Origin: Clostridia bacterium
Lineage (GTDB): Bacteria; Bacillota; Clostridia; Oscillospirales; CAG-272
Direction of reading: 5' to 3'
Assembly: GCA_017472285.1 (NCBI GenBank)
Contig: JAFUQQ010000012.1
Location: 2,051-66,050 of the forward strand
Length of the DNA stretch: 64,000 nt
Positions 1 through 64,000 of the stretch are shown one piece after another; position 1 is the first letter of the stretch, and each line of letters begins with the position of its first letter. The notes below the pieces were generated by a model. That model had not been told where the DNA came from. It ran no database searches and worked only from the letters and a program-made list of their open reading frames with translations. A program made the position numbers and the translations under genes.

Positions 1-656
1 ATCGTAATATTCTCTTTGAGTATCAACCCACTCGAAACGGTGATCATGCCAAACGTTTTCTTGGGGATTTCTCGGGATATCTTGTTTGCGACGGCTTCGA
101 CGGTTACAACAAGTTGGATACCGTCAAACGCTGCGGATGTTTTGCTCATGTGCGCCGCAAATTTGTCGATGCCTTGCCGCTCGATGAAGCCGCAATCGAA
201 ACATCGGTGTCAGCAATTGGTGTAGCGTGGTGCAACAAAATTTTTGTTTTAGAGCGTGAAATGGCAGAGCTTTCTTCCGAAGAACGCACAATCAAACGGC
301 AGGAGCAAATGAAACCGGCTCTTGACGGCTTTTTCGCATGGGTTGAATCCGTAACCGCCGCCGGTGGTACGAAACTATCTAAGGCTATTCAGTATGCTAA
401 GAATGAGAAGAAATATCTCTACACGTTCTTAGAACATCCGGACGCTCCCATCGATAACAATCGAGCAGAAAACGCAATTCGCCCGTTTTGTGTCGGCCGA
501 AAAAATTGGCTCTTTTCGACTTCGCCCAAAGGAGCAGAAGCGAGCGCCGTCATCTATTCTGTTGCCGCTACCGCATGTGCGAACGGATTGAACATTGAAG
601 ACTATCTCACGAACGTTTTTAAATCGCACGGCAACGAATTGCCTTTGCCGAGATAA
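1..656 (+). CDS. IS66-family transposase, C-terminal portion (5' end outside window)
   Basis: Frame 3 is open from base 3: RNILFEYQPTRNGDHAKRFLGDFSGYLVCDGFDGYNKLDTVKRCGCFAHVRRKF...DNNRAENAIRPFCVGRKNWLFS, typical IS66 TnpC core and C-terminal motifs. Track ORF 114..656 is only the internal-Met version. GGGCTTAC at 712-719 resembles the IS66 terminal repeat. Confidence 0.85.
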   Translation, partial: RNILFEYQPTRNGDHAKRFLGDFSGYLVCDGFDGYNKLDTVKRCGCFAHVRRKFVDALPLDEAAIETSVSAIGVAWCNKIFVLEREMAELSSEERTIKRQEQMKPALDGFFAWVESVTAAGGTKLSKAIQYAKNEKKYLYTFLEHPDAPIDNNRAENAIRPFCVGRKNWLFSTSPKGAEASAVIYSVAATACANGLNIEDYLTNVFKSHGNELPLPR

Positions 657-848
657 CATGTCAACTGACGATTCAGGGGCTTTTTCAGGTTATGGTACGG
701 GGTGTTATTTTGGGCTTACGCTTGAACTTGTCTAAGAAGATTGAATTGAGAAGCTTATGATTACAGATTTTACGGTGGCTATTGCAGGAAAAAGCGTTTG
801 AATGAGATGAAATGAGCGATCGTTGAATAAAATATTTAAGAGTTATTC

Positions 849-877
849 TTGACAATATAACGGTAAGGCGTTATAAT
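849..877 (+). promoter_or_regulatory. sigma-A type promoter
   Basis: TTGACA (849-854), 17-nt spacer, TATAAT (872-877), 25 nt upstream of ATG 903. Confidence 0.6.
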
Positions 878-902
878 ATAGATGATGAAAGGAGGATTTG
901 AT

Positions 903-1469
903 ATGCTTGAAAAAAGATTATCCGATAAGAATATGTCAATATATATGTGTTCCAAGCAAAGTGGAATCCCTTATACAACCTTGTCTGAGGTAATAAGAGG
1001 GAAAACTAAACTTGAAAAATGTTCTGCTGAAACGGTATATAGACTCGCAAAAGTGTTAGATGTATCAATGGAAGATTTATTAAGTGATTGCATGGAACCA
1101 CGTTCAAATTTTGAGATTTTCAAGAGTAATGTATGCCATGCGGTAAAAGATAAAGGTGATTTTGATTTTATTGTTGACGTTTTGCAGAGCGATGATATTA
1201 GTCGCTATTGGAATAAAAAATGGTATCCCGAAGCTTTTTACTTGCTTGCGATGATCGATTACCTGAGCAGGATCAATGATATTCCTTTGTGTACTAAGTA
1301 TGATAATATGCGGGTATGCTCACTTGATCGCACAATTTATCCCAAAGATGTATTGATGACATATAAGTTAAGTGAAGAACTTGATGTAAGGGAACAAAGC
1401 AAACAAGAGGCGATTCCTGAGTTTTTAAGATTTAATATTGTAGAAAGTGAGGTAAGAAATGTCATTTGA
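903..1469 (+). CDS. XRE-family HTH protein with C-terminal extension
   Basis: RBS AAAGGAGG 888-895, ATG 903. N-terminal HTH segment GIPYTTLSEVIRGKTKLEKCSAETVYRLAKVLDVSMEDLL. The 3' end overlaps the next gene start (1459 vs 1469). Confidence 0.7.
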   Translation: MLEKRLSDKNMSIYMCSKQSGIPYTTLSEVIRGKTKLEKCSAETVYRLAKVLDVSMEDLLSDCMEPRSNFEIFKSNVCHAVKDKGDFDFIVDVLQSDDISRYWNKKWYPEAFYLLAMIDYLSRINDIPLCTKYDNMRVCSLDRTIYPKDVLMTYKLSEELDVREQSKQEAIPEFLRFNIVESEVRNVI

Positions 1470-2190
1470 GATTCCTTTTACGAAGGATAATTTAGATTTC
1501 TATTTGAAAGAACTTGCGAAAGAATATAAAAAGCAGGCGCGAGGAATGGATGCAGAATTGATATTAATTGGCGGTGCTTCGGTACTGATCAATTATGGAT
1601 TTCGTGAAATGACATATGATATCGATGCAGTTATTGCAGCGCCGTCGGTCATGAAAGATGCAATTAACACCGTAGGTGATCGTCATAATTTGCCGAACGG
1701 TTGGCTAAATGCAGATTTCAAGAACACAATTTCTTATTCTCCGAAGCTGGCGAGATATTCTGAATATTACAGAACGTATGCGAACGTCCTGCAAATTCGT
1801 ACAGTTCGTGCGGAATATCTTGTGGCAATGAAGTTAGTTTCAGGTAGAAAATATAAAAAAGATTTATCCGATATTGTAGGTGTTTTGTATGAACAACAAC
1901 GTGCTGGAAACCCATTGACCTATGAATTGATCGATAAAGCCATGAATGATCTATATGATGGATGGGATCATGTGTCGGATTATGCAAAAGATTTGCTGAA
2001 TATCGCATTGAAATCTGAACATTTGGATAAATTATTCGTTGAATTAAGCGAAGATGAAGCAACTGCAAAGGCTGCTTTGCTTGAAATGGACAAGAAATAT
2101 CCTAATGTGGTGAACAAAGATAATGTGAATGATATTATTGCAATTGCTATGGCAAAGAAAAAGAAACGCGAAGAAAGAGAAGAACGGTAA
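1459..2190 (+). CDS. nucleotidyltransferase-fold protein (DUF6036-like)
   Basis: ELILIGGASVLINYGFREMTYDIDAVI plus RAEYLVAMKLVSGRKYKKDLSDIVGVL resemble the minimal NTase/DUF6036 pattern. Translationally coupled to the HTH gene. Confidence 0.5.
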   Translation: MSFEIPFTKDNLDFYLKELAKEYKKQARGMDAELILIGGASVLINYGFREMTYDIDAVIAAPSVMKDAINTVGDRHNLPNGWLNADFKNTISYSPKLARYSEYYRTYANVLQIRTVRAEYLVAMKLVSGRKYKKDLSDIVGVLYEQQRAGNPLTYELIDKAMNDLYDGWDHVSDYAKDLLNIALKSEHLDKLFVELSEDEATAKAALLEMDKKYPNVVNKDNVNDIIAIAMAKKKKREEREER

Positions 2191-2197
2191 ATATATC

Positions 2198-2229
2198 AGC
2201 CGAGTAGACGAAAGTTTACTCGGCTTTTT
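2198..2229 (+). terminator. rho-independent terminator
   Basis: AGCCGAGTA / TACTCGGCT stem followed by TTTTT, 8 nt after stop at 2190. Confidence 0.7.
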
Positions 2230-2258
2230 CTATGCCAAAAAGAAGGGAGGTAGATAAG

Positions 2259-2516
2259 ATGAAATATGGAATAGCAGTACGAATTGTGGAAACGGGATAT
2301 GTGGAAATAGAAGCGGAGTGCGAAGCAGAAGCGAAAGCGATTGCCGAGGGCGATGCGATGGAAGGTCTTGTCCTATTCCATGACGTACAAGTTTTGGACA
2401 GTACAGTCGAAAGTATCATTGATGAAAGTGAGGAAGAAACCAAAAATGCAAAACGAAAAAGACGTGCTTCTTGCCGAACTCCGCGAAAAAATGGAACGGG
2501 AAATGAAGCAATATGA
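2259..2516 (+). CDS. small acidic conjugative-element protein (hypothetical)
   Basis: RBS AAGGGAGG then ATG 2259 (MKYGIAVRIVETGYVEIEAECEAEAKAIAEG...). The 3' end overlaps the next ORF in another frame, so the end is uncertain. Confidence 0.4.
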   Translation: MKYGIAVRIVETGYVEIEAECEAEAKAIAEGDAMEGLVLFHDVQVLDSTVESIIDESEEETKNAKRKRRASCRTPRKNGTGNEAI

Positions 2517-2802
2517 AGAAAAACTGATTGCGATGCCACCTGAAAGGATCTTGGAAGAAGCGTATCACTACACCATTTATCGTGAGATTTCCTGTCTTAT
2601 GGAGGAAAGTGATCTGAACGCAAGACAGCTTCGTGCGCTTTTGAAGTCGGAAAATCCGATGGCAGAGATCTATGCACGATGGCTGGATACGGAGATTTCT
2701 TTTTCCGAAGAAGTCAGATCGGTCATTCGTATGGAGGCAACCGCGATCATTCATGCAGAAATGTTGCTTCATCGCAAGCGCGATGAGCGCGACGCAAGGT
2801 GA
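2446..2802 (+). CDS. DUF3848-like conjugative-element protein
   Basis: Internal Met of track ORF 2341..2802: MQNEKDVLLAELREKMEREMKQYEEKLIAMPPERILEEAYHYTIYREI, which matches my recollection of the DUF3848 pattern. Unverified. Confidence 0.45.
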   Translation: MQNEKDVLLAELREKMEREMKQYEEKLIAMPPERILEEAYHYTIYREISCLMEESDLNARQLRALLKSENPMAEIYARWLDTEISFSEEVRSVIRMEATAIIHAEMLLHRKRDERDAR

Positions 2803-2807
2803 TTCGG

Positions 2808-3761
2808 ATGGCTTACGTAACAGAATCAGAGATTGAGAAGGCGAGGAAACTCGACCTTTTTTCATATCTGCAAGTAAAAGAACCGCAGGAGCTTGTGCGG
2901 TGCGGACGAGATGAATACTGCACCAAGACACACGATTCTCTCCGCATTTCCAACGGAAAATGGTTTTGGTGGTCGCGTGGAATCGGCGGTGTCAGCGCAC
3001 TTGACTATCTCGTAAAGGTGAAAGGCATCGACTTTGTTTCGGCGGTAACGTATTTGAATGGGGTTTCAGAAATCCCTCGCATATACGTTTCCGAGAAGAA
3101 AGTGGCACAGAAGATATATCTTCCGCCATGCAATTACCGATGTCAGACCGTGAAACCGTATCTTCTCTCACGCGGAATTGACGGCGAGATTGTCGATATA
3201 TTCATCGAAAACAAGCAGATAGCAGAGGACAGCGAAACGGGATATGCACTTTTCTTTGGCAAAGATGACGAGGGAAATGTGCGCCAATGCTCCGTTCGTG
3301 CAACGGACGGAAGCGTTTGTAAGAAGGAAGTGGCAGGTAGTGATCGTGGATTTTGCTTTCATTACTCGGCAGAAAAAGAGCCAAAAGCTTTGCGCGTGTT
3401 TGAAAGTGCGATTGATCTGATGTCCTTTATGACCTTGGAAAAGAGAAGCGGCAAACCGCTTTGCGGTGCATACCTTTCGCTTTCGGGTGTGTATATGCCG
3501 AAGAAAAATATCGAAGAAAGCAAGCTCCCAAAGGCTTTGCAAACCTATCTTGAAAAGAATCCGATAGAAGAAATTACGCTCCATCTGGATGCAGATTTTG
3601 CAGGAAGACACGGTGCAGAAGCAATTTGTACGATTCTTGACGGGAAATACGATGTGAAATACGTTCCGCCTCCGAGCGGAAAAGACTTCAATGAGTATCT
3701 GCAAAGTCGATGTAGGAGTAGAGAAAAAGTATTAAGAAAACGTGAAGAAATGGAAAGATGA
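2808..3761 (+). CDS. DUF3991/Toprim domain protein (primase-like, ICE-associated)
   Basis: AAGGTGA RBS then ATG 2808. LDLFSYLQ...THDSLRISNGKWFWWSRGIGGVSALDYLVKVKG (DUF3991-like) and C-terminal VFESAIDLMSF...LHLDADFAGR (Toprim-like). Confidence 0.7.
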   Translation: MAYVTESEIEKARKLDLFSYLQVKEPQELVRCGRDEYCTKTHDSLRISNGKWFWWSRGIGGVSALDYLVKVKGIDFVSAVTYLNGVSEIPRIYVSEKKVAQKIYLPPCNYRCQTVKPYLLSRGIDGEIVDIFIENKQIAEDSETGYALFFGKDDEGNVRQCSVRATDGSVCKKEVAGSDRGFCFHYSAEKEPKALRVFESAIDLMSFMTLEKRSGKPLCGAYLSLSGVYMPKKNIEESKLPKALQTYLEKNPIEEITLHLDADFAGRHGAEAICTILDGKYDVKYVPPPSGKDFNEYLQSRCRSREKVLRKREEMER

Positions 3762-3800
3762 GGTGAAAAAAAGAGGGGTGAAAAAGGTCTGCAAATCTTA

Positions 3801-3850
3801 ACAAGCACTGAATTGTGATATCACAATTCGCTTGTGAGGGGAAAATCCCC
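3801..3850. other. candidate oriT (inverted repeats upstream of mobC-relaxase)
   Basis: Perfect 20-bp palindrome GAATTGTGATATCACAATTC at 3810-3829, extendable to ACAAGC..GCTTGT arms. GGGGAAAATCCCC follows at 3838-3850, in the gap before MobC. Confidence 0.4.
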
Positions 3851-3867
3851 TAAAACCCCTTGCAAAT

Positions 3868-4179
3868 ATGAAAAAAGAGAAAGCAATTATTATCAGACTC
3901 ACAAGAGCAGATTTTGATCGTTTGAACGCGCTTGCCCATGTTACGGGGCTTTCCCGCGAGGAATATGCGCGAAGACTCTTTTTAGGTGCGCCGGTCAAAG
4001 AAAATCCGCCCGCCGACTATGGCGAAATACTCCGTGAGCTTCGTTGTATCGGACGCAATGTTGACCAAATTCTTGTAAAAGCAAGATCGCTTGGTTTTAT
4101 TGACAACGTACTTTGCCAAGACGTGGCGAACAGCGTTTTCCAGATGGAGAAAATGTTCCGAAAAACATTTTCCAAGTGA
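3868..4179 (+). CDS. mobC: MobC-family relaxosome accessory protein
   Basis: IIRLTRADFDRLNALAHVTGLSREEYARRLFLG...LRELRCIGRNVDQI, typical MobC ribbon-helix-helix pattern, directly upstream of the relaxase. Confidence 0.75.
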   Translation: MKKEKAIIIRLTRADFDRLNALAHVTGLSREEYARRLFLGAPVKENPPADYGEILRELRCIGRNVDQILVKARSLGFIDNVLCQDVANSVFQMEKMFRKTFSK

Positions 4180-4186
4180 GGTCTAT

Positions 4187-5545
4187 GTGGCAGTAACAGC
4201 AATATGGAGCGTCAAGGGAAATGTGGAAACGGTCATTCGATACACCGCAAATCCGAGTAAGACTTGGAATGAGAACTATGAAGAGGCGGCGTCTTACCAT
4301 GCGCTTGAAAATGTAATGACCTATTCCGCCGATGAAATGAAAACGGAAAAACAACTTTACGTTTCAGGTGTGAATTGTTCGGAAATCCCCGCAGTTGCTG
4401 TCGATCAATTTCATGATACCAAAAGGGCGCATAAGAAAGAGGGCGGTATCGTTTGCTTTCATGGATACCAATCATTTCGTCCCGGTGAGGTGACACCTGA
4501 ACTTGCACACAAGATCGGTGTTGAGCTTGCTAAGCGTTTGTGGGGAGATCGGTTTGAGGTTTTGGTTAGCTCCCATCTTAACACGGGTGTGATTCACAAC
4601 CATTTCTGTCTGAATAGCATTTCGTTTGTGGACGGACTTCGGTATTACGATCAAAAGAAAACCTATGCCCGTATGCGTGAGGTGTCTGATGAACTTTGCC
4701 GTGAATACGGACTATCCGTGATTGAGAACCCCGGACGCGGTAGCCGTTCCATCGGTGAGATCAAAGCGGAGGCAGAGGGCAGATATACCGTTCGCGGTCA
4801 GATTCGTAATGACATAGATTTTGCCATTTCACAGAATACCACGCAGAAGCAGTTTTATCGGACGATGGAGAGCCTTGGATATATCTTTGAGCGCCGAGGC
4901 AGTTTCCTTCGTATCCGTCCCGATGGCGGCAAGAAGTGGTTTCGTCTTGACCGACTTGGCGAAGGATATGGAGAATCAGATATTAACGAACGGCTTTTTG
5001 AGAGATGGAAAAGCGGAAAGCGTTCGCAGTACCGACCGTTTATGCCAAATCCGAGAGAGAAGCCGAAAGGACTTCAAGCGCTGTATCTCTACTATCTGTA
5101 TCTTCTCGGTGAGCTTCCGAAAACGAAGCCGAACCGAAAAGTGATCTATGAAGCCCTGCGCGATGACAAGCGCCGAGCGCATATGTATAGCGAAGAAGCA
5201 AAACTGCTCGGTAAATATGACATTAACACCGATGAGGATCTGAAGCGTTTTACCGAGGGTATCAGCAATTCCTATGAGGTGCTTGCGGTCAATCGTCAGG
5301 AACTTCGCAACAAACTTCGTAAGATGAATGATAGCGAGAAGATGATGCCGATCAAAGCAGAGATCGCGAGAATCACCGATGAGATGGCGGTGTACCGAAA
5401 ACAAATGAAGCTATGCGAGGACATCGCACTCCGAAGCGGTGCGATAGAAGCAGTAGTCAACAAGATATATGAATCAGAAATTCAAATGGAAAAACCAATA
5501 GAAAGGAAAGAACAAGAACATGAATACAAGCGGAGAAGCCGCTGA
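4187..5545 (+). CDS. MobA/VirD2-family relaxase
   Basis: GTG 4187 follows GTGAGG and the MobC stop. The track start 4091 would overlap MobC. HGYQSFRPGE and the histidine cluster HLNTGVIHNHFCLNS (HxDxxHxH-like) are present. Confidence 0.8.
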   Translation: MAVTAIWSVKGNVETVIRYTANPSKTWNENYEEAASYHALENVMTYSADEMKTEKQLYVSGVNCSEIPAVAVDQFHDTKRAHKKEGGIVCFHGYQSFRPGEVTPELAHKIGVELAKRLWGDRFEVLVSSHLNTGVIHNHFCLNSISFVDGLRYYDQKKTYARMREVSDELCREYGLSVIENPGRGSRSIGEIKAEAEGRYTVRGQIRNDIDFAISQNTTQKQFYRTMESLGYIFERRGSFLRIRPDGGKKWFRLDRLGEGYGESDINERLFERWKSGKRSQYRPFMPNPREKPKGLQALYLYYLYLLGELPKTKPNRKVIYEALRDDKRRAHMYSEEAKLLGKYDINTDEDLKRFTEGISNSYEVLAVNRQELRNKLRKMNDSEKMMPIKAEIARITDEMAVYRKQMKLCEDIALRSGAIEAVVNKIYESEIQMEKPIERKEQEHEYKRRSR

Positions 5546-6320
5546 TCAAGTGATGCGTATGATGCTGGAGGGGACGGAAGTTCTCATCAAGCTGTCGGGC
5601 AAGGGCGCGGAAAGAGCCTTTGCCCTTGTATATACCACATTTCGTCAGCAGAAGAAAACTCAAGGCGCGATCAAACTCAGTAATATGCTGCGTTCGGGAA
5701 CGCCTGTAAAGGTCTTTACGTTTCATGAGAGAGACCTTGCAAAATTTAAGGAAGTTGCAAAACAGTACGGTATCCTTTACACGATACTCAAAGAGAAGGA
5801 CAAGACGGGCGGTGTGTTTGACGTATTCGTCCGCGCGGACGATGAAAGCAAAATTCAGAGAATCTCCGAACGCTTTGGTCTTGCACGAATTGATTCCGCA
5901 ACACTCAAAACCGAATTGATAAAAGAGAAAGCGGCGCGCGAAGCATCTGCGGTGGAAACCGAGCAGAAGAAGTCAGAGGTGTCCGAGCCTGTGGATAAGC
6001 AAGCGCATGAAACTGCAGTTGCAGATGATCTTTTAAGTCAAGAGGTGCATGAGGAACGTGTAAACCCCGACGTGGCTCGAACGGACGAAAAAGAAGTCCC
6101 CGCGCAGAAGCAATTACCGTTGAATCCCCCTCCGTTCGAGCCTACCTCCGAAATCATAAGCGAACTTATGGGTGAAGATAGGGAACTATCCCATCGGAAA
6201 AAGCCGTCTGTGAGAAAGAAGCTTGACGAGATCAAAAAAGAGCAAGCGAAACAGAAAAAGACGGAAGTACTCGAACGAAAGAAAACGCGCGGCAAAAAGA
6301 AAAAACACAAAGAACGATAA
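5520..6320 (+). CDS. PcfB/DUF3801 family protein
   Basis: LEGTEVLIKLSGKGAERAFALVY...LRSGTPVKVFTFHERDLAKFKEVAKQYGILYTILKEKDK...VFVRADDESKIQRI, then a low-complexity K/E-rich tail. Confidence 0.75.
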   Translation: MNTSGEAADQVMRMMLEGTEVLIKLSGKGAERAFALVYTTFRQQKKTQGAIKLSNMLRSGTPVKVFTFHERDLAKFKEVAKQYGILYTILKEKDKTGGVFDVFVRADDESKIQRISERFGLARIDSATLKTELIKEKAAREASAVETEQKKSEVSEPVDKQAHETAVADDLLSQEVHEERVNPDVARTDEKEVPAQKQLPLNPPPFEPTSEIISELMGEDRELSHRKKPSVRKKLDEIKKEQAKQKKTEVLERKKTRGKKKKHKER

Positions 6321-6335
6321 GAAAGGAAGAACAGA

Positions 6336-6857
6336 ATGGAAAATTTGGATGAACTCATGAATCAGAGTAAGGCGAAGCCTTCTCAAAACAAGACCTATGC
6401 CGGTAAAGGCGAATCGATCAAGGAAAAGAAGGACCGATGTCAGGCGATGATCGACGAGATGTACGCGGAGGTTCTGAAAACGCCTGACCGTTTGATGGCA
6501 TACCTCGATGTGCAGAGCAGACTTTCTGCTTATTCGGTCGGCAACCAGCTTCTGATCTTGAAGCAGAAGCCGAATGCCACAAAACTGAAAACCTTTGATG
6601 CATGGAAAAAAGAAGAAGTCAACGTCAAAAAGGGTGCAAAGGGAATGATGATCTTGGAACCTAAGCCCTATAAGACAAAGGACGGGAAGACAGGGACATC
6701 TTTTGATCCCAAGACGGTCTTTGATATTTCCGATACCACGGCAGAGGTGGCATTACACGAAGCCGAATTACCGCAGACGAGAAGAACACGGTTCTGCCAA
6801 ATGGGGCGATGTAAAAGCGGTGGACAAGAAGTATCGGCAGGAGCCGATGGAGAATAA
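6336..6857 (+). CDS. ArdC-N-like (ssDNA-binding, DUF1738-like) protein, possibly a truncated fusion remnant
   Basis: YSVGNQLLILKQKPNATKLKTFDAWKKEEVNVKKGAKGMMILEP...VFDISDT resembles the ArdC N-terminal domain. The 3' tail overlaps the T4CP frame by ~155 nt. Confidence 0.4.
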   Translation: MENLDELMNQSKAKPSQNKTYAGKGESIKEKKDRCQAMIDEMYAEVLKTPDRLMAYLDVQSRLSAYSVGNQLLILKQKPNATKLKTFDAWKKEEVNVKKGAKGMMILEPKPYKTKDGKTGTSFDPKTVFDISDTTAEVALHEAELPQTRRTRFCQMGRCKSGGQEVSAGADGE

Positions 6858-8361
6858 CCGTATTTTAACGCAGAATCTTTCCATCGGCTACAACAGCCGA
6901 GAGCATAGGAGAAATCTCAATACCCTCATCGTCGGCGGTAGCGGTTCTGGCAAGACCTTTCATTATGCCAAGCCCAATCTGCTGATGGCAAACACAAGCT
7001 TTGTGTGCTTAGACGTTAAGGGCGAGATCTTACGCGATACGGGAAACGTATTGAGAGAAAACGGATATGAGATTCGCGTATTTGACCTTATCAATATGGA
7101 AAAGAGTCATGGGTATAACCCTTTCGTGTATTTGGATAGCGATAACGATGTGCAGCGGTTGGTAACGAACCTTTTCAAAAGTACAACGCCGAAAGGTACG
7201 CAGTCGCAAGATCCTTTTTGGGATACGGCGGCTTCGATGCTTTTGCTTGCGCTCATCTTTTATCTCAAATATGAAGCCCCCGAAGAGGAACAGAACTTTG
7301 CGATGGTCATGGAAATGCTTCGTGCGGGTGAAGTGGACGAGATGGAAGAGAGTAAGCCAAGTGCGCTTGACGCTTTGTTTGCAGACCTCGAAAGAAAACA
7401 GCCTTATCATATTGCGCTGAAATATTACAAGGCGTATCGAACGGGTTCGGAAAAAACGCTGAAATCCATTCAGATTACATTGATGTCAAAGCTGGAAAAA
7501 TTCAATCTTGATAGCCTTTCTTTTCTTACCGAAGTCGATGAGTTAGATCTTCGCAGTATGGGGGAAAAGAAAGTGGCATTATTTGCGCTGATTCCCGATA
7601 ACGATACGAGCTTTAACTTTTTGGTTTCGATACTTTACACACAGCTATTTCAGCAACTATTCTATGTGGCTGACCATATATACGGCGGTTCGCTCCCTGT
7701 TCCCGTTCATTTCATGATGGACGAGTTCGCAAATGTCGCGCTCCCCGATGATTTTGAAAAAATACTTTCCGTTATGCGTTCTCGCAACGTGTCGGTGAGC
7801 ATCATCTTGCAGAATCTTTCACAGTTAAAGGCGCTCTTTGAAAAGCAATGGGAGAGTATTGTCGGTAACTGTGATGAGTTTGTCTATCTTGGGGGGAATG
7901 AGCAGTCCACGCACAAATACGTTTCGGAACTAATCGGCAAGGAAACCATCGACACCAATAGTTTCGGTAAAAGCGATGGTATGCGAGGAAACTTCTCAAC
8001 GAATTATCAGGTTGCGGGACGAGAACTGCTGACACCCGATGAGGTTCGTATGCTTGATAATCGCTATGCCATCGTTCTGATTCGCGGTGAGCGTCCCGTT
8101 ATGGATGTGAAATACGATATTTTCAAACATCCGAACATTTCCCTCAGCGCGATTGGCGGCGGGGAAGTATACCGTCACGGAAAGGAACGTCTTGCAGCTT
8201 GCGGTATCACCATTGTGAATCTTGCGGATTATCCCGGTAAGCAGATGAAGGATTTTCCGCTGATGGAAAGCGTGGTCGAAGATATTGAAGCTTATGACCA
8301 AGATGAACTTGAAATTTATATTAGTCTAAAGGAGAATATGGAAAATGAAAAAAAGAAATAA
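6847..8361 (+). CDS. VirD4/TraG-type coupling protein (CD1115-like), lacking N-terminal TM region
   Basis: Walker A LIVGGSGSGKTFHYAKPN, plus FVCLDVKGE, YNPFVYL and MMDEFANV. Homology-like sequence (EEHGSAKWGD) continues upstream in-frame to ~6772 without a start codon. First ATG after it is 6847. Confidence 0.8.
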   Translation: MENNRILTQNLSIGYNSREHRRNLNTLIVGGSGSGKTFHYAKPNLLMANTSFVCLDVKGEILRDTGNVLRENGYEIRVFDLINMEKSHGYNPFVYLDSDNDVQRLVTNLFKSTTPKGTQSQDPFWDTAASMLLLALIFYLKYEAPEEEQNFAMVMEMLRAGEVDEMEESKPSALDALFADLERKQPYHIALKYYKAYRTGSEKTLKSIQITLMSKLEKFNLDSLSFLTEVDELDLRSMGEKKVALFALIPDNDTSFNFLVSILYTQLFQQLFYVADHIYGGSLPVPVHFMMDEFANVALPDDFEKILSVMRSRNVSVSIILQNLSQLKALFEKQWESIVGNCDEFVYLGGNEQSTHKYVSELIGKETIDTNSFGKSDGMRGNFSTNYQVAGRELLTPDEVRMLDNRYAIVLIRGERPVMDVKYDIFKHPNISLSAIGGGEVYRHGKERLAACGITIVNLADYPGKQMKDFPLMESVVEDIEAYDQDELEIYISLKENMENEKKK

Positions 8362-8680
8362 CAATATGCCGACGGGTGTGAAAAAACTTTTGAAGGCGTG
8401 GACTTGCCTTGTACTGGTCCTTTGCATGATCGGCTCTCTTACGCTCGTTTGCTTGGCGGATGATGCCAGCGATCCGATTACGGTAATCAACAATTTGTCG
8501 GACTTTATGTTCGGTCTGATCCGTGCGGTCGGTATGATTATCATGGGCTTTGCGGTGGTGCAGATCGGTCTGTCTTTGAAATCCCACGATCCGACACAGA
8601 GAGCGAACGGCTTTTTGACCTTGGCAGGCGGTGTAGTCATTACCTTTGCCAAAGAAATTTTGAACCTCATTACAGGATAA
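8345..8680 (+). CDS. Maff2-family small membrane protein
   Basis: Signal/TM segment, then DPITVINNLSDFMFGLIRAVGMIIMGFAVVQIGLSLKSHDPTQRANGF, the typical Maff2 pattern in this ICE family. Confidence 0.7.
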   Translation: MKKRNNNMPTGVKKLLKAWTCLVLVLCMIGSLTLVCLADDASDPITVINNLSDFMFGLIRAVGMIIMGFAVVQIGLSLKSHDPTQRANGFLTLAGGVVITFAKEILNLITG

Positions 8681-8691
8681 CGAGGTGAGCC

Positions 8692-9528
8692 ATGTCCAAT
8701 AACTGGTTAGTTGAAAATCTTCAAAATGCCCTTGAGACATGGAACAGTAAACTCTCCGAAATATGGCGGCTCCTCTCGGAGTCGCCAACCGAATTTAAGG
8801 GCGGTGGCATTTGGAACGTAATGGTGAATATCAACGGCACACTCAAAGCGATTGGTTACGCTTTGCTTGTGCTGTTTTTTCTTGTCGGTATCATGCGTCA
8901 ATTCCATTCGTTCGCGGAAGTCAAACGTCCCGAACAGATCTTCAAGCTATTTCTCCGTTTCGTTCTTGCGAAAGCGGCGGTAACGTGGGGCTTGGAACTG
9001 ATGATGGCGATGTTCAAAATTGCCCAAGGTATTATTGGTAAGATCATGGAAGCATCGGGCATTGGCGGTGGCGGAGGTGCATACCTGCCATCCGATATGA
9101 TCGAAACGATTGAAGAGTGTTCCTTTTGGGAGAGTATTCCGCTTTGGGCGGTAACGCTCATCGGCAGTTTGCTTGTTACGGTCTTGTCATTCATTATGAT
9201 CTTGACGGTATACGGCAGATTTTTTAGGCTCTACATTTATGCCGCGATTGCACCGATTCCGCTTTCGTCCTTTGCGGGAGAAGAAACGGCAAGCATCGGA
9301 AAATCGTTTGTCAAATCCTTTGCGGCAGTATGCTTGGAGGGAACGGTCATCGTTCTGGCGTGTATTATCTACTCGCTCTTTGCGTCCTCGCCGCCTTCGG
9401 TCGATATTACCGCTTCTGCTGTAACGCAGGTTTGGACGTATATCGGAGAGCTTCTTTTCAATATGCTCGTCCTTGTCGGTACGATCAAATTGTCGGATAG
9501 GGTTATCAAGGAAATGATGGGGTTATAA
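8692..9528 (+). CDS. VirB6/TrbL-like T4SS membrane protein (CD1112-like)
   Basis: Multi-TM 278-aa protein with a GGGGG linker. Conserved position between Maff2 and PrgI/VirB4. Confidence 0.65.
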   Translation: MSNNWLVENLQNALETWNSKLSEIWRLLSESPTEFKGGGIWNVMVNINGTLKAIGYALLVLFFLVGIMRQFHSFAEVKRPEQIFKLFLRFVLAKAAVTWGLELMMAMFKIAQGIIGKIMEASGIGGGGGAYLPSDMIETIEECSFWESIPLWAVTLIGSLLVTVLSFIMILTVYGRFFRLYIYAAIAPIPLSSFAGEETASIGKSFVKSFAAVCLEGTVIVLACIIYSLFASSPPSVDITASAVTQVWTYIGELLFNMLVLVGTIKLSDRVIKEMMGL

Positions 9529-9535
9529 AAACCAC

Positions 9536-9564
9536 TTGACAAACCCCATTAAATAGGGTATAAT
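9536..9564 (+). promoter_or_regulatory. consensus sigma-A promoter
   Basis: TTGACA (9536-9541), 17 nt, TATAAT (9559-9564), upstream of the toxin gene at 9594. Confidence 0.7.
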
Positions 9565-9593
9565 ATAAGTGAAATAAAGGATAGGAGATTTGT

Positions 9594-9941
9594 ATGACAC
9601 GTGCGTTTATAGAGTTGCCGTTATTTCGATCTAAATGGAAAGCTTTGGGGCTTGATGATAATGATCTTCGTAGATTGCAGGAAGAAATTCTTGCTGACCC
9701 GAAAATCGGAAGCGTTATGCAGGGTACAGGCGGTATCCGAAAAATGAGATTTGCCTTTGAACATAGAGGTAAAAGCGGAAGTATCCGTGTGATCTATATT
9801 GATTTTGAAGTATATGAGAAAATTTTTCTGATTACTGCATATCCTAAAAATGAAAAGGATAATTTAACGCAATCGGAAAGAAATGAGCTTCGTCAGTTGA
9901 TTGCCATTTTGGAAAAGCAATTGGAAGATAACGATGTCTGA
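9594..9941 (+). CDS. RelE/HigB-like type II toxin
   Basis: IELPLFRSKWKALGLDDNDLRRLQEEILADPKIGSVMQGTGGIRKMRFAFEHRGKSGSIRVIYIDF...FLITAYPKNEKDNLT, a HigB-2/RelE-type pattern. Confidence 0.7.
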   Translation: MTRAFIELPLFRSKWKALGLDDNDLRRLQEEILADPKIGSVMQGTGGIRKMRFAFEHRGKSGSIRVIYIDFEVYEKIFLITAYPKNEKDNLTQSERNELRQLIAILEKQLEDNDV

Positions 9942-9954
9942 AAGGAGTGCTTAT

Positions 9955-10266
9955 ATGGGTATTTTTGATGAAATCAAACTTGGTGTAGAACAGGCAATCG
10001 CCTATGAAAAAGGTGAATTGAAAGCCAAGAAAGTAACGCTCAGCATTGCGCCGGTTGACGTATTTACGCCGAGCGAGATCAAGTCTATTCGCAACAGTAC
10101 GGGACTGACACAGAATTTGTTTGCGAAATATATGGGTGTTTCTGTCAAAACGGTAGAGGCTTGGGAGTCCGGAAGAAATCATCCCGAAGGTGCTGCTTGC
10201 CGTTTGCTTGCTTTGACAAGAAATGATCCTGCATTCCCCGTTAATTCGGGTATCGTGGTACGATAA
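9955..10266 (+). CDS. HTH (XRE) antitoxin partner
   Basis: AAAGGAG RBS then ATG 9955, 14 nt after the toxin stop. SEIKSIRNSTGLTQNLFAKYMGVSVKTVEAWESGRNHPEGAACRLL. Confidence 0.7.
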   Translation: MGIFDEIKLGVEQAIAYEKGELKAKKVTLSIAPVDVFTPSEIKSIRNSTGLTQNLFAKYMGVSVKTVEAWESGRNHPEGAACRLLALTRNDPAFPVNSGIVVR

Positions 10267-10283
10267 ACAAAAATAATAATCGA

Positions 10284-10320
10284 AAGCATCGTGTTTGAAA
10301 TACACGGTGCTTTTCTTTTT
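10284..10320 (+). terminator. rho-independent terminator
   Basis: AAAGCATCGTGT / ACACGGTGCTTT stem (one wobble) followed by a T-rich run. Confidence 0.55.
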
Positions 10321-10331
10321 GAGGAACTATT

Positions 10332-10661
10332 ATGGAAATAAAGATCAATACAGAAATCAAAGATTACAATGAAACCATGTTTTTCGGTCTTTCGGTCAGA
10401 CAATTCATATTTGCACTTTTGGCTTGCGGTGCGGCGGTCGGTATCTATTTCGGATGCCGACCGTTTTTGCATACGGAGATTTTATCATGGCTTTGTATGC
10501 TTGGTGCGGCACCGTTCGCGGCACTTGGCTTTGTAAAATACAACGGCATGACCGCCGAGCAGATCGTGAAAGCATGGGTACGAAGTGAATTTATGATGCC
10601 GAGATATTTGGTTTTTCATGGGACGAATCGGTATTACAATAAGGAGGAAACAAGGAAATGA
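10332..10661 (+). CDS. PrgI-family T4SS membrane protein
   Basis: INTEIKDYNETMFFGLSVRQFIFALLACGAAVGIYF plus a second TM. ATGA overlap with the VirB4 start. Confidence 0.7.
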   Translation: MEIKINTEIKDYNETMFFGLSVRQFIFALLACGAAVGIYFGCRPFLHTEILSWLCMLGAAPFAALGFVKYNGMTAEQIVKAWVRSEFMMPRYLVFHGTNRYYNKEETRK

Positions 10662-12976
10662 ACCTTTTTGGAGGCAAAAAGAAGGTTGTGGAAACGGATA
10701 AAATTCCAACGACCGTAGAGCAGGCGATCCCGATTCAAGAGATTTATGAGGACGGAATCTGCCTTGTCGGACGAAATTTATGGTCAAAGACCTTTCGTTT
10801 CACCGACATCAATTATGAGGTTGCATCGCGTGAGGATAAGGAAAAAATGTTTCTCGGATATTCCGAGATTTTGAATAGCTTTGACAGCGGTGCGACAACG
10901 AAAATTACCGTCAGCAATCGTAGAATCCTCAGAAGCAATTTTGAAAAGAACAATATGCTTCGGGAAATGGGGGATTCTCTCGATGGCTTGCGGTATGAAT
11001 ACAACATGATCTTGGAACGCAACGTCAATCTTTCGACGGGCGTTTCGCAAGAGAAATATATGACGGTTACGGTGGAAAAACAGACGCTTGAAGAAGCAAG
11101 ACAGTATTTTAACCGTATCTGTGCGGAATTTACAGCACTTTTTTCGACTCTTGGTTCGGTATTTGAAGAAGTGCGCGAGGTAGAAAAACTCCGCATTTTC
11201 TTTGACTTTTTCCATCATGGAGAGGAAGAAGATTTTTGCTATGACCGATGCCTTACCGAGAAAAGAGGACACAGCTTCAAAGATGCGATTGCACCGCAGT
11301 CGATGGAATTTAGAAGCGATCATTTCAAAATTGAGGGTAGATACGGACGTGTTTTGTATCTCAAAGACTATGCGAATTTCATCAAGGACAGCTTTATCGC
11401 GGAACTGACGGGCATTGACCGCCATCTGATGTTATCCATTGACGCAGATCCCATTCCGATTGAAACGGCGATTCGTCAAAGCGAAAACAAACTTCTGTCT
11501 GTTGAAACGAATATATCGAATTGGCAGAGAAAGCAGAATCAGAACAACAATTTCTCTGCGGCGATTCCCTATGACATGGAACGTCAGCGAACGGAGAGCA
11601 GGGAATTTCTCAATGACCTTGTGGCGCGAGATCAACGTATGATTCCAGCGCTCATTACCATCGTTCATACTGCCGACACGAAAGAAGCGCTTGATGCGGA
11701 TACCGAACGCATTCGCTCCTGTGCGAGAAAGCATTTATGTGGGCTGACAATTCTCCGATGGCAGCAGCTTGAAGGTCTGAATAGTTGCTTGCCTTATGGT
11801 TGCAGAAAACTTGGTATTCGCAGAACGCTGACAACGGAATCTCTTGCGGTGTTTATGCCGTTTCGCGTACAGGAAATTTGTCATAGCAAGGGTATCTATC
11901 TTGGCAACAATGCGATTTCCAAGAATCCGATTATCGTAAATCGTTCGGAACTTCTGAACGGCAATTCCTTTATTCTCGGTGTTTCGGGTTCGGGGAAGTC
12001 TATGCTTGCCAAGCAAGAGCTTGTGAATATCTATCTTTCCGATCCGAACGCAGATATTTTCGTAATCGATCCCGAAAGGGAAATGACGGAGATCGTGAAC
12101 ACCTTGGGCGGAGAAAATATCAAGCTTTCTGCCGCAAGTGAGAATCACATCAATGCTTTGGATATGAGCCGAGATTACGGGGATGGAGAAAATCCGTTGA
12201 TTCTCAAAAGCGAATTTATGCTTTCCCTTTGCCGTGATATTGTCGGCAACTTGGGTGCGAAAGAAAAATCGATCATTGACCGTTGCACTTCGATTGTGTA
12301 TCGGGACTATTTGCTTCACGGTTGCGTCGGAGAAGCACCGACGATGAAAGCCTTTTATGATACACTTCTCATGCAAGATGAACTTGAAGCAAAGGAATTG
12401 GCACTTGCCTTGGAACTATATATCAACGGCAATCTGAACATTTTCGCAAAGCCAACGAATGTAAATCTGCAAAGCCGTTTGGTTTGCTATGACATTCATG
12501 GACTTGGCGAGGAATTGATGTCCCCGTCTATGCGAATCGTTCTTGACAGCATCTATAACCGCGTGACCAGCAATAAAGCGAAAGGAAGAAAAACGTATAT
12601 TTTCATTGATGAGATATACATTCTTTTCGCGCATGAGCATTCTGCACAGTTTTTGCATAAGCTTTGGCGCAGAGTACGAAAAGCCGGCGGTTATGTAATC
12701 GGTGTTACGCAGAATGTCGAAGATTTGCTTGATAGTCCGACCGCAAAGTTTATGCTTGCAAACTCCGAGTATGTAATTATGCTCAATCAAGCGGCAACTG
12801 ACCGTATGCGCCTTGCGGAAGTGATGAAGATTTCCGAATCGCAGATGGCGTATTTTACGAATACGGAAGCGGGACACGGACTTGCAAAGATCGGCGGTGC
12901 GTTTGTGCCTTTTGTCAACTGTCTGCCGAAAGATACAGAACTTTACCGCATGATGACAACGAAATTTGGTGAGTAA
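10658..12976 (+). CDS. virB4: VirB4-type conjugal transfer ATPase (CD1110-like)
   Basis: 772 aa. Walker A ILGVSGSGKSMLAK, Walker B-like TYIFIDEIYILF, GVTQNVEDLL. Confidence 0.9.
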   Translation: MNLFGGKKKVVETDKIPTTVEQAIPIQEIYEDGICLVGRNLWSKTFRFTDINYEVASREDKEKMFLGYSEILNSFDSGATTKITVSNRRILRSNFEKNNMLREMGDSLDGLRYEYNMILERNVNLSTGVSQEKYMTVTVEKQTLEEARQYFNRICAEFTALFSTLGSVFEEVREVEKLRIFFDFFHHGEEEDFCYDRCLTEKRGHSFKDAIAPQSMEFRSDHFKIEGRYGRVLYLKDYANFIKDSFIAELTGIDRHLMLSIDADPIPIETAIRQSENKLLSVETNISNWQRKQNQNNNFSAAIPYDMERQRTESREFLNDLVARDQRMIPALITIVHTADTKEALDADTERIRSCARKHLCGLTILRWQQLEGLNSCLPYGCRKLGIRRTLTTESLAVFMPFRVQEICHSKGIYLGNNAISKNPIIVNRSELLNGNSFILGVSGSGKSMLAKQELVNIYLSDPNADIFVIDPEREMTEIVNTLGGENIKLSAASENHINALDMSRDYGDGENPLILKSEFMLSLCRDIVGNLGAKEKSIIDRCTSIVYRDYLLHGCVGEAPTMKAFYDTLLMQDELEAKELALALELYINGNLNIFAKPTNVNLQSRLVCYDIHGLGEELMSPSMRIVLDSIYNRVTSNKAKGRKTYIFIDEIYILFAHEHSAQFLHKLWRRVRKAGGYVIGVTQNVEDLLDSPTAKFMLANSEYVIMLNQAATDRMRLAEVMKISESQMAYFTNTEAGHGLAKIGGAFVPFVNCLPKDTELYRMMTTKFGE

Positions 12977-13026
12977 AAAGAAACGGGCTGCAACCATCGT
13001 TGCGGCCCATTTCATTTGGAGGGGTT

Positions 13027-14073
13027 ATGAAGATTAAGACGAGAGAATCCTTGCGGGATATACGGGTATTTGATAAAACAAAAGATTTATCCGAGAGAAC
13101 AAGAAGCGGTATTGGTGAGTTTTCAAAAAACACAGAATCCTCACAGAGCAGTTCTGCAAATGATTATGCAAGTAATTTTGTAAGTGAGAAAGCCGAGCGT
13201 ATCGGAAAAAGCAGTACGTATGCCGCTGATCGTGCAGGACAAATGGGTGTGCGCGAAACACAGAAAAATATATCGAATCTGAAAAATCGTCCTCATAAGG
13301 TCAAGAAACCAAAAACCAAGGCGAATGTTCCCAAACGCTTGAAATCGGCAGGGAAGAATACGGTGAAGACTTCTGAAAGAATAAAGCAAACGGTTAAGAG
13401 ATTATCCAAAGGCGTGGTAAAAGCGGCGAAAGCTGTGGTGTCGGCGATAAAAGTCATGATTGCCTCAACTAAAAGTATTGTTGCCGCTATTGTCGCGGGC
13501 GGTTGGGTTGCTGTTGTGGTCATTCTTGTTATTTGTCTTGTGGCGGCGATTGCAGGTTCTGTTTATGCAATCTTTCTTCCTCCGGCAGGGGATAGCGGTA
13601 TGACGTTGCAAAACGCAGTACGCATGATTGAAAATGAATACTACGAAACGCGCGATGAGATGATTTCGGGATATGACTACGATGTAATTCATTACAACAG
13701 CGAGCTTGCAACGTGGAAAGAAATGATTGCCTTTTATGCGGTGAAACTGAATCTTGATACAGAAAACCCGACGGAGCTTGCGACATTTAACGAAGAAAAA
13801 GCCGATGAGCTTCAGCAAGTGTTTTGGGATATGAACCGTATTCAGATTCATACCGAAGCGGTAGATGAGGTCAGAAGCACAACTTTTATCGATGAATATG
13901 GGAATGTTTCAACGGTCGAAACGGTGGTTGAAGTTGTGCATTTGTATGTCAATACAGAGATTACAAGTATAGTGAATTTATGTGAAATATATGGTTTCAC
14001 CGAGGTTCAACGTGAGATGCTGGCGGAACTTATGAGTGATGAGAATGATTTGATGTGGGAACCCTCACATTAA
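13027..14073 (+). CDS. T4SS-associated membrane protein, apparently the N-terminal part of a CD1108-like cell-wall hydrolase (truncated)
   Basis: GGAGGGG RBS then ATG 13027. Basic N-terminus, one TM ([25 protein letters not shown]), then a short domain. The ORF stops exactly where the AT-rich island begins, and no hydrolase domain is present. Confidence 0.45.
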
Positions 14074-14108
14074 ATAACTGTGGAATATTTCAAAAAGTCG
14101 AAAAAGGT

Positions 14109-14135
14109 TGTAACTTTTTTCAACTTTTTTCGTTA
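14109..14135 (+). promoter_or_regulatory. ECF-type promoter-like motif, copy 1 (also part of an A/T hairpin + T-tract)
   Basis: TGTAAC (14109-14114), 16 nt, CGTTA (14131-14135). A near-identical ~55-nt block recurs at 17672-17727. Confidence 0.45.
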
Positions 14136-14205
14136 TATAACAACATCATGAAAATTACGGTCGTATAATGTGTTTTTAGATTAAAAAATAATAAGGAGAA
14201 AAAGA

Positions 14206-15282
14206 ATGAAATATTTAGGTTTGCTAATTTCAATTCTTGTCATTGTTGCTGTTTTGGCCATCTTTAAAATGATGACATTAATTGTAAGATATCGTCATAA
14301 TATCTCATTATGGTGGAAAAGATATTCAATATGGAAATTTATTGTAAATGTTTTTCTTCCGTTTGCAATTCCGTTTGTTATCACAATTGTTGTAACTATA
14401 TCCGGCGGAGATGATTATAAACCCTTTAAACCACCATTTTTATTTTTATGTGCAATGTGTGTGTTTGCGATTGTAAATTTGTGTTTCCAGTTGCGATTTT
14501 GGATCAAAGAGCATAAAGAAAGGAAACTTGAATGGAAATACCAAGCTTCACATCATGCTTATTATAGCTTATATGATGTTATTAAAGAAAAGAATATCCA
14601 ATATGGAATCAAATCTATTGAGATAAAAAACGGATATATTCCAGAAAAAATGATTCCGTATAATGTTTTTGATCAAATTCGAAGAATATGCTCTGCATTT
14701 CGTCATGCAGTGGCACATATTACAGGTATTGATACAATTCATATTACTGTATCATTTATTTACCATTATACATACGAGGATACAACGAAAGATGATCGTA
14801 ATTGGCGCTGGATTATGGGTAAAGATTCAGGATTTGACATTTCTCTGAAAGATTTTACGAAACGAGATGAATCTATGTATCACTACTTGATAAATAATAA
14901 CTCAGCGATGGCTTTTTATAATGATAAAAAAGATGCTGCGGAAGACTGTAAATATTATTTTTCGTACAAGGATCGTTTACATAATAATGAAGGTTCTTTA
15001 TTTGCTTCCAAAGTATCCTTTGCCAATAATCTTGGCACATGTTGTGAGGGAATTCTCATGATAACAACATACGGTCAGAAATTTGTAGAATCAAATTCAG
15101 AACATACACCGGATGAATTTAAAAAATTACTATTAGATGAGATATTTCCTTGTTATAAAAATCTTTTGAAGATAGAATTAGGAATGCTATATTTTAGACA
15201 CAAGACAGATAGACATCATTATTCTATAAAAACAATACAAAAAATTATTTCTGATAAAACGAAGAAAGATAATGAAGTGTAG
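14206..15282 (+). CDS. membrane protein of unknown function (N-terminal TM helices + ~230-aa soluble domain)
   Basis: AAGGAGAAAAAG RBS before the ATG. Hydrophobic segments LLISILVIVAVLAIF, IVNVFLPFAIPFVITIVVTI and FLFLCAMCVFAIVNLCF. No recognisable motif in the C-terminal domain. Confidence 0.55.
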   Translation: MKYLGLLISILVIVAVLAIFKMMTLIVRYRHNISLWWKRYSIWKFIVNVFLPFAIPFVITIVVTISGGDDYKPFKPPFLFLCAMCVFAIVNLCFQLRFWIKEHKERKLEWKYQASHHAYYSLYDVIKEKNIQYGIKSIEIKNGYIPEKMIPYNVFDQIRRICSAFRHAVAHITGIDTIHITVSFIYHYTYEDTTKDDRNWRWIMGKDSGFDISLKDFTKRDESMYHYLINNNSAMAFYNDKKDAAEDCKYYFSYKDRLHNNEGSLFASKVSFANNLGTCCEGILMITTYGQKFVESNSEHTPDEFKKLLLDEIFPCYKNLLKIELGMLYFRHKTDRHHYSIKTIQKIISDKTKKDNEV

Positions 15283-15371
15283 TTTCCTATGGATATAGTT
15301 TTTATATTGGCTGCTTGTAATAAATATTTTCGAAAACGTTCTTGAAGATATTGTATTAGGTTGTGACGAAA

Positions 15372-15410
15372 ACAGTCCCTTTTCATTTAGATTGGAAAGG
15401 GACTGTTTTT
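15372..15410. terminator. bidirectional terminator between convergent genes
   Basis: ACAGTCCCTTT / AAAGGGACTGT 11-bp stem, flanked by A-run and T-run. Confidence 0.75.
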
Positions 15411-15729
15411 ATAAATCAGGCTTACTGATATGTTCCAAAAGATCCATAAGCATTTTTATGGTAATACTGTCAGTGTGGCGAACATATTTTAGGAGTTCGT
15501 TTTCAAGCACAGGATTTTCGACACCATCATCGAAAAAATCTTTAGGTGTGATTTCAAAGTATTCGCAAATATAAAGAAATTCTTTCATGGAAGGAAGCGA
15601 TTTGCCTGATGTAATACCTCTAATATAGCTATCACCATGTCCCAATTCGTGACTCAATTTATATTCGGAAATGTTTTTTTGAAGTCGAAGTTGAGTAATT
15701 CTTTTTCGAATATATTCATCGTATTGCAT
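15409..15729 (-). CDS. XRE-family HTH regulator
   Basis: IRKRITQLRLQKNISEYKLSHELGHGDSYIRGITSGKSLPSMKEFLYICEYFEITPKDFF. Confidence 0.75.
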   Translation of the reverse strand: MQYDEYIRKRITQLRLQKNISEYKLSHELGHGDSYIRGITSGKSLPSMKEFLYICEYFEITPKDFFDDGVENPVLENELLKYVRHTDSITIKMLMDLLEHISKPDL

Positions 15730-15802
15730 ATTAATCCCTCCTTCTACCTATATTATACAATAAATATTTATTAAAATATGGTGATTAATAAACCATAAGC
15801 TA

Positions 15803-15831
15803 TTGACTTATAGCGAATAAAAAACTATAAT
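15803..15831 (+). promoter_or_regulatory. sigma-A type promoter for the 15883-17655 operon
   Basis: TTGACT (15803-15808), 17 nt, TATAAT (15826-15831). Confidence 0.55.
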
Positions 15832-15882
15832 TATGGTGTGATATGGTTTTCTATAATCTAATATGTAAGAAAGGCAGTTTTT

Positions 15883-16269
15883 ATGAAATATAGATTTGAC
15901 TATTCAAATGAATTGCAAAAGGATATTCTCTTTTTTAATGATGCAAAAGTAGAACAGATTAAAGATAAAAGTGTTATTGATAAATTAAATCTTATTTCAA
16001 CTCTTATACAATCATTAACGAACCGATCAAATGCGCAACTGTTATATAATTGGAATTCAATTGCAAGGGTTAGGGGTGATATAATTGAGTATGAAAAAAA
16101 TGATTTATATTTGATTATTAGATACTATTTTAATGAATTTCAATCTTTTTTGAAAAACGATAGTTTATTATGTTCTGTAATAGATGATTCCGTATTGCTT
16201 TGTGATTATCTTAATATAAGAAATATTGAAAACTATATAGTGATAGAAATATTCTTGAAATTAGATTGA
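15883..16269 (+). CDS. hypothetical protein
   Basis: 128-aa ORF, AT-rich codon usage consistent with neighbours. The stop overlaps the next ORF. No motif recognised. Confidence 0.4.
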   Translation: MKYRFDYSNELQKDILFFNDAKVEQIKDKSVIDKLNLISTLIQSLTNRSNAQLLYNWNSIARVRGDIIEYEKNDLYLIIRYYFNEFQSFLKNDSLLCSVIDDSVLLCDYLNIRNIENYIVIEIFLKLD

Positions 16270-16346
16270 TTTTTTCTAAGGTCTATGTTATAGTGAAATT
16301 GTTTGAAGCAAGAGAAAATATTCGTTCAAATAAAAAGGGGGAGGCC

Positions 16347-16964
16347 ATGTTACCGATTATTCTCGCTATCAACAATGAGGATGATAGAAATTTTGTGGAA
16401 AAAATCTATGTTCAATATGGGAAAAAGATATACAAGGTGGCATTTAAGGTTTTAAATAATTCTGAAGATGCGGAGGATTGTTTGCATGATGTGATCAAGA
16501 TTATCATTGACCATTTAGATGTATTTCAATCTGCAGACGGGGAACGCTTTATTAAATTACTTGTCACTTGTACTCGTAACGCAGCACTCGATATTTATCG
16601 CAAAAATAAAATTAAACATATCAATGAGAGAAAACATAAACCATATACCAATGATGAAATGGATGCTGATAATGATAATAATCATGATGTTGATATTGAA
16701 AATGTTCCAGATGAGAATATGTTTTCCGATTTGATTTTGATTAATGAAGAAAGTCGCAAACGGATTTCGGAAATGATAGAGGAATTAGACCCTATTTATA
16801 GAGACGTCTTATATTTGCGCTATCAATATTCGATGAAAAATCAAGATATTGCTAAATTATTGAAAGTGTCGGAAAGTGTTGTAAAGGTTAGATATCATAG
16901 AGCTAAAAAGCTATTATTGCAGAAAAGGGGGAAGGAACTCAATGAAATGCGAAAGAATGGATAA
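16347..16964 (+). CDS. sigma-70 family (ECF-like) RNA polymerase sigma factor
   Basis: GGGGGAGG RBS then ATG 16347. Region 2-like EDAEDCLHDVIKIIIDH...TRNAALDIYRK, region 4 HTH YRDVLYLRYQYSMKNQDIAKLLKVSESVVKVRYHRAKKLL. Confidence 0.8.
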   Translation: MLPIILAINNEDDRNFVEKIYVQYGKKIYKVAFKVLNNSEDAEDCLHDVIKIIIDHLDVFQSADGERFIKLLVTCTRNAALDIYRKNKIKHINERKHKPYTNDEMDADNDNNHDVDIENVPDENMFSDLILINEESRKRISEMIEELDPIYRDVLYLRYQYSMKNQDIAKLLKVSESVVKVRYHRAKKLLLQKRGKELNEMRKNG

Positions 16965-17655
16965 GTATGACTATTTGATTGCACTGTCAACCTTGGATGC
17001 AAAAGATGATGATGTGAAGATGTTTATGGAACTTGATGATTCTGATGTGGTGCTTAGCGATCATATTACGGATAAAATCGAGAAGCTGATTCGTAGAGAA
17101 TCTGCATACAAAACTACCGGTTTTGTCCAATTTAAGCGAATTTTGTCAAAAGTTGCAATTATAACACTGGTTGTAATTTCTATCATGTTCACAGCAATGA
17201 TGAGTGTTTCTGCCATCAGATCTGCTATTTGGGAAATTATTACAGAATGGTATGAAGAATATATTGCAGTGGGCTATGTTCCCGAAGAGGGATTTGAAGT
17301 TGTTGAACCTCCTAGTATGATTGAAGAAATTCGCAAACCGACACTTTTGCCGCTTGGGGCGGAAGAAGAGGTAGGAATAAATTTAAAATCTGCGTTTACT
17401 TGTGATTATTATATAGGTGATCGTTGCTATGTTTCATTTAGCCAAAGCTTGCTTACAAGTGATGTTGGAATGTTAGATGGTGATGATGCTACGATGACGG
17501 AAATCATGGTAGGTGAGTATAAGGCATGGCTTTTTACTTATGAGAAGGAAGGATACATATATATATTATGGAATGATACGAAATATTCATACCAAATTTC
17601 TAGTACAGTTTTGAGTGTTAATGAATTAGCTCTAATTGCAGAAAGTATAAAATAA
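16942..17655 (+). CDS. anti-sigma factor-like membrane protein (DUF4367-like C-terminus)
   Basis: Overlaps the sigma gene end. Single TM (VAIITLVVISIMFTAMMSV). C-terminal ...YSYQISSTVLSVNELALIAESIK, typical of DUF4367 anti-sigma partners. Confidence 0.6.
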   Translation: MKCERMDKYDYLIALSTLDAKDDDVKMFMELDDSDVVLSDHITDKIEKLIRRESAYKTTGFVQFKRILSKVAIITLVVISIMFTAMMSVSAIRSAIWEIITEWYEEYIAVGYVPEEGFEVVEPPSMIEEIRKPTLLPLGAEEEVGINLKSAFTCDYYIGDRCYVSFSQSLLTSDVGMLDGDDATMTEIMVGEYKAWLFTYEKEGYIYILWNDTKYSYQISSTVLSVNELALIAESIK

Positions 17656-17690
17656 AAAAATTTATAAAATTTCAAAAAATCCGAAAAAGT

Positions 17691-17717
17691 TGTAACTTTT
17701 TTCGGATTTTTTCGTTA
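17691..17717 (+). promoter_or_regulatory. ECF-type promoter-like motif, copy 2 (also a terminator-like hairpin)
   Basis: TGTAAC (17691-17696), 16 nt, CGTTA (17713-17717). TCCGAAAAAG/CTTTTTTCGGA stem plus T-run. Confidence 0.45.
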
Positions 17718-17752
17718 TATAGCAATATCAAATAATGATTGGGGGATTTCTT

Positions 17753-18163
17753 ATGAAAAAAACTTTGGTAATTATCATTTCTGTAGTATGCGTGTTTATT
17801 TGGGCTGTATTACCCTGTTACGCAGTAAGTTTAACGAATATCGTGCCGAGGTGGAATAATGTAGGTGGTGTCAATACTTCATTAGTTTTTTACGAAAATG
17901 TTGGTGAAGCGGTGGCGTATGTAACTAAAGGTGAGTCTGTAACCACTTTGGAAGGAACAATTACTATCTATAAATTTCAGAATAACGAATGGATATATGA
18001 GGATTCTATTTCAAAGAGTACTACTCGTGCTACATTAAATATGGCAATGGAATTCGAGGGGACAAGCGGTTTGGAATATAGAATGGACTTTGTTGTAATA
18101 GCGTATAGCGGAACAACTGTAATTGAGGAGATTACAGATGTAGAGTATGCCACATGTCCTTAA
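17753..18163 (+). CDS. small secreted protein (signal peptide)
   Basis: GGGGGA RBS then ATG 17753. MKKTLVIIISVVCVFIWAVLPCYA signal-like N-terminus. Confidence 0.55.
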   Translation: MKKTLVIIISVVCVFIWAVLPCYAVSLTNIVPRWNNVGGVNTSLVFYENVGEAVAYVTKGESVTTLEGTITIYKFQNNEWIYEDSISKSTTRATLNMAMEFEGTSGLEYRMDFVVIAYSGTTVIEEITDVEYATCP

Positions 18164-18395
18164 TGAATGATATAGTGATTTTAAGAATGTGAATAAGCTA
18201 TAATATTTTCGAAAGAATATTTGTGACTATTAATATGGTACCCTATTATAAGGATTTAGTTGTAACGAAGTACCGGTGGGGATGGATAGGGGCTCGTGGA
18301 TGTACTGTGTGTTATGTTGGCACTAAAAAGAATTGTATCCGCATCATGGTGTCGTGTATACGTTCAAACTTTAAGATATTAAATTTTGGTGATGT

Positions 18396-19541
18396 ATGAT
18401 GAAAATGATTGAGTTCTCCAATAAGACGAATATTTTGCTCAATGATATTGACGTTGATTTATTGTATTTAAATATTTACTTTGATGTTGGTTTCAAAGAT
18501 GATGTTGACTTTCAAATTGGAGCTGCTCATCTTGCTGAACATATCATTTCAAAAAGTGTAATTAAAAATTTGAATTTGATACAATCGCCATTTAGTTGGA
18601 ACAATGCTTATGTGAGTAAAGAATATACTTGTTTGTGGCATGTAATAAAAAAGGAAGATGAAAATCGCATTGTTTCGTACATTAAGGAATATCTTTCTCT
18701 TATTCAAAATGTAAATAAATACAATTTAATAAATATTGATGGAGAAAAAGAAAGGTTTTATGCTGAGAATGATGCTATTCTTGCAAACACTTTATTGATG
18801 AATTTGCTTTATATTGAATATCAGCTTTTTACAGACGGATATTCAATCCCAAGTTTTTTCTGTGACACAGAAGAAAACTATTTTACTAAATTAAAAGAAA
18901 ATTCGATTCATATGCTTTCAGATCGCTATAAAAATAGCCGTATTACAATAGTAATAACAGGAAAAATTTCCTCTGATATCTTGCAATCATTAACTAATAT
19001 GTGTGTAACGAGAAAGGTTGACGATTGCGAAATTATAAATAAGGTTTATGAAAATATAAAATTCCCACATTATAAAAAGTTGTGTTACATTGCATATAAA
19101 ATATGTATATATGAATTGGAGGGCTCTATTTATCAGCTCGATATATTGGCAAGGTTTTATCAAATTATTTCCAGCAATTATACATACAGAAAAGTTATTT
19201 GTAATTATCAAATTAAGGTTATAGATAATGAAATCCTATTTGCTGTGTTTTTTTATGATAAGAAAGGGATGGATGCTTTTTGCAGTATAGATTTTAACCA
19301 TGCCTTATTATCAAGTGTAGAACTGATTTTCTCAATAAAAAACGAATTAGCTTTCACCTTGGCTAAGAATCTCTCCGATCCTTTTAAGATGAATTTTCAG
19401 ATATATAAGGCTTATCGCGATATGCATAAGCTTCTCAATAAAATGGAGGTTTTACAAACCGTTTATAATATTACTGAAAATGATTTGCAATGCGTTCACA
19501 ATTTAGTAAGAAAAAATGAGGCTCTTAGATATTCTGAGTGA
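18396..19541 (+). CDS. M16 (pitrilysin/insulinase)-family peptidase, candidate leader peptidase
   Basis: Inverted zinc motif HxxEH present as GAAHLAEHIISK near the N-terminus. First gene of the colinear cluster. Confidence 0.65.
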   Translation: MMKMIEFSNKTNILLNDIDVDLLYLNIYFDVGFKDDVDFQIGAAHLAEHIISKSVIKNLNLIQSPFSWNNAYVSKEYTCLWHVIKKEDENRIVSYIKEYLSLIQNVNKYNLINIDGEKERFYAENDAILANTLLMNLLYIEYQLFTDGYSIPSFFCDTEENYFTKLKENSIHMLSDRYKNSRITIVITGKISSDILQSLTNMCVTRKVDDCEIINKVYENIKFPHYKKLCYIAYKICIYELEGSIYQLDILARFYQIISSNYTYRKVICNYQIKVIDNEILFAVFFYDKKGMDAFCSIDFNHALLSSVELIFSIKNELAFTLAKNLSDPFKMNFQIYKAYRDMHKLLNKMEVLQTVYNITENDLQCVHNLVRKNEALRYSE

Positions 19542-19561
19542 TATAGGGGGGATAATTAAAA

Positions 19562-20965
19562 TTGGATAATAGAATTTTTCGTTTGAATCCGGAGTGTAAA
19601 CTTGTCATTTCCAATAATAAAGGTGTTTTATTGTTATGTAAACCTTATTGTAATAATCCAGAAAACAATTCGGAACATTATAGAATATCGTATATTACAG
19701 CACTAATCATTAATAATTTGGATGGTCGGCACACAGTAAATGAAGTTGCTCAAATATTAGGTCATTTATTTAATCAAAAAGACAAGGTCGATTATTTAGA
19801 ATCACGAGTATGTGCAGTAATTTGCATGTTTGAAAAAGCATTTGACGCTTTATCAACAAAGGATATTCTAGTAAAACGTATATATTCGGATGAATATATT
19901 ATTAAAACGATTGCTTATTATGACAAAAGCGAATTTAAGTTACAGAGACTTTCGTTCCCCAGACAAATAGTGATGAGAATCACTAATTTGTGTGACAAAA
20001 AATGCATATATTGCTATCAGTGTTCATATAAAAATGAATCTGATCTTGAATATTTGACAATGGATCGAATGTCTGATATATTGAAAGAAGCGGCTGGAAA
20101 CGGGACTGAAAATTTGATTGTTACTGGTGGTGAACCATTTGTAAGAAAAGACATTTACAAGATCATAGAAATGGCATCGAATCAAAAGCTAAAGGTTTTT
20201 GTATCCACAAAACGGGCATTGAGCCAAGAGCAGTTGCAATTGCTTTTTTTCAGCGGTATATCTGAGTTGCAGTTCAGTGTTGACACAAACAATACACAAA
20301 TATTGCAAAAATTGACAGGCGGTAATACTGATTTTAGTGAATATCTCTCCTCTATCAAAATGGCTTTGAAATTAAATATTAATGTTATTGTTAAAGCGGT
20401 CATAACGTCTTTGAATATCAAGACTATTCCGCTGTATGTAGAGGAACTACAACAAATTGGCGTGAAACATATTAAATTGAATTATTATGAGTTAAACTGT
20501 AAGAGCAATGATTTTGGCTTGTTGCCAGACATATCGTCAATGAAATGGTTGGATGATAATATGAAAATAATATGTAAAAGGGCGCAAGCAAAAATCGAGT
20601 ATGATTATGATATGGCTAAAATGATACTCGATAAGAAGTATCGCGATTTACATAGAAAAAGATGTTTGGCATTCAAGGATACGATATATATTAGAGAAGA
20701 CGGAAAGGTTTCTTTCTGCGAAATGCTGATGGACTATCCTGAATTTATCGTTGGTGATTTGCGTACTCACACTATCCTTGATATTTGGAATTCTAACGAG
20801 ATAGATTCATATATTGTTCCAGATAAAACAAAATTCGAGAATACAGTTTGTTATACTTGCCATGATTTTTATACTTGCTTTGAAAAAAGGTGCTTTATGA
20901 GGACATATGCACAATATCATAAAAAATTTATGCCTGATCCATGGTGCAATAAATATGAGAATTGA
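19562..20965 (+). CDS. radical SAM/SPASM peptide maturase 1
   Basis: TTG start after GGGGGG RBS. CxxxCxxC = CDKKCIYC. C-terminal auxiliary-cluster cysteines (CLAF..FCEM...CYTCHDFYTCFEKRC). The N-terminal ~100 aa could be a PqqD-like RRE (inference). Confidence 0.8.
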   Translation: MDNRIFRLNPECKLVISNNKGVLLLCKPYCNNPENNSEHYRISYITALIINNLDGRHTVNEVAQILGHLFNQKDKVDYLESRVCAVICMFEKAFDALSTKDILVKRIYSDEYIIKTIAYYDKSEFKLQRLSFPRQIVMRITNLCDKKCIYCYQCSYKNESDLEYLTMDRMSDILKEAAGNGTENLIVTGGEPFVRKDIYKIIEMASNQKLKVFVSTKRALSQEQLQLLFFSGISELQFSVDTNNTQILQKLTGGNTDFSEYLSSIKMALKLNINVIVKAVITSLNIKTIPLYVEELQQIGVKHIKLNYYELNCKSNDFGLLPDISSMKWLDDNMKIICKRAQAKIEYDYDMAKMILDKKYRDLHRKRCLAFKDTIYIREDGKVSFCEMLMDYPEFIVGDLRTHTILDIWNSNEIDSYIVPDKTKFENTVCYTCHDFYTCFEKRCFMRTYAQYHKKFMPDPWCNKYEN

Positions 20966-20982
20966 AAGGACGGAGATGACTG

Positions 20983-22017
20983 ATGAATATCGATGATTAT
21001 GTTATAATCGCACCACAGAAGAAGCATCCCGATGTTGTGTTTTTTAATACAAGACAAGGCTCAATTCAAATTAATACTAACATTGATCATGTTGAAAGAT
21101 TCATAACCGATGATAATTATATTAGTGATACAGCCAAAGGAAATATTATAGGTTCTGTGAGCATAATTTGCAAACCTGGGTTGTTCAAAAATGAAGTTAA
21201 TCAATATGCTGATGGTCAATTTATAAAAAAGGAGGATTTGATCTATAGTGTTGGTGTAGAAAACACTATTTTTTGCAATGAAGAATCAAATTTGCTAATC
21301 AATCATTACCCAGTTTGCAATTTGCTTTATTTTAATACTAATCATAACTATGCGCTATGTGTTATACCGAGTGAGGATGTTGCTGGGTTTCTAGCAAAAA
21401 TGGCTATCAAAAGACTATCTGCGAATTATAATTACAGAACCAAGGCATATTTTTCATTACATGCATCTTGTGTAACTTATTTGGATATGGCTTTTGTTTT
21501 TATTGCTGGCGGCAGAGCAGGTAAAACGACATCCTATTTAAACTTAGTAAGCGATAGATATTTTCCAATGAATGATGATGTTTTGTTTTGGAAATGTGAA
21601 CAAGATGATATTACTATTGACAGCATCCCACTAAAAGTAAACATAAGAGAAAATAGTCTTCGTTATTTGAGATTTCCACTTGATTTAACTATATGCAATA
21701 AAGGTTTTGATAATGAATTATATGTAAGCACGGATAAACTCTTTAATAAAACAATCAGCTCTCCAAGCAAATTAAAAGCAATATTTATTCCTGAGATTAA
21801 TCATAAAATTACAACAATAAAGAGAATAAATTCTAAGGATTATTTAAAGCGCATTTTAAGATCTTGTATGACGCATGACCAATTAACGCTAGACGAAAAT
21901 TTTGTAGAATCATTTAACCGATTGATGAAATATTCAATTTACAAAATTGAAATTTCAGACGATGCAGAAGAATTCTTGACATGTTTCAACGCTTTTGTTA
22001 ATACTGTTAGCATTTGA
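20983..22017 (+). CDS. HPr-kinase-like P-loop protein
   Basis: LHASCVTYLDMAFVFIAGGRAGKTTSYLNLVSDRYFPMNDDVLFW matches the HprK C-terminal core pattern (H..v....gvl..G.sG.GKS....L...G....DD). Confidence 0.55.
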   Translation: MNIDDYVIIAPQKKHPDVVFFNTRQGSIQINTNIDHVERFITDDNYISDTAKGNIIGSVSIICKPGLFKNEVNQYADGQFIKKEDLIYSVGVENTIFCNEESNLLINHYPVCNLLYFNTNHNYALCVIPSEDVAGFLAKMAIKRLSANYNYRTKAYFSLHASCVTYLDMAFVFIAGGRAGKTTSYLNLVSDRYFPMNDDVLFWKCEQDDITIDSIPLKVNIRENSLRYLRFPLDLTICNKGFDNELYVSTDKLFNKTISSPSKLKAIFIPEINHKITTIKRINSKDYLKRILRSCMTHDQLTLDENFVESFNRLMKYSIYKIEISDDAEEFLTCFNAFVNTVSI

Positions 22018-22042
22018 AAATGGTGAAGAAGGAGCTGTTTTG

Positions 22043-22189
22043 ATGTCAAATTGCATATTATATGAGTTAACAAAACTTATTGAGGAATGGGAGTATTCAA
22101 TTGATGATTTGGACAATATTAAAATTTTGGAATTATGCACAGGGGGAGCATATTCCCTGGCGTGTCAGAATGGCTGTCAACAGAGGTGA
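22043..22189 (+). CDS. RiPP precursor peptide paralog a (48 aa, 3 Cys, shortened core)
   Basis: GAAGGAG RBS, ATG 22043. MSNCILYELTKLIEEWEYSIDDLDNIKILELCTGGAYSLACQNGCQQR. The leader is homologous to b and c. Confidence 0.7.
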   Translation: MSNCILYELTKLIEEWEYSIDDLDNIKILELCTGGAYSLACQNGCQQR

Positions 22190-22323
22190 TCTTGCTACCC
22201 AACATGAATATCGAGCGAATAAGATGAAGGCGTGGACGATGGAAAAAATCATCCGAATATAAAATATTTGACAGATTATGCAGGAATGTTATGAATATAA
22301 AAACATTGTAAGGGGGTGCAATA

Positions 22324-22482
22324 ATGGATCTTAAACTGGATGAGCTTCGCGAATTGATTGATGAATTGGGATATTCTTTGAACGATCTCGATAATATTGA
22401 AATATTAGCAGCGTGTACAGGAGTTGCTTGTCAACAAAGCTGCCAGCCGGCTTGCCAGCCTGGATGCAGTAATAAACCTTAA
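22324..22482 (+). CDS. RiPP precursor peptide paralog b (52 aa, 5 Cys); not in ORF track
   Basis: AAGGGGG RBS, ATG 22324, TAA 22480-22482. MDLKLDELRELIDELGYSLNDLDNIEILAACTGVACQQSCQPACQPGCSNKP. Confidence 0.8.
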   Translation: MDLKLDELRELIDELGYSLNDLDNIEILAACTGVACQQSCQPACQPGCSNKP

Positions 22483-22853
22483 TGATGATTTGTTTGTAAA
22501 AAGCAAACTCTTTACTGCAACAGTTTACAAACAAGATTCCGATACTGATCATTTTGAATTTTTCTTTCAGAAAATGTGATGCGTAATGTTTAAATATATC
22601 ATGTTTCGATTCATTTTGGTTAGCGGCTCGAATGCGCATATCTGCTGGTAACTCAGCAGATATGCGGAAAAACTGCTTAATCGAATCTGTATTATAAGGC
22701 GATGTATGGTGCTTTTCATTGGCGAACTTGAGGTTCTAATATAAATCTGTCAAGCTGTTATCACTTTATTGTAACAGAAATATGCATAGCTACAAATACT
22801 GTCGTGGCGTCGGCTGCAGCTATGGTTATTTTACACCAAAGGAGTATAATATC

Positions 22854-23015
22854 ATGGAGTATAATTTGGACGAATTAAAAAGCATTATTGAGGAATTGGG
22901 ATATTCACTTGATGATTTGGCGAATATTGAAATATTGGCATCCTGCACAGGAGTTTCATGTTCCTCTGCGTGTCAAAACGGCTGTCAACAAGGGTGCTCT
23001 GCTACAAGCAAGTAA
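22854..23015 (+). CDS. RiPP precursor peptide paralog c (53 aa, 5 Cys)
   Basis: AAAGGAG RBS, ATG 22854. MEYNLDELKSIIEELGYSLDDLANIEILASCTGVSCSSACQNGCQQGCSATSK. Confidence 0.8.
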   Translation: MEYNLDELKSIIEELGYSLDDLANIEILASCTGVSCSSACQNGCQQGCSATSK

Positions 23016-23061
23016 TTAATCATTGTCGGATTATTCCCTATTTTACTTAAACATGGAACAA

Positions 23062-23204
23062 GTCGTACAAGCAATGTCATTAAGTTAAGAAAAAAGGTAT
23101 TCGCCCGAGATCCTTCGGCATAGGCTCCCACTGTCATTCTTGAGTGCCTACGCCTCGAGGGTGACACGGGCGTCATGCTTATCTTAATGACATTGGTCGT
23201 ACAA
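23062..23204. mobile_element. MITE-like insertion (13-bp terminal inverted repeats, 9-bp direct-repeat flanks)
   Basis: CAATGTCATTAAG (23072-23084) and its exact reverse complement CTTAATGACATTG (23183-23195) enclose a GC-richer hairpin-rich core. GTCGTACAA occurs at 23062-23070 and 23196-23204. Confidence 0.55.
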
Positions 23205-23239
23205 TTATTCGTATTATCTCAACGTAGGAGTGGAACATA

Positions 23240-25042
23240 ATGAGGACCGTTAAAAATATAATGAAGACTATCAAGAATATAGTGAAGATGTTCGACCAAG
23301 CGGTGATGCTTGATAAAGGGTTTATATTTGTTTTCATTCTTTATACTGTACTATCATCGCTGGCAAATATCATTTTACTTTATATCCCCAAATTTTCAGC
23401 TGAGCTTGTCGGAGCAAATTTCAAAAATGTTAACCTATTATATCTTACCGCTCTCGCCATTGTTTTGACTGCCATCTTTGAGTTCGGTTCCGAGTGGATG
23501 TTTGATATATTCAATAGCAGAATATTTCCCATTCGTTTTGGCTTTATCGGGAAGCTGAGTGAAAAGTTTTCTTCATTGGATTATTGCAAAATCATGCAGG
23601 AAGAGTATGTTACGAAAGGTTCTTTTGCTTTTAATGCCATGAAATCCAATGATGTGGGTGTTCAATGTGTCTTACGTGAAATCTTTGTCATATTTTCGTC
23701 CCTCCTATCCATTATTTTGGCGACTGGAATTCTTTCAAACCTTCATATTAGTATTGTTCTTTTATGTGTTATTTTTGCCGTGGTATCATTTGTTCTGCAA
23801 AAAGAAAGAGATAAGCTCTATTTCAAATTTGCTAAAGATAGAGTGAAACTTGACAATAGAGTATCAAATTCATTGAATTTATTATACGATATCCGATATG
23901 GTAAAGAGCTTAGGATGTACGATACCAATAAGCTGATTCTGAATCAGTATTCTTCTTTAATGAAAGAACAACGAAAAAGAAATAACAGGAATAATCTGAA
24001 GTTCCAGATCTTCAACATATGCGGTGTCATATTGGATAAAGGCAAGAATATCTGTATTTATTTTGTGCTGATCTACTTGTATTTTCAAAGTAATATGTCT
24101 CTTGGTGATTTTATTTTATTTATCGGCGCCAGTACAGAATTGTCTTTGTGGCTGAAGAACTTTATTATTCATTTTTCCGCGATTGCAAACAACGGGAGAT
24201 ACATCAATGAATATTATGACTTTTTGAGTATCAGCGATGAATCCTCAAAAACAGAGGAGCTTCATGTTGATCATGTGAAGGATATGACGATAGAATTCAG
24301 AGATGTAAGCTTCCGTTATCCGGAAAGTAATAAATATGTGTTGCAGAATGTTTCTTTGACCATTCACAATGGAGATACGGTTGCTTTAGCTGGATTAAAC
24401 GGTGCGGGAAAGACCACTTTTATATATTTGCTCATGAGACTGTATGAACCGACGGAAGGCGCAATTTTTCTCAACGGAGTCAACATAAATCGGTATTATA
24501 AAAAAGAGTATTGGACGCTGATTAATCCGCTGTTTCAGGATTTCAATATTTTCGCCTTTGACATACGACAGAATGTTTCGCTGAAGACGAAAAAACTTAC
24601 GGATGACCAAAAGGTGGAAAAAGCCTTGGGAAAAATCAATCTTCTTGAAAAAATCAAACAATTGCCGACCAGTACGAAAACGATGTTGACGAAAGAAATT
24701 GACTCGGATGGTTTGCAATTTTCTGGAGGAGAGAGTCAGCGATTGGCGTTTGCCCGTACACTGTACAGGGATAATTCTCTGCTACTAATATTAGACGAGC
24801 CCTCCGCGTCGCTTGATCCCTTGGCAGAAGCGGATCTTTATAAAGAATTCAAAGAATTGAGCCGTGGAAAAACATCTTTGTTTATTTCACATAGGTTTGC
24901 CAGCGTTTCCTTTTGTGACTATGTTATCTTTTTGAATGATGGAAAAGTATCGGAGATCGGCACACACAAAGAATTGATAGAGAAAAATGGTACTTATGCG
25001 GAATTGTACAAAATACAATCTGACTTTTTCCATTCTAAATAA
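23240..25042 (+). CDS. ABC exporter, fused permease/ATPase (half-transporter 1)
   Basis: N-terminal TM domain. Walker A GLNGAGKTT, signature FSGGESQRL, Walker B LLILDEPSASLD. Confidence 0.9.
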   Translation: MRTVKNIMKTIKNIVKMFDQAVMLDKGFIFVFILYTVLSSLANIILLYIPKFSAELVGANFKNVNLLYLTALAIVLTAIFEFGSEWMFDIFNSRIFPIRFGFIGKLSEKFSSLDYCKIMQEEYVTKGSFAFNAMKSNDVGVQCVLREIFVIFSSLLSIILATGILSNLHISIVLLCVIFAVVSFVLQKERDKLYFKFAKDRVKLDNRVSNSLNLLYDIRYGKELRMYDTNKLILNQYSSLMKEQRKRNNRNNLKFQIFNICGVILDKGKNICIYFVLIYLYFQSNMSLGDFILFIGASTELSLWLKNFIIHFSAIANNGRYINEYYDFLSISDESSKTEELHVDHVKDMTIEFRDVSFRYPESNKYVLQNVSLTIHNGDTVALAGLNGAGKTTFIYLLMRLYEPTEGAIFLNGVNINRYYKKEYWTLINPLFQDFNIFAFDIRQNVSLKTKKLTDDQKVEKALGKINLLEKIKQLPTSTKTMLTKEIDSDGLQFSGGESQRLAFARTLYRDNSLLLILDEPSASLDPLAEADLYKEFKELSRGKTSLFISHRFASVSFCDYVIFLNDGKVSEIGTHKELIEKNGTYAELYKIQSDFFHSK

Positions 25043-25054
25043 TCGGAGGCCTGT

Positions 25055-26821
25055 ATGTTTAATAGGAGAAAAATACTGCAATATTCAATGAAATATGTTT
25101 TGGAAAACAAAACAGCGCCGTTCTGGTTTATTCTTTATACGTTATTAAGTATAACGATTCCGCTGATGGCAATTTATTATCCCAAGATTATTCTGGATTT
25201 TATCGAAAAGGAAAATCAGTGGGCCGCGATGATGAGTGTTGTGTGCTTTATTTCGCTGGAAGCCGTATTATATATAGCAAATTCCTTGATACAGACCAAG
25301 ATTCAGGATATTCAAACTATTGTCAACGCACAGATTAATGAGGATATAGCGGATGTAAATATCTCTGTCCCTTATATGATTAGTGAGAGCAGCGAGTTTA
25401 TTGAGAATAAGAACAAGGCTATAGCGGGACTTAACATTCAAAGCGGAACTATCGGCATATATCTGACACTGTGTAATATTGTGGCTGCAATCATCCGGGT
25501 CATTCTTTCCAGCGTTGCTCTGTCTATGCTCAATCCATGGTTTTCTATCGTCATTTTAATTACGGTTTTGATTAACGCTTTTGTTTATAGTTATATCAAT
25601 AAGCTTGAGGAAAAATTTTGGAACTCTCTTATATGTTTTAACCGAATGTTTTCTTATATTTTTATGAAGTTATCCTGTGGTTTCAGATTTGCAAAAGAAA
25701 ATCGTCTTTATGCGATGTCAGATATTATAGACGAAAAAAACAACGAGTATATTCAGTATACAAAAAATAAGTTTCAGCAAAAGTATAAGGAGGCTCTGCC
25801 GTATAAGATTTTACACCAGGCAATTGGACAATCCCAGATGCTGCTTATCTACGGTTGCTTATTATATTCGGCTTATGTAAAGGGAATAAGCGTCGCTGAT
25901 TTTACAGTTATGCTCAGCATTGCGCTGTCCCTGAAGGGATGGCTGAATACCATAATTTATGGGGTTGTCGATATCAATATCTCGTGTGACTATTTACAGT
26001 ATTTTTATAACTTGAGTAAGTATAAAGTAAACAACTCCTCAAAGTCTTCGGAAAATAAGCTTGATCCTGACTCGCGGAATATCATAGAATTTAAAAATGT
26101 CTGCTTTAGATATGAGAACGCGGAATCATATGCATTATCTGATGTATCCGTCAAAATTTCGTCAAATGAAAATCTTGCAATCATCGGCACGAATGGTTCA
26201 GGGAAAACCACATTTATAAAGCTCTTGCTGGGATTTTATCGGCCGACAAGCGGAACGATAACGGTAAATGGGAAAGATATCAGCGAGTACGAAGCAGAGG
26301 AGTATCTGAAACTGTTCAGTGCGGTCTTTCAGGATTATAGTATCTATCCAATGTCGATAAAGGATAATATTGTTTTCGGCGAACCTTTTGACGAGGATAA
26401 AGTGAACAGAATTTTGACGGAACTTGCGCTGATGCCCTCTATCAATAATATGCCAGATGGTATCGAGAGCGTGTTGAATGATAACAGCCAGCCGAATGTA
26501 TTGAAATTGTCCGGCGGACAAGAGCAAAAACTTGCCATCGCGCGTGCTCTGTATAAAAAAGCTCCTATAGTCATTATGGATGAACCGACAGCGTCTTTGG
26601 ATTCGTTATCGGAGTATAAGATATATCAAAACGCGTTTCAAATAGCAAAAGAACGACATATGATCTTCACTTCGCACCGTGTATCCTGCTGTAAAAATGC
26701 GGATAGAGTGCTTGTCTTTGATAACGGTTTTTTGGTTCAGGATGGTGTACATCGGGATTTGATAGAGATACCAGGTGTTTACAGGCAGCTTTACTCTACA
26801 CAGGAACATTATTATACATAA
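25055..26821 (+). CDS. ABC exporter, fused permease/ATPase (half-transporter 2)
   Basis: N-terminal TM domain. Walker A GTNGSGKTT, signature LSGGQEQKL, Walker B VIMDEPTASLD. Confidence 0.9.
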   Translation: MFNRRKILQYSMKYVLENKTAPFWFILYTLLSITIPLMAIYYPKIILDFIEKENQWAAMMSVVCFISLEAVLYIANSLIQTKIQDIQTIVNAQINEDIADVNISVPYMISESSEFIENKNKAIAGLNIQSGTIGIYLTLCNIVAAIIRVILSSVALSMLNPWFSIVILITVLINAFVYSYINKLEEKFWNSLICFNRMFSYIFMKLSCGFRFAKENRLYAMSDIIDEKNNEYIQYTKNKFQQKYKEALPYKILHQAIGQSQMLLIYGCLLYSAYVKGISVADFTVMLSIALSLKGWLNTIIYGVVDINISCDYLQYFYNLSKYKVNNSSKSSENKLDPDSRNIIEFKNVCFRYENAESYALSDVSVKISSNENLAIIGTNGSGKTTFIKLLLGFYRPTSGTITVNGKDISEYEAEEYLKLFSAVFQDYSIYPMSIKDNIVFGEPFDEDKVNRILTELALMPSINNMPDGIESVLNDNSQPNVLKLSGGQEQKLAIARALYKKAPIVIMDEPTASLDSLSEYKIYQNAFQIAKERHMIFTSHRVSCCKNADRVLVFDNGFLVQDGVHRDLIEIPGVYRQLYSTQEHYYT

Positions 26822-27008
26822 ATTTGCACAAAATCTCAAATTATCGTGAGTTCTATACAGCATAAAAAACTTATATTATGTGAATTTTCGGAGTTTTAGT
26901 GGTCGAAGTATACATATAAATAATAAAATCAATAGCTGATTAAGGTAAAAAAGGCGATAAAATGGGATAGCGTGTTATATATTTACTGAATTTAACCTAA
27001 AAGAGAAG

Positions 27009-28442
27009 GTGAACAATTTGAAAAGATATGTTTTGCGATCATTTATTAAAATAGATAAAATCGAAAATAAGATGTATTTGGTTTCTAGAATAATGCCAAA
27101 CATTAAGTATGCCTATTTAGATCCATTGGTCGCTCTTGTCGTTTATAAACTTAACACTGGTAATAGCGTCGAGGAAGTTGCAAGTGAGGTGGCTGACTTC
27201 CTACAATGTGAATACACGATTGCTGAAGAAAAAGTGAACAATATTGTATTTATTCTTAGAGATTATTTGATAGAAACAAACAGCACGAAGAATATACGCA
27301 GATCAATCGATTTAAAGAATATACTGGTGGAAGGAAGCCGAGATTTTGAACCTATTGTCCCGCGAAGTTCTGTTCCTAAAAAAATTAGTTTTAATTTAAC
27401 AGAATATTGTCCAAGACAATGCATTTACTGCTTTAATGGCGCAAAACTTTCTGCCAATAATGCCATTCCAAACACTTTTCTGTCACCTGCACGGTTTAAA
27501 GAAGTTATAGACGAGGTTTTGGCACTTGGTATACCTTTTATTGAAATTGGGGGCGGAGATCCATTAATTAATCCTGATATATTGCAGTATATTCAGATAT
27601 TATCTGCTGTTGACGATTCAAAAAAGGGGATTTCTACTAAATCATATGTTAGCCCAGAGTTTGCTATTCAGCTTCGTGAACATGGATTAAATGAAATTCA
27701 AGTTAGTATAGACAGTCTTAATCCCCAAACAGCAGATATGCTGATGGGTGTAAAAAATTCTTACAGGGAAGTAACCGAAACTATAAACAACCTGAGAAAA
27801 GCAGGAATTAATGTAACAATAAAAGCAGTAATTACTTCGTTTAACATTTACGATATACCATCTCTATTTGAGAATTTCATTGATTCGGGAATCAAAAAAA
27901 TTCTATTTAATTATTATAACTTCTCATCTAATCGTCACTCTAAAAAACTTTTCCCCACAAATAGTCAGCTAACATGGTTAAGCGCAAATATGGAAAAATT
28001 GCTCAAAAAGGCTGAGCAAGAACAGGTATATACTGATTATAGAGATATAACTTACGAGGATATTCGATCTACTGATTGTTCCATGATGCTGAAAAGCTAT
28101 ACTAGAAATCAATGTGGTGGTATGAAAGGTGAATTTACTGTTCGCTATGATGGAAAAGTCATCTTTTGTCCAACAATTTGTTATTGTGATGACTTTGTCG
28201 TTGGAGATCTTAAGATTGATGGAATATATGATATTTGGACTTCGTCATTGTTAGATGAATGGGATCGACCGGAAAGCAAACGGGAAAAATACCATGGCAC
28301 GGAGTGCTATGATTGTAAACTGTATGATAAGTGTCATTTCAGAAGATGTTATATTCGGCAATACGATGCCAATAATCGATTTTTTTCAAAAGATCCATTG
28401 TGTCCTTATGGTGATCCTAATTATTCACAATTCATAGAATAA
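27009..28442 (+). CDS. radical SAM/SPASM peptide maturase 2
   Basis: GTG start after AAGAGAAGG. CPRQCIYC. C-terminal Cys cluster (QCGGM..FCPTICYC...CYDCKLYDKCHFRRC). Overall architecture parallels 19562-20965. Confidence 0.8.
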   Translation: MNNLKRYVLRSFIKIDKIENKMYLVSRIMPNIKYAYLDPLVALVVYKLNTGNSVEEVASEVADFLQCEYTIAEEKVNNIVFILRDYLIETNSTKNIRRSIDLKNILVEGSRDFEPIVPRSSVPKKISFNLTEYCPRQCIYCFNGAKLSANNAIPNTFLSPARFKEVIDEVLALGIPFIEIGGGDPLINPDILQYIQILSAVDDSKKGISTKSYVSPEFAIQLREHGLNEIQVSIDSLNPQTADMLMGVKNSYREVTETINNLRKAGINVTIKAVITSFNIYDIPSLFENFIDSGIKKILFNYYNFSSNRHSKKLFPTNSQLTWLSANMEKLLKKAEQEQVYTDYRDITYEDIRSTDCSMMLKSYTRNQCGGMKGEFTVRYDGKVIFCPTICYCDDFVVGDLKIDGIYDIWTSSLLDEWDRPESKREKYHGTECYDCKLYDKCHFRRCYIRQYDANNRFFSKDPLCPYGDPNYSQFIE

Positions 28443-28775
28443 TATCGCGAATCAATAATTGATGTCTTTGCATATGTTCGCCACGCACGTCAACAATGGT
28501 GTAATATCCAGTTATGTATGGACATAAATAGTGGGCAGAACGAATAAAAAATCATAGTAGTTTTAAAACCGCAGGGAGTGGTATCATAACTGTGACTATG
28601 CCTCGCGCTACTGATGAGTAGGAATAATTATGGCGTTACTGTGCTCAATCACACTTTAGTGTGGATTACCCGAACACATAAACAAAGCAGTTTTCTCAAT
28701 GTGCGCAATATACATTGTCCTAATAAAGTTATTTTATGTCTATTTATTCTGATATGTGCCGCAAAGGAGTTTTTT

Positions 28776-29042
28776 ATGAAAGAAATAATAAAGAAAAGAG
28801 TATTAGAAATCGTCAATTCTAATCTGGAATATGAAAAAATCACAATGGAACAATGCGAAGATGATTTGCTTGAATATGGAATGGATTCCATTCGTTTTAT
28901 TCAGACGATTGTTTCCCTTGAAGAAGAATTTGAGTGTGAAGTACCGGATTCAAAATTGCTTTTAGTTGAAATGAATACTATAAATAAAATATATGAAGTG
29001 CTGATTTCTATTGATTCAAATGAATCTAATATTGTTTATTAA
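28776..29042 (+). CDS. acyl carrier protein
   Basis: AAAGGAG RBS then ATG 28776. 88 aa with the phosphopantetheine-site motif LEYGMDSIRFIQ. The track ORF 28614 is a 5' over-extension. Confidence 0.75.
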   Translation: MKEIIKKRVLEIVNSNLEYEKITMEQCEDDLLEYGMDSIRFIQTIVSLEEEFECEVPDSKLLLVEMNTINKIYEVLISIDSNESNIVY

Positions 29043-29269
29043 GTAAATAAAATTAAAGCAGTTCTGTATGGCATGAAAATTAGATGTTTGTTGCACGGTG
29101 TTTTCTTTGATGGTGAATCTGCGATTATGCTTGTTTTTGCCAGGCTGAGGCGTGTTAAGAAAAAGAGGGATGGTGTGTAGATGATATCTTTATATAAAAT
29201 ATTTTGGTGATATTGGCTGTGTGATTCTGTATATTGCGGGGTGTCAGTGAAAGTTTATCGTGTTTGAAT

Positions 29270-29624
29270 CATTGTAAAAATATCGCAAAAAGCATAAATA
29301 TTTATGAAAAACTTGGTTACACCAGAGGTACAGATATTGTTGTTGATCGAATTTAAAATAACAGAATTGTATTTATAGAACGTCTTGATATGACACAATG
29401 GAGCGAGTTGATTGAACCAATTGATAAAGAATCCTCAGTGTATAATTTTAAAGAAAGGTATCATCATATCTGTTACGATGTTAGTGATATTCTATATTTT
29501 TTCTTATTTCAAGTCAATGAAGATTGGTAAGTTATTTACAGAACCAATACAAACTCTAGCAATAAATGATCGACATATTTTTTTTGGGATTAAGCAACAG
29601 TATGTTTGTAGAATTTTGTTGTAA
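29270..29624 (+). pseudogene. VOC/glyoxalase-family (methylmalonyl-CoA-epimerase-like) pseudogene
   Basis: NIAKSINIYEKLGYTRGTDIVVDRI*NNRIVFIE...ELIEPIDKESSVYNFKERYHHICYDVSDI has an in-frame TAA at 29354-29356. The C-terminal half (KIGKLFTEPIQTLAINDRHIFFG) is in another frame. Confidence 0.6.
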
Positions 29625-29879
29625 AGGTGGTTGTTTCATTGTTGAATAAATAACTACGACAAAAGTATTGAAATTACCAAAAAATAGCTTATAAAGAATA
29701 TAATGTTTATAGAATAGTTTAGATTATTTTTATTTATACTAAGGTATTTGGCGTTTTACCATAAAAAATATGTCTTATGTTTTATAAGATTTATTTATGA
29801 TTGAAAATCGCATCCCTATGACATTGTTCAAATTGGAACATAAGTGAATTTTAAATATATTAAAACAAGGGAGATCATA

Positions 29880-31421
29880 ATGGAAAAATTAAAAATCACT
29901 TGGATTTCAAATATACAATTCGAGCCATATTTGCGGTCATGTATTGTTGATGTTTTTGCTCCTTTAAGTTTAACTCCATATACGACATATATTTCATTTA
30001 ATGAGTATTCAGAAAAAATTATGGAAATATCTGATAGTGATTATATTGTTGTCTGCTTAAATCTTGATGAAATATATCCTAATCTTATTAATAATTTGAT
30101 TTCTAATGCAGTATCTGAGGATGCAATTATATCGGATATTGTGGCAAAATGTCAATCGTTTTATAACGCGATAAGATGTTATACATTAACACCAATAATA
30201 TGGATTGGTTTTGAAGACTATTGTTATCATATTGATTATATTGATGGTCAAATACCAATATTAGAATTCCTGACGGACAGATTAAACATAAATGTTTTTC
30301 AAATGTTTAATGGGCAAGATGTCTATATTGATCTTAAACATTTAATTGCAAGGAATGGGATTAATAGATCCTATAATTTAAAAGGGAAATTTCGTTGGAA
30401 TTCTCCATATTCAAAAGAACTAATTTTGTTAATGGTGCAAGAGTTATATAAGCAGTATTTGATATATATAGGTCGAACAAAAAAATGCATTGTGATTGAT
30501 TGCGATAATGTTCTCTGGGGAGGAATTCTTTTAGAAGATGGTATCGAAGGAATTCAACTTGGAAGTTACGGATTAGGACGGCAATATCAAGATTTCCAAA
30601 GATTTTTGCTGACTATGTATTATCAAGGAGTTATACTAGCAGTATGTAGCAAAAACGATGAGCCCGATGTTCTTAAAGTTTTTCGAGAGCATAGTGAAAT
30701 GATTTTAAAGAAAGAATACATTTCTTGCTTTCAATGTAATTGGGATAATAAGCCTGATAATATTCAAAAAATTGCGTATACATTGAATATTGGGATAGAC
30801 AGTATGATTTTTGTTGATGATTCAAAATCTGAAATAGAAGCAGTTAAATCAATGCTACCGAATATTGAAGCTTTTCAATATGACTGTAATACCATATATG
30901 AACAGTTCTCATGTTTTAATCTGAACTCAAAAAGTGATTTGACAAATATCAAAAAAAGAACTGAGACTTATAGAACCAACATTCAACGAGAAAAACTGAA
31001 ATCAGACTTTATATCATCTGATGAATATTTGATGTTGCTTCATACAAAAATTGATATTCACAAGTCACTTTCCATAGAAATGTCACGTATATCAGAACTG
31101 ACACAACGAACCAATAAATTTACAAATGGAATTCGATATACAGTTAATCAGTTAAAAGAGAAAATAAATCGTTTTGGATATGTGTTATATACAGTATCAG
31201 TATCAGACAGATTTTCAGATTTGGGTGTTGTAGGTGTGATAGGTATATATGAAAATAAGTTGGATCTGTTTTCACTTTCATGTAGAGCAATGGGGAGACA
31301 CGTTGAAGATGTTATGATTAATCATATCAAACAATGTAATATAAAAACATGCACATTTGTTTCGACTGGGAAAAATGACATGTTGTATGAAAAATTTAAA
31401 AATTATTTCAATTTTAACTAG
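29880..31421 (+). CDS. FkbH-like HAD-IIIC phosphatase/acyl-ACP-forming enzyme with C-terminal GNAT-like domain
   Basis: AAGGGAG RBS then ATG 29880. CIVIDCDNVLWGGILLEDGIEGIQLG...AVCSKNDEPDV...NWDNKPDNIQKIAYTLNIGIDSMIFVDDSKSEIEAV. C-terminus DRFSDLGVVGVI...LSCRAMGRHVED. Confidence 0.8.
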   Translation: MEKLKITWISNIQFEPYLRSCIVDVFAPLSLTPYTTYISFNEYSEKIMEISDSDYIVVCLNLDEIYPNLINNLISNAVSEDAIISDIVAKCQSFYNAIRCYTLTPIIWIGFEDYCYHIDYIDGQIPILEFLTDRLNINVFQMFNGQDVYIDLKHLIARNGINRSYNLKGKFRWNSPYSKELILLMVQELYKQYLIYIGRTKKCIVIDCDNVLWGGILLEDGIEGIQLGSYGLGRQYQDFQRFLLTMYYQGVILAVCSKNDEPDVLKVFREHSEMILKKEYISCFQCNWDNKPDNIQKIAYTLNIGIDSMIFVDDSKSEIEAVKSMLPNIEAFQYDCNTIYEQFSCFNLNSKSDLTNIKKRTETYRTNIQREKLKSDFISSDEYLMLLHTKIDIHKSLSIEMSRISELTQRTNKFTNGIRYTVNQLKEKINRFGYVLYTVSVSDRFSDLGVVGVIGIYENKLDLFSLSCRAMGRHVEDVMINHIKQCNIKTCTFVSTGKNDMLYEKFKNYFNFN

Positions 31422-31583
31422 GGCTTGTTTGAAAATTAAAAATATGCACAAAAGCGAGGGATTTTTTCGTAGAACAAGCCGATTTTTCGCAGGAATACTG
31501 AACGTATTTTAAGGAAAATCAGCGCAGTTATGCGGAAAAATAACCTTTTCTTGGGCGTGTTGAGATTTTTCAAACAAGCCCTA
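31419..31583. repeat. 17-bp perfect inverted repeat bracketing a 131-bp GC-richer segment
   Basis: TAGGGCTTGTTTGAAAA (31419-31435) and TTTTCAAACAAGCCCTA (31567-31583). The left arm begins with the FkbH stop codon. No flanking direct repeat seen. Confidence 0.6.
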
Positions 31584-31654
31584 ATCAAAGAAAAGCTATA
31601 GTTGTGAAACTAATAATTCAGCTAATATTAAAATTATATGCAAAATTAATTTTG

Positions 31655-32614
31655 ATGGAAAAGATGGGGGTGAAATGTTTGAAATATAATATTGAAAATA
31701 ACAATTTACACAAAAAACAAAAAGCGAATGTTATTAGAAATTTAATGATGTATCACTATTGTGATCCAGTATTTGAAAAATTACAAAATATCCCATATGC
31801 GGTTATTAAAGGCGAAGTGTTATCAATAATAGCGTATGGCGAAGTGGGCTTTCGCGCTTGTGGAGATTTGGATATTTTAATTCCTCGCTCATATGCCGAG
31901 ATAGTAAAAAAAATTTTAATAGAAAACGGTTTTGAGAAAGATTTACATGATGGGGAAAAACAACGTGATGTGACACGAAAAGAGAAAATTATGTTTATGA
32001 ATTCTCATCAGACAGAACCGTATGTAAAAATTATTGATGGAAAAAGACTTGTTCACATTGATATAAATGTCGACATTTTTTGGGGAGAATATAGGGGTAA
32101 GAGAATTGATTTGAATTCTTTTTTGTCGGATACACATGTAATGGAAATTTATAAAAAACATGTAAAAATACTTTCAAATATTAAACATTTTATCGTTTTA
32201 TGTTTGCATCATTATAAAGAAATGAATGCTATATACCATTTTGCTATTAAAAATGCATTTAATGAAAAAATGTTTGAAGATATATATAAATTATATTTAA
32301 AACTTACTGTTGATGATTTGGAGAAGCTGGATGAATTTGTTTTTACATATCAATTAGAAGAAATATTTTATTATATGTTGTATTATACGAGTCTTGTATT
32401 TAGCGATTCAAATTTGAAATTACAAGCTAGTCATTATGAAACAAAGGAAGGAATAGATCATCTCGATTATTATGGATTAACAAATAAAGAACGAAAAAGG
32501 TGGTCTATCCCCTTTGTTGAGAGAATGAACCATCCGAATATATTTGAGATTATTAAAAAAGATTTATCCATAGATGATATAAACAAAATGAATTTAGCTT
32601 TGAGCATATTTTGA
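31655..32614 (+). CDS. NTP_transf_5-like nucleotidyltransferase-fold protein
   Basis: AVIKGEVLSIIAYGEVGFRACGDLDILIPRSYAEIVKKILIENGF is the typical GDxD(I/L)L pattern of the uncharacterised nucleotidyltransferase family seen in RiPP loci. Start is ambiguous (GTG 31604, ATG 31655 or 31664). Confidence 0.6.
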   Translation: MEKMGVKCLKYNIENNNLHKKQKANVIRNLMMYHYCDPVFEKLQNIPYAVIKGEVLSIIAYGEVGFRACGDLDILIPRSYAEIVKKILIENGFEKDLHDGEKQRDVTRKEKIMFMNSHQTEPYVKIIDGKRLVHIDINVDIFWGEYRGKRIDLNSFLSDTHVMEIYKKHVKILSNIKHFIVLCLHHYKEMNAIYHFAIKNAFNEKMFEDIYKLYLKLTVDDLEKLDEFVFTYQLEEIFYYMLYYTSLVFSDSNLKLQASHYETKEGIDHLDYYGLTNKERKRWSIPFVERMNHPNIFEIIKKDLSIDDINKMNLALSIF

Positions 32615-32975
32615 GTATTTAGCGGTATTATAGTGAAAATTTTATATGTGGATGTGACTATACTGTTTAAATTTACTTATCTATAGTAATTGCAAAATCA
32701 ATTATAAAATTCATTTACATAATGGTTTATGTTGTGCTGAATTGGATGTTGTATATATTTATGATTTTTTTGTAAAAATATTTGATGCAGATTGGAAATT
32801 CTTATGAATTTTTCCAATATTCATTTCCGTATGAATTGCGACCACATTCAATTTTTGCTAAATTTTATTCACGCTTCTGTAATTATAGTTGGCAGATTTA
32901 ATTAGAATTTTGTGGAGAATATGTTATTAAGTCCGACAAAATCGTAAATTTTTATATAAAGGAGTTAAGGTATTA

Positions 32976-34013
32976 ATGAAAAGAGTATTATCTGTTATAG
33001 ATCCTATTATTACACACACACCTCCTATTGCAAATCTTTTTTCTATACTTGGAACAAATCCAAATACAGAAAGTTGGATTATGAATAATTTTGTTAATAT
33101 ATATATCCATGAAAATGAAATCTTTGATAATTTTTATGATCGCAACACTTTTTTCTATGGTTGTCCTTGGATACAGGTGGTTCAAATACGGCGAGAAATT
33201 GTTTTGCGAATTTGTGACCGTATCATAGACTATGTAAAAGCACTTATTGATGAGGGATTCTATGTTTATGTTGCTGGAAATACAGAATGTATTCCTGCAT
33301 ATCCCAACGATTCTTACGGGGCTCATAATTTCATGGTATATGGATATGATGACGAAAATAAAGAATTTTATTTTTCGGATTTTTTTTTGAATAGTAAATA
33401 TGCACGTGGAAAATGTTCTTATTCTGAGCTCGAGGAAGCATTGAAGACATCAAATATGAATCGGTATTTTGTTAATCTAATATATGGGTTGAAACTTAAA
33501 GACATTGAATATAAATTTGAAATTGACTTACTCTCTGAGAAGTTGACTGATTATTTAAACTCAACAAATTTATTCTGCAAATTTAAGACTAGAAAAGATG
33601 AAGAGTTTTATAGTAATAAGGGCGGAAATACTTATAACTATTTCAGTTATGCTGAAATGAAATCCTTATATTTTTTTGGCTTATCATATTATGATAAACT
33701 TACAGAGATGGTCCAAAAAAAATCAAAAAAACTAAAAAGGCCGCTTGATTTATTGTATGAACATAAGTTTTTAATGAGTAGACGCATAAATTTTCTTTAT
33801 CAAAATAAATATATCATTGAATCTGAGTACGAAGGCTTAATAACGATGTGTAAAGATATTTCAAAACTATCTTTAATTAATAGAAATGGATATATAAAAT
33901 ATCAAATGAAACCTTCTGATTTGCTGTTAAGACGCATTAATGAAAGAATTATAGAGACAAAAGAAAAGGATTGTCTTTTTACTGAAAGGCTATTGAAAGC
34001 ACTTGATAGATAG
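32976..34013 (+). CDS. hypothetical protein (weak papain-fold/C39-BtrH-like hint)
   Basis: AAGGAG RBS. 345 aa. The only hint is GAHNFMVYGYDDENKEFYFSDF (His-then-Asp pattern as in C39-like/BtrH-like folds) with upstream FYGCPW. Unverified. Confidence 0.5.
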   Translation: MKRVLSVIDPIITHTPPIANLFSILGTNPNTESWIMNNFVNIYIHENEIFDNFYDRNTFFYGCPWIQVVQIRREIVLRICDRIIDYVKALIDEGFYVYVAGNTECIPAYPNDSYGAHNFMVYGYDDENKEFYFSDFFLNSKYARGKCSYSELEEALKTSNMNRYFVNLIYGLKLKDIEYKFEIDLLSEKLTDYLNSTNLFCKFKTRKDEEFYSNKGGNTYNYFSYAEMKSLYFFGLSYYDKLTEMVQKKSKKLKRPLDLLYEHKFLMSRRINFLYQNKYIIESEYEGLITMCKDISKLSLINRNGYIKYQMKPSDLLLRRINERIIETKEKDCLFTERLLKALDR

Positions 34014-34299
34014 ATTTATATTTAAATAGCCACGGGATGAGTACCGCAAAAAAGCCAATCGTAATACTTTTATTTGCTGAAAGGGCAGAGATAGGATAAT
34101 ATGGCATACAAATCTTTTACAAATTATATCATCAACCTAATGTAATGGATGAGGACAATTACATTGATTGGATGACATATAGGGAAAATCAACCCATAAA
34201 TTATGAATATAGTAATGTAACATCGGAGCGCTTCAACTCGTTGTGAACATAAGTGTAATTGACGGCTACATAGGTCCGTTCAATTGGGAACTTGTTTAG

Positions 34300-34467
34300 G
34301 AAGAACATGTTGTAAATTTCAGCGTTTCGTCAGGTAAATTTTGCGATAAAATTGCTGTATTGGATGGAGGTGAGTTGATTCAACTTGGCAAGTATGTAGA
34401 ATTGCTCGAAATCCAGAATAGCAAATATGGTGAAATGTGGTATATACAAGCGCAGTATTATAAATGA
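34300..34467 (+). pseudogene. ABC-transporter ATPase C-terminal remnant
   Basis: After a TAG: EEHVVNFSVSSGKFCDKIAVLDGGELIQLGKYVELLEIQNSKYGEMWYIQAQYYK*, the typical C-terminal tail (..aDkIaVLd.G.i.e.G.h.eLl...g.Y..lw..Q). Confidence 0.6.
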
Positions 34468-34519
34468 ATTTAATAGTTTTATTTTTGATTTTTAGACTAG
34501 AAAATTTTAAAATTCAATT

Positions 34520-34691
34520 GGAACAAGCTTGCTTTCTTCTGAAATTCTGACTGATATTATTCAAAAAGTTTTTGATTTGAGTCCGAAAGGTAGCATAGAA
34601 TCCTTAAATTTGAAAAAATGATTTATCGAGATACTGCTTGTTACGGTTATTTTCTCAGGGAAACTGTTATCTTCCCTGAGAAAAATAGATA
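34520..34691 (+). pseudogene. metK: S-adenosylmethionine synthetase (metK) C-terminal remnant, frameshifted
   Basis: SEILTDIIQKVFDLSPKGSIESLNLKK, then after a frameshift IYRDTACYGYFLRETVIFPEKNR*. This matches the MetK C-terminus (..FDLRP..II..L.L..PIY..TA.YGHFGR..FPWE). Confidence 0.6.
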
Positions 34692-34951
34692 AGGTTGAGT
34701 ATATTAAAGAAGAATTGAGAAACATTGTGGACACAGGTCCCGAACGTACTGCAACATGAATTTCTCCGACAATTATTCACATGTGTATATGATAAAGTCT
34801 ATATGCACGAAGCACCCAAGGATTCTCCTTTGCGAGAATCCTTGGGAACCATCAAATTACTGTCTTTTATTTATATTTCTATTGAAAATATAAAAAAAGT
34901 ACGTTTGTTTTCCTAAAGGGAAACATGAAATATAGGAAAGGCGGTAATGGA

Positions 34952-35338
34952 ATGAGAATGATATTCGGAGAATACATACATCAGAAGCGCATCAATAAAG
35001 AGATTCCGTTGAGAGAATTTGCAAGACGTATCGGTGTTTCAGCAGAATACATTTGCAATATCGAAAAAGGAAGAAAAGCTGCTCCGTCGAGTGATGTTCT
35101 TGAAAAAATTATTGTAGTCTTGTCTTTAACTAATCAAGAAATTGAACAGGTATATGATCTTGCTGCGAGTTCCAAGGCTGCGGAAAATGCTGTCCCGGAA
35201 GATTTGGCATATTTCTTGAACGAGAATAAGTATGTGATCAAAATTCTTCGCATTGTTAGAGATTTGAATGTTTCCCAAGAAGAATGGGATAGCTTTTTAC
35301 AGTTATTAAAACTAAACAGAAAAAATACGGAAGTATAG
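34952..35338 (+). CDS. XRE-family HTH regulator
   Basis: IHQKRINKEIPLREFARRIGVSAEYICNIEKGRKAAPSSDVLEKI. Start ATG 34952 or 34958 preferred over 34925 on RBS grounds. Confidence 0.7.
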   Translation: MRMIFGEYIHQKRINKEIPLREFARRIGVSAEYICNIEKGRKAAPSSDVLEKIIVVLSLTNQEIEQVYDLAASSKAAENAVPEDLAYFLNENKYVIKILRIVRDLNVSQEEWDSFLQLLKLNRKNTEV

Positions 35339-35414
35339 ATGATTGGGCGGATATGCTCCACCAATCATATATTTTCACCAAGGTGTTTCCCAAGGGGGAA
35401 ACGAAGGAGACAAA

Positions 35415-35620
35415 ATGAAGTCATATGTTGTGTGTCCCGATTGCGGTACGGTATTCGGCGTGGCTGAAAAAATTGAAAATAGGAGATTCGCTGTCATAAA
35501 TGCCGTGGCAAAATGATTGTCAATGTAAATGAAAAAGGTTTATTTGTTACACGTATGCAACAAGTGAAAACCATTGAAAACGCAAAACAGATTCATATTA
35601 CTGCGGACATTAAACTGTGA
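35415..35620 (+). pseudogene. small zinc-ribbon protein, apparently frameshifted
   Basis: GAAGGAG RBS, MKSYVVCPDCGTVFGVAEKIENRR. The second Cys pair (EIRCHKCRGKMIVNVNEKG...ADIKL*) continues in the +1 frame after the A-run at ~35470-35485. Confidence 0.45.
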
Positions 35621-35743
35621 ATTCATAAGAAAATTAAATAGCGGAAGATAGAATTCATAAGACTGTATTTGGCATAGAACCATCAAGAGTTACCGTTCTA
35701 TCAGATGTTTGCCAAAGTGTCGAACTTGACAAAGAATCATGAA

Positions 35744-35796
35744 GGACCTGACGTGCTTATCTTACGAGATAAGTCTGTTTGTCAGGTTCTTTTTTT
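35744..35796 (+). terminator. rho-independent terminator (nested hairpins)
   Basis: GGACCTGAC...GTCAGGTTC outer stem with inner CTTATCT/AGATAAG, followed by TTTTTTT. Confidence 0.6.
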
Positions 35797-35879
35797 ATAT
35801 TGTAGGAAATTGCTCAAAATCGACCACGCCGTTTTGATTTATTTGGATGCGGAAAAATTAAAAAAGGCGAGAAATCGGG

Positions 35880-35900
35880 AGCGGGCACTGCCCGCTTTTT
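35880..35900 (+). terminator. rho-independent terminator
   Basis: AGCGGG-CACTG-CCCGCT followed by TTTT. Confidence 0.55.
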
Positions 35901-36004
35901 ATAAAAAATTTTGAAAAAATTGAAATTATTTTTATAACTCCCCATTAGGTGGGGAGTTAAGGATTTACAATTAAGACACAAAGCAAGGAAGGAGGTGTGA
36001 ACAC

Positions 36005-36298
36005 ATGAAAGTAACGACCGAACGCCGTCAGCTTATGATTGAATATATATGCCAAGTTCGTTATACAACAAGACCGATTTTAATGCGAGAGTTCAATATT
36101 TCAAAAAATACAGTTGATCGTGATTTGGAAATACTCATGTGTTCATACCCCATAGAAACATCGAAAGGAAAAGGTAGAGGTGTTCGTATTGCTGATGATT
36201 ATCGATTTGGCAAAAGATATTTAACCGAGAAACAGAAAGATTTGCTGGAACGTTTGTCGCATAATCTCGAAGGCGAGGATCTGATCACTATCAATTAG
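36005..36298 (+). CDS. small HTH-domain protein (DeoR/YafY-like N-terminal HTH)
   Basis: AAGGAGG RBS. RRQLMIEYICQVRYTTRPILMREFNISKNTVDRDLEIL. Confidence 0.55.
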   Translation: MKVTTERRQLMIEYICQVRYTTRPILMREFNISKNTVDRDLEILMCSYPIETSKGKGRGVRIADDYRFGKRYLTEKQKDLLERLSHNLEGEDLITIN

Positions 36299-36399
36299 AT
36301 ATTGCTGACATTCAAAAACCCTGTTCCCAATTAAATTTTTACATAAAAATGTTCATTGACAATTGAATATCATTCATCGAATACGTTGCCTATGTTGAT

Positions 36400-36745
36400 T
36401 TCGTGAGGAACGAGCAAGCCGATCTCATAACTGCGCCATGACCTTTCTATAAAGCGAGCGAGACACATTTATGAGTGAATCTAAGTTGCTCTTGGAGCGA
36501 GGCTATAACAGACGATAGGTGATAATGATACTTCCGTAGCAGAAATGCGCGGCTGGCGGAGTACCCGGCAGAGGTGAGATTCCTATGAGTTCGGTTCGCA
36601 ATCGAGCGTTCGATGATTTCCCATATAGATCATAGATCTACACATCGGGGATGTCGAGGACAAATACGATGTGTAAGGCACTTACGGTCAAATGGCGATT
36701 CACCTTTGACATAGAATTGTCTTCGTAAGTGCTGATACATAGTTT
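36400..36745 (+). other. hairpin-rich, GC-elevated non-coding leader upstream of the mazF-like gene (structured RNA or decayed gene)
   Basis: Stops in all + frames. Nested stems: CACATCG..CGATGTG, GGCACTTACG..CGTAAGTGCT enclosing GTCAAA..TTTGAC. One minus-strand frame reads ~120 codons with 3 stops, so a decayed gene cannot be excluded. Confidence 0.3.
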
Positions 36746-36769
36746 GAAAAAATAATAAGGAGTCTTGAA

Positions 36770-37207
36770 ATGAAAAGAAAATATAAACGCGGAGAAATCT
36801 ATTATGCAGATTTAAGTCCGGTGGTTGGTTCAGAACAGGGTGGTTATCGTACGGTTTTAGTTCTTCAGAATAATAAAGGGAACAAGTACAGTTCCACAGT
36901 AATCGTGGCTTCTATTACAAGCAGACTTGGCAAGCATAAACTTCCCACCCATGTAGATATGAGTTCTATCAGATTGAAAAAACATTCTATCGCGCTTTTG
37001 GAGCAACTCCGAACGATTGATAAGTCGAGAATGAAAGAATACATAGGGAAGGCAACAAAAGCAGAGATGACAGAAATCGAAACGGCGTTGCTGATCAGTG
37101 TTGGTATACAGCAGGAATTTTTAATGAATCCGAAGCTGGTAATGTTTATGCTTAGTGTGATAAGGAAATACTTTGATCGAGTGCTTGACATTTATCCTAT
37201 AATATGA
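36770..37207 (+). CDS. MazF/PemK-family endoribonuclease toxin (with ~30-codon 3' extension)
   Basis: AAGGAG RBS. KRGEIYYADLSPVVGSEQGGYRTVLVLQNNKGNKYSSTVIVASITS...LLEQLRTIDKSRM. The ORF tail runs through the next promoter. Confidence 0.8.
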   Translation: MKRKYKRGEIYYADLSPVVGSEQGGYRTVLVLQNNKGNKYSSTVIVASITSRLGKHKLPTHVDMSSIRLKKHSIALLEQLRTIDKSRMKEYIGKATKAEMTEIETALLISVGIQQEFLMNPKLVMFMLSVIRKYFDRVLDIYPII

Positions 37208-37213
37208 TATAAT
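37185..37213 (+). promoter_or_regulatory. consensus sigma-A promoter
   Basis: TTGACA (37185-37190), 17 nt, TATAAT (37208-37213). Confidence 0.65.
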
Positions 37214-37219
37214 ACAAGT

Positions 37220-37479
37220 GAAAGTAGTAATGCTTTCGGTGTGAGAGCACCGCAAAAAGTTGTGCTGGATATGGGACAGGATAAACGCCCATAGCTATTT
37301 GACACTTTCACTGGGTGTCGCGCCCGACAGCGGGGAGCAAAGGCTGTAGTCCATGCAGGGGACTTAATGATTCCTGCACCTCACAACATCTTTCATGGAT
37401 GTTACGGCTGACAACCAGCAGAAAACTCTCTGTCAAGCAAACAAAGAGGAGTGGTGTATATCCATTCCTCTTATTTTTT
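37220..37479 (+). ncRNA. candidate ~260-nt structured RNA (sRNA or cis-regulatory leader), family unknown
   Basis: Bounded by the consensus promoter and a strong terminator (AAGAGGAGTGG / CCATTCCTCTT, loop TGTATAT, then TTTTTT; 37444-37479). GC-elevated with several stems (TGCAGG..CCTGCA, GGTGTCG..CGACAG). No convincing ORF. Confidence 0.45.
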
Positions 37480-37505
37480 GAAGTTATGTCGAAAGAAGAA
37501 GAAAA

Positions 37506-38165
37506 ATGCAAACAAAGAAAGATAAACGTGAATATATCCGTAGTCAAATTATTGCGGCATCACATATTTATCGAGATCATCTTGCCGGTAAAGTGTTCCT
37601 GTATGTGCATGGAGAATCCTATTTTGAAGTGGTTTTCAAAACGGATCGCTTTATGCATTTGACAGGTGTAAGCTCTCCATTGAATGCAAGTTCATTTTAC
37701 GAAAAAGCAAAAGCTTCTAAGCTTACAACCGGACAGATTGTGTTTGACAGTAAGCATCCGTATGAAGGAGCAAAGAAAAAATTACCGTGTCTTTTGAAAT
37801 TGCCATCACTGACAGAAGAACTTGTTTGTGTGGTAAAGGATATGCAAACGCTTACACTTACATATAAGATCGGTGTTACGAATCTTGATTTTACGATTGG
37901 ACTGACTGAAAATATAGATTTTGAGGGCAATAAGATCAATGATTGGTTTTTGCCGAGAACATTGCGTGTGAGAGACAAAGCGATTGAAAATAGTCCGTCT
38001 GCGGAATTTGTTGATTTTATTTTCTGTAAAGATGCTTCGCATGAAAAATATTCGACACTAACTTTTTCGGATGAATTAAAAGATATTCCTTCTGTGATTG
38101 AGAAGTTTCTTTCATCAGAATTGCTTGAATCGTTGAAAAAAGATAAAAGTGAAATTACAACTTAA
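37506..38165 (+). CDS. 219-aa protein, tentatively PBECR4-like (Barnase/EndoU/colicin-RelE-like nuclease domain family)
   Basis: YRDHLAGKVFLYVHGESYFEVVFKTDRFMHLTGV...LTLTYKIGVTNLDFTIGL resembles my recollection of PBECR4 proteins. Unverified. Confidence 0.55.
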   Translation: MQTKKDKREYIRSQIIAASHIYRDHLAGKVFLYVHGESYFEVVFKTDRFMHLTGVSSPLNASSFYEKAKASKLTTGQIVFDSKHPYEGAKKKLPCLLKLPSLTEELVCVVKDMQTLTLTYKIGVTNLDFTIGLTENIDFEGNKINDWFLPRTLRVRDKAIENSPSAEFVDFIFCKDASHEKYSTLTFSDELKDIPSVIEKFLSSELLESLKKDKSEITT

Positions 38166-38171
38166 ATAGTG

Positions 38172-38206
38172 AAAAGCACAGAGTTTTTGATACCCTGTGC
38201 TTTTTT
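38172..38206 (+). terminator. rho-independent terminator
   Basis: AAAAGCACAG / CTGTGCTTTT stem followed by a T-run. Confidence 0.65.
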
Positions 38207-38314
38207 ATTTTATGATAGAATACATTGGCTTATTGCAGGATGAAAACGATTAAGATATGGGGGACGCTTCGGCGTTCCTTTTTCTATATAAGATATATGA
38301 TGGAGGTAAATCGA

Positions 38315-38467
38315 ATGGATGAAGATATTCGCCGCCAGAGCATTTATTTAGCATCGGTTGATTTGTTGCGACGGTTACTGCGAGATGAAAAATTTGAAAA
38401 ATCGATCCTTGATCGCTTGAATCGAAAAAATGCTGAAACAATGGGTTGTAAGGTTATAGATCTCTAA
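38315..38467 (+). CDS. small conserved protein upstream of serine recombinases (function unknown)
   Basis: GGAGGT RBS then ATG 38315. MDEDIRRQSIYLASVDLLRRLLRDEKFEKSILDRLNRKNAETMGCKVIDL. Confidence 0.4.
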   Translation: MDEDIRRQSIYLASVDLLRRLLRDEKFEKSILDRLNRKNAETMGCKVIDL

Positions 38468-38522
38468 AAATTTGCATCCTTGCAAAAAAATGAGGAATCC
38501 GTAAAATATAAGTACACGGGAG

Positions 38523-39096
38523 GTGAGAAAGGTGAAAGCAAAAAACAAAACAGTACAAATTATTAAACCGACCATCGGAACGGAAGCGGAACGCATGATA
38601 AGGGTTGCTGCCTATTGCCGATTCAGTACGGACTCGGAGGATCAAGCCAACGCCTTTCTCGCCCAAGTACGCTACTATTCCGATTTCATTCAATCACAGG
38701 AAAACATGCTTCTTGTGGATATTTACGCCGATGAGGGTATCACGGGAACTTGTATGAACAAGCGAAAGGATTTCAAACGGCTGATTTACGATTGTAGTAT
38801 TGGACGTATTGATCGAATCTATGTTAAAAGCGTATCGAGATTTTCAAGAAATTCTTTAGAGTGCATTGAAACAATTCGAAAGTTAAAAGAATGCTGATGC
38901 GATTATGGAGTGTGCTTCCGAAAAATATGCGTGTTGCGAAATATTATGTCATGCCGAGCTTACCGAAGAGATACTTGCAGAGTATATAAAAACAACGGTT
39001 CTTGATGAGAAACTCATCGAAAGAACCATTGATAAAATCTATGTGGATGCTGATGGTAGGATTACTTTGAAACTTATCAGCGGTGCTATAATATAA
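38523..39096 (+). pseudogene. large serine recombinase with internal deletion
   Basis: Resolvase N-terminal domain (RVAAYCRFSTDSEDQ...SVSRFSRNSLECIETIRKLKEC*) stops at 38897. A C-terminal tail (..LIERTIDKIYVDADGRITLKLISGAII*) follows in 38905-39096. The ~400-aa middle is missing. Confidence 0.65.
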
Positions 39097-39114
39097 AAAG
39101 GAAAGGGAAAAGTC

Positions 39115-40740
39115 ATGAATACAGATATGCCAAGAACAATCACAAAAATAGAAGCTAATCCGCTTTTAGCAAAAGGAAAAGATGATTTCCGAATCAAAAG
39201 GGTAGCGGCATATTGCCGAGTATCCACAGATGATGAAGATCAGCTTAATAGCTACGAAGCGCAGATTGCTTATTACACCGAGGTGATTGCCAAAAATCCG
39301 AATTGGCAATTTGCAGGAATCTATGCAGACGAGGGAATCACAGGAACAGCAACGAAAAAGAGAAAAGATTTTCTTCGTCTGATGCGCGATTGTGAACATG
39401 GCAAAGTGGACTATATTCTCACAAAGTCGATTTCCCGTTTTGCAAGAAATACCGTCGATAGTTTAACTTGGGTTCGCAAACTTCGTGTGAAAGGTATCGG
39501 TGTCTATTTTGAAGAACAGGCGATTGATTCTTTGAAAGCGGAAAACGAAATGCTGATCGGTTTATTTAGCGTAATTGCACAGTCAGAGAGCGAGAATATC
39601 GGTGCTAATGTCAAATGGGGTATCCGTCAGAGCATGAAAAGCGGAACCTATTGTACGAATTTTTCTTGTTACGGTTATCGACGCGGTGATGATGGGATTC
39701 CTATTATCGTTGAGGATGAAGCAACAGTAATCAGAGAAATTTATAAGCAATTTCTTGATGGAAAAAGCACACTTGCGATCAGTCGTTATTTGACAGAACA
39801 ACATATACTAACCTTTTCGGGCAAGACCGAATGGAATAAAAGTAGAGTCAGAGATCTTTTATCCAATGAAAAATATGTAGGAGACGTTCTTCTGCAAAAA
39901 ACATATGTTGTTGATCCCATATCAAAACAGACAAAGACAAATAACGGCGAGCTTGCGAAATATTTGATTGCCAATAATCATCCTGCCATTATTGATCGTG
40001 ATACATACAACGCTGTTCAAATGGAGCTTGCCGCAAGAAACAGTAAATCTAAAAGATCAGAAAGAGGGATTACTGAGAAAGGGAAGTACAGCTCCAAGTA
40101 TGCGCTTACCGATGTTTTAATCTGTGGGTGCTGCGGTAGTTATTATCGCAGAACAGGGAAAACGGTCAAGGGAAAAGTGCAGCACGTTTGGCGTTGTATC
40201 GGACGAATCGAACATCGTTGCAAAGATGCCGTAGGCATCGAAGAAACAAAATTACATACGGCAATCTGCAAATGTCTTTCGCAGATGATGAATCACCGAG
40301 AGGATGTTATCAATCTTTGCCGTGCCAATTTACAGTATGCCTTAATAGGTGATACACAGGTTCTTGATGTGTTTGCAATTGAAAATCAAATTGAGCATAA
40401 CCAAGACCTCATTGATGACCTTATGGAAAAAGCAGAGAAGACAACGGGGGATCCGGAGCGTTATGAAAGGGAAATTATAAAACTGTATGAACAAATCGCA
40501 GTTTTAAGAGATCAGCTAAAACTTGCTAAGACACAAGCAGAACAAAACGTGAGTGTCAATGCTGAAATCGAGCGATTTATCAAAGCAGTACAAGAGTACG
40601 ATGACGCTGATTTTACGGAGTACAACGATGTCATGATTCGCCGTCTTGTCGAATGTATTCGAGTGATTCCGGATAGGAGTATTGAGGTGGTGTTAAAGAA
40701 CGGTGAAAAAGAAAGCGTAGAAATGAAATTTTTAGATTGA
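39115..40740 (+). CDS. large serine recombinase (intact)
   Basis: RVAAYCRVSTDDEDQLNSYEAQ, SRFARNTVD, recombinase and zinc-ribbon region (CGCCGSYY...WRC), coiled-coil C-terminus. 541 aa. Confidence 0.9.
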   Translation: MNTDMPRTITKIEANPLLAKGKDDFRIKRVAAYCRVSTDDEDQLNSYEAQIAYYTEVIAKNPNWQFAGIYADEGITGTATKKRKDFLRLMRDCEHGKVDYILTKSISRFARNTVDSLTWVRKLRVKGIGVYFEEQAIDSLKAENEMLIGLFSVIAQSESENIGANVKWGIRQSMKSGTYCTNFSCYGYRRGDDGIPIIVEDEATVIREIYKQFLDGKSTLAISRYLTEQHILTFSGKTEWNKSRVRDLLSNEKYVGDVLLQKTYVVDPISKQTKTNNGELAKYLIANNHPAIIDRDTYNAVQMELAARNSKSKRSERGITEKGKYSSKYALTDVLICGCCGSYYRRTGKTVKGKVQHVWRCIGRIEHRCKDAVGIEETKLHTAICKCLSQMMNHREDVINLCRANLQYALIGDTQVLDVFAIENQIEHNQDLIDDLMEKAEKTTGDPERYEREIIKLYEQIAVLRDQLKLAKTQAEQNVSVNAEIERFIKAVQEYDDADFTEYNDVMIRRLVECIRVIPDRSIEVVLKNGEKESVEMKFLD

Positions 40741-40798
40741 AGTGATAAAAAATACGGAACTATTTTTATGTAGTAATTTAATTCAAATATAAAAATAA

Positions 40799-40839
40799 AA
40801 TACACCAAGAATAGATGGCATTATTACTTGGTGTATTTT
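40799..40839 (+). terminator. rho-independent terminator
   Basis: AATACACCAAG / CTTGGTGTATT stem followed by TTTT. Confidence 0.65.
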
Positions 40840-40889
40840 GTTAATTTTAAAATTTGGATTGCTATGAAAATATTTTCACAAAAAGCAAT

Positions 40890-42167
40890 TTATTTCCATT
40901 CAATGTTAATAGAATATTTTGCATAAAAAGAATACATTGCGGCTCCGAATGCGGGAGATAAGGTTCCAATTTGTGATGCATATACATTACAATCTCCTCG
41001 ATTAAATTTAAGATTATTTTCATCAGTGGTTTGCTCGATAAATTTGTGTAGTAAATCCATGCTTTTATACAACTTCCCAGTAAAAATAACTAAATCTACA
41101 TTTAAGATTGCTGAAAGTATATTAGTAATATACCCGAGAAGAGTACCCAAAAATCTCGCTTTTGAAGGATGGGAATTTAAAAATGTTCTCATTTCGTCAC
41201 TATTCATATTTTTAAAATCATCATCACAAAAATCAAACACGATCGAACGCATGATATGGTCAAAACAACCTGCTGAGCCACATAAGCATTTGCTATTTAT
41301 ATCAAATGAGATATCTTTAAATAAATTTTCAAATTGTATCAATAATGTTGCTGGGACTGCAATATGCCCAATTTCACCAGCGTATCCATTTGCGCCAAAA
41401 AATAATCTTCCATCTATTATAAATCCTGCACCTAGTCCATATTCGAGATATATTGCGGCAATATTTTTCTGGTTCTTGTAGTCACTATCAAATTTATACA
41501 ATCGTTCTTTTTCGGACAGTACAGCCGCGGTACTGTTTTGGATCAAGAATAACTTTATGTTATAATTTTGAAAAAAAACTTTTTTATCTAAATAGTAGAA
41601 ATCGGTAATTTTGCGTTTTTCCAAGTAAGGCAAATTATGTGATTGGTTAATGATTTGCTTTTGTTCGTCAATAATTCCAGTACTTGAAATACCTATACTT
41701 AATAAATTTAGTTTGTCATCAAGGATCATTGTTCTAATAACTTCAAAAATATAATTTAGTTGTTCTTTTAAATCACTAAAATTATTTGGTGTTTCAAAAC
41801 ATATATAATTGCTATCTTTTGTCGCTTTATCCTTTAGTACAATGTTGTAAGGTGATGGCTCCGCAAAATATTTTTTGAATGATTGAAATTCTTGATGTGT
41901 ATATTCTGAAAAATCAAAATGTAAAAAAACGACTTTGCATAAAGAGGTTCCCACGGAAATACCCATAAGAGTTCCTACATTGGGGTTTATATTGGAATCA
42001 CTATCAACGATATTCTTGTTTTTTAAATCATCTAATGATTTATATAATGTTGGTATTGACACATCAATTTTTTCAGCAATTTTGCTTTTTTCTAATCCAG
42101 GATATAATCTAAGTATCTGGATTAAGGTATTATGTTGATAAATTGCCTTTTCTTGTTCTTCAAACAT
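40890..42167 (-). CDS. ROK-family transcriptional regulator
   Basis: N-terminal wHTH (LEKSKIAEKIDVSIPTLYKSLDDL), ROK signature GANGYAGEIGHI and zinc motif CLCGSAGCFDH. Confidence 0.8.
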   Translation of the reverse strand: MFEEQEKAIYQHNTLIQILRLYPGLEKSKIAEKIDVSIPTLYKSLDDLKNKNIVDSDSNINPNVGTLMGISVGTSLCKVVFLHFDFSEYTHQEFQSFKKYFAEPSPYNIVLKDKATKDSNYICFETPNNFSDLKEQLNYIFEVIRTMILDDKLNLLSIGISSTGIIDEQKQIINQSHNLPYLEKRKITDFYYLDKKVFFQNYNIKLFLIQNSTAAVLSEKERLYKFDSDYKNQKNIAAIYLEYGLGAGFIIDGRLFFGANGYAGEIGHIAVPATLLIQFENLFKDISFDINSKCLCGSAGCFDHIMRSIVFDFCDDDFKNMNSDEMRTFLNSHPSKARFLGTLLGYITNILSAILNVDLVIFTGKLYKSMDLLHKFIEQTTDENNLKFNRGDCNVYASQIGTLSPAFGAAMYSFYAKYSINIEWK

Positions 42168-42284
42168 GGGAAGCCTCCTAAATGTTTTATAATAAATATA
42201 TTATATTATAAAATGTTATTTCTTGCAAGTTTTTGATAGAAATTATTATGATAATGCTATATGATTCAATGTGCTGAATATTGA

Positions 42285-42905
42285 GTGGGAAAGTAGTAAT
42301 CAAAGGCGTGACTAAATGTACATATGTTGTATTTAGTGTTCAGATGGGCGATTATAAAGATGATCTTAACATTGGGATAAAAGCGCATAGATTCCTGAAA
42401 TCCTAGTTTTTCGTGATGCATAAATTCAAAAATTAAGAGTGTTTATGTAGATGGATTGAATGGATTTAAGGAAGCAATCAATGTCGTTTTCTAAATCGCA
42501 GTTTCAATGTTGTGTTATCAGATATTTGCAAAAAACATATAAGCGACAAAGATATTAAGGCTGTTATGGCAGATCTAAAAAATTTATTTGGCAATCGACG
42601 AATAAGAAATGTTCTAAATATAATTTAAAGAAAATTGGGGCAAAAACGTATCCCAGCTACAGGAGAAGCTGGGATGAGAATAATGAATATTCTTTTTGCG
42701 TTTTTTGTATATCTTATCGAAGTTTGCAAAATACATACTATATTAGATTAATATTATCAAAGGTTTGAATCGAAGTTCCGAAAAATCAGAGAGAACAAGA
42801 CTTCTTATACAAACCATGATTCACTTAGAAAAATCTTGTATCTTGCATTACAAATATTGTCTAATTGATCTCTTTTACTTAAAACTTTTTTGCAGTGTCT
42901 TAGAA
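42285..42905 (+). pseudogene. IS256-family transposase remnant (many stops and frameshifts)
   Basis: Fragments YVVFSVQMGDYKDDLNIGI, VYVDGLNGFKEAINVVF, ENWGKNVS and NRSSEKIRENKTSYTNHDSLRKILYLALQI follow the order of IS256 transposase motifs (..DGLKGF.EAI..VFP.., ..F...W.kkYP.., ..N.iE..n+.l++.tk....FpnddsllKllyLa..). Confidence 0.6.
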
Positions 42906-42909
42906 TCTT

Positions 42910-43398
42910 TTATTGTAAATAGAGGATTTGACTTTTAACCGGAAGCTCAGGAATTGATTTTGGTTTATATGTTTCAACGATTGAAATAGTTAAAAGCATT
43001 ACATAGATGGGATCGTTCGATAAACAAGAAGCTTGAATGTCGCTTTTTAATTGTTCAAAACTATGAGTTGTACCAAGATTGTTAATGATAATCTCCAATT
43101 GTCTTTTTGTGATTAATTGGGGTGCTTTTGTATGACACATCGAAAAATAGGCGTTTTTTGTTCTTGTCAAACAATCATTAAGCATAAAATAGTATCTCGA
43201 TTCTGCCATAAAATTGCTGTTATCAATAACAAATTTTATCACATCACAAGCAATAGTCTCAGCTTTGATTTTTATGCCGATAAAAAAATTCTTAATTCCG
43301 TCCATATGTGTTTCCTCCAAATATTTTATTCTTCTTTGTGATGAATATTTGTTTAAAACAAATACTATAAGAGGTTCGACATATGCATCTTTCATCAC
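42910..43398 (-). CDS. hypothetical protein
   Basis: 162-aa ORF, no recognisable motif. Confidence 0.35.
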   Translation of the reverse strand: MMKDAYVEPLIVFVLNKYSSQRRIKYLEETHMDGIKNFFIGIKIKAETIACDVIKFVIDNSNFMAESRYYFMLNDCLTRTKNAYFSMCHTKAPQLITKRQLEIIINNLGTTHSFEQLKSDIQASCLSNDPIYVMLLTISIVETYKPKSIPELPVKSQILYLQ

Positions 43399-43849
43399 TA
43401 ATAGCAGATATCTTCCTCGTTATTATGAAACATATCGTTCACTTCCTTTTATTTGATATTATAATTATATATTAAATTTTATAAAAAATCAATTCATTTA
43501 TTTAACAAAAAATATATTTATAATTATATATTTTTAACAAACAGCGAGAAAAACAAGCTAAACAACACCTCAAAATGAACCAACGATGTTCAAGTTGAGG
43601 TGTTTTCTTTATGTGAAAAAGTCTTGCGGTGCAAGGCTTTTTCTGCTTTTGAGGCACTGATGATTTTATCTGTGGTGCGTGTCAATTTTACTAGAGTTAG
43701 ATGTCGATTTTGTTAAATGTAATCTATTCGAACCTGAGATGTACAATTTGATAATAGCTATTTTTATATGAGATTTCTATATTTAGTTGATTTACAAATA
43801 AATCGTATTATGATATAATTGATTTAATTATATTGAAAGGAGAAAAACT

Positions 43850-44626
43850 ATGATACTTACAGAATTTGATAGTAATCAAAGAGCAATTATCAATCCGGAT
43901 ACGTTTCACCCGATTTTAAAAGAAATGCCTAAAACTTGTGTTTCATTTTTTTCTAAATCCATCATGAAAGAAATTGTTGAGCATTATCCTGTCAAAAAAA
44001 TTGCGTGTATATCGAATGCAACGGCTGATTTTCCCATATATAAAATCAATATTAAAGGTGTGGATATCGCCATTTATCAATCTGCTGTTGGTGCGCCTGC
44101 CTGTGTTTGCAATTATGAGGAATTGATTGCGATGGGCGTGAAGAATTTTTTGCTTGTGGGTTGTTGCGGTTGTTTGGATGAGCGTTTAGAAGAATATTCG
44201 ATCATCATACCGACTGCTGCCATTAGAGATGAGGGTACGAGTTATCATTATGCGCCTGCGAGTGATGAAACGATTATCAATCAAAAGGTTGTCGATATTT
44301 TGGAAAATACACTTTCCTCACTTTCCTTGCATTACAGTAAAGGTAAAACTTGGACGACAGATGCTCTTTTCAGAGAAACAAAGGAAAAGATGGAAAGACG
44401 GAAAGCGCAAGGTGCAATCACCGTGGATATGGAATGTTCTGCAATGAACGTGGTATCCGATTTCAGAGGGGTTAATTTCGGTCAAATTTTCTATGCCGCC
44501 GATAATTTGGGTGGGGAAGAATATGATCCCAGAAATTTGATACAAGGCGTGGAAAGCTTTGATAGTAAGAAAAAAATTATACCGATTGCTTTTGAATGTG
44601 CATTAGCGATGGATAAAGAATTATAA
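43850..44626 (+). CDS. nucleoside phosphorylase (PNP/UDP family)
   Basis: AGGAGAAAAA RBS. GVDIAIYQSAVGAPACV...LLVGCCGCL...IRDEGTSYHY...TVDMECSA is the typical family pattern. Confidence 0.7.
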   Translation: MILTEFDSNQRAIINPDTFHPILKEMPKTCVSFFSKSIMKEIVEHYPVKKIACISNATADFPIYKINIKGVDIAIYQSAVGAPACVCNYEELIAMGVKNFLLVGCCGCLDERLEEYSIIIPTAAIRDEGTSYHYAPASDETIINQKVVDILENTLSSLSLHYSKGKTWTTDALFRETKEKMERRKAQGAITVDMECSAMNVVSDFRGVNFGQIFYAADNLGGEEYDPRNLIQGVESFDSKKKIIPIAFECALAMDKEL

Positions 44627-44690
44627 TTACATAGGCAAAAATCAAGCCGACTTTATAACACCGAAATGGTGAAATAAGGTCGGCTTTAAA
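44627..44690. repeat. cassette-array module copy 0 (TACATAGGC box + hairpin only)
   Basis: ATTACATAGGCAAAAATC then hairpin AAGCCGACTTTAT..ATAAGGTCGGCTT (44644-44686). Confidence 0.7.
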
Positions 44691-44727
44691 TCTTGATATG
44701 TATTTGAGTTATGAGAGGGTTGTGTTA

Positions 44728-45273
44728 TTAAATAATGGAAGATTTTGTTTTCCACATATAGGCTTGTTTTAATAATTTCTCAATTAACTCTTGTTTGCCT
44801 GCTGTGTAATATCCTCTATTATCAGCAAATTCTAATGCTAATTTTTTCTTTAATGCATCATATTCCTTTGCATATTCAGGAAAAGCATTCAGATAATCTC
44901 TAAAATTTATGTAATTATTCCAAGCAACACTGTTCCATTCAACAACATGAATATGATGAGTTCGAAATTCTCTTTCAAAATTTCCAATCACAAACAATAA
45001 TTGTTCTTTCACATCCTCTTTTCTGAACATAATGCCGTTTTCCGCTAATACGCCTATATATGGTTTGATATTATTCAAATTATCGACTGCAACAGCGATA
45101 TCAATAATGGGTTTAGCATGTATATTTTGAATAGCAGTACTACCAATATGCTGAATATCAATAGCGACATCGTTTAATATTTCCTTTAACAGATGGATTG
45201 TTCCTGCTGCTTTAGTTTCCCATATCATTTGGTGAGGAAGCAATTCCACAGTGCCCCTTTTCAGTCCAATCAT
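44728..45273 (-). CDS. GrpB-family protein
   Basis: IQHIGSTAI..AKPIIDIAVAV...THHIHVV...W.NYINFRDYL...EYAKEYDALKKKLA is the typical GrpB/UPF0157 pattern. Confidence 0.8.
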   Translation of the reverse strand: MIGLKRGTVELLPHQMIWETKAAGTIHLLKEILNDVAIDIQHIGSTAIQNIHAKPIIDIAVAVDNLNNIKPYIGVLAENGIMFRKEDVKEQLLFVIGNFEREFRTHHIHVVEWNSVAWNNYINFRDYLNAFPEYAKEYDALKKKLALEFADNRGYYTAGKQELIEKLLKQAYMWKTKSSII

Positions 45274-45341
45274 TGTAATACCTCCAATGCCTATAAGTTA
45301 AATGCTTACTAATTCCAATAAATTGAAATATAGCTAATTCA

Positions 45342-46097
45342 TTATTTTTTTAATTCCCAGTATAAGTACAATGGAATCTTTTTTAGCCATGCCAATGCGA
45401 CAGATATTGATGCCTGTTCGTCGCTTGCCTGAGGTTCATTCAAATCGACAATCGTTAATCCTACTTTGAGAAATGTTTTCACATAATCTTCTAACGTCCT
45501 ATGTCTCCAAATTACAGGAGTTGTTCCTTTCCAAAGAGGAGCTTCCCATTCTTTCGGCTCGAAATAATTCATAACAACCACTTGTCTTTCGATACCGACA
45601 CCCTGCCGTCCTATGCCAGTTTCATGATTTCCATCAAAACAAGGGTGCAAAACACTTGCAAACAATCGTCCATTTGGTTTTAATACACGAACCACTTCAC
45701 GTAAAGTCCCTTCAAGATCCTCACAATCCATTAGCATCATGGAGCAAAGTACAATATCAAACTGATGAGATTCGATATCAAATAGATCATTGCTGTTTCG
45801 GATAAAGTGCTCAATATGAAGATTTTCTTCTTTTGCGAAAGCAGTCGAAAATTCAATAGCTTTCTTTGAACAGTCAATAGAGACAAGTTGTGCGCCTCTT
45901 TTGGCAAGCTCTCTCGAATAGCCACCTTCACCACAGCCCAAATCTAAAATCTTTTTACCCTTCACATTACCCATGAATTTGAGCATATTGGGCATGATAA
46001 AACACATTCTGCTTTCGCCTGTTTGAGCCAGTTCAACCCATTCATCACCCATTGCATTCCATGCAATCGTGGAACTATCATGTTTCATCTCTTTCAA
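45342..46097 (-). CDS. class I SAM-dependent methyltransferase
   Basis: Motif I ILDLGCGEGGYSRELAKRG. Start TTG 46097 or ATG 46088 downstream of GAAGGAGG. The track start 46121 lies inside the RBS. Confidence 0.8.
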   Translation of the reverse strand: MKEMKHDSSTIAWNAMGDEWVELAQTGESRMCFIMPNMLKFMGNVKGKKILDLGCGEGGYSRELAKRGAQLVSIDCSKKAIEFSTAFAKEENLHIEHFIRNSNDLFDIESHQFDIVLCSMMLMDCEDLEGTLREVVRVLKPNGRLFASVLHPCFDGNHETGIGRQGVGIERQVVVMNYFEPKEWEAPLWKGTTPVIWRHRTLEDYVKTFLKVGLTIVDLNEPQASDEQASISVALAWLKKIPLYLYWELKK

Positions 46098-46121
46098 CGC
46101 TACTACCTCCTTCAATTTCAA

Positions 46122-46250
46122 GTTTATTTATGAGAAGATATTATAGCATGGTATTTTAGAATAGTCAATAGAAAAGCAATAAATTACATAGGCAAAAATA
46201 TAAGCCGACTTTATCGCACCGAGGTGGTGAAATAAGGTCGGCTTTTTGCG
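46122..46250. repeat. cassette-array module copy 1 (leader + promoter + TACATAGGC box + hairpin)
   Basis: Minus-strand TTGACT (46168-46163), 17 nt, TATAAT (46145-40). Box AATTACATAGGC. Hairpin 46202-46244 plus T-run. Confidence 0.75.
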
Positions 46251-46307
46251 TATTTCTTTTATTGGTTGCATATTAGGGTATATCTTGAAAATTGGAATTG
46301 GTCAAGA

Positions 46308-46913
46308 TTATATTTCAAAGTCTGGAATAACACCATTTATTACACATCTAATAATATTCATTGCCTCGCCTTTTGCCCGTTCAACACCCACTGCTGTATT
46401 CATCCAATTATCCCGTCTCGTATTGTTATCATTTGCTGGACAAGGAATGATAGCAATATGTGTTGGGAACAAATATCGTGCGATAGCCAAACTGCGTCTC
46501 ATATGATAGGCTGTTGTAACCAACAACACTCTGCGAACTCTATTCAGCCAGAAAGTTCGTTGTAATTCTACCAATGCAAAGAGGATATTCTCGACTGTGT
46601 TCTGTGATGAATTCTCTAAAATAACATTTTCTTCAGATATACCTAATTCTAAAACAGCTTTATACATATGCTCGGCTTCGCTACATTTTCCAACAGAAAA
46701 ATCTCGTAATGCACCACCGCATAACATGATTTTTCTGGCTCTTCCTGCCTTATAAGCATCAACCGCAACAGGCACTCTATACTTTGTAGCCTTTACGCTT
46801 CCTAATACAATAATGCAATCGGCACTTTCACCTGTATCTTCTAAATCTTGAAATAATAACCTGTCTACTATTTCAGGCGTCAGGTCTTCCTCTTTTATTT
46901 TTGATACTAACAT
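46308..46913 (-). CDS. YdcF/DUF218-family protein
   Basis: ADCIIVLGSVKATKYRVPVAVDAYKAGRARKIMLCGG...LLVTTAYHMRRS. Confidence 0.75.
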   Translation of the reverse strand: MLVSKIKEEDLTPEIVDRLLFQDLEDTGESADCIIVLGSVKATKYRVPVAVDAYKAGRARKIMLCGGALRDFSVGKCSEAEHMYKAVLELGISEENVILENSSQNTVENILFALVELQRTFWLNRVRRVLLVTTAYHMRRSLAIARYLFPTHIAIIPCPANDNNTRRDNWMNTAVGVERAKGEAMNIIRCVINGVIPDFEI

Positions 46914-47061
46914 TTTTCTTCCTCACAAATTCAAGTTTATGTATTAGTTGACATTATATCATGAAGTATAGAATTAGTAAATAGAAAAGCTGAAAAAATA
47001 CATAGGCGCAAATTAAGCCGACTTTATCGCACCGATGTGGTGAAATATGGTCGGCTTTTTC
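46914..47061. repeat. cassette-array module copy 2
   Basis: Minus-strand TTTACT (46981-46976), 17 nt, TATAAT (46958-53). The leader GTCAACTAATACATAAACTTGAATTTG is nearly identical to copy 4. Hairpin 47015-47057. Confidence 0.75.
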
Positions 47062-47074
47062 ATTATTATCGTTT

Positions 47075-47695
47075 TTATTTAAATCTACGAACAACTATTT
47101 TATTTGATGCATGTAAATGCTTTGGCACACCGGGATGCTCATCTTCAAAGATATATGACTTAAATTGTAAGACTTCCCAATCTTTATACAAATCAATGAT
47201 CTCTTCATCTTTTGCTAAGCCAATTGCAAATGGGGCAATATCTTCTGATGCCGGTACGCTATCGGTAAATATCTGCATTATGTGTATTCCACCAATATTT
47301 GTGTGTAATTTTGCGTTATTGAGAAAATTTTTCCAATCATCTTTACTTAGAAAATGTAAAGTACCAAAGCAGATAATCATGTCATAATTCTTTTCAAATT
47401 GATATGTGGTCATGTCGGCAACATAAGCATTAAGTTGTGTACCAAGTAGTTGACATCTATGTTTTACCTTGGCTATTGCGTTTTCTGATAAGTCAAATGC
47501 ATCAGTATTGCAATACCCTTGTTGTGCTAAGTATATAGCATTTTGACCTTCTCCACAACCAGCTTCTAAAATTTTTGATTGCTTACTTAGTAAGTTTTCA
47601 AATTCTTTGACCGTTGGATTCGGTTTAACTGAAAAAGTGATAATATCTTTTTCTTGATATGTTTTTTCCCAAAATGGAATTATCTCTTTGCCCAT
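47075..47695 (-). CDS. class I SAM-dependent methyltransferase (TehB-like)
   Basis: ILEAGCGEGQNAIYLAQQG. ATG 47695 follows GGGGTGA, and the track start 47704 overlaps the RBS. Confidence 0.8.
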   Translation of the reverse strand: MGKEIIPFWEKTYQEKDIITFSVKPNPTVKEFENLLSKQSKILEAGCGEGQNAIYLAQQGYCNTDAFDLSENAIAKVKHRCQLLGTQLNAYVADMTTYQFEKNYDMIICFGTLHFLSKDDWKNFLNNAKLHTNIGGIHIMQIFTDSVPASEDIAPFAIGLAKDEEIIDLYKDWEVLQFKSYIFEDEHPGVPKHLHASNKIVVRRFK

Positions 47696-47704
47696 GCAAA
47701 TCAC

Positions 47705-47868
47705 CCCAATGAATTTAGATTTATTTTAATAAAACTTTATATCACAAAATATAAAGAAAGTCAATAGTAAGTTTCTTTTCATAGTGAAAATAATTGTGAA
47801 AAATTACATAGGCACTAATCAAGCCGACTTTATCGCACCGAAGTGGTGAAATAAGGTCGGCTTTTTTG
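47705..47868. repeat. cassette-array module copy 3
   Basis: Minus-strand TTGACT (47764-47759), 17 nt, TATAAA (47741-36). Box AATTACATAGGC. Hairpin 47821-47863 plus T-run. Confidence 0.75.
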
Positions 47869-47926
47869 CTTATTCTAGTTACTGATTGTGTCTTATAATA
47901 TATCTGATAAATTGGAATTTGTCAAT

Positions 47927-48451
47927 CTATTTCATGGATTCTATACTGTCGATTCCGTTATACCAATTCAATAAATCAGCATATGTGCCTCTAAAATGAT
48001 AACTGATTCCATTTTTGTTTTCGCCTACTATTGTTAGTCCTAATTTGCCGAGAATACCGACTGATTTGATGTTCCTCTTGTCTGCGTATGCTTCAACAAC
48101 ACAGACCCCATCTCTCATGTTATCTAAAACGAATTTGTAAATTTTTTCAAAAATATTGTATTTACCTTGATAAGACTTTCTTATCTGTATCTCTTCCATA
48201 AAAAACACATCATTTTGCACGGAGTATTTAAAAAAGCCTGCGATTTCATTTATTTCTTTTTGAACAATAATGATAATGTGTCGATTTTCATTTTTCAGTT
48301 CTTCTTTATTCGCATCAAACCAACACGAAAAAGCTTCTTCACGGCTATTTCCGATAGGTGCAATCCAACTCATATTATCATATAAAACTGAAAATAACGC
48401 CTCGGCATATTGTTCAAACTCATCCTGTCTTAAAAAGTTAATATCAAACAT
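47927..48451 (-). CDS. GNAT-family N-acetyltransferase
   Basis: 174 aa. FMEEIQIRKSYQGKYNIFEKIYKFVLDNM...VEAYADKRNIKSVGILGKLGL is a GNAT-like core. Confidence 0.7.
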   Translation of the reverse strand: MFDINFLRQDEFEQYAEALFSVLYDNMSWIAPIGNSREEAFSCWFDANKEELKNENRHIIIIVQKEINEIAGFFKYSVQNDVFFMEEIQIRKSYQGKYNIFEKIYKFVLDNMRDGVCVVEAYADKRNIKSVGILGKLGLTIVGENKNGISYHFRGTYADLLNWYNGIDSIESMK

Positions 48452-48560
48452 GTTATTCCTCCGTCAAATTCAAGTTTATGTATTAGTTAACATTATAGCG
48501 CGATATTCTCAAATAGTCAATAGAAATCCATAAAAATTGCATAGGCGCAAATCAAAAGCC
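48452..48560. repeat. cassette-array module copy 4 (leader + promoter + TGCATAGGC box; hairpin replaced)
   Basis: Minus-strand TTGACT (48520-48515), 17 nt, TATAAT (48497-92). Leader GTTAACTAATACATAAACTTGAATTTG. Box ATTGCATAGGCGCAAATC. Confidence 0.7.
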
Positions 48561-48762
48561 CAAGTGTGCTTTTCCGACCAAATGGAGATTTTTTCTCCGT
48601 TTGATATGTTTACACGAAATTGTCGTTATGTTATAATACTTTGCAGATAGTAATATTGAAAAAAATAAATAAAAAATTTTTTCAATATTTAACCGAAAGG
48701 GGTTTTGTTCCACTATATAAGTGAAATCACCGGTGATGATGAAAAGCAAAGGAGGTGTTAAA

Positions 48763-50328
48763 TTGGATAGACAAGAACTTGATGCAAAGGTTGAAGATAT
48801 GGCAAAAACTCTTTTATCTTATTGTTCTGCCCGAACATCCAATCATTTTGAAGCCGAAGATTTGGCACAGGATATCATTTTGGAGATATATAAATCTGCC
48901 GATAACATCCGTAATATTGATGCGGTTTATGGTTTTATGTGGGCAGTCGCAGGAAATGTCTATAAACAGTGGTGTAAAAACAAAGCTAAGGATAAAGAAT
49001 GTGAACTGACAGATCATCTGCCGGATGTGGCTGAATTATTGGATGCAGACGATTCTTCACTCCAACTGCTCCGACGGGAATTGACATTACTTTCAGAGAA
49101 ATATCGAAAAGCTGTTGTTTTATACTACATTGAAAATAAATCTTGTTCAGAAATATCCGATTGCCTTTCGATCAGTGAAAACATGGTAAAATATTTGCTT
49201 TTCAAATCCCGACAAATTTTGAAAGAAGGTATGAGTATGGAACGAAACTATGGTAAGCAGAGTTATCACCCAAAAGAGCTTTCTCTTTTATTCTGGGGGA
49301 ATGGTGCGAATCGCTATTATCATTTGTGTGATAGTAGAATATCACAAAACATTTTGTTTGCTTGTTACAATGACAAACTGAGTGCAGAGCAAATCAGCTT
49401 GGAAATCGGCGTATCTCTCCCATACATGGAGGATAAGTTGGCAGAACTTTGTGAGTATGAATTTTTAAAAAAAGATGGTAACCGATATTACACAAATATC
49501 GTGATTTTCACAAAAGATTTTGCAAGCGAAGTGAATGTTAAAACGGCTGACTTACGAAAAAATATTGCGGATATGCTAATAGCAGCCATTTCCGAACAGG
49601 AGAAAGCCGTTCGCAATATAGGATTTTACGGTGCTGAGATGAATCATAATGCTTTTTCTTGGCAAATGGTCAGCTTTATTTTGTATCGTGCAGTGGTGGA
49701 AAATCTCCAAAATAAAATTGAGATCGTTTACCCTAAAGATAAATTCGGAACCGAGTGTTTTATCTGGGGAAGCGAGAATGATGCTCAAAACTCGTGGAGA
49801 TCTGAATTTGGATTTGGTATCTCCAATGTTGTCAACAGCAACGGAGATTACGTGCAGTTTATGGATTTTCCGATCAACGGAGAAATGGTGCATCATTACT
49901 GTTTTAACCGTCAGAACGTTACAAATGTATTTCTGGATATTGCCAAAGGTCACACAGCGCATTTCAGTGATAACGATAAGGCATTGGCGGCTGATATGGT
50001 TCGTAAGGGATATGTCATTTCAAACGATAAAGGGCTTTTTGTCAATGCGCCTGTATTTACGGAAGCTCAGTATCAAGCTTTAAAGAATATTTTTGCTGAA
50101 ACAGTTGAGAAAATTGCCGATGAAGCCGAAACATTGATGGAAACGGTCACAAAAATCCTGAAAAATCACATGCCTGGACATTTAAAGAAGTTTGCAAAAG
50201 ATATGGCATATTTTCGTCTGTTTGAAGATGCAATATCTGCGCCGGTTGCAATTTTGTATGATCGCAAATATTTGTTGCCGTATGATAAAAAGGATATTCT
50301 TCCTACGACTTATGTTATTTTGAAATGA
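48763..50328 (+). CDS. sigma-70-family (ECF-like) protein with ~340-aa C-terminal extension
   Basis: AAAGGAGG RBS then TTG 48763. Region 2-like AEDLAQDIILEIYKS...WAVAGNVYKQW, region 4 KYRKAVVLYYIENKSCSEISDCLSISENMVKYLLFKSRQIL. Confidence 0.7.
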   Translation: MDRQELDAKVEDMAKTLLSYCSARTSNHFEAEDLAQDIILEIYKSADNIRNIDAVYGFMWAVAGNVYKQWCKNKAKDKECELTDHLPDVAELLDADDSSLQLLRRELTLLSEKYRKAVVLYYIENKSCSEISDCLSISENMVKYLLFKSRQILKEGMSMERNYGKQSYHPKELSLLFWGNGANRYYHLCDSRISQNILFACYNDKLSAEQISLEIGVSLPYMEDKLAELCEYEFLKKDGNRYYTNIVIFTKDFASEVNVKTADLRKNIADMLIAAISEQEKAVRNIGFYGAEMNHNAFSWQMVSFILYRAVVENLQNKIEIVYPKDKFGTECFIWGSENDAQNSWRSEFGFGISNVVNSNGDYVQFMDFPINGEMVHHYCFNRQNVTNVFLDIAKGHTAHFSDNDKALAADMVRKGYVISNDKGLFVNAPVFTEAQYQALKNIFAETVEKIADEAETLMETVTKILKNHMPGHLKKFAKDMAYFRLFEDAISAPVAILYDRKYLLPYDKKDILPTTYVILK

Positions 50329-50354
50329 AAATTTTGATTCTGTAAGTTTAAAAG

Positions 50355-50390
50355 AAACTCCGCTTTCTGAGGAAGGCGGAGTTTTGTTTG
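50355..50390 (+). terminator. rho-independent terminator
   Basis: AAACTCCGCTTTC-TGAG-GAAGGCGGAGTTT followed by a T-rich run. Confidence 0.6.
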
Positions 50391-50488
50391 TATGATTATC
50401 AACCACAGGTTGAAAAAATTAAACCGATGATTGCTTGTTCTGAAGGAGCATATGTGTTATAATGAAATCAATGAAAGGAGTTGACGGT

Positions 50489-51016
50489 ATGGAAAACGTA
50501 AACGTGATATTAGCTGCAAATATTTTAAAATACAGAAAGAAAAACGGTCTGAGTCAAAATGAGCTTGCACAAAAATTAGGTGTTTCTTTCCAAGCGGTTT
50601 CTAAATGGGAAAAGGGAAAATCCGCGCCGGATATCGCTTTTTTGCCGATCATGGCGGATATGTTCGGTTGTCATATCGATGAATTGTTTTCAAGAGAGGT
50701 GAAAACGGAAATTCATTACGATCATTGCGCAGAATTTCCTTGACCTGATGACAATACCATCAGAATTTTTCAAACGCTCGGTAAAAAAATTTTGAAGTCG
50801 CAAGAAGACAGCTCTTATATAGAAGTGACTTTTCCTCGAAATTGTAATGAAACGACCAGACAATATTTTAAGGTTGAGTTTTTTGGCAATATTGTGTCTG
50901 ATAGCAGCATCAATGGGGACGTGGTTTGTCACGGAAAAATTGATTGTCATGATATCAACGGAGATGTCAAAGCTCTTGGAGATATCAGTGCCGATCATAT
51001 CAATAAATGCAATTGA
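50489..51016 (+). pseudogene. HTH (XRE) regulator with C-terminal repeat domain, interrupted by an in-frame TGA
   Basis: AAAGGAG RBS then ATG 50489. LKYRKKNGLSQNELAQKLGVSFQAVSKWEKGKSAPD. TGA at 50741-50743 (..AEFP*PDDNTIRIF..) and the same frame continues to 51016. Confidence 0.55.
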
Positions 51017-51179
51017 TTATCACAGTTCAACATCAAAAGCTCCGTTTTTTGAAAAAGTGTAGATGAGAGGTTTCATCAGCGGAAGGCGATGACGGCTTAT
51101 CAAGAAAATTCTTGACAGTATATATTCATATATGATATAATATTTATATATGATTTGAAAAAAGGGGAATAAACCGAAA

Positions 51180-52028
51180 ATGCCGAAACTTGATAAAATT
51201 TTGAAGAGTTTACAACGAAATGAAATCTCTGTTACCGTTTGTGAAACACAGAGCGATGCGTCACCTTACAGAAGTAAATTCGGCGGAAAACCCGCTGTTT
51301 CCGCGGATTTTGTCTGGCCGTATTTTGAAGCGGAAAATTATGAGGGGGAAGTGGCAAACAGACCGCTTTCTTTCCTCGGTCAGATCAATCTTCAGGAAAT
51401 GCATCCTTATGATAAAGAAAATTTACTGCCGGATAAAGGTCTGCTCCTTTTCTTTTATGAAATGGATTCGATGTGTTGGGGCTACGATCCTGCAGATGAC
51501 GATTGTGCACGGGTATATTATTTTGAAGATATCGAACAACTGAAAGAGGCAGATTTTCCGAAAGATTTGCAAAAAGGTTATGAACTCAAAGAATACGCGC
51601 TCTCTTTTTCCTCAAAAGCCTCTTATCCCGATTTTGAAGAAGTGGATTGTTATATTGATCTCGACTGCGATTGGGACGACTATGATGAAGCTCTTGAGAA
51701 CATGGGATATGAGCTCGAATCTGAACGTCATAAACTGCTTGGATATGCTGATCTGGTACAAAGTGAAATGCTGACCGAATGTGAAAGAACCGCAAGAGGC
51801 TTGTATTGCGGTGATGCGGAAAGTTATCGGAAATTATCCGAAGAAGAAAAAGAGGATATCAAAAAGTCTGCGACTGATTGGATTTTGCTATTTCAATTGG
51901 CATCCATTCAGGATGATGATTATGAATTGATGTTTGGTGATCTTGGTAATCTTTATTTTTATATCCGTAAACAAGATCTGAAAGAACGCCGTTTTGATAA
52001 GGTCAGATTGGTTTTGCAATGCGGATAA
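51180..52028 (+). CDS. YwqG/DUF1963-family protein
   Basis: SKFGGKPAV...PLSFLGQINL...LLLFFY...HKLLGYADLVQ...WILLFQLAS...MFGDLGNLYFYI. Confidence 0.75.
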   Translation: MPKLDKILKSLQRNEISVTVCETQSDASPYRSKFGGKPAVSADFVWPYFEAENYEGEVANRPLSFLGQINLQEMHPYDKENLLPDKGLLLFFYEMDSMCWGYDPADDDCARVYYFEDIEQLKEADFPKDLQKGYELKEYALSFSSKASYPDFEEVDCYIDLDCDWDDYDEALENMGYELESERHKLLGYADLVQSEMLTECERTARGLYCGDAESYRKLSEEEKEDIKKSATDWILLFQLASIQDDDYELMFGDLGNLYFYIRKQDLKERRFDKVRLVLQCG

Positions 52029-52050
52029 TACCGATGGATAGGAGAACCGT

Positions 52051-52620
52051 ATGAAAAAATTATTGGTGTTTTGTTTGATTCTCTGTTTTTTGCTTGTTGG
52101 ATGCGGAGAAAAACGGATTGTTAACTGTACATTGAATTCCCGATTGGTGCAGGAGGATGAAGTTTGTCAGATGCTTTTGCAAAGCGATGCGTTATTTGCT
52201 TTTGAAGTGAGCAAGGATGAGGAAACGACCGTTCAGACGGTTTACGTTTGGGATAATCTGCTTCGCAGAGAGCTTTGGGATGATGTTTATTTGCTTTGGA
52301 AACATCTTTCCGATGAGGAAAAGATCATTACTTTGGAAGTCGGAGATGAAATCTGTATAGATGGCGAGCGGATTGATTTTTCTTATACGTCGGATACGTC
52401 ACGCGCCGTTCTGACTTCTGTTTTGCCGAAACTCGCAGATGTTAACCTTCATGATTTCAAATTGCAACTGCGGCTTTGGTTTATCCGATTGGAAACATAT
52501 GAAGCACTTGGCGATACGGAAGTGATCGCGATCGAAACGAGAATATCAGACGAGGAAAAGATGCGATTGGATTTTCAGAGCTTGAATGAAATTCAATTGA
52601 TTAACGATCTGAATTTCTAA
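52051..52620 (+). CDS. lipoprotein (unknown function)
   Basis: MKKLLVFCLILCFLLVGCGE: signal peptide with lipobox L-V-G-C. Confidence 0.65.
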   Translation: MKKLLVFCLILCFLLVGCGEKRIVNCTLNSRLVQEDEVCQMLLQSDALFAFEVSKDEETTVQTVYVWDNLLRRELWDDVYLLWKHLSDEEKIITLEVGDEICIDGERIDFSYTSDTSRAVLTSVLPKLADVNLHDFKLQLRLWFIRLETYEALGDTEVIAIETRISDEEKMRLDFQSLNEIQLINDLNF

Positions 52621-52628
52621 ACATAAAG

Positions 52629-52660
52629 ACATCTGCTTTCTGAGGAGGCAGATGTTTTTT
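52629..52660 (+). terminator. rho-independent terminator
   Basis: ACATCTGC / GCAGATGT stem with a TTTCTGAGGAG loop, followed by TTTTTT. Confidence 0.7.
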
Positions 52661-52811
52661 GAATTATAGGAAATTGCGCAAAACCGACCTTGCCGCTTTT
52701 TTGCTTTCAATAGTTTACAAAAACAAGAATTGACAAAATCTTTGCATTGTGATACAATAATTTGAGTAAAATGCGGATCATATCCGTGGGAATGATGAAT
52801 GGTAAAAAAAT

Positions 52812-53567
52812 ATGAATATGAAAAAACGAAAATTGACTCCGATATGTATTCTTCATTATATTAAACTTTCGTATCGCTCTTTGCTTTTGATTTTGGCGGG
52901 TGTGCTTTATGTGATCGGCAGAATCCAAAACTCAGAAGGGCTTTTTTTAGGCTATGAACACGAATACTGGCTTCTCGGCGCGATATGGTTGGTATATGCT
53001 GTCGAAATGGCGTTCCGATTTTTCCCCTCCAAATTGGAAAGTATGGGATGTCAGAAGCAATTTAAACGGAATTATCAGCCGACAGGAGAAGAAAAACCTG
53101 TATTGCAATCATGGAAACGCACGTTTGCCGTTGCACTCGCGTGGTTTATCCTGAACGGTCTGATCGGTCTTTTTTATTATCTGCATATCATCGATACGGG
53201 AATCCTGATCTTGATTAGCCTTGCTTACGGTGTATGCGATATGATATGTATCCTCTTTTTCTGTCCGTTTCAGACGTGGTTTATGAAAAACAGATGTTGC
53301 ACGGTTTGCAGAATTTATAATTGGGATTTTGCCATGATGTTCACGCCTTTCGTTTTTATTCCGAATCCTTATGCATGGAGCTTATTGGCGATGTCGTTGA
53401 TTCTTCTTCTTCGTTGGGAAATTACGCTGCAGCGATCGCCTGAACGCTTTTCCGATCGTACCAATGCCTGTCTTTCTTGTCAGAATTGCGAAGAAAAACT
53501 TTGTCATCATAAAAAACAGCTTCGTCATTTCTGGAAAAAGAATCAGTCAAGATTCAGATTCAAATAA
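52812..53567 (+). CDS. polytopic membrane protein with Cys-rich C-terminus (unknown function)
   Basis: Several hydrophobic helices. CPFQTWFMKNRCCTVCRIYNWD and CLSCQNCEEKLCHH. Confidence 0.5.
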   Translation: MNMKKRKLTPICILHYIKLSYRSLLLILAGVLYVIGRIQNSEGLFLGYEHEYWLLGAIWLVYAVEMAFRFFPSKLESMGCQKQFKRNYQPTGEEKPVLQSWKRTFAVALAWFILNGLIGLFYYLHIIDTGILILISLAYGVCDMICILFFCPFQTWFMKNRCCTVCRIYNWDFAMMFTPFVFIPNPYAWSLLAMSLILLLRWEITLQRSPERFSDRTNACLSCQNCEEKLCHHKKQLRHFWKKNQSRFRFK

Positions 53568-53684
53568 CAGCGCCTTCAAATATCTTGACAAATGATTTTC
53601 AGGGTGATATAATAAAGAGGTATGGAATCTTTGCCATCCGAAATGATCGGCATGGCAGAAGTACGCGAAAGGAAGCTTTTATCT

Positions 53685-54335
53685 ATGTCAAAATTTTTAA
53701 AATGGCTTGATAATTATTGGTATCATTATAAGTGGCCGACGATCATCGTTTCATTTTTTGTCATTATTGGCACGATTTCTGTCGTTCAGCTTTTCAACAG
53801 GGTATCGTATGATGCTTATATCATGTACGTTGGTGATGAAACTATCCCCGATACGCAATATCAGGATATTATGGATTCCTTGAAAAAAGTATCCAAAGAT
53901 TATAATGGCGATAAGGAACACAATATCAATTTCTCAAAAATGGCTTTCATTTCCGATGAAAATCATGAAATGGCTTCCACGGTCAATGCAAGCACGGTAC
54001 AATATCTTTCCAATATGGTTGTGCAACCGTATTATATCTATTTGATGTCACCTGAAGTCTATGACACGTATAAAGACAGCGGAATATTCGTTCCGATCTC
54101 CGAGGTCGTTACGGATGTTCCTGAGGATTGGTATTATGATGATACGGCAATTTATTTCGATAAGACGGATTATGCCAACAGCTTCGCCGGTGTGAACGAT
54201 CTCGGTGAAGATACGCTCCTCGTTCTCAAGATTATCCCGTATTCTGCTTCCAAATCTGCGCAGAAGGCGGAAAGAACCGCTTATGAAAATCATCTGGATC
54301 TGTTAAAAAACATTCTTTCATACAGAAAGAAATGA
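53685..54335 (+). CDS. membrane-anchored protein (unknown function)
   Basis: AAAGGAAG RBS then ATG 53685. N-terminal TM WPTIIVSFFVIIGTISVVQLF. Confidence 0.5.
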   Translation: MSKFLKWLDNYWYHYKWPTIIVSFFVIIGTISVVQLFNRVSYDAYIMYVGDETIPDTQYQDIMDSLKKVSKDYNGDKEHNINFSKMAFISDENHEMASTVNASTVQYLSNMVVQPYYIYLMSPEVYDTYKDSGIFVPISEVVTDVPEDWYYDDTAIYFDKTDYANSFAGVNDLGEDTLLVLKIIPYSASKSAQKAERTAYENHLDLLKNILSYRKK

Positions 54336-54356
54336 TTAAAGAAAGGATATATCATT

Positions 54357-55100
54357 ATGAAAATTCTTGCAATCGGCAACAGCTTTTCTCAGGATGCGAC
54401 AACGTATATCGAAGATATCGCAAACTCTATGGGAATCGAAGACATTACGGCAGCAAACCTTTATATCCCCGGCTGTCCTCTGACCAAACACGCGGAAAAT
54501 CTCAAAACAGATGAACTTGAATATGAATATCAGCTCCGCGGCAAGGGCATTTATAAGACTTCTATCCATGCAGCACTCGCTGCAGACGATTGGGACGTGA
54601 TTACCATGCAGCAGGTCAGCGGCGACTCCGGTATTTACGATACGTTTCATCCTTATATCGATGAACTTTATGCGGAAGTCAAACGTCTTTGCCCCAATGC
54701 AAAGGTTCTTTTACATCGTACATGGGCTTATGAAGAAAGAAGCGGTCATCACCGTTTCAAAGATTACGGTTGCGATCATGACACGATGGATGCGGCAATT
54801 GAAGAAACCTTCCAGAAGATTTCCGAAGATCTCGGCGGTCTTGAGATCATTCCTTGCGGTAACGTGGTTCATGAAATCAAAAAGGTTCTTCCTGAATTCG
54901 ACGTATTGAACGGCGGCGCATCTCTTTACAGAGATCGTTTCCATATGGGTAACTGCTACGGTAGATATATCGTTGCTTGTGTATGGCTTAAGAAGGTTTG
55001 CGGTATCGAAGATATCTCTCCTGCGAAGTTTGTTCCCAACGAAGCATATCCTCCGCTCATCAGAAAACTCAACGAATATATCAATAATATGCAGTTTTGA
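54357..55100 (+). CDS. DUF4886/SGNH-like hydrolase-fold protein
   Basis: MKILAIGNSFSQDATTYIEDIA at the N-terminus and ..DRFHMGNCYGRYI.. near the C-terminus. Confidence 0.65.
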   Translation: MKILAIGNSFSQDATTYIEDIANSMGIEDITAANLYIPGCPLTKHAENLKTDELEYEYQLRGKGIYKTSIHAALAADDWDVITMQQVSGDSGIYDTFHPYIDELYAEVKRLCPNAKVLLHRTWAYEERSGHHRFKDYGCDHDTMDAAIEETFQKISEDLGGLEIIPCGNVVHEIKKVLPEFDVLNGGASLYRDRFHMGNCYGRYIVACVWLKKVCGIEDISPAKFVPNEAYPPLIRKLNEYINNMQF

Positions 55101-55159
55101 TTTCGTTTACATATAAAACGAAAATATTCAAAAATTTTCAAAAAATTTCAAAAAAGGTA

Positions 55160-55188
55160 TTGACATTTTGAAAGGAATGTGATATTAT
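55160..55188 (+). promoter_or_regulatory. tRNA operon promoter with A/T-rich UP-like region
   Basis: TTGACA (55160-55165), 17 nt, TATTAT (55183-55188). Preceded by repeated CAAAAAATTT tracts. Confidence 0.6.
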
Positions 55189-55220
55189 ATATGAGCGGTC
55201 GACAGAGAGCCGCCCATATT

Positions 55221-55294
55221 GCGGGTGTAGTTCAATGGTAGAACTCCAGCCTTCCAAGCTGGTCGCGTGGGTTCGATTCCCATCATCCGCTCCA
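55221..55294 (+). tRNA. tRNA-Gly (anticodon UCC)
   Basis: Acceptor GCGGGTG/CATCCGC, TAGTTCAATGGTA D-arm, anticodon loop CTTCCAA, GGTTCGATTCC T-arm, encoded CCA. Confidence 0.9.
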
Positions 55295-55302
55295 TAATAT
55301 TT

Positions 55303-55379
55303 GTGCCTTTAGCTCAGCTGGATAGAGCAACTGCCTTCTAAGCAGTAGGTCGGGGGTTCGAGTCCCTCAAGGCACGCCA
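55303..55379 (+). tRNA. tRNA-Arg (anticodon UCU)
   Basis: Acceptor GTGCCTT/AAGGCAC, TAGCTCAGCTGGATAGAGC D-arm, anticodon loop CTTCTAA, GGTTCGAGTCC T-arm, encoded CCA. Confidence 0.9.
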
Positions 55380-55393
55380 TTCCTTCAATATAT

Positions 55394-55471
55394 GGTGGAT
55401 ATAGCTCAGCTGGTTAGAGCGCCAGGTTGTGGCCCTGGAGGTCGTCGGTTCGAACCCGATTATCCACCCCA
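55394..55471 (+). tRNA. tRNA-His (anticodon GUG, with G-1)
   Basis: Extra 5' G pairing with C73, anticodon loop TTGTGGC, GGTTCGAACCC T-arm, encoded CCA. Confidence 0.9.
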
Positions 55472-55476
55472 GATCA

Positions 55477-55503
55477 AAGCACTTGCTTAGGCAAGTGCTT
55501 TTT
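55477..55503 (+). terminator. rho-independent terminator of the tRNA operon
   Basis: AAGCACTTGC-TTAG-GCAAGTGCTT followed by TTT. Confidence 0.75.
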
Positions 55504-55649
55504 GCTTTATCGTTCCCAATGAAAAAAAGATATAGATTGGATTTGGGGGGGACATGAGGTTTGCTGAAAAAGGTGCGCCCATCGAGAAAGCTTTTTGAAG
55601 GGATTTAAAAAGGGGAACTTTTTCTCGAAAAAGTTCCCCTTTTTATTTG

Positions 55650-56459
55650 TTATCCCTTACAATTTTTCCACGGTGTGTTGACAAGCCCGATTTCTTTGAA
55701 ATCTTCAAAATGATGACGGATGATATGATCGATATACGAAACTACCATCTTTGCCGTGAGCGCGTAACCGCAAGCATTCAGATGTCCGTTCAGATAAAAT
55801 TTTTCCTTGAATGATTCATCGTAAACAGGAGCGTATTTCCGTAGATCAATGACGTAAGCATTGGAAAAATAAGAAGCAAAATCATACATAAGCGCAGAAT
55901 GAGCGTCTTTCAGTGCTTGTAACGGTTGACGGTTGTGTTCTTCGGGCATCGTCATGAAGAAAAATTTCGCGTCGGGAGCGATCATTTTGAGCCTTTGTAC
56001 GATCATCGCATAATAGCCCGCAAACGTCGGTCTGTTCCTGCGGTAATCCTCCGCGCAAATATCCTCCAAAGAACCGATCTCATCATGATTATTCAGAATA
56101 TCGTTGACACCGAGCGCAATGATATACGCTTTGCATTTCTTTTCGGGATTCCAGAAATCTTTTTCATTCGCAAAGGTTTCCATATATTGCTTCGCATTCA
56201 TGCCGCCACGTGAAAAATTATAGACAGTAATCCCCGCCATACGCGCCATGAATTGCCCCCATGAATAATCAAAAACATCATAATAATGATGTCCTCCTTC
56301 ACGATCAAGCGTTTCAAATTCACCCGAGGAAAGACTGTCGCCGATACAGCCGACGGTGCGTAAAATGCCGCAAAGACCGCCGTCTTCACAAAGTACGTCC
56401 AACGGCTTTTCTTCGGGATTCGTTAAGTTTTCCATGTATTCTTTGATATTCATATGCAT
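55650..56459 (-). CDS. SGNH/GDSL-family hydrolase
   Basis: Block I VGCIGDSLSSGEF, block III ALGVNDI. Confidence 0.75.
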   Translation of the reverse strand: MHMNIKEYMENLTNPEEKPLDVLCEDGGLCGILRTVGCIGDSLSSGEFETLDREGGHHYYDVFDYSWGQFMARMAGITVYNFSRGGMNAKQYMETFANEKDFWNPEKKCKAYIIALGVNDILNNHDEIGSLEDICAEDYRRNRPTFAGYYAMIVQRLKMIAPDAKFFFMTMPEEHNRQPLQALKDAHSALMYDFASYFSNAYVIDLRKYAPVYDESFKEKFYLNGHLNACGYALTAKMVVSYIDHIIRHHFEDFKEIGLVNTPWKNCKG

Positions 56460-56613
56460 TCTCCTGTTTTGATTGATACTTTATTATAAAATGAAATAGG
56501 GAAGCGGTCAAGGCGATTTTTGGAAAATCTCGCTTTTTGTATTGAAATAATGCCCAAATTATGATATACTAAATATAATCCACATATAAAGCAGAGAGAA
56601 GGAGCTTTGATTT

Positions 56614-57630
56614 ATGGGCAGATATGCAATTTACGGCGCAGGATCACTGGGAACGGTGCTCGGCGCATATATCACTAAAAACGGAGGTACGATCGATCTG
56701 ATCAACCGCAACCGTGCGCACGTTGCCGCTCTGAACGAAAAAGGTGCGAAAATTACGGGTACTGTGGAAATGACGGTTCCTGTCAAAGCCATAACGCCCG
56801 ATCAGATGAACGGAAAATACGATATCATCCTTTTGATGACCAAACAGCTCTATAATACCGAAGTCGTAACGATGCTGAAAGATTATCTTTCGGAAAACGG
56901 CGTGATCGTGACCTTGCAGAACGGTCTTCCCGAACCGAAGATCGCAGAGATCGTCGGCGCATCTCATACGATGGGGTGCGTTGTGGAATGGGGTGCGGCA
57001 CTGATTGCTCCTGGTGTTTGTGAATTGACAAGTGTTCCCGACAGCCTTTCTTTCCATATGGGCAAAATGGACGGTATTTCCGATGCACAGTTCAGCGAAG
57101 TCAAAGCATTGCTTGAAAAAATGTGTCCCGTTCATGAGGAAACAAATCTCATCGGCGCACGTTGGTCTAAACTTTTGATCAATGCGACGTTTTCGGGACT
57201 TGGAACCGTCGTTGGCGGCGCATTCGGTGACGTTTCCGAAAATAAGGATGCAAAAAAGATCGCTGTCCGTTGCATGAAAGAATGTATCGACGTGGGTCAC
57301 GCGGCGGGCGCGGTCTTCGCACCCGTGCAAGGTAAGGATATTACAAAGCTTTTCTATTATAAAAATAAACTCAAATATACCTTTGCTCTGTTCTTGCTTC
57401 CGATCGCCATGAAAAAACACCGTGCGATCGTTCCGTCCATGCTTCAGGATATCCGCAACGGAAAACCTTGTGAAATCGATGCCATCAACGGTATCGTTTG
57501 TGAAAATGGCAAACAGTACGGTGTGAAAACACCGATCAATGACAGGATTGTTTCCGTCATCAAGAGGATCGAAGCGGGGGAACTCAAAGCAGAGGCTTCC
57601 AATATCCGTCTTTTTGATGATCTTCTGTAA
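56614..57630 (+). CDS. ketopantoate reductase (PanE/ApbA) family oxidoreductase
   Basis: N-terminal Rossmann YAIYGAGSLGTVLGAYI, LQNGL, and C-terminal SMLQDIRNGKPCEIDAINGIV. Confidence 0.8.
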   Translation: MGRYAIYGAGSLGTVLGAYITKNGGTIDLINRNRAHVAALNEKGAKITGTVEMTVPVKAITPDQMNGKYDIILLMTKQLYNTEVVTMLKDYLSENGVIVTLQNGLPEPKIAEIVGASHTMGCVVEWGAALIAPGVCELTSVPDSLSFHMGKMDGISDAQFSEVKALLEKMCPVHEETNLIGARWSKLLINATFSGLGTVVGGAFGDVSENKDAKKIAVRCMKECIDVGHAAGAVFAPVQGKDITKLFYYKNKLKYTFALFLLPIAMKKHRAIVPSMLQDIRNGKPCEIDAINGIVCENGKQYGVKTPINDRIVSVIKRIEAGELKAEASNIRLFDDLL

Positions 57631-57651
57631 TTGGAAAGCGAGGATTTTTGT

Positions 57652-58443
57652 ATGTCAAACGTAAAGATCGTGACCTATAATCTGCGAAACGTATGGCTTT
57701 GGACAAAAGAGGGCATTAACTGTTTTGCTTTTCGCGCGGGTCTTGTTTACGATAAGATCGGCCGTGAAAAGCCCGACGTGATTGCCTTCCAGGAAATAGT
57801 GCCCACACATCTGGACATATTGCAGAAGCTGCTTCCCGAATATGAATTTTACGGACAGTATCGCAATGCGGATTACACGGGCGAGGGACTCTATACGGCG
57901 ATCCGTAAAGAAAATTTTCAACTCATTTCCTATGAAACTTTCTGGATCAGTCCCACACCTTTCGTTTCCGGCTCACGTTTTCCCAATCAGAGCGATTGCC
58001 CGCGTATTTGTGTCGTGACGACTGTTCGCCACAGAGAAAGCGGAAAGATGCTCCGTCTTTATAATATCCATCTCGATCATATCTCCGATGCGGCGCGTAT
58101 CGAAGGTATCCAATGCGTACTTGCGCAGATGCGAAGAATCAATGAAACGACGTTTGAAGCACCAACGCTGATTCTTGGTGATTATAACGCAAGACCCGAA
58201 AGCGAAACCATCCGTTTTTGCTGTGAGCATCAGGAGCCCGTGATTAAGGATATCACATCGCATATTGAAAATACTTGTCATGATTATGGCAAACAGGTTC
58301 TGAAGATCGATTACATTTTCGTTTCCGAAGATCTGGAAAAAGCGGTCGTGACGGCAGATACCTGGAAAACCTGTTTCAACGGTGTCTATCTTTCCGATCA
58401 TTATCCCGTTTTTGCCGATATCGACCTTGATAAAATCGGCTGA
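57652..58443 (+). CDS. endonuclease/exonuclease/phosphatase (EEP) family protein, paralog 1
   Basis: GAGGA RBS then ATG 57652. KIVTYNLR...PDVIAFQE...ILGDYNARPES...IDYIFVS...LSDHYPVFADI. Confidence 0.8.
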   Translation: MSNVKIVTYNLRNVWLWTKEGINCFAFRAGLVYDKIGREKPDVIAFQEIVPTHLDILQKLLPEYEFYGQYRNADYTGEGLYTAIRKENFQLISYETFWISPTPFVSGSRFPNQSDCPRICVVTTVRHRESGKMLRLYNIHLDHISDAARIEGIQCVLAQMRRINETTFEAPTLILGDYNARPESETIRFCCEHQEPVIKDITSHIENTCHDYGKQVLKIDYIFVSEDLEKAVVTADTWKTCFNGVYLSDHYPVFADIDLDKIG

Positions 58444-58477
58444 TGTTTGAACGATATTCAATGAAATGAGGAACATC

Positions 58478-59269
58478 ATGTCAACTGTAAAAATCGTTAC
58501 ATATAATTTGAGATACGTATGGCTTTGGACGAGCGAGGGGATCAATAACTTTGCATTTCGCGCGGGGCTTATCTATGACAAGATCAGCAAAGAAAAACCC
58601 GATGTGATCGCGTTTCAGGAGGTCGTGCCGACACATCTCAACATATTGCAAAAATTACTTCCCGAATATGAATTTTACGGTCATTACCGCAATGCTGATT
58701 ATACGGGCGAAGGACTTTATACCGCGATTCGCAAGGAAAGTTTTCAGCTCATCGCATATGAAACTTTCTGGTTAAGTCCGACACCGTTTATTCCCGGCTC
58801 CCGTTTTCCCGATCAGAGCAATAATCCGCGTATGTGCGTCGTGACGACCGTGCGCCATCAGCAACAGAATCGGATGCTTCGCCTTTATAATATCCATCTG
58901 GATGATATTTCGGATGCGGCGCGCATCGAGGGAATCAAATGTGTTTTATCTCAGATGAAACGCATCAATGATACTACAGTGGCTTTGCCTTCATTGATTT
59001 TGGGCGACTATAATGCAATACCCGAAAGTGAAACCATCCGTTTCTGCTGTGAGAACAAAACTCCCGTTATCAAAGATATTACGGAGCATATTGAAATGAC
59101 GTATCATGATTACGGTCGGGCGGCACAAAAAATCGATTATATTTTTGCAACGGAAGATATCGTGAAAGCGGTTGAAAAGGCTGATATCTGGAAAACCTGT
59201 TTCAACGGTGTCTATCTTTCCGACCATTATCCCGTTTTTGCCGATATCGACCTTGATAAAATCGGTTGA
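58478..59269 (+). CDS. EEP family protein, paralog 2 (tandem duplicate)
   Basis: GAGGAA RBS then ATG 58478. Same motif set as paralog 1. The last ~85 nt are nearly identical to paralog 1. Confidence 0.8.
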   Translation: MSTVKIVTYNLRYVWLWTSEGINNFAFRAGLIYDKISKEKPDVIAFQEVVPTHLNILQKLLPEYEFYGHYRNADYTGEGLYTAIRKESFQLIAYETFWLSPTPFIPGSRFPDQSNNPRMCVVTTVRHQQQNRMLRLYNIHLDDISDAARIEGIKCVLSQMKRINDTTVALPSLILGDYNAIPESETIRFCCENKTPVIKDITEHIEMTYHDYGRAAQKIDYIFATEDIVKAVEKADIWKTCFNGVYLSDHYPVFADIDLDKIG

Positions 59270-59344
59270 TGTTTATACTTTGAGCGATATTCAAAAAATA
59301 CAAAAATAAAAATTGAACGATATTCAATAGAAAGAGGAATCATT

Positions 59345-59911
59345 ATGGCTGAAAACAAAAAGAACCTTTATGAAAGCTTCAAAGAAATCCAAGTCGGCAG
59401 AGAAGAAATCTTTGACGGCGTGATCGTCCACCTCGTTCGTGATACCGTTATCATTCCGAACGGTTCCAGAGCAACACGCGAAGTTTGTCTGCATCACGGC
59501 GCGGTCTGCATCGTTCCGATTACGGATGAAGGTGAGATCGTTATGGAACGTCAATTCCGTTATCCTTTTGGCAAAGTGCTTTGGGAAATTCCCGCAGGCA
59601 AGCTCGATAAAGATGAATTTGACCATCTGGAAGCGGCAAAACGTGAATTGCGTGAAGAAACCGGCTATACGGCTGAAAACTTTACGTTCATCGGTGAATA
59701 TTATCCTTCTCCCGCGATTCTCAGCGAAAGCATTCATATGTACGTTGCAACCGGACTGAAAAAAGGCGAACAGGATCTTGACGAAGATGAATTCCTCGAT
59801 GTTTCCAAGATTCCCTTTGATGATGTTGTAAAGATGATCCTCAACAATGAAATCACAGACGGTAAGACACAGGCGGCTGTCCTCAAAGCAAAACTCCTTC
59901 TCGGTAAATAA
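59345..59911 (+). CDS. NUDIX hydrolase (ADP-ribose pyrophosphatase-like)
   Basis: Nudix box GKLDKDEFDHLEAAKRELREETGY. Confidence 0.85.
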   Translation: MAENKKNLYESFKEIQVGREEIFDGVIVHLVRDTVIIPNGSRATREVCLHHGAVCIVPITDEGEIVMERQFRYPFGKVLWEIPAGKLDKDEFDHLEAAKRELREETGYTAENFTFIGEYYPSPAILSESIHMYVATGLKKGEQDLDEDEFLDVSKIPFDDVVKMILNNEITDGKTQAAVLKAKLLLGK

Positions 59912-59920
59912 TGCGTTGTA

Positions 59921-59949
59921 AAGCGGACGGGTTTTCTGTCCGCTTTTTT
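59921..59949 (+). terminator. rho-independent terminator
   Basis: AAGCGGAC / GTCCGCTT stem followed by TTTT. Confidence 0.75.
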
Positions 59950-59996
59950 ACAGGAATTGGGGAGGCGGCGAGTCGCCGTCGGAAAGGAAATTTTTT

Positions 59997-61061
59997 ATGA
60001 TCGTTACAAGAGAAATGGGAACGGTGCTTCGTGATACCACGATGGAATCACCCGTATATATTGACGTGCGGAAAGAACCGATGACGTTGCACGGTTTTTC
60101 GGAACCTTTTCGCCGTATTCCGCAGGCAGTCGCTGAGAGGACGAGTGAATGTATTTCAAGGCTTTCCCGTGTGACAGCGGGCGGCAGAGTGCGGTTCCGC
60201 ACAACTTCTGATTTTATCGTTGTTCATGCAGAAGTGATCTCTGCATCAACTTCTGCCAATTCTGCACCCAATGCAAGCACAAGCTTTGATATTTATTTCA
60301 AGGAGGACGGAAAACATCGTTTCCGCGGTGTTTTCACCCCGTCGCAAGGTGAGGGAAAGAGCTACGTGGAGAGCCGTCTGAAATTTCATAATCATGAATG
60401 GAAGGACGTGATCGTTTATTTTCCTTTGAATGCATCTTTGTCAGAGGTTTATATTGGTCTGCGGGAGGGAAGTGAACTGGATTATGCAAGCGCATATACC
60501 TATCCGAAGCCTGTCGTTTTCTATGGTTCTTCGATCGTGCATGGCGGCGGTTCGCGTTCGAGCTCTCCGTATTCTTCCGTACTTTCAAGAAGATTGGATA
60601 CGGAATTTATCAATCTCGGTTTTGGCGGCGGTGCGAAAGCGGAAAAAGAGATCATGGAATATATTGCGGGATTGGATATGAGTGTTTTCGTTTATGATTA
60701 CGATCATAACGCGCCGACTTTGGAATACCTCCGTGATACGCATTATGAAGGTTATAAAATTTTCCGCAGCAAACAGCCAAAAACCCCTGTTGTCATGGCA
60801 TCCCGTCCGGACTATTGGTCACGTAATTTTGCGCTCGAATATTATAGCGTTGAAGAAACGGAAAAACGCCGCCGTTTGATCGAGGATCATTATAAACGCG
60901 CGCGCGCCGAGGGCGATGACAACGTATATTTCGTTGACGGTTCGCTGATGTTTCCCGAAGCACTTCGGGATGAATGTACATCGGACGGTTGTCATCCGAA
61001 TGATCTCGGTTATCATTTCATGGCGGATGCTTTTGAAAAGGTGCTGAAAAAAGTACTCTGA
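59997..61061 (+). CDS. SGNH/GDSL-family hydrolase with N-terminal beta-rich domain
   Basis: VVFYGSSIVHGGG (block I-like) and DGCHPNDLGY (DxxH block V). Confidence 0.7.
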   Translation: MIVTREMGTVLRDTTMESPVYIDVRKEPMTLHGFSEPFRRIPQAVAERTSECISRLSRVTAGGRVRFRTTSDFIVVHAEVISASTSANSAPNASTSFDIYFKEDGKHRFRGVFTPSQGEGKSYVESRLKFHNHEWKDVIVYFPLNASLSEVYIGLREGSELDYASAYTYPKPVVFYGSSIVHGGGSRSSSPYSSVLSRRLDTEFINLGFGGGAKAEKEIMEYIAGLDMSVFVYDYDHNAPTLEYLRDTHYEGYKIFRSKQPKTPVVMASRPDYWSRNFALEYYSVEETEKRRRLIEDHYKRARAEGDDNVYFVDGSLMFPEALRDECTSDGCHPNDLGYHFMADAFEKVLKKVL

Positions 61062-61171
61062 AAAACTCTGTTTTTTTTCATCGATATTGACAATACTATC
61101 GAAAAGTGATAAAATAAATCCCATAAATTAGTATTTTCAAGCTGTTTTTCCGACAGCAGATAGGAGTTTAT

Positions 61172-62158
61172 ATGAGTATTCGTGTTGGTATTTTCGGTTA
61201 CGGCAATCTTGGACGCGGTGTGGAATGTGCGCTCCGTCAGAACGGGGATATGGAGCTTGTTGCCGTATTCACGCGCCGTGACCCTTCGACAGTCAGGATT
61301 TTGACGGAAAATGTTCCCGTTTATCATGCGGATGATGCGATGAAAATGGCAGACAAGATCGACGTGATGATTCTTTGCGGCGGCAGTGCAACGGACCTTC
61401 CCGTGCAGACACCCGCGCTTGCAAAACTTTATAATGTCATTGACAGCTTTGATACACACGCTAAAATTCCCGAACATTTCGCAAACGTGGATAAAGCGGC
61501 TTCCGAAGCGGGCAATGTTGCCATTATTTCAGTGGGTTGGGATCCCGGTCTGTTCTCGCTCAATCGTCTGTATGGCGGTGCGATTCTTCCCGATGGCAAG
61601 GATTATACCTTCTGGGGCAAGGGTGTCAGCCAAGGTCATTCCGATGCGATCAGACGCGTGGAAGGTGTTAAGAATGGCAAGCAGTACACGATCCCTGTGG
61701 AAAGCGCGCTGGAAGCCGTTCGCAGCGGTGAAAACCCCGAATTGACAACAAGAGAAAAACATACGAGAGAATGTTTTGTCGTTGCGGAGGAGGGCGCAGA
61801 CAAGGCGCGTATCGAAGCGGAGATCAAAAATATGCCCAATTATTTTGCGGATTATGATACGACGGTACATTTCATTTCCGAAGAAGAATTGAAAGCCAAT
61901 CATAGCGGAATCCCACATGGCGGTTTCGTTATCCGTAGCGGTAAAACGGGCTGGAATCTGGAACATCAGCATATCATTGAATATAGCTTGAAGCTCGATT
62001 CCAATCCCGAATTTACGTCTTCCGTTCTCGTTGCGTATGCACGCGCGGCATATCGCTTGAAAAAAGAAGGCACTTGCGGTTGTAAGACGGTTCTGGATAT
62101 TGCACCTGCATATCTCAGCCCGAAATCCGCAGAGGAGCTTCGCGCATCCTTGCTCTAA
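61172..62158 (+). CDS. ddh: meso-diaminopimelate D-dehydrogenase
   Basis: MSIRVGIFGYGNLGRGVECALRQNGDMELVAVFTRRDP..., WDPGLFS, GVSQGHSDA. 328 aa, typical Ddh length and motifs. Confidence 0.85.
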   Translation: MSIRVGIFGYGNLGRGVECALRQNGDMELVAVFTRRDPSTVRILTENVPVYHADDAMKMADKIDVMILCGGSATDLPVQTPALAKLYNVIDSFDTHAKIPEHFANVDKAASEAGNVAIISVGWDPGLFSLNRLYGGAILPDGKDYTFWGKGVSQGHSDAIRRVEGVKNGKQYTIPVESALEAVRSGENPELTTREKHTRECFVVAEEGADKARIEAEIKNMPNYFADYDTTVHFISEEELKANHSGIPHGGFVIRSGKTGWNLEHQHIIEYSLKLDSNPEFTSSVLVAYARAAYRLKKEGTCGCKTVLDIAPAYLSPKSAEELRASLL

Positions 62159-62260
62159 GTGGGCAACGCCCACATGAAGTTGCTCGCCTAACGAAATTTT
62201 TCCATGTCCAAAAGAAGCAAAACGGCGAGGGCGGATTTTCTTAATTTCGTATAGTTAAAA

Positions 62261-62287
62261 AACGGCAGAAATTTCTGCCGTTTTTTC
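62261..62287 (+). terminator. rho-independent terminator
   Basis: ACGGCAGAAA / TTTCTGCCGT stem followed by TTTTTT. Confidence 0.75.
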
Positions 62288-62320
62288 ATATTTGGATACA
62301 GAAAAATTTCAAAAAATGTC

Positions 62321-62349
62321 TTGACAAATGGAAAACCATATGGTAATAT
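62321..62349 (+). promoter_or_regulatory. sigma-A type promoter
   Basis: TTGACA (62321-62326), 17 nt, TAATAT (62344-62349). Confidence 0.55.
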
Positions 62350-62389
62350 GAAATCGGAATTCCGAAATCACAACTTCAGGAGGGTAACG

Positions 62390-62803
62390 ATGAAAGCAAC
62401 TTACAATGATTTTTTAAAAGAACACGTCAATTGTTCAGGTCTTGCATCCAATGAAGATGCCAAAAAGGTATTTGATTTTCTGAATACCGATGAAACGATC
62501 ATTAAAATGATCGAATCTTCCGAACAGGGAAAACCCGCGCTTGCCGGTTGCGTAAACGAATTGGAAGCACTTTATGATGCGATGAACGCTCCAAAGATCA
62601 AATTCACCGAAGATTTCACAAGACAAGCTGTCGGCAGAATGATCAAAACCATCCTTGACCCGTTTGGTTATCGTGTGACGAAGAAAAAAGATATCAGCAG
62701 AGAAAAGAAAGCAAAATATTTCAAAGCCGCTTCCTGTTATGAAAAATTGGGTGAAGCCACGATGCGCGTTGTGAAACGGATTGAAATGATTGCGGAAAAT
62801 TAA
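62390..62803 (+). CDS. hypothetical protein
   Basis: AGGAGGG RBS then ATG 62390. 137 aa, no motif recognised. Confidence 0.5.
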   Translation: MKATYNDFLKEHVNCSGLASNEDAKKVFDFLNTDETIIKMIESSEQGKPALAGCVNELEALYDAMNAPKIKFTEDFTRQAVGRMIKTILDPFGYRVTKKKDISREKKAKYFKAASCYEKLGEATMRVVKRIEMIAEN

Positions 62804-62879
62804 GCTGAAAATACTTGATTTTTCTTTTGGTTTCCTTTATAATTTTCTTAACCAATAAAATAAAAAAGGAGATTTTCCT

Positions 62880-64000
62880 ATGAAGCTTACGTTTATGGGT
62901 GCGGGCAGTACCGTTTTTGCAAGAAACGTGATCGGTGACTGTCTTTGTTCTGAAATTCTGAGAGATAGTGTTTTCGCATTGTATGATATCGATGCGGAAC
63001 GCTTGGAACAAAGCCGTGTGATTCTCGAAGCAATGAGAACTTCTCTCGGCGGTTACGGTAAGATCGAATGTTATCACGGTGTTGAAAACCGCAAGGATGC
63101 GCTGCGCGGTGCGGATTTCGTTGTCAATGCGATTCAGGTCGGTCTTTATGATCCTTGCACGATCATTGACTTTGAAGTGCCGAAAAAATACGGTCTTCAT
63201 CAGACGATTGCAGATACGCTCGGTATTGGCGGTATCATGCGTGCGCTCCGCACGATCCCCGTGATGAAGGATTTTGCCGACGATATGGCAGAAGTTTGTC
63301 CGGATGCGCTTTTCCTTAACTATACGAATCCGATGGCGATGCTTTCCGGTTTCATGCAGAGATATACGCCCATTCAGACGGTCGGTCTTTGCCATAGCGT
63401 ACAGGTCTGCTCCGAGCATCTTCTCAAAGGTCTTGGCATGCATGAATACCTCGATGGCAGAAAAGAGAAGATCGCGGGTATCAATCATATGGGCTGGCTT
63501 CTCGAGATCAAAGATAAAAATGGTGTCGATCTTTATCCCGAGATCAAAAAGAGAGTTCCCGCAAAGCTTGCCGATCCTGATTGCAAAGATAAAGTCCGTC
63601 TGGATTATATCAATCATTTCGGCTATTATTGCACGGAATCTAGCGAACACAACGCGGAATATAATATGTTTTATATCAAATCCAAATATCCCGAACTCAT
63701 CGACCGTTACAATATTCCGCTGGATGAATATCCCAGACGCTGTGTGAATCAGATCGCGGGTTGGGAAAAAGAATACAAAGAGATTCTTGAAAATGGTGTG
63801 AAAGAACATAAGCGTTCTCACGAATATGCATCCCGTATCATGGAAGCCGTTATGACCGATACGCCCTATCAGATCGGCGGTAACGTCCTCAATAATGAAT
63901 TTTATATCAGCAATCTCCCTCGTGAAGCCTGTGTCGAGGTGCCTTGTATCGTCAAAGGCAACGGCATCAATCCGCTCCACGTCGGTGCTTTGCCCGTACA
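62880..64000 (+). CDS. GH4-family alpha-galactosidase/alpha-glucosidase (3' end outside window); not in ORF track
   Basis: AAAGGAG RBS then ATG 62880, open to the window edge. MKLTFMGAGSTVFARN (NAD fold), NYTNPMAM, GLCHSV, GINHMGW and ESSEHNAEY are classic GH4 motifs. Confidence 0.85.
   Translation, partial: MKLTFMGAGSTVFARNVIGDCLCSEILRDSVFALYDIDAERLEQSRVILEAMRTSLGGYGKIECYHGVENRKDALRGADFVVNAIQVGLYDPCTIIDFEVPKKYGLHQTIADTLGIGGIMRALRTIPVMKDFADDMAEVCPDALFLNYTNPMAMLSGFMQRYTPIQTVGLCHSVQVCSEHLLKGLGMHEYLDGRKEKIAGINHMGWLLEIKDKNGVDLYPEIKKRVPAKLADPDCKDKVRLDYINHFGYYCTESSEHNAEYNMFYIKSKYPELIDRYNIPLDEYPRRCVNQIAGWEKEYKEILENGVKEHKRSHEYASRIMEAVMTDTPYQIGGNVLNNEFYISNLPREACVEVPCIVKGNGINPLHVGALPV

Follow-up and report, generated by a model that had tools for sequence, protein, structure and literature searches.

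Repeated terminator-like hairpins flanking a sigma/anti-sigma operon of a Clostridia bacterium probably contain ECF-type promoters

The window, which is the whole analyzed stretch of 64 kb, contains an operon encoding an ECF sigma factor, flanked by two copies of a short hairpin-forming module on the plus strand. The modules are carried on a conjugative element. Unless stated otherwise, all features described below are on the same strand. Between copy 1 and the operon lies a gene (14206-15282) whose 358-aa product has transmembrane helices at its N-terminus, matches no family, is 95% identical in the related locus L001 and is shortened to 146 aa in L003. This gene is convergent with that of an XRE/Cro-type HTH protein (15409-15729, minus strand; Pfam HTH_19 and HTH_3), conserved in L001 and L002, and the two are separated by a likely bidirectional terminator (15369-15409), a 17-nt inverted repeat with 94% complementarity.

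The sigma operon, divergent from the HTH gene, is preceded by a sigma-A-type promoter TTGACT-N17-TATAAT (15803-15831) that agrees with the consensus in 11 of 12 positions and whose two hexamers are unchanged in L001 and L002. The operon starts with a gene (15883-16269) for a 128-aa protein with no assigned function, 70% identical in L001. It is followed by the gene of a 205-aa ECF (group 4) sigma factor (16347-16964), whose only Pfam domains are Sigma70_r2 and Sigma70_r4_2. This protein scores 86.6 bits with TIGR02937 (cut-off 42.9) and reaches no equivalog; in particular, according to the NCBIfam models it is not an orthologue of SigW (53.0 vs. the cut-off 209) or SigX (50.6 vs. 260). The next gene (16942-17655) begins before the sigma gene has ended. 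Its product, a single-pass membrane protein with DUF4367 as the extracytoplasmic domain, matches none of the anti-sigma domain families; from its position and topology it is a putative anti-sigma. Among 98 homologues of the sigma factor found, the order of the sigma and putative anti-sigma genes is retained in 11 fetched lineages (L001, L002, L003, L006, L007, L008, L012, L013 and, from the ORF layout, L016, L017, L019). Copy 2 of the module separates the operon from the gene of a secreted 136-aa protein (17753-18163) with a signal peptide and a seven-strand beta-sandwich (AlphaFold mean pLDDT 84.4), which gave only generic Ig-like fold matches. Wherever the anti-sigma is of the DUF4367 type, a member of this family is encoded after it. 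The sigma, 358-aa and 136-aa genes are the neighbors named in the earlier note.

The module is a 78-nt direct repeat, with copies in positions 14071-14148 and 17653-17730 (81% identity in the repeat search), and this pair is the largest direct-repeat family within 12000-20000. Both copies start from the TAA stop codon that closes the preceding gene, a 357-aa conjugation-module gene for copy 1 and the anti-sigma gene for copy 2. The repeat had been described as an approximately 55-nt module with a hairpin and TGTAAC-N16-CGTTA; it is real, though longer, and both quoted sequences are present and fold, spanning 14091-14143 and 17673-17725, with the ends originally given for them being 1-2 nt off. 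Covariance-model matches have 71.1 bits in copy 1 (14083-14150) and 72.5 bits in copy 2, and no match to the curated Rfam covariance models was found in 13500-18500 on either strand with E-values up to 1. The G+C content drops from 44% to 30% exactly at copy 1. The module does not behave like a dispersed repeat (REP or MITE-like), being present just twice in 64 kb, nor like a cassette recombination site, as the copies keep synteny with the sigma cassette in relatives and lie off the variable cargo junction.

The search for TGTAAC-N16-CGTTA proposed in the earlier note, applied to the 64-kb window, identifies exact matches in the two modules only (14109-14135 and 17691-17717), and three matches vs. 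0.69 expected if one mismatch is allowed. The position weight matrix derived from 24 related sites assigns 29.4 bits to each copy and 11.8 bits to the next best site in the window. These exactly two sites are consistent with the small element-encoded regulon that had been suggested.

Both copies have the features of an intrinsic terminator, that is, a stable stem-loop immediately followed by a U-run, 3' of a co-directional gene. In copy 1, the hairpin with its T-run (14092-14129) is weaker than in copy 2; its A/U-rich stem contains a C/A mismatch, and it folds with -14.9 kcal/mol (z-score -3.4; -12.3 kcal/mol for the 45-nt core). In copy 2 (17674-17712), the arms 17674-17688 and 17698-17712, with T6 at the end, form a 15-nt inverted repeat with 100% complementarity, and the fold has -16.0 kcal/mol (z-score -4.7). 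None of 200 shuffles folds as well in either case. A simple consensus terminator scan called neither copy, the stems being mostly A-U and copy 1 weak.

The same segments carry predicted ECF promoters (14109-14138 in copy 1 and 17691-17720 in copy 2). The -35 word TGTAAC (14109-14114 and 17691-17696, in the latter case situated in the hairpin loop) is directly followed by T6 (14115-14120 and 17697-17702), and the -10 element is CGTTATAT in both copies (14131-14138 and 17713-17720). Transcription would be expected to start at approximately 14141-14146 and 17723-17728, respectively. The distance from the T-run of copy 2 to the ATG at 17753 is only about 40 nt, which leaves too little space for another promoter. 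The copy 1 site also precedes the orthologous 358-aa gene in L001 (position 2890) and L003 (6961), and the position of the copy 2 site is unchanged wherever the anti-sigma is of the DUF4367 type, down to about 52% sigma identity.

To compare the modules between relatives, about 20 related loci were collected through homologues of the sigma factor. As these loci were all reached by way of the sigma gene, modules lacking it were sought on viral contigs, which yielded none of the hairpin type. With sigma identity falling to about 47%, the loci still have the loop word (T/C)GTAAC, the adjoining T5-6 and (C/T)GTTATA. The 24 related sites fit xGTAAx-N16/17-(C/T)GTTA, and 23 of them have T5-6 directly after AAC. 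An alignment of 21 modules, from loci whose sigma factors are 49-97% identical, shows no variation in TGTAA or in the G, T and A of GTTA and preserves the T-tract that comes after AAC. The earlier note had compared TGTAAC-16 nt-CGT with ECF promoters, and this grammar fits, except that the C of CGT is not conserved in the family, being replaced by T in L002 and throughout the clade with 52-57% sigma identity, while GTTA is the invariant -10 core.

The stems behave differently. Twenty of the 21 modules fold with -12 to -24 kcal/mol (z-scores from -4 to -8.6), while both arms of the stem core vary between modules: TCCG/CGGA, GCACCG/CGGTGC, GCACCC/GGGTGC, GCGG/CCGC, GAGCG/CGCTC, GCATCGG/CCGATGC. 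In the alignment, which was fitted to the structure model, 8 of 16 stem pairs show changes on both sides, and the covariation score on the same alignment is 0.224, compared to 0.110 in shuffles (none of 500 reaches 0.224) and at most 0.145 in slid controls. The compensatory difference at the stem base previously noticed between the two copies (GTCG/CAAC vs. TCCG/CGGA) is only partly such, since copy 1 keeps its C/A mismatch; true compensation is seen only when related loci are compared.

Three sites retain xGTAAx-N16/17-(C/T)GTTA without a hairpin, namely L019 7356 (0.0 kcal/mol), L028 ~690 and L011 5130. The last one is not directly after a co-directional gene, and the same apparently holds for the L028 site, as about 255 nt separate the motif from the end of the nearest upstream plus-strand ORF. 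In four more distant loci, the motif also stands in front of the sigma operon itself: its distance to the sigma gene is approximately 45-50 nt in L018, L020 and L028, and in L011 it precedes the first gene of the operon. The region before the sigma operon is the usual place of an ECF autoregulatory promoter. Nothing similar to the motif is found in 15730-16346 of the window, where the sigma-A-type promoter is situated instead, and hence the local operon does not look autoregulated. Autoregulation is common for ECF sigma factors, but not obligatory.

Joint changes of the sigma factor and the promoter are observed across orthologues, and sites within one locus belong to the same variant (both TGTAAT in L019, both CGTAAC in L028). 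The region 4.2 helix is VVKVR in every TGTAAC locus of the sigma alignment and also in L028, VVNVR in L017 (TGTAAG) and L019, NIRMR in L012 (TGTTGC), and LVSQR in L013 (TGTCAT), the sample being small and the lineages not independent.

Taken together, the conserved loop and -10 words, the stem turnover, the hairpin-less sites, the motif upstream of sigma genes and the co-variation make an intrinsic terminator with a built-in ECF promoter, read by the sigma factor encoded at 16347-16964, the most likely function of the modules, and we consider it probable. These observations support the combined terminator and promoter suggested in the earlier note.

It is unlikely that the modules are intrinsic (bidirectional-looking) terminators only, with the ECF-like words arising by chance or from recent common descent. 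The hairpin with the T-run is indeed the most widely kept feature, persisting where AAC has been lost, in L012 and L013-15, which are the most distant loci, and both copies directly follow a stop codon. The covariance model matches the minus strand as well, because the element is nearly palindromic. Still, termination requires neither a fixed loop nor fixed bases after the U-run, and these positions in terminators are normally free to vary, while here they are invariant and it is the stem that turns over. Promoter words at three sites lacking the hairpin, the motif upstream of the sigma gene in some relatives, and -35 variants following changes in the sigma region 4.2 helix also argue against termination as the sole function.

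Somewhat less likely still, the modules could be ECF-type promoters read by a different, chromosomal sigma factor of the host, with the neighboring sigma controlling something else. Bacillus ECF regulons overlap, and T-tracts broaden promoter recognition (PMC5758882); moreover, the local sigma operon has no motif in front of it, and the host genome is seen here through the 64-kb window. However, the motif accompanies the sigma homologue in settings as different as conjugative elements, a defence island and chromosomal loci. In four lineages it stands in front of the sigma gene, and it changes along with the sigma recognition helix.

Improbable is a protein-binding or recombination site, that is, an operator of the XRE protein or a boundary left by insertion of A+T-rich cargo, although the long, near-perfect inverted repeat, the position of copy 1 at the G+C drop, the arrangement of the copies as direct repeats around a 3.5-kb segment, and the differing cargo 3' of the cassette in relatives could all be read in this way. 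The stem pairing is kept and the stem sequence is not, which fits RNA structure better than an operator, and the XRE gene is absent from the module-bearing loci L003, L008, L012 and L016-L020. The module precedes a conserved 140-aa gene and does not mark the variable cargo junction, and chromosomal loci have it as a single copy. A housekeeping sigma-A promoter with -35 TTGTAA (4/6 of TTGACA) and -10 TATATA (resembling TATAAT) can be practically dismissed, as its spacer of 20-21 nt is beyond the 16-18 nt range, the promoter scan did not list this pair, and TATATA is replaced by AAAG or TAAG in several relatives.

If the modules are terminators with built-in ECF promoters, as we propose, the same bases would act on two levels. 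In RNA, the hairpin and the U-run would end the upstream transcript, that of the conjugation (type IV secretion) operon at copy 1 and that of the sigma-A-driven operon of the 128-aa protein, sigma and anti-sigma at copy 2. In DNA, they would form a promoter for the local sigma factor, with the -35 word in the hairpin loop, the T5-6 tract doubling as the 3' stem arm and the -35-proximal T-tract, and the -10 word CGTTATA coming after the U-run. Release of sigma by the membrane anti-sigma with its DUF4367 ectodomain would lead to transcription starting approximately 6-9 nt after CGTTA, and thus to expression of the predicted targets, the 358-aa membrane protein from copy 1 and the secreted 136-aa protein from copy 2, probably together with the downstream radical-SAM RiPP genes. 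Co-transcription of the latter is uncertain because of the 233-nt gap after the 136-aa gene. Termination at the modules, their sigma dependence and the extent of the operons are predicted from sequence. The terminator half would tie target expression to sigma activity rather than to upstream read-through.

Taken as such, the module is a tidy yet fairly ordinary sort of gene switch. More tentatively, and with somewhat more doubt than confidence, we suggest that the -35 word in the loop is a selected and conserved design and has not simply resulted from tight spacing. In that case, one element of about 50 nt would both insulate and start transcription in this family of clostridial ECF systems, and the cassette of sigma, DUF4367 and secreted beta-sandwich genes would be a portable, signal-gated switch for antagonism cargo. 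The cassette is followed by radical-SAM RiPPs in the window, L001, L006 and L009, and by a 2115-aa RHS/YD protein in L003; conjugative elements might then drive interchangeable cargo of this kind, RiPPs or an RHS/YD toxin.

The closest known promoters are those of the Bacillus subtilis ECF sigma factors W, X, M and V, with the grammar AAC-n-TTTT and CGT(A/C/T) and a functional T-tract (Gaballa et al. 2018, PMC5758882). The sigma-W promoter is TGAAAC-N16-CGTA and that of sigma-X has CGAC, and the -35-proximal homopolymeric T-tract stimulates ECF promoters in Bacillus (PMC5758882). The sites studied here resemble them in the T4-6 that directly adjoins xGxAAC, in the spacer of 16-17 nt and in the -10 element opening with CGT, and the systems are also similar in the sigma factor with regions 2 and 4 only and the adjacent gene of a membrane anti-sigma. 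Unlike in B. subtilis, the sigma factor is not an orthologue of W, X, M or V, the -10 core is GTTATA with a dispensable C, a conserved terminator hairpin has the -35 word in its loop, and the sigma operon of the window is predicted not to be autoregulated.

With Rho-independent terminators of Firmicutes, bidirectional ones included, the modules share a G+C core stem-loop between an A-run and a U-run, the position directly after a stop codon and compensatory stem evolution. They differ in the unusually long, A/U-rich stems and in the loop and the 7-8 nt after the U-run being invariant across diverged loci. Finally, ECF sigma/anti-sigma pairs of actinomycetes switch on RiPP clusters, MibX/MibW for microbisporicin being an example. 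Here, too, an ECF sigma factor and a membrane anti-sigma adjoin a RiPP cluster and probably control its genes, whereas the host belongs to Clostridia, the anti-sigma is of the DUF4367 type, the RiPPs are of the radical SAM/SPASM class, and the cassette, carried on a conjugative element, precedes other cargo in relatives.

The repeat described in the earlier note is real and both sequences quoted there are present in the window, but its unit is 78 nt rather than the proposed ~55 nt: a repeat search gives a direct repeat with 81% identity at 14071-14148 (copy 1) and 17653-17730 (copy 2), and this module pair is the top direct-repeat family within 12-20 kb. The start of each copy coincides with the TAA stop codon that ends the preceding plus-strand gene. 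Exact matches to TGTAAC-N16-CGTTA, a pattern that the same note had suggested searching for, occur in the 64-kb window at 14109 and 17691 only, and a position weight matrix built from related sites assigns 29.4 bits to both copies and 11.8 bits to the next best site of the window. Both copies fold into an A/U-rich hairpin ending in T6 (-14.9 kcal/mol for copy 1 and -16.0 for copy 2, z-scores -3.4 and -4.7, respectively); among 200 shuffles there is no fold as stable as either of them. Since the hairpin of copy 1, the weaker one, retains a C/A mismatch, the compensation between the two stems noticed earlier is only partly real. The module has no match in Rfam.

The window carries a conjugative element, represented by genes for a relaxase (4091-5545), a coupling protein (6703-8361), PrgI (10332-10661), a VirB4-like ATPase (10658-12976) and a large serine recombinase (39115-40740). 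Inside the conjugation gene cluster there is also a RelE-family toxin gene (9594-9941) with an adjacent HTH partner ORF (seen in L033 at 1842-2514). The G+C content falls sharply from ~44% to ~30% (27-32%) exactly at 14.0 kb, that is, at copy 1, and stays low until ~34 kb; because of this drop, the sigma cassette and the RiPP cluster are seen as A+T-rich cargo that the conjugative element carries downstream of its VirB4 gene and of a gene encoding a 357-aa protein.

Between the two copies lie, in this order, genes for a 358-aa membrane protein (14206-15282), a convergent XRE-type HTH protein, a 128-aa ORF, an ECF sigma factor (16347-16964; Sigma70_r2 and r4_2 domains, TIGR02937 with 86.6 bits, no equivalog reached) and, overlapping the sigma gene, a single-pass membrane protein with a DUF4367 ectodomain (16942-17655), the putative anti-sigma factor. 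The literature yielded nothing usable on DUF4367 anti-sigma factors or on an ECF group with a DUF4367 partner. Copy 2 is followed by genes for a secreted 136-aa protein (17753-18163), two radical SAM/SPASM enzymes, ABC transporters and two Cys-rich precursor-like peptides. PADLOC and PHROGs assign no function to the 358-aa, 128-aa, 136-aa, 357-aa, 381-aa and 344-aa proteins; the AlphaFold model of the 136-aa protein is confident (mean pLDDT 84.4) and matches only generic Ig-like beta-sandwich domains. The two peptides (22324-22482 and 22854-23015) are paralogs of 52-53 aa with a common leader, …LDEL..IEELGYSL.DL.NIEILA, and Cys-rich cores CTGVACQQSCQPACQPGCSNKP; they probably serve the SPASM radical-SAM enzymes as precursors. 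The gap after the 136-aa gene contains another Cys-rich ORF, of 54 aa (18235-18399), which lacks a clear ribosome-binding site.

The sigma factor has 98 homologs, nearly all from gut and rumen metagenomes, none with a specific name in the source. The related loci are contigs of these homologs, all located through the sigma gene; the broad sigma alignment (A1) comprises 31 sequences, and the narrower one (A2) led to five loci from genomes and 12, mostly short, from metagenomes. The gene order sigma factor, DUF4367 protein, ~140-aa protein is retained down to 42% sigma identity, and the ~140-aa proteins form one family. What follows this trio differs: L001, L006 and L009 have radical-SAM RiPP genes, L003 encodes a 2115-aa RHS/YD protein, and the chromosomal locus L012 has a strong terminator. 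The cargo thus varies by element, with the RHS/YD-shell protein of L003 at 9938-16285 and different radical-SAM RiPP clusters with ABC transporters in L001 (6981-11471), L006 (2349-9089) and L009 (4049-7794). The module is found after the anti-sigma gene in every locus with at least 52% sigma identity that reaches the end of this gene. It is also found at this place in the three loci with 47-51% identity (L018, L020, L028), where a different protein of ~400 aa occupies the anti-sigma position. A module of the copy 1 type follows the orthologous conjugation gene in L001 and L003. In L003, from which the HTH and 128-aa genes are missing, the 358-aa ortholog is truncated to 146 aa (7060-7500) and the upstream module is intact.

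In the alignment of 21 modules, TGTAA in the loop, the T-tract after it, and G, T and A of GTTA after the T-run are invariant. The pattern common to 24 sites is (T/C)GTAA(C/G/T), T5-6, (C/T)GTTA(T/A)A with a total spacer of 16-17 nt, and one further site, in L025, has TGAAAC. The G+C core of the stem differs in almost every lineage, with both arms changing (TCCG/CGGA, GCACCG/CGGTGC, GCACCC/GGGTGC, ACACCG/CGGTGT, GCATCGG/CCGATGC, GCGG/CCGC, GAGCG/CGCTC), and in 20 of the 21 modules the fold energy is between -12 and -24 kcal/mol, the z-scores reaching -8.6. RNAalifold applied to the ungapped MAFFT alignment recovers no more of the stem than its A-U part, since the stem register differs between clades, and a covariance-model alignment was used instead. 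In this alignment, which is fitted to structure and hence leans towards it, both sides change in eight of 16 pairs, and the covariation score is 0.224 versus 0.110 in shuffles (none of 500 reaching 0.224) and at most 0.145 in slid controls.

At three sites the words and their spacing occur without the hairpin: in L019 at position 7356 (fold energy 0.0 kcal/mol), in L028 upstream of the sigma gene, and in L011 upstream of the sigma operon. All three have lost most of the second T-run, and those of L028 and L011 appear not to directly follow a co-directional gene. Such sites fit a split of the module into a terminator (A-run, G+C core and 3' T-run) and a promoter (loop word, T5 tract and GTTATA), and this comparison suggests that the hairpin and the two words are both under selection and separable.

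The motif can also be linked to the sigma factor. Upstream of the sigma gene or operon is the classic autoregulatory position of ECF factors; the module or motif precedes the sigma start by ~45-50 nt in L018, L020 and L028, and in L011 it stands before the first sigma operon gene. Sites from the same locus agree with each other, both being TGTAAT in L019 and CGTAAC in L028. Moreover, the predicted -35 recognition helix in region 4.2 reads VVKVR in all TGTAAC loci of the sigma alignment and in L028 (CGTAAC), VVNVR in L017 (TGTAAG) and L019 (TGTAAT), NIRMR in L012 (TGTTGC), and LVSQR in L013 (TGTCAT); in this small sample of non-independent lineages, the variation goes in the direction predicted by sigma-promoter co-evolution. 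Similarly to the promoters of Bacillus subtilis sigma-W, X, M and V, which have AAC-n-TTTT followed by a -10 element starting with CGT, and in which the T-tract next to the -35 element is functional (PMC5758882), the module combines AAC-n-TTTT with a CGT-type -10 element.

A different ECF factor, encoded by the host, might read the module, but this is disfavored, as the motif travels and changes with the local sigma factor. A pure terminator accounts neither for the invariance of the loop and of the bases that follow the T-run, nor for the sites that lack a hairpin or precede sigma genes. A sigma-A promoter was rejected because of the 20-21 nt spacer, and an operator or recombination site because only the stem pairing, not its sequence, is conserved and the module precedes the conserved gene instead of marking the junction with the variable cargo, the XRE gene, in the operator case, also being missing from many module-bearing loci.

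The combined terminator and ECF promoter, as put forward in the earlier note, is supported by the conserved words, the covarying stem, the hairpin-less sites and the positions upstream of sigma genes, and the module is best described as a conserved, predicted terminator-promoter overlap. It would end the upstream transcript and offer an ECF promoter with the -35 element inside the terminator loop; only ~40 nt separate the T-run of copy 2 from the ATG at 17753, and therefore any dedicated promoter here must overlap the terminator. The terminator would keep the predicted target genes silent until the putative anti-sigma factor releases the sigma factor; for copy 1 the target is the gene of the 358-aa membrane protein, and for copy 2 that of the secreted 136-aa beta-sandwich protein. 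In close relatives, including L001 and L006, the gap between the 140-aa gene and the cargo is short (35-66 nt) and hairpin-free, and so their co-transcription is likely; in the window the corresponding gap is 233 nt, which makes it less certain.

The system of the window is an uncharacterized instance of a well-known kind, an ECF sigma factor with an anti-sigma factor and cognate promoters, and leaves the current understanding of ECF regulation unchallenged. It provides a testable promoter motif and a predicted two-promoter regulon for an uncharacterized sigma clade common in gut and rumen Clostridia metagenomes, and suggests a possible route for switching on a RiPP cluster carried by a conjugative element. 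The terminator with its orthogonal promoter is a very compact part that could serve Firmicutes engineering.

The module is absent upstream of the sigma operon of the window, which is preceded by TTGACT-N17-TATAAT (15803-15831), both hexamers being invariant in two relatives. This operon is predicted to be sigma-A-driven, possibly with control by the XRE protein. ATGGT/ACCAT words (ATGGTGATTAATAAACCAT) are repeated just upstream of the sigma-A-type -35 element (15777-15795) and again downstream of the -10 element (15832-15850). Both L001 and L002 retain these words, and the divergent XRE regulator, for which they are candidate operators, may gate sigma operon transcription.

A degenerate third module, with a hairpin and TGTAGC-N16-CATTATAA, is present in L002 (9971-10035), where it lies behind the 139-aa gene and is followed by a small ORF after ~75 nt; this site may be weak or decayed. 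Viral contigs, scanned for the motif in search of modules without a sigma gene, yielded no hairpin-type module but did yield a multi-copy phage promoter, which has no close relative in the phage collection. The fetched phage fragments (L035, L043, L045, L061, L074, L105 and others) contain no homolog of the window sigma factor and come from large contigs with ~35% G+C (IMGVR_UViG_3300012147_000006, 142 kb; 3300028361_000013, 168 kb; 3300012031_000006, 88 kb). These phage contigs each contain dozens of near-identical copies of TGTAACTTTTT-N10-CGTTATA, equivalent to TGTAAC-N15-CGTTATA, ~25-35 nt upstream of ATG codons and without a hairpin, which looks like a phage-wide ECF-type promoter unrelated to the module.

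Follow-up and report, generated by a model that had tools for sequence, protein, structure and literature searches.

Among the sactipeptides, the subtilosin A system has AlbA and the M16 peptidases AlbE and AlbF, and thuricin CD carries a CX3C ladder. SCIFF peptides are widespread and conserved across Clostridia, and the cross-links that SPASM enzymes form are of many kinds (PMC8326336). In paeninodin and pseudomycoidin, an HprK homolog phosphorylates the RiPP precursor, at a C-terminal Ser in these lasso substrates, and an 'uncharacterized NTP transferase' then decorates the phosphate (PMC8498205, PMC6993621).

We compare these systems with a locus in a 64,000-nucleotide window (the whole stretch of DNA that was analysed) from a Clostridia bacterium, for which a preliminary description had proposed three paralogous genes encoding 'SCIFF-like' precursor peptides. 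We consider it quite likely that these genes belong to an undescribed family of thioether-type RiPPs modified by radical SAM enzymes, with b and c as functional precursors and a as a decaying paralog. The small genes, and one open reading frame (ORF) that overlaps them, are as follows.

22043-22189, plus strand: precursor paralog a, 48 aa, leader intact and core degenerate; MSNCILYELTKLIEEWEYSIDDLDNIKILELCTGGAYSLACQNGCQQR, then stop
22324-22482, plus strand: precursor b, 52 aa; leader MDLKLDELRELIDELGYSLNDLDNIEILAA; core CTGVACQQSCQPACQPGCSNKP
22331-22639, minus strand: spurious antisense ORF over b, 102 aa; gene callers pick b instead
22854-23015, plus strand: precursor c, 53 aa; core CTGVSCSSACQNGCQQGCSATSK

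The positions and sequences of the three paralogous ORFs were confirmed, as was the proposal that each has its own Shine-Dalgarno sequence: AAGGAG, AAGGGGG and AAGGAG lie upstream of the starts of a, b and c, respectively. In c the motif is 9 nt 5′ of the ATG at 22854, and a 77-aa ORF beginning at 22782 is an upstream extension of c that is unconserved. The leader said to be common to the three peptides is borne out by alignment and by pairwise BLASTP (b and c, 65% identity, E = 1e-25; a and c, 64%, E = 5e-18; a and b, 56%, E = 4e-15), and similarity at the DNA level runs from the start codons to the stops. The five-Cys core with CX4-CX3-CX3-CX3-C spacing is exact in both b and c, which end in SNKP and SATSK, respectively. 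Gene b had also been described as invisible to ORF annotation. It is indeed overlapped by the 102-aa antisense ORF, but ordinary gene callers call b on all of the metagenome contigs, the exact protein being found on five, and GenBank holds it as MBQ8496239.1, 'hypothetical protein [Clostridia bacterium]'. The antisense ORF is spurious, as had been suspected, because it is unconserved in the orthologous locus L004, where only 43 aa of it remain open, and because the most variable positions of b, the third codon positions (23 of the 36 differences between b and its L004 ortholog b′), fall, by their coordinates, on second codon positions of the antisense ORF.

The comparison with L004 also bears on whether the small ORFs are coding. 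Both of the outcomes that were to speak against them, a lack of conservation in related clusters and a lack of synonymous bias in substitutions, were contradicted by the data. The ORFs are kept in related clusters: c is identical in a sister cluster, L009, and further precursor homologs occur in L005, L010 and L009. Between b and b′, pS is 0.68 and pN 0.12, and between c and its L004 ortholog c′, pS is 0.83 and pN 0.15; by codon position (first, second, third), the differences number 11, 2 and 23 for the b pair and 11, 6 and 29 for the c pair. Since diverged sister clusters retain the small ORFs with strong synonymous bias, they are real genes, under purifying selection. The short length of the ORFs, and the fact that no Pfam or NCBIfam family covers them, could also be accommodated by chance ORFs over conserved non-coding repeats, or by unmodified Cys-rich secreted peptides that have nothing to do with the neighbouring enzymes. 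We regard this as very improbable, given the strong synonymous bias, protein conservation that outlasts saturated synonymous sites, a conserved leader joined to a variable core, and strict co-occurrence with one set of enzymes in at least eight independent loci. The non-coding version is refuted by the synonymous bias, the conservation at the protein level and the co-occurrence with the enzymes.

The three genes are not equivalent, however. The earlier claim of three precursor genes holds in that all are paralogs of the RiPP-precursor type, located beside radical SAM/SPASM enzymes, but a is truncated, depleted in Cys and, in L009, frameshifted. Copy a keeps three of the five ladder Cys residues, which, with one further Cys in the leader, are the only ones it has; the second ladder Cys is replaced by Tyr, and the TGC codon of the fifth has become TGA, after which there is an indel relative to c. 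Within the leader, ELGYS has changed to EWEYS. In L009, which is 98.9% identical to the window's cluster, a 1-nt insertion at the Cys codon of the CTG motif shifts the frame and the whole core is lost. Differences between the two versions of a number six in the core and 3′ stretch and none in the leader, in clusters whose overall divergence is 1.1%, and one gene caller chose the +2 frame at the a locus. These sequence features suggest that copy a is probably a decaying paralog, although it may still be translated, because its leader, start codon and Shine-Dalgarno sequence are intact.

Alternatively, all three copies could be functional, with a giving rise to a shorter product with three Cys residues, or having a role through its leader only, as a decoy for the maturation machinery or a regulator of it. 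Consistent with this idea, a has an ATG, a Shine-Dalgarno sequence and an intact leader with zero differences from that of L009, pN between a and c (0.21) is below pS (0.50), the first paralog in L004 is full-length (61 aa) though divergent, and certain other family members have only two or three Cys residues. Nevertheless, an early stop (TGA) exactly in place of a conserved Cys codon, with an indel after it, a frameshift in L009 that deletes the entire core, altered leader residues that are otherwise conserved, and raised divergence in the core and 3′ part make function of a rather improbable, and we continue to treat it as decaying.

Relatives of the peptides were found through the neighbours of the enzymes and by exhaustive profile searching; a word-index protein search with c returned no match beyond c itself. 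A profile built from b and c, run against 1.84 billion protein representatives, gave 15 matches with E <= 1e-3, of which 12 were peptides of 44-87 aa. These peptides have one leader in common and differ in their Cys-rich cores. Pairwise identity among 19 family members averages 0.46 for the leader and 0.19 for the core, where exclusion of the shared Cys residues lowers it to 0.12. The leader is acidic and spans about the first 30 residues, with the consensus L-x-E-L-x-x-L-I-x-E-L-G-Y-S-[LI]-x-D-L-x-[DN]-[IMV]-E-[IV]-L-x-x. The core starts with a nearly invariant C-[TS]-G (one member has CRG instead of CTG), and the Thr or Ser after this first Cys is the only hydroxyl residue conserved almost throughout the family. 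The number of core Cys residues ranges from 2 to 7, the shortest cores have 13 aa, and a C-terminal Ser is present only in some relatives (P0015, P0020 and the second peptide of L013). The leader pattern occurred at only three true loci in 185,579 species genomes. One relative (WP_418561576.1) is encoded in a named human-gut species, Monoglobus pectinilyticus, and hundreds of metagenome contigs carry it as well. The leader family is not covered by any Pfam or NCBIfam model: FibroRumin (TIGR04135) scored 17.5 bits on b (cutoff 45) and Syntroph_Cxxx (TIGR04117) 16.1 bits on c (cutoff 50), both below threshold, and literature searches found no paper describing it. The family is rare and undescribed, and combines a conserved leader with a hypervariable core.

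As for the proposed likeness to SCIFF, it comes down to the composition of the core. The peptides share with the SCIFF and other ranthipeptide systems (CteA-CteB of thermocellin, Tte1186a, freyrasin PapA-PapB, NxxcA) a small Cys-rich core with CQxxC-type repeats, an origin in Clostridia, an adjacent radical SAM enzyme with a SPASM domain, and likely Cys-derived thioethers (PMC8326336). If they were true SCIFF-family ranthipeptide precursors, present as extra paralogs with a SCIFF-type maturase, this would explain both the resemblance of the core to the CQxxCQxxC stretch of SCIFF and a weak local match of Pfam SCIFF (PF13165) to residues 35-49 of b (E = 0.027). That match, however, reaches 14.8 bits where the gathering score is 27, PF13165 does not match c, and the NCBIfam SCIFF model gives no match at E <= 0.1 to a, b or c. 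SCIFF peptides are defined by six Cys in about 45 residues, whereas b and c have five, in peptides of 52 and 53 aa, respectively. Their leader is unrelated as well, a difference that the preliminary description had correctly noted. The cluster has two paralogous radical SAM enzymes, whose better matches are PqqE, MoaA, StsB and SkfB, and the SCIFF maturase model is absent among the best NCBIfam matches listed for them (25 of 63 and 25 of 54). No chain among their PDB matches at E <= 1 is labelled as a SCIFF or ranthipeptide maturase. The accessory genes (M16, HprK-like, NTP_transf_5, FkbH and acyl carrier protein) likewise differ, as does the type of locus: the present family is very rare, multi-copy and borne on an integrative and conjugative element (ICE), in contrast to a widespread, single conserved gene in the case of SCIFF. 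SCIFF membership is thus extremely improbable and already largely refuted.

The remaining genes of the cluster are as follows; the M16-like, HprK-like, NTP_transf_5, FkbH and acyl carrier proteins, the second radical SAM enzyme and the carriage on an ICE did not figure in the preliminary description.

18396-19541, plus strand: M16-like zinc peptidase, 381 aa, with HLAEH (HxxEH) at residue 45; candidate leader peptidase
19562-20965, plus strand: radical SAM/SPASM enzyme 1, 467 aa, with Pfam Radical_SAM and SPASM and an N-terminal extension of about 130 aa
20983-22017, plus strand: HprK-like P-loop protein, 344 aa, in every related locus
23240-25042, plus strand: ABC exporter half-transporter 1, 600 aa
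25055-26821, plus strand: ABC exporter half-transporter 2, 588 aa
27009-28442, plus strand: radical SAM/SPASM enzyme 2, 477 aa, 30% identical to enzyme 1 over its full length
28614-29042, plus strand: acyl carrier protein (PP-binding, E = 2e-10), also in L004, L008, L011 and L012
29844-31421, plus strand: FkbH-domain protein (HAD-IIIC; TIGR01686, 232.6 bits, cutoff 146.65)
31604-32614, plus strand: NTP_transf_5 family protein, an uncharacterised nucleotidyltransferase (PF14907, E = 1.7e-27)

The independent related loci are L004, L005, L008, L011/L012, L013/L014, L016, L017 and L018. Common to them are one or two radical SAM/SPASM enzymes, the M16-like protein, the HprK-like protein (about 340 aa), one or more precursors, and ABC exporter genes, of which there are two per locus (only one is called in L008, and L016 ends there). 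NTP_transf_5 (in L004, L008, L011, L012 and L013) and the acyl carrier protein are found in most related loci, and FkbH homologs in some (L004 and L008; in L011 the match is partial and covers only 117 aa). In the window and in all related loci, the neighbours of the precursor include a radical SAM enzyme that has both CX3CX2C and SPASM. Both enzymes of the window have this CX3CX2C motif (at residue 144 in enzyme 1) and, towards the C terminus, a group of Cys residues that the Pfam SPASM domain matches; enzyme 2 is of the type retained in single-enzyme clusters, and for enzyme 1 a search of 5.8 billion proteins yielded just two close relatives. Their best NCBIfam matches (25 of 63 and 25 of 54) include PqqE, TIGR04053, MoaA, StsB, AhbC/AhbD and GeoRSP, all far below cutoff, with SkfB also among the better ones, and their PDB matches are MoaA, SkfB, PqqE, BlsE and SuiB. 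The N-terminal extensions, of 125-130 aa, gave no significant PqqD/RRE match, the sole Pfam signal being a faint PqqD match (13.8 bits) in the L013 ortholog. The AlphaFold2 model of enzyme 1 is poor (pLDDT 51), and in it the elements of the extension appear, at low confidence, in the order beta-beta-alpha-alpha-alpha.

The M16-like protein is a single half of about 380 aa, for which no partner was identified. It matches MPP-beta in the PDB weakly (E = 0.0014), its orthologs have weak or faint matches to Pfam M16, and homologs occur in most of the related loci that cover this position. The 344-aa protein encoded between enzyme 1 and a, whether searched singly or as a profile, had no sequence match in Pfam, NCBIfam or the PDB, and its alignment gave 151 pattern matches in genome contigs, none of which was confirmed. 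Its homologs have invariant GGRAGKTT (Walker A) and NDD motifs, and when its AlphaFold2 model is compared with the PDB by Foldseek, each of the 19 highest-ranking matches is an HPr kinase/phosphorylase (best E = 2e-4, with a TM of about 0.5 against the target). The pLDDT of this model is 50.6, so it is a low-confidence structure, together with the motifs, that suggests that the protein is HprK-like.

These components also recall the sactipeptide systems (subtilosin A, thuricin CD, SkfA-SkfB), which likewise have an N-terminally extended radical SAM/SPASM enzyme (the present enzymes have SkfB and StsB among their better matches), an M16-type peptidase and ABC exporters in the cluster, and a regularly spaced Cys ladder. 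On the other hand, the ladder in b and c fills the entire C-terminal core, with no obvious downstream acceptor half, and the family has a different leader, very short cores in some members (13 aa) and extra tailoring genes. A reading as double-glycine class II bacteriocins was considered separately and rejected, as the peptides have no GG site and neither ABC protein has a Pfam peptidase domain.

By analogy, the peptides are probably modified by the radical SAM enzymes, and thioether chemistry is most likely, given a Cys-rich core beside SPASM enzymes. The leader would most likely dock onto the N-terminal extensions of both enzymes, and the thioether cross-links that these install would most likely draw on the thiols of the core Cys residues, as is the case in sactipeptides and ranthipeptides. 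Removal of the leader would next fall to the M16-like zinc peptidase, with its HLAEH motif, at a junction predicted near EIL-xx|CTG, and the product would leave the cell through the heterodimeric ABC exporter, which might also provide immunity. By comparison with PsmK/PsmN, the HprK-like and NTP_transf_5 proteins would probably place a phosphate-based decoration on a Ser or Thr of the peptide, to which FkbH and the acyl carrier protein may contribute. We infer each of these steps, from leader binding and the cleavage site to phosphorylation, as well as the biological activity, which is probably that of a bacteriocin.

The tailoring pairs of Firmicute lasso peptides (PadeK of paeninodin; PsmK and PsmN of pseudomycoidin) resemble the present locus in that a RiPP cluster encodes a P-loop protein, here putatively HprK-like, that has a DD metal site, and together with it an uncharacterised nucleotidyltransferase, which in the window is of the PF14907 family. 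In contrast to these pairs, the scaffold enzymes here are radical SAM/SPASM proteins rather than a lasso cyclase and a B protease, b and c have no terminal Ser, FkbH and the acyl carrier protein are additional, and the HprK-like protein has no detectable sequence similarity to HprK. A more specific proposal is that the locus represents a new RiPP class, in which a SPASM-cross-linked Cys core is decorated through the HprK-like, NTP_transf_5 and FkbH/acyl carrier proteins, for example with a phospho-linked glycosyl or glyceryl group on the Thr of C-T-G or on a C-terminal Ser. We put this forward as a tentative possibility. If true, it would join radical chemistry with phosphate and carrier-protein chemistry, a combination not described for sactipeptides or ranthipeptides; literature searches found no paper linking either HprK/nucleotidyltransferase or FkbH/acyl carrier protein with radical SAM/SPASM RiPPs, or Monoglobus with radical SAM.

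It could also be that the precursors are real and the key chemistry is another one. The HprK-like protein might phosphorylate the Thr of C-T-G, with elimination and Cys addition then yielding lanthionine-like rings, or the enzymes might form C-C or C-O links or carry out epimerisation, with the Cys residues acting as disulfides or metal ligands. Three observations would fit: the hydroxyl residue after the first Cys is the only one kept in nearly all members of the family, the kinase-like protein is universal in the related loci, and SPASM enzymes make many kinds of cross-link (PMC8326336). However, no lyase or cyclase homolog was seen, the number and spacing of Cys residues is the main conserved feature of the core, as in sactipeptides and ranthipeptides, and the member with CRG has no hydroxyl residue at this position. 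We therefore find such chemistry unlikely, and thioether formation remains the reading that we prefer.

Three further features lie at the borders of the cluster or between its genes.

16266-17655, plus strand: ECF-type sigma factor and, with it, a DUF4367 protein, upstream of the cluster and neither detected in the other loci
23053-23215, plus strand: long stable stem between c and the first ABC gene, with 25-nt inverted-repeat arms
32976-34013, plus strand: 345-aa protein with weak, sub-threshold matches to Peptidase_C39_2 and BtrH_N, no homolog in the other loci and uncertain membership of the cluster

The sigma factor and the DUF4367 protein are possible cluster-specific regulators. The region at 23016-23240 folds with a minimum free energy of -66.9 kcal/mol (z = -4.1), and the stem that follows c is not conserved in L004 or L005. 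Rfam gave no match over 14-36 kb of the window, and thus the intergenic stems are not known RNA families.

For RiPP research, the leader family provides a new precursor and recognition sequence. The family as a whole is a natural library of very different Cys-rich cores, with 2 to 7 Cys residues, that are served by related enzymes and an unusual conserved set of tailoring proteins. Because a relative is encoded in Monoglobus pectinilyticus and occurs on hundreds of metagenome contigs, the chemistry is directly testable. The cluster in the window is low-GC cargo on the ICE, and its location on a conjugative element suggests that the peptides, probably as a bacteriocin, give their host in the ruminant gut a competitive trait that can be transferred.

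Three small genes, a, b and c, lie at exactly the positions that the preliminary description had assigned to them, and the leader that it had described in all three, with a CX4-CX3-CX3-CX3-C core in b and c, is present:

22043-22189, a (48 aa)
22324-22482, b (52 aa)
22854-23015, c (53 aa)

The BLASTP identities of the peptides (65% for b and c, E = 1e-25; 64% for a and c, E = 5e-18; 56% for a and b, E = 4e-15) point clearly to paralogy. DNA similarity among the three is confined to the stretch from the ATG to the stop codon, and each gene is preceded by a Shine-Dalgarno motif. A 77-aa ORF starting at 22782 is an extended version of c, with an extension that is not conserved. The antisense ORF of 102 aa that overlaps b (22331-22639) is spurious, as had been suspected: the orthologous locus does not keep it, and gene callers pass it over. 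On the other hand, b is not hidden from annotation, as had been thought: it is already in GenBank as MBQ8496239.1, 'hypothetical protein [Clostridia bacterium]'.

An absence of conservation, or of a bias towards synonymous changes, had been named in advance as counting against these genes; instead, the small ORFs are conserved and their substitutions synonymous-biased, and coding is therefore favoured. Three metagenome contigs are identical to the window over 20 kb. Among 5.8 billion proteins, radical SAM/SPASM enzyme 1 of the cluster has only two close relatives (72% and 59% identity), and the contigs of both, L004 and L005, hold small ORFs at the matching position, three (a', b' and c') in L004 and one in L005; L010 holds one further homolog. 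By the Nei-Gojobori method, pS is 0.68 and pN 0.12 for b and b', and 0.83 and 0.15 for c and c', with differences chiefly at third codon positions. Thus, b and c are under strong purifying selection.

The three genes are not equivalent copies. Relative to c, the second Cys of a is replaced by Tyr, and its fifth Cys codon has changed from TGC to an early TGA, with an indel after it. The sister cluster L009, which is 98.9% identical and comes from a different assembly, has a further change in a: one nucleotide is inserted at the CTG Cys codon, throwing the entire core out of frame. In L009, b shows a single conservative change, and c is the same as in the window. Between the clusters of the window and L009, six differences fall in the core and 3' part of a, and its leader is unchanged; over the whole cluster, divergence is 1.1%. 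One gene caller chose the +2 frame at a. Judging by these sequence changes, a is probably a decaying copy. Its counterpart a' in L004 is full-length (61 aa) and divergent, with the first Cys replaced by Tyr and an acidic tail; the decay of a and the divergence of a' therefore mark the first array position as the fast-evolving one.

A profile built from b and c, searched against 1.84 billion representative proteins (E <= 1e-3), returned only 15 matches, 12 of which are peptides of 44-87 aa. The family leader, L-x-E-L-x-x-L-I-x-E-L-G-Y-x-[IL]-x-D-L-x-[DN]-[IMV]-E-[IV]-L-x-x-C-[TS]-G, is common to all of them and is followed by widely differing Cys-rich cores (for example, CTGTCSTCNGTCQKCNAGASNGNSR; CSGTCTKCQNSCENCKTGCVRNS; CTGVSCKFVKCFIVG; CTGTCVLIKCAFG). 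Averaged over all pairs of 19 members, identity falls from 0.46 in the leader to 0.19 in the core, or to 0.12 if the shared Cys are excluded. Such a conserved leader joined to a hypervariable core is the classical RiPP signature. Monoglobus pectinilyticus has an annotated member, WP_418561576.1, which many gut metagenome contigs also encode. A degenerate DNA pattern of the leader, run against 185,579 species genomes, found one chance match and three true loci, all from Clostridia or Bacillota MAGs. Neither Pfam nor NCBIfam has a family model for these peptides. The distant clusters L016 (6432-6930; rabbit-gut MAG) and L008 (7549-7996; metagenome contig) each encode three tandem precursors, with short, hydrophobic cores of three Cys (e.g. 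CTGTCVTLRCGVN); multi-copy arrays therefore recur in the family.

The surrounding cluster encodes the following:

18396-19541, M16-like peptidase (HLAEH at residue 45)
19562-20965, radical SAM/SPASM enzyme 1 (Pfam SPASM match)
20983-22017, 344-aa HprK-like protein, between enzyme 1 and a, b, c
3' of a, b, c and 5' of enzyme 2, two ABC half-transporters
27009-28442, radical SAM/SPASM enzyme 2, after the half-transporters
28614-34013, in this order after enzyme 2, ACP, FkbH-domain protein, NTP_transf_5 and a weak C39_2/BtrH_N-like protein

Enzymes 1 and 2 are 30% identical along their full length, each with CX3CX2C and a C-terminal Cys set under Pfam SPASM. The FkbH-domain protein is bona fide (TIGR01686, 232.6 bits; cutoff 146.65). 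The 344-aa protein had no sequence-level match in Pfam, NCBIfam or the PDB; GGRAGKTT and NDD are invariant in its homologs, and the top 19 Foldseek PDB matches of its poor AF2 model (pLDDT 50.6) are all HPr kinase/phosphorylase. When the window proteins were compared with all related loci by tblastn, every locus covering the relevant position had a radical SAM enzyme of the enzyme-2 type and an HprK-like protein, and most had M16-like homologs and (usually two) ABC exporter genes. The enzyme-1-type paralog is an extra of some clusters. Single-enzyme clusters of the Monoglobus type (L011, L012, L017, L018) retain an enzyme-2-like (34-42% identity), not an enzyme-1-like, protein. L011 and L012 also encode a DOT1-like methyltransferase. 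Most longer loci also encode NTP_transf_5 and ACP. FkbH is found again in L004 and L008, and L011 yields a short, partial match to it. The recurrence of these three genes in distant clusters (L004, L008, L011/L012) hints at carrier-protein-dependent decoration of a RiPP.

Several non-coding and regulatory features accompany the genes. The 370-nt spacer between b and c holds two hairpins (22490-22534 and 22635-22666), one with an AT-rich stem of 11 bp and the other with a perfect stem of 13 bp, neither followed by a T-run. A sigma-70-like match (21976-22005; TTGACA, 18-nt spacer, AATACT; 10/12 positions), within the 3' end of the HprK-like gene and immediately 5' of a, could be a precursor-specific promoter, but such matches are no more numerous in this region than expected by chance. 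Between c and the first ABC gene is a very stable long stem with 25-nt arms (23053-23215; MFE -66.9 kcal/mol, z = -4.1 for 23016-23240), which has no Rfam match, is not kept in L004 or L005, and may act in processing or attenuation, setting the precursor:exporter ratio. An ECF-type sigma factor and DUF4367 protein (16266-17655) and a divergently transcribed HTH regulator (15409-15729), 5' of the cluster, were not found in the other related loci and may regulate this cluster alone.

The preliminary description had called the peptides SCIFF-like. Their conserved leader and radical SAM neighbours uphold their role as precursors, but they are not SCIFF, which they resemble only in having a core of CQxxC composition. 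Against the Pfam SCIFF cutoff of 27 bits, b scores 14.8 and c gives no match; SCIFF is not matched in NCBIfam (E <= 0.1), and both Cys count and leader differ. Among the matches listed for enzymes 1 and 2, the best are PqqE, MoaA, StsB and SkfB, and none is a SCIFF maturase. Moreover, this locus type is rare and mobile, whereas SCIFF is widespread in Clostridia. NCBIfam matches to FibroRumin and Syntroph_Cxxx are far under cutoff, and the peptides belong to none of the curated families tested.

The family consists of real, selected peptide genes whose linkage to genes for SPASM radical SAM enzymes, for a peptidase and for exporters is strict. By analogy, the cluster would work like that of a sactipeptide or ranthipeptide, in which Cys thiols are joined to backbone or side-chain carbons (PMC8326336), with lasso-style phospho-tailoring genes added. 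The docking site of the leader would be the N-terminal extension of each radical SAM enzyme, where an RRE search gave a faint PqqD match in one ortholog only. Cys thiols would then be cross-linked to backbone or side-chain carbons, the M16-like enzyme would cut off the leader near EIL-xx|CTG, and the ABC pair would export the product. A parallel to the pair of HprK-like and NTP_transf_5 proteins exists in lasso peptide clusters (PsmK/PsmN and PadeK): there, the C-terminal Ser of the precursor is phosphorylated by an HprK-type kinase, and an NTP-transferase-family protein is required for adding hexose onto the phosphate (PMC8498205, PMC6993621). Unlike those lasso precursors, b and c have no C-terminal Ser; the Thr/Ser of C-[TS]-G is the best candidate target, because no other hydroxyl residue is conserved across nearly the whole family.

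The cluster is an island of low GC (27-32%, at about 14-35 kb) and is cargo of an ICE-like conjugative element of about 44% GC (window 1-40740):

2799-3761, Toprim protein
4091-5545, MobA/VirD2 relaxase
6703-8361, T4 coupling protein
10658-12976, VirB4/TraG-like ATPase
36770-37207, MazF
37506-38165, PBECR4 nuclease
39115-40740, large serine recombinase

Its host is an uncultured Clostridia bacterium, and sample labels suggest a ruminant-gut study as the origin. No paper on the combinations of the cluster's features was found in the literature. The cluster is best read as one for a variant of radical SAM-modified Cys-rich RiPPs, with chemistry proposed by analogy; its leader family is undescribed, and its conserved set of accessory genes is unusual.

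Follow-up and report, generated by a model that had tools for sequence, protein, structure and literature searches.

A cassette encoding an acyl carrier protein (ACP), an FkbH-type enzyme and a protein of the NTP_transf_5 nucleotidyltransferase fold (NT5) lies inside a radical SAM (rSAM) RiPP operon in the stretch of DNA analysed here (the window; 64,000 nucleotides of a Clostridia bacterium, contig JAFUQQ010000012.1). We propose, with moderate confidence in both statements taken together, that the trio, together with a CtaG/BtrH-like protein and, optionally, a VOC protein, forms a conserved, portable module delivering ACP-borne glycerate to a peptide, and that its partners are thioether-type radical-SAM RiPP clusters that also hold an HprK-related kinase. 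The proposal draws on the genes observed, on the integrity of their motifs, on similarities of fold and on co-occurrence across related loci.

Results

Table 1. Features of the cluster (positions in the window)
Feature	Position	Strand	Evidence
ORF, 381 aa, motif HxxEH (AAHLAEH), possible M16-like leader peptidase	18396..19541	+	Sequence motif only
Radical SAM/SPASM peptide maturase A, 467 aa	19562..20965	+	Pfam Radical_SAM 80 bits, SPASM 37 bits
HprK-related kinase-like P-loop protein, 344 aa (GGRAGKTT)	20983..22017	+	phmmer, family alignment
Precursor peptide A (MSNCILYELTKLIEEWEYSIDDLDNIKILELCTGGAYSLACQNGCQQR)	22043..22189	+	Leader and core in common with B, C
Precursor peptide B (MDLKLDELRELIDELGYSLNDLDNIEILAACTGVACQQSCQPACQPGCSNKP)	22324..22482	+	Leader and core in common with A, C
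Precursor peptide C (MEYNLDELKSIIEELGYSLDDLANIEILASCTGVSCSSACQNGCQQGCSATSK)	22854..23015	+	Leader and core in common with A, B
ABC exporter subunit 1, 600 aa, without peptidase domain	23240..25042	+	Pfam ABC_tran
ABC exporter subunit 2, 588 aa	25055..26821	+	Pfam/NCBIfam profile search
Radical SAM/SPASM peptide maturase B, 477 aa	27009..28442	+	Pfam Radical_SAM 86 bits, SPASM 32.5 bits
Acyl carrier protein, 88 aa, phosphopantetheine-site motif GMDSI	28776..29042	+	Pfam PP-binding
Glyoxalase_4 (VOC) pseudogene	29264..29600 (approx.)	+	tblastn vs intact orthologues
FkbH-type HAD-IIIC phosphatase/acyltransferase, 512 aa, predicted glyceryl-S-ACP synthase	29883..31421	+	TIGR01686
Intergenic element, exact 15-nt inverted repeat (GGGCTTGTTTGAAAA) at its bounds	31421..31581	.	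Sequence
NTP_transf_5 nucleotidyltransferase-fold protein	31655..32614	+	PF14907
CtaG/BtrH/CcbD-like papain-fold protein, 345 aa	32976..34013	+	AF2, Foldseek

The RiPP operon claimed around the trio by the original prediction is real: its genes encode three Cys-rich precursors, two rSAM-SPASM maturases and two ABC exporters, together with an HprK-related kinase-like protein (Table 1). The precursors have a common leader and CTG/Cys-rich cores, and A and C probably start at an internal Met; another locus, L018, encodes precursors related to them at the position equivalent to that of precursor B. Maturase A carries an extra N-terminal stretch of ~130 aa and is weakly similar to sactipeptide maturase models (StsB, SkfB, AlbA-type; NCBIfam). 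ABC subunit 1 matched bacteriocin and MsbA-type exporter models of NCBIfam with scores under their cutoffs, and the 381-aa protein, a possible M16-like leader peptidase judging by its motif, had no matches in Pfam or NCBIfam. Low in GC, the entire cluster is carried as cargo by a conjugative element (ICE). Two loci from other assemblies (L050 and L051) match it in their layout of called genes and encode a 345-aa protein identical to that of the window; the architecture is also found on a mobilizable plasmid from cultured Clostridium perfringens.

The observation that PKS and FAS genes are missing also held: a Pfam search of 40 window ORFs revealed no KS, AT, FabH or condensation domain. The window ORFs scanned included no PPTase gene either, so that the ACP relies on a host enzyme for its holo form, a point against our proposal. 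No GNAT gene was found, and the cassette includes no MBOAT/DltB-like membrane-bound transferase; hydrophobic segments of the cassette proteins, of the HprK-like protein and of the 381-aa protein are all too short for a membrane helix.

The ACP (EYGMDSIRF) matches Pfam PP-binding with 42.9 bits (cutoff 20.8, E 6e-11) and has a good ribosome-binding site. Its phosphopantetheine-site motif is the same in 29 of 35 cassette ACPs. The NCBIfam search also returned weak similarity to DltC and to TIGR04069 ocin_ACP_rel (E 3e-4, 21 bits against a cutoff of 70). The VOC gene that follows is dead, as had been noted: it contains an in-frame stop and a frameshift and lacks its N-terminus, while retaining 45-51% identity to nine intact Glyoxalase_4 orthologues (tblastn), an intact orthologue matching PF13669 with E 3.5e-15.

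FkbH is full-length and scores well above the cutoffs of TIGR01686 (232.7 bits against 146.65) and TIGR01681 HAD-IIIC (67.1 against 35.75); its HAD part matches PDB 3slr. We took ATG 29883 as its start, the listed ORF beginning at GTG 29844. The motifs reported earlier (DCDNVLWGG, CSKND and FVDDS) are present, as is LSCRAMGR. The window protein has DxDxV, CSKN, NW..K..N, FVDD, QRTN and SCRxxGR in register both with FkbH domains inside 2.5-5.7-kaa megasynthases and with stand-alone 600-aa FkbHs, and lacks none of the catalytic motifs of glycerate-loading FkbH domains. These motifs suggest that it loads glycerate on the ACP.

Between FkbH and NT5 lies the inverted-repeat element, which occurs once in the window, has arm ends 131 nt apart and could represent a MITE, a terminator or the scar of a rearrangement. 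The NT5 ORF spans 31604-32614; its start is uncertain, 31655 being likelier. The protein, correctly assigned from its GDLDILIP motif, matches PF14907 with 97 bits (cutoff 31.2), and the family alignment shows no variation at the DxD or at a third Asp. Its AF2 model (pLDDT 93.5) has a generic NTase fold, and the fold search returned generic NTases only, which counts against our proposal. Two NT5 homologues are fused to a Peptidase_S24 domain, one of them followed directly by an ACP gene and an ORF of 524 aa that is FkbH-like by size alone. NT5 is thereby linked with a peptidase-like domain for which these RiPP clusters otherwise have a gene of its own.

The two most informative partners of the trio, the kinase-like and the CtaG/BtrH-like protein, had been overlooked. 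The window kinase-like protein is related to its L018 orthologue (phmmer E 1.3e-32) and on its own matches no curated model (Pfam, NCBIfam and HPr kinase search), a further point against our proposal. In its family alignment, 19 of 20 members match TIGR04352 HprK_rel_A, and the family profile matches HPr kinase 1jb1.

The 345-aa protein has weak BtrH_N and Peptidase_C39_2 matches under the Pfam cutoffs. Its AF2 model (pLDDT 82.8) resembles AziU2/U3, CtaG and CcbD with Foldseek probability 1.0 (E 4e-9 to 4e-5). Papain-like ligases of this fold use carrier-protein-bound acyl donors (PMC12865890), and the model makes the 345-aa protein a candidate ACP off-loading or amide-forming enzyme. H117 and D135 are invariant. 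The alignment, however, shows no canonical N-terminal catalytic Cys, and Cys63 is conserved, yet not across the wider family. The fold family is present in 23 of 45 FkbH loci, in 16 of them directly 3′ of FkbH. The missing Cys and the absence of the protein from about half of the loci count against our proposal.

To place the cassette in a wider context we collected 29 species-representative FkbH-anchored loci, each with at least 8 kb upstream, and scored rSAM genes within 10 kb. ACP was present in 28 loci, NT5 in 24, ABC transporters in 25, rSAM in 23 and HprK-like genes in 18. The co-occurrence of rSAM with the FkbH-anchored cassette is far above chance (binomial p ~6e-8, with an assumed background of 0.3 that we judge generous). 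A second set comprised 69 distinct NT5-anchored metagenome loci. ACP adjoins NT5 in 45 of 50, the stop and start codons of most pairs overlapping by 4-8 nt; upstream, rSAM is found in 28 of 30 and HprK-like genes in 25 of 30; downstream, FkbH is found in 19 of the 25 loci with sufficient sequence on that side and is replaced by an AMP-binding enzyme in two of the 25. In many related loci Cys-rich precursor genes adjoin the rSAM genes. The related loci sampled come from gut and rumen bacteria.

The recurrence of this pairing in most related loci suggests peptide decoration, and the prediction that the trio works for the RiPP pathway gains strong comparative-genomic support, as well as support from the CtaG-like fold encoded downstream. 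The exception is a minority of six of the 29 well-flanked FkbH-anchored loci, in which the cassette and an ABC exporter lie amid housekeeping genes, the 10 kb around them being free of rSAM genes, and no convincing precursor was seen; these show the RiPP-free arrangement that the original prediction had named as contrary evidence, and count against our proposal. VOC genes occur in 10 of the 29 loci; they are intact in about one third of related loci, and the majority of functional-looking loci do without them. The order typical of the family is NT5-(VOC)-ACP-FkbH, from which the window differs; with its VOC gene dead and its gene order unusual, the window module could be decaying, again a point against our proposal.

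Discussion

Family membership and intact motifs suggest that FkbH dephosphorylates 1,3-bisphosphoglycerate at position 3 and attaches the glycerate to the holo-ACP through a thioester bond. Where the VOC protein is intact, this thioester may be its substrate, a purely conjectural step that would be dispensable in the window. The likely acceptor of the ACP-borne unit is the peptide: the glyceryl group would pass from the ACP to the rSAM-modified precursor in the cytoplasm, ahead of ABC export. The bond formed depends on which of two plausible routes, which may also act in sequence, is followed. In one, the kinase-like protein would phosphorylate a peptide Ser or Thr, and NT5 would then couple the new phosphate group with one of the hydroxyls of the glycerate carried by the ACP, in parallel with PsmN. 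In the other, the CtaG-like enzyme would move the thioester onto an amine (a new N-terminus or Lys), or merely off-load it.

The window FkbH matches, above cutoff, the same family model as FkbH of FK520, OzmB, Tmn16, ZmaN and the BslA loading domain (suomilide/banyaside), and has in common with PKS/NRPS FkbH systems the HAD motifs, the C-terminal SCR cysteine motif and an adjacent dedicated carrier protein. In NRPS systems with FkbH, glycerate ends up as the peptide's N-terminal cap (PMC13122637). In the window, by contrast, no KS, AT, FabH or C domain is available for the glycerate, and no homologues of FkbI/K/G of the methoxymalonyl-ACP pathways were found in it. Its FkbH belongs to a distinct subfamily of ~510-530 aa, with QRTNK(F/C)T-NG in place of QRTNQFNLT, found inside rSAM RiPP clusters.

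Paeninodin and pseudomycoidin lasso clusters, like the window, combine an HprK-related kinase or kinase-like gene, a nucleotidyltransferase gene and an ABC exporter. There, the uncharacterised nucleotidyltransferase PsmN needs an HprK-family kinase and is required for hexose addition to the kinase-made peptide phosphate, whether as the transferase itself or as maker of a substrate for a host glycosyltransferase, which its authors left undecided (PMC6993621); this ambiguity also counts against our proposal. NT5 retains both catalytic Asp residues of the NTase, the likeness of the two being one of family description. The RiPP class, however, is lasso there and rSAM thioether-type in the window, and lasso clusters lack an ACP and an ACP-loading enzyme, to both of which NT5 of the window family is translationally coupled.

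CtaG and CcbD couple carrier-protein-bound acyl groups with amines, and CcbD has been crystallized in complex with a PCP domain. The 345-aa protein has in common with the CtaG/BtrH/AsbE/CcbD ligases the predicted bipartite fold, His and Asp with the right spacing and, just 3′ of an ACP and its loader, a carrier-protein context. It lacks counterparts of the nucleophiles Cys11 of CtaG and Cys19 of CcbD, and its presumed acceptor is a ribosomal peptide.

The RiPP/ACP hybrid was originally called unusual. Hybrids as such have precedent in goadvionin GdvG, which accepts ACP-bound acyl donors only (bioRxiv 10.1101/2023.10.25.564083); it is the FkbH/glycerate version for which the literature searched held no paper. 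Goadvionins, lipolanthines, selidamides and lipoavitides carry a non-ribosomal acyl unit on a ribosomal peptide, as predicted for the window (PMC8784127). Goadvionin/lipolanthine-type hybrids, however, use PKS/FAS-made fatty acyl chains, GNAT acyltransferases and lanthipeptide- or avionin-type scaffolds, whereas glycolysis would supply the window unit, a predicted C3 hydroxy acid, and its partners are NTase-fold, kinase-like and papain-like ligase-fold proteins. TIGR04352 and TIGR04069, the latter already cataloguing ACP-like proteins of rSAM peptide systems, are described functionally in no paper that we found in the literature searched.

The best-surviving alternative, which we nevertheless consider unlikely, is that ACP/FkbH/NT5, with or without the CtaG-like protein, and the ABC exporter form an independent pathway whose adjacency to RiPP genes reflects co-regulation or co-transfer and not common chemistry. 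Its output would be a small glycerate-derived metabolite or a modified component of the cell or envelope, for instance one by which the producer protects itself. The six rSAM-less loci are as such a pathway would have them. So are the AMP-binding enzymes, extra ACPs, class-II aaRS-like protein and 828-aa protein with a C-terminal PP-binding domain of some related loci, typical of small carrier-protein assembly lines, the ACP's weak similarity to DltC, and the membership of CtaG, BtrH and AsbE in non-ribosomal pathways. However, rSAM maturases accompany ~80-93% of loci, with precursor genes beside them in the inspected loci; the S24 fusions connect NT5 with a RiPP-cluster domain; the cassette has neither a condensing enzyme nor an MBOAT/DltB-like protein, all of its proteins being soluble; and the sole studied pair of an HprK-like kinase and such a nucleotidyltransferase acts on a peptide.

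It is less probable still that ACP and FkbH aid radical-SAM or kinase chemistry indirectly, leaving the product free of glycerate. The ACP could be a scaffold or chaperone like the 'peptide maturation system acyl carrier-related protein', in keeping with its weak TIGR04069 match and with ACP-like genes in rSAM clusters without FkbH (L052-L054), but the match is far under the cutoff and the phosphopantetheine Ser motif is kept. Likewise, the HAD domain of FkbH could be a phosphatase on a peptide phosphorylated by the kinase-like protein; FkbH, however, retains the SCR cysteine motif along with every other motif that marks true loading domains, and its replacement in some loci by an adenylating (AMP-binding) enzyme points to an ACP-loading and not a phosphatase role.

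Finally, the view that a PKS-type glycerate cassette was captured accidentally by the conjugative element and is now non-functional, to which the VOC pseudogene, the atypical gene order, the repeat element splitting FkbH from NT5 and the low-GC ICE setting would lend themselves, is very hard to sustain, because the ACP, FkbH, NT5 and CtaG-like genes are all intact, VOC is dispensed with in most functional-looking loci anyway, L050 and L051 preserve the layout, and the association recurs in different species, the co-occurrence statistics having already largely refuted accidental juxtaposition.

Composition and setting of the cassette

ORF listing, reading of the DNA and profile searches confirmed the ACP, the FkbH-type protein, the NTP_transf_5 protein (NT5) and the dead VOC gene of the original prediction (see table). 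The phosphopantetheine-Ser carrier protein lies 840 nt upstream of FkbH. The FkbH-type protein also scores above the curated cutoff of the HAD-IIIC model TIGR01681 (67.1 versus 35.75). A joint alignment with megasynthase FkbH domains (P0382, P0387, P0410) and 600-aa FkbHs showed that it retains HAD motifs I-IV and the C-terminal Cys of the SCR motif, the conserved stretches being DCDNVLWGG (I), CSKN (II), the NW..K..N lysine motif (NWDNKPDN), FVDD (IV), QRTN and LSCRAMGR (LSCRxxGR). From work on OzmB, this Cys is reportedly the acyl-enzyme site. Among 1.84 billion cluster representatives searched, 11,032 were related to FkbH at E≤1e-3, of which 4,288 reached E≤1e-30; these relatives include domains within 2.5-5.7 kaa megasynthases with about 33% identity to the window protein. 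BF1531 (3slr), uncharacterised and the only relative with a solved structure, covers residues 130-332, chiefly the HAD portion. The best match in the homologue search was at 57%, and the window's own FkbH was not returned, which looks like a sensitivity limit of the search rather than absence; a 513-aa gene is called at its position in loci L050 and L051, from other assemblies.

In PKS and NRPS pathways, FkbH enzymes make glyceryl-S-carrier protein from 1,3-bisphosphoglycerate, and FkbH-derived glycerate caps occur on non-ribosomal peptides (PMC3679948, PMC13122637). Since this is the reaction of the family, the window FkbH very probably makes glyceryl-S-ACP, as judged from its sequence. The claim that PKS or FAS genes able to use such a unit are missing was borne out, as no KS, AT, FabH-like or condensation enzyme was present among the 40 window ORFs scanned against Pfam. 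We likewise looked for partners of the methoxymalonyl-ACP (FkbGHIJK) and tetronate (FabH-like) glycerate pathways, and found no acyl-CoA dehydrogenase-like FkbI, 3-hydroxyacyl-CoA dehydrogenase-like FkbK, O-methyltransferase FkbG, FabH-like condensing enzyme or PKS in the window ORFs scanned or in the recurrent families of 47 related loci. The VOC remnant is 45-51% identical to nine intact orthologues, which belong to Pfam Glyoxalase_4; it carries an in-frame stop and a frameshift, and its N-terminus is gone.

The RiPP cluster upstream comprises three precursor genes, two rSAM-SPASM enzymes and two ABC subunits. The precursors (start codons of two of them inferred) share the leader …LDEL…ELGYSL.DL.NIEIL…, and their Cys-rich cores contain a conserved C-T-G; related precursors occur in L018, a locus with the same architecture as the window. 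Models of StsB, SkfB and AlbA match below threshold only, and the product is predicted from its genes to be of the rSAM thioether type (sactionine or ranthionine). An integrative conjugative element (ICE) carries the whole RiPP cluster as cargo, with conjugation genes on one side and a large serine recombinase on the other; this cargo is low in GC (about 0.30 versus 0.44). The cassette lies in a low-GC island over about 14-36 kb, where GC is about 0.27-0.37, and the flanking DNA upstream has 0.43-0.47. The region gave no megablast match to plasmids. A serine-recombinase-like gene also adjoins the cassette in two related loci (L003 and L023). The putative sigma factor, its partner and the secreted protein encoded just before the RiPP genes may regulate the cluster.

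The inverted repeat between FkbH and NT5 is present in a single copy in the window; a repeat search of 31380-31640 reported no inverted repeat, and the exact arms were given by a pattern search. Because the gene order also departs from the usual one (ACP-VOC-FkbH-NT5 versus NT5-(VOC)-ACP-FkbH), the gap may be the trace of a rearrangement, or else a small mobile element.

Features of the mobile element, RiPP operon and cassette (window positions)
Feature	Position	Strand	Basis or remark
MobA/VirD2 relaxase, TraG/VirD4 coupling protein, VirB4-like ATPase	4091-13015		Upstream of RiPP cluster
ECF-type sigma factor-like ORF	16266-16964		Directly upstream of RiPP genes; by sequence look
Membrane-anchored partner-like ORF	16942-17655		Upstream of RiPP genes; by sequence look
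Secreted protein-like ORF, 142 aa	17735-18163		Upstream of RiPP genes; by sequence look
381-aa protein		as cassette	Upstream of cassette; HxxEH sequence motif
Three short precursor genes		as cassette	Upstream of cassette; common leader, Cys-rich cores
rSAM-SPASM enzyme	19562-20965	as cassette	
HprK-like P-loop protein, 344 aa	20983-22017	+	Family alignment
Two ABC exporter subunits		as cassette	Upstream of cassette
Second rSAM-SPASM enzyme	27009-28442	as cassette	
ACP, 88 aa	28776-29042	+	PP-binding E 6e-11; motif GMDSI
VOC remnant	about 29264-29600	+	In ACP-FkbH gap; aligned by tblastn to nine intact orthologues
FkbH-type protein, 512 aa	29883-31421	+	TIGR01686, 232.7 bits vs cutoff 146.65
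Intergenic inverted repeat	31421-31581		Fills FkbH-NT5 gap; exact 15-nt arms GGGCTTGTTTGAAAA, arm ends 131 nt apart
NT5	ORF 31604-32614, probable start 31655 (inferred)	+	PF14907, 97 bits vs cutoff 31.2; GDLDILIP
345-aa ORF	32976-34013	+	Downstream of NT5; weak BtrH_N and Peptidase_C39_2 matches
PemK-family toxin gene	36770-37207		Between cluster and recombinase; annotated in equivalent L050 locus
PBECR4 nuclease-family gene	37506-38165		Between cluster and recombinase
Large serine recombinase	39115-40740		Downstream of RiPP cluster

Conservation of the module

A scan anchored on FkbH, with one genome per species, gave 44 loci. Most come from MAGs of gut, rumen or insect-gut Clostridia, a few from Bacteroidales and one from an Anaerolineaceae. 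FkbH is full-length in 38, and 29 have at least 8 kb upstream. All ORFs of the loci were clustered and family HMMs applied. With HMMs built from these same loci, which may miss divergent members, and with many contigs truncated, the ACP was found in 28 of the 29 loci, the ABC exporter in 25, NT5 in 24, the HprK-like protein in 18 and VOC in 10. rSAM genes, whose co-occurrence with FkbH/ACP the original prediction had proposed to count, were found in 23 of the 29 (the background of 0.3 in the binomial test is an assumption). The usual order is rSAM, S24/PqqD protein, HprK-like protein, ABC, ABC, NT5, (VOC), ACP, FkbH, (BtrH-like).

A second scan, of metagenomes and anchored on NT5, gave 69 distinct loci. 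ACP adjoins NT5 in 45 of 50, and the NT5 stop and ACP start overlap by 4-8 nt in most such gene pairs. Where the sequence extends far enough downstream (25 loci), FkbH follows in 19; its place is taken by an AMP-binding enzyme in 2 of those 25 and in several shorter loci. Upstream, rSAM (28/30) and the HprK-like protein (25/30) recur, and Cys-rich precursor genes lie just upstream of rSAM genes in many related loci. The FkbH- and NT5-anchored counts therefore show that the ACP/FkbH/NT5 trio is a conserved module of rSAM RiPP-type clusters, with NT5-ACP as its most constant core. Since the AMP-binding enzyme can replace or join FkbH, the loader of the ACP is interchangeable while NT5-ACP stays constant.

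Several variants were observed. The AMP-binding enzyme stands after NT5-ACP, instead of or besides FkbH, in L072, L089, L095, L122, L120, L088, L014 and L035, and extra ACPs are sometimes present in such loci. Two 447-aa homologues (P0205, P0209) are natural Peptidase_S24-NTP_transf_5 fusions, and directly behind one of them (locus L137, 5482-8665) come an ACP gene and an ORF of 524 aa, the size of an FkbH. In Rosetta-stone fashion, the fusions seem to link NT5 with the S24-like domain, which many clusters encode as a separate gene. Two genes just upstream of FkbH in L021 (6346-9977) encode a class-II aaRS-like protein and a protein of 828 aa that ends in a PP-binding domain. In L005, from C. 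beijerinckii, a 310-aa protein with an APH-type kinase-like motif (HGD...N...DWD) lies between the rSAM genes and ACP (6729-7661).

Nucleotidyltransferase and kinase-like protein

Three acidic residues of NT5 (D71, D73 and D136 in the 319-aa numbering) are invariant in 30 sequences, as expected of a nucleotidyltransferase (NTase). Its AF2 model (pLDDT 93.5) matches NTase-fold structures, with generic neighbours: MenT toxins, ANT(2''), LnuA and, weakly, the ribitol-phosphate transferase FKRP. Sequence searches of the PDB with NT5 and with the downstream 345-aa protein gave no match, and only the fold search was informative. The 344-aa HprK-like protein by itself matches no curated model in profile searches. 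It aligns with its family, 19 of 20 aligned members of which match TIGR04352 (HprK-related kinase A), and a profile of the family alignment finds HPr kinase structures (1jb1, E 1.6e-5).

A functional precedent for NT5 is PsmN, an uncharacterised nucleotidyltransferase. In a lasso peptide whose C-terminal Ser is phosphorylated by the HprK-family kinase PsmK, PsmN is needed for one or two hexoses to be added to that phosphate; the evidence is genetics and MS, and the authors left undecided whether PsmN itself is the transferase (PMC6993621). In the RiPP cluster here, NT5 co-occurs with an HprK-like gene. We also considered NT5 as a dedicated holo-ACP synthase, because the NTase fold is shared by CitX and MdcG and because L005 lacks NT5 and encodes an Sfp-type PPTase. 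This idea found no support: PPTase genes are present in only 3 loci, one of which (L055) has NT5 as well.

A downstream protein with a predicted CtaG/BtrH-like fold

The 345-aa ORF had been missed in the original prediction. Its product matches a hypothetical protein from a Clostridia bacterium MAG at 100% identity, and the called gene layout around it is the same in L050 and L051. It stays below the Pfam gathering threshold for BtrH_N (21.3 versus 29.7 bits). Its AF2 model (pLDDT 82.8; helical C-terminus, 254-343) matches 8gs1, 9qvp and 7yn1 with a Foldseek probability of 1.0 and a TM of about 0.5; the high-confidence matches comprise three structure sets only, AziU2/U3 (E 4e-9), CtaG of closthioamide biosynthesis (about 6e-7) and CcbD (about 1e-5), the last including a CcbD complex with a PCP domain. 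CtaG, BtrH and AsbE are described as papain-like ligases with a Cys-His-Asp triad that form amides with acyl groups taken from carrier proteins (PMC12865890). In the 345-aa protein, His117 and Asp135 are invariant and correctly spaced, and the N-terminal Cys of the triad is absent. Aligned by hhalign with the canonical Cys-bearing BtrH-like family, its family gave a probability of 4.6%, only the His/Asp and C-terminal parts being aligned. The protein is thus modelled with the CtaG/BtrH/AsbE/CcbD fold, yet one hallmark of that family is missing, because residues 1-62 contain no Cys and Cys63 is conserved among close homologues only, not across the wider family. The canonical Cys is present in paralogous families of other loci. 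Of 45 distinct FkbH loci, 23 encode a protein of this fold group, and in 16 its gene immediately follows FkbH.

At 60% identity, the nearest relatives of the 345-aa protein that are widespread (L052-L054) are likewise ICE cargo. They adjoin PadR regulators and lie near a different rSAM cluster (B12-rSAM, S8 peptidase, weak PP-binding protein, rSAM-SPASM, ABC), and none of the genes called within 10 kb is of FkbH size. In L001, L006 and L007, which have no CtaG/BtrH-like gene, FkbH is directly followed by a protein of about 810-857 aa (family f17) whose GYSNGS motif is a possible alpha/beta-hydrolase nucleophile motif; it could be an alternative off-loading enzyme.

Possible function

The intact catalytic motifs, the predicted folds, the recurrent tight linkage, the swappable ACP loader and the solubility of the cassette proteins (none has a membrane segment) lead us to favour, by a modest degree, the view that the module tailors a peptide using an ACP-borne unit. 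FkbH would load glycerate onto the ACP, and the unit would reach the rSAM-modified peptide ahead of export. The kinase-like protein and NT5 could join a peptide phosphate to the glycerate hydroxyl; by another route, possibly after the first, the CtaG-like protein could resolve the thioester onto an amine. One specific form of this scheme we regard as speculative and, taken as a whole, unlikely: NT5 would use the kinase-installed phosphate on the rSAM-modified peptide to form a phosphodiester to an ACP-held hydroxy acid (glycerate from FkbH here, an acid loaded by the AMP-binding enzyme elsewhere), after which a papain-like ligase or a hydrolase would resolve the thioester and give a phosphoglyceryl-linked, possibly cyclised, peptide.

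The original prediction had allowed for the trio being a cassette independent of RiPP genes, and this holds for a minority of the loci. In 6 of the 29 FkbH loci, housekeeping genes surround the cassette and exporter and rSAM genes are absent within 10 kb, and nothing convincing was found in a search for precursor genes in four rSAM-less loci (L017, L021, L023, L025); the rSAM genes at the other 23 speak against independence. An independent pathway to a small molecule or an envelope modification seems improbable to us, and a Dlt-like envelope modification carries little weight, since no cassette protein has a membrane segment. We give a still lower probability to an indirect or scaffold role of ACP and FkbH, the GMDSI serine and the FkbH motifs being in place. 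An accidental or decaying juxtaposition, of which the dead VOC gene might be a sign, is very unlikely in view of the recurrent linkage.

Relation to known systems

Peptide tailoring of this kind would resemble some known systems in part. The goadvionin enzyme GdvG takes ACP-bound acyl donors (bioRxiv 10.1101/2023.10.25.564083), and lipolanthines, selidamides and lipoavitides are also RiPP/non-RiPP hybrids (bioRxiv 10.1101/2023.10.25.564083; PMC8784127). In these systems, fatty acyl chains are attached via GNAT enzymes. FkbH-derived glycerate caps are already known from NRPS peptides, whereas the context here is a predicted rSAM thioether-type RiPP; kinase-plus-NTase tailoring is already known from lasso peptides, whereas here the kinase-like and NT5 genes stand with FkbH, ACP and a CtaG-like protein. 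We know of no RiPP with a carrier-protein-delivered C3 hydroxy acid. Literature searches on FkbH with RiPP, radical SAM or sactipeptide, on the HprK/NTase/ACP combination and on TIGR04352/TIGR04069 returned no description, and the combination of FkbH, ACP, ACP-coupled NT5, HprK-related kinase-like and CtaG-like proteins on rSAM thioether-type peptides is widespread and uncharacterised.

If the module decorates peptides, a carrier-protein-delivered C3 hydroxy acid would join the RiPP modifications, and three large uncharacterised families would gain a function: FkbH (about 4,300 representatives in 50%-identity clusters at E≤1e-30, a number that includes PKS/NRPS-type FkbH domains), the ACP-coupled NTP_transf_5 subfamily and the HprK-related kinase family. 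Should the phosphodiester model be true, the modification would form a new post-translational class and a new way of combining glycolysis, carrier proteins and ribosomal synthesis, and it would be common among the mobile elements of Clostridia from gut and rumen. The modularity of the loader, which can be FkbH or an AMP-binding enzyme, points to a handle for engineering peptides that is exchangeable by nature.

Because Clostridia of gut and rumen, and pathogenic ones, C. perfringens among them, carry the clusters on ICEs and plasmids, the products are likely competition factors in the microbiome. The 56-kb mobilizable C. perfringens plasmid pZ1323HCP0097-3 (NZ_CP148590.1; L135/L136) repeats the architecture of these clusters, encoding rSAM, signal peptidase I, a PqqD-family protein, rSAM, ABC, NT5, VOC, ACP, HAD-IIIC and a hypothetical protein; upstream of the rSAM gene we found transposase-like ORF fragments only and no clear precursor. 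The plasmid is present in many cultured isolates, and its carriers are a tractable experimental host.
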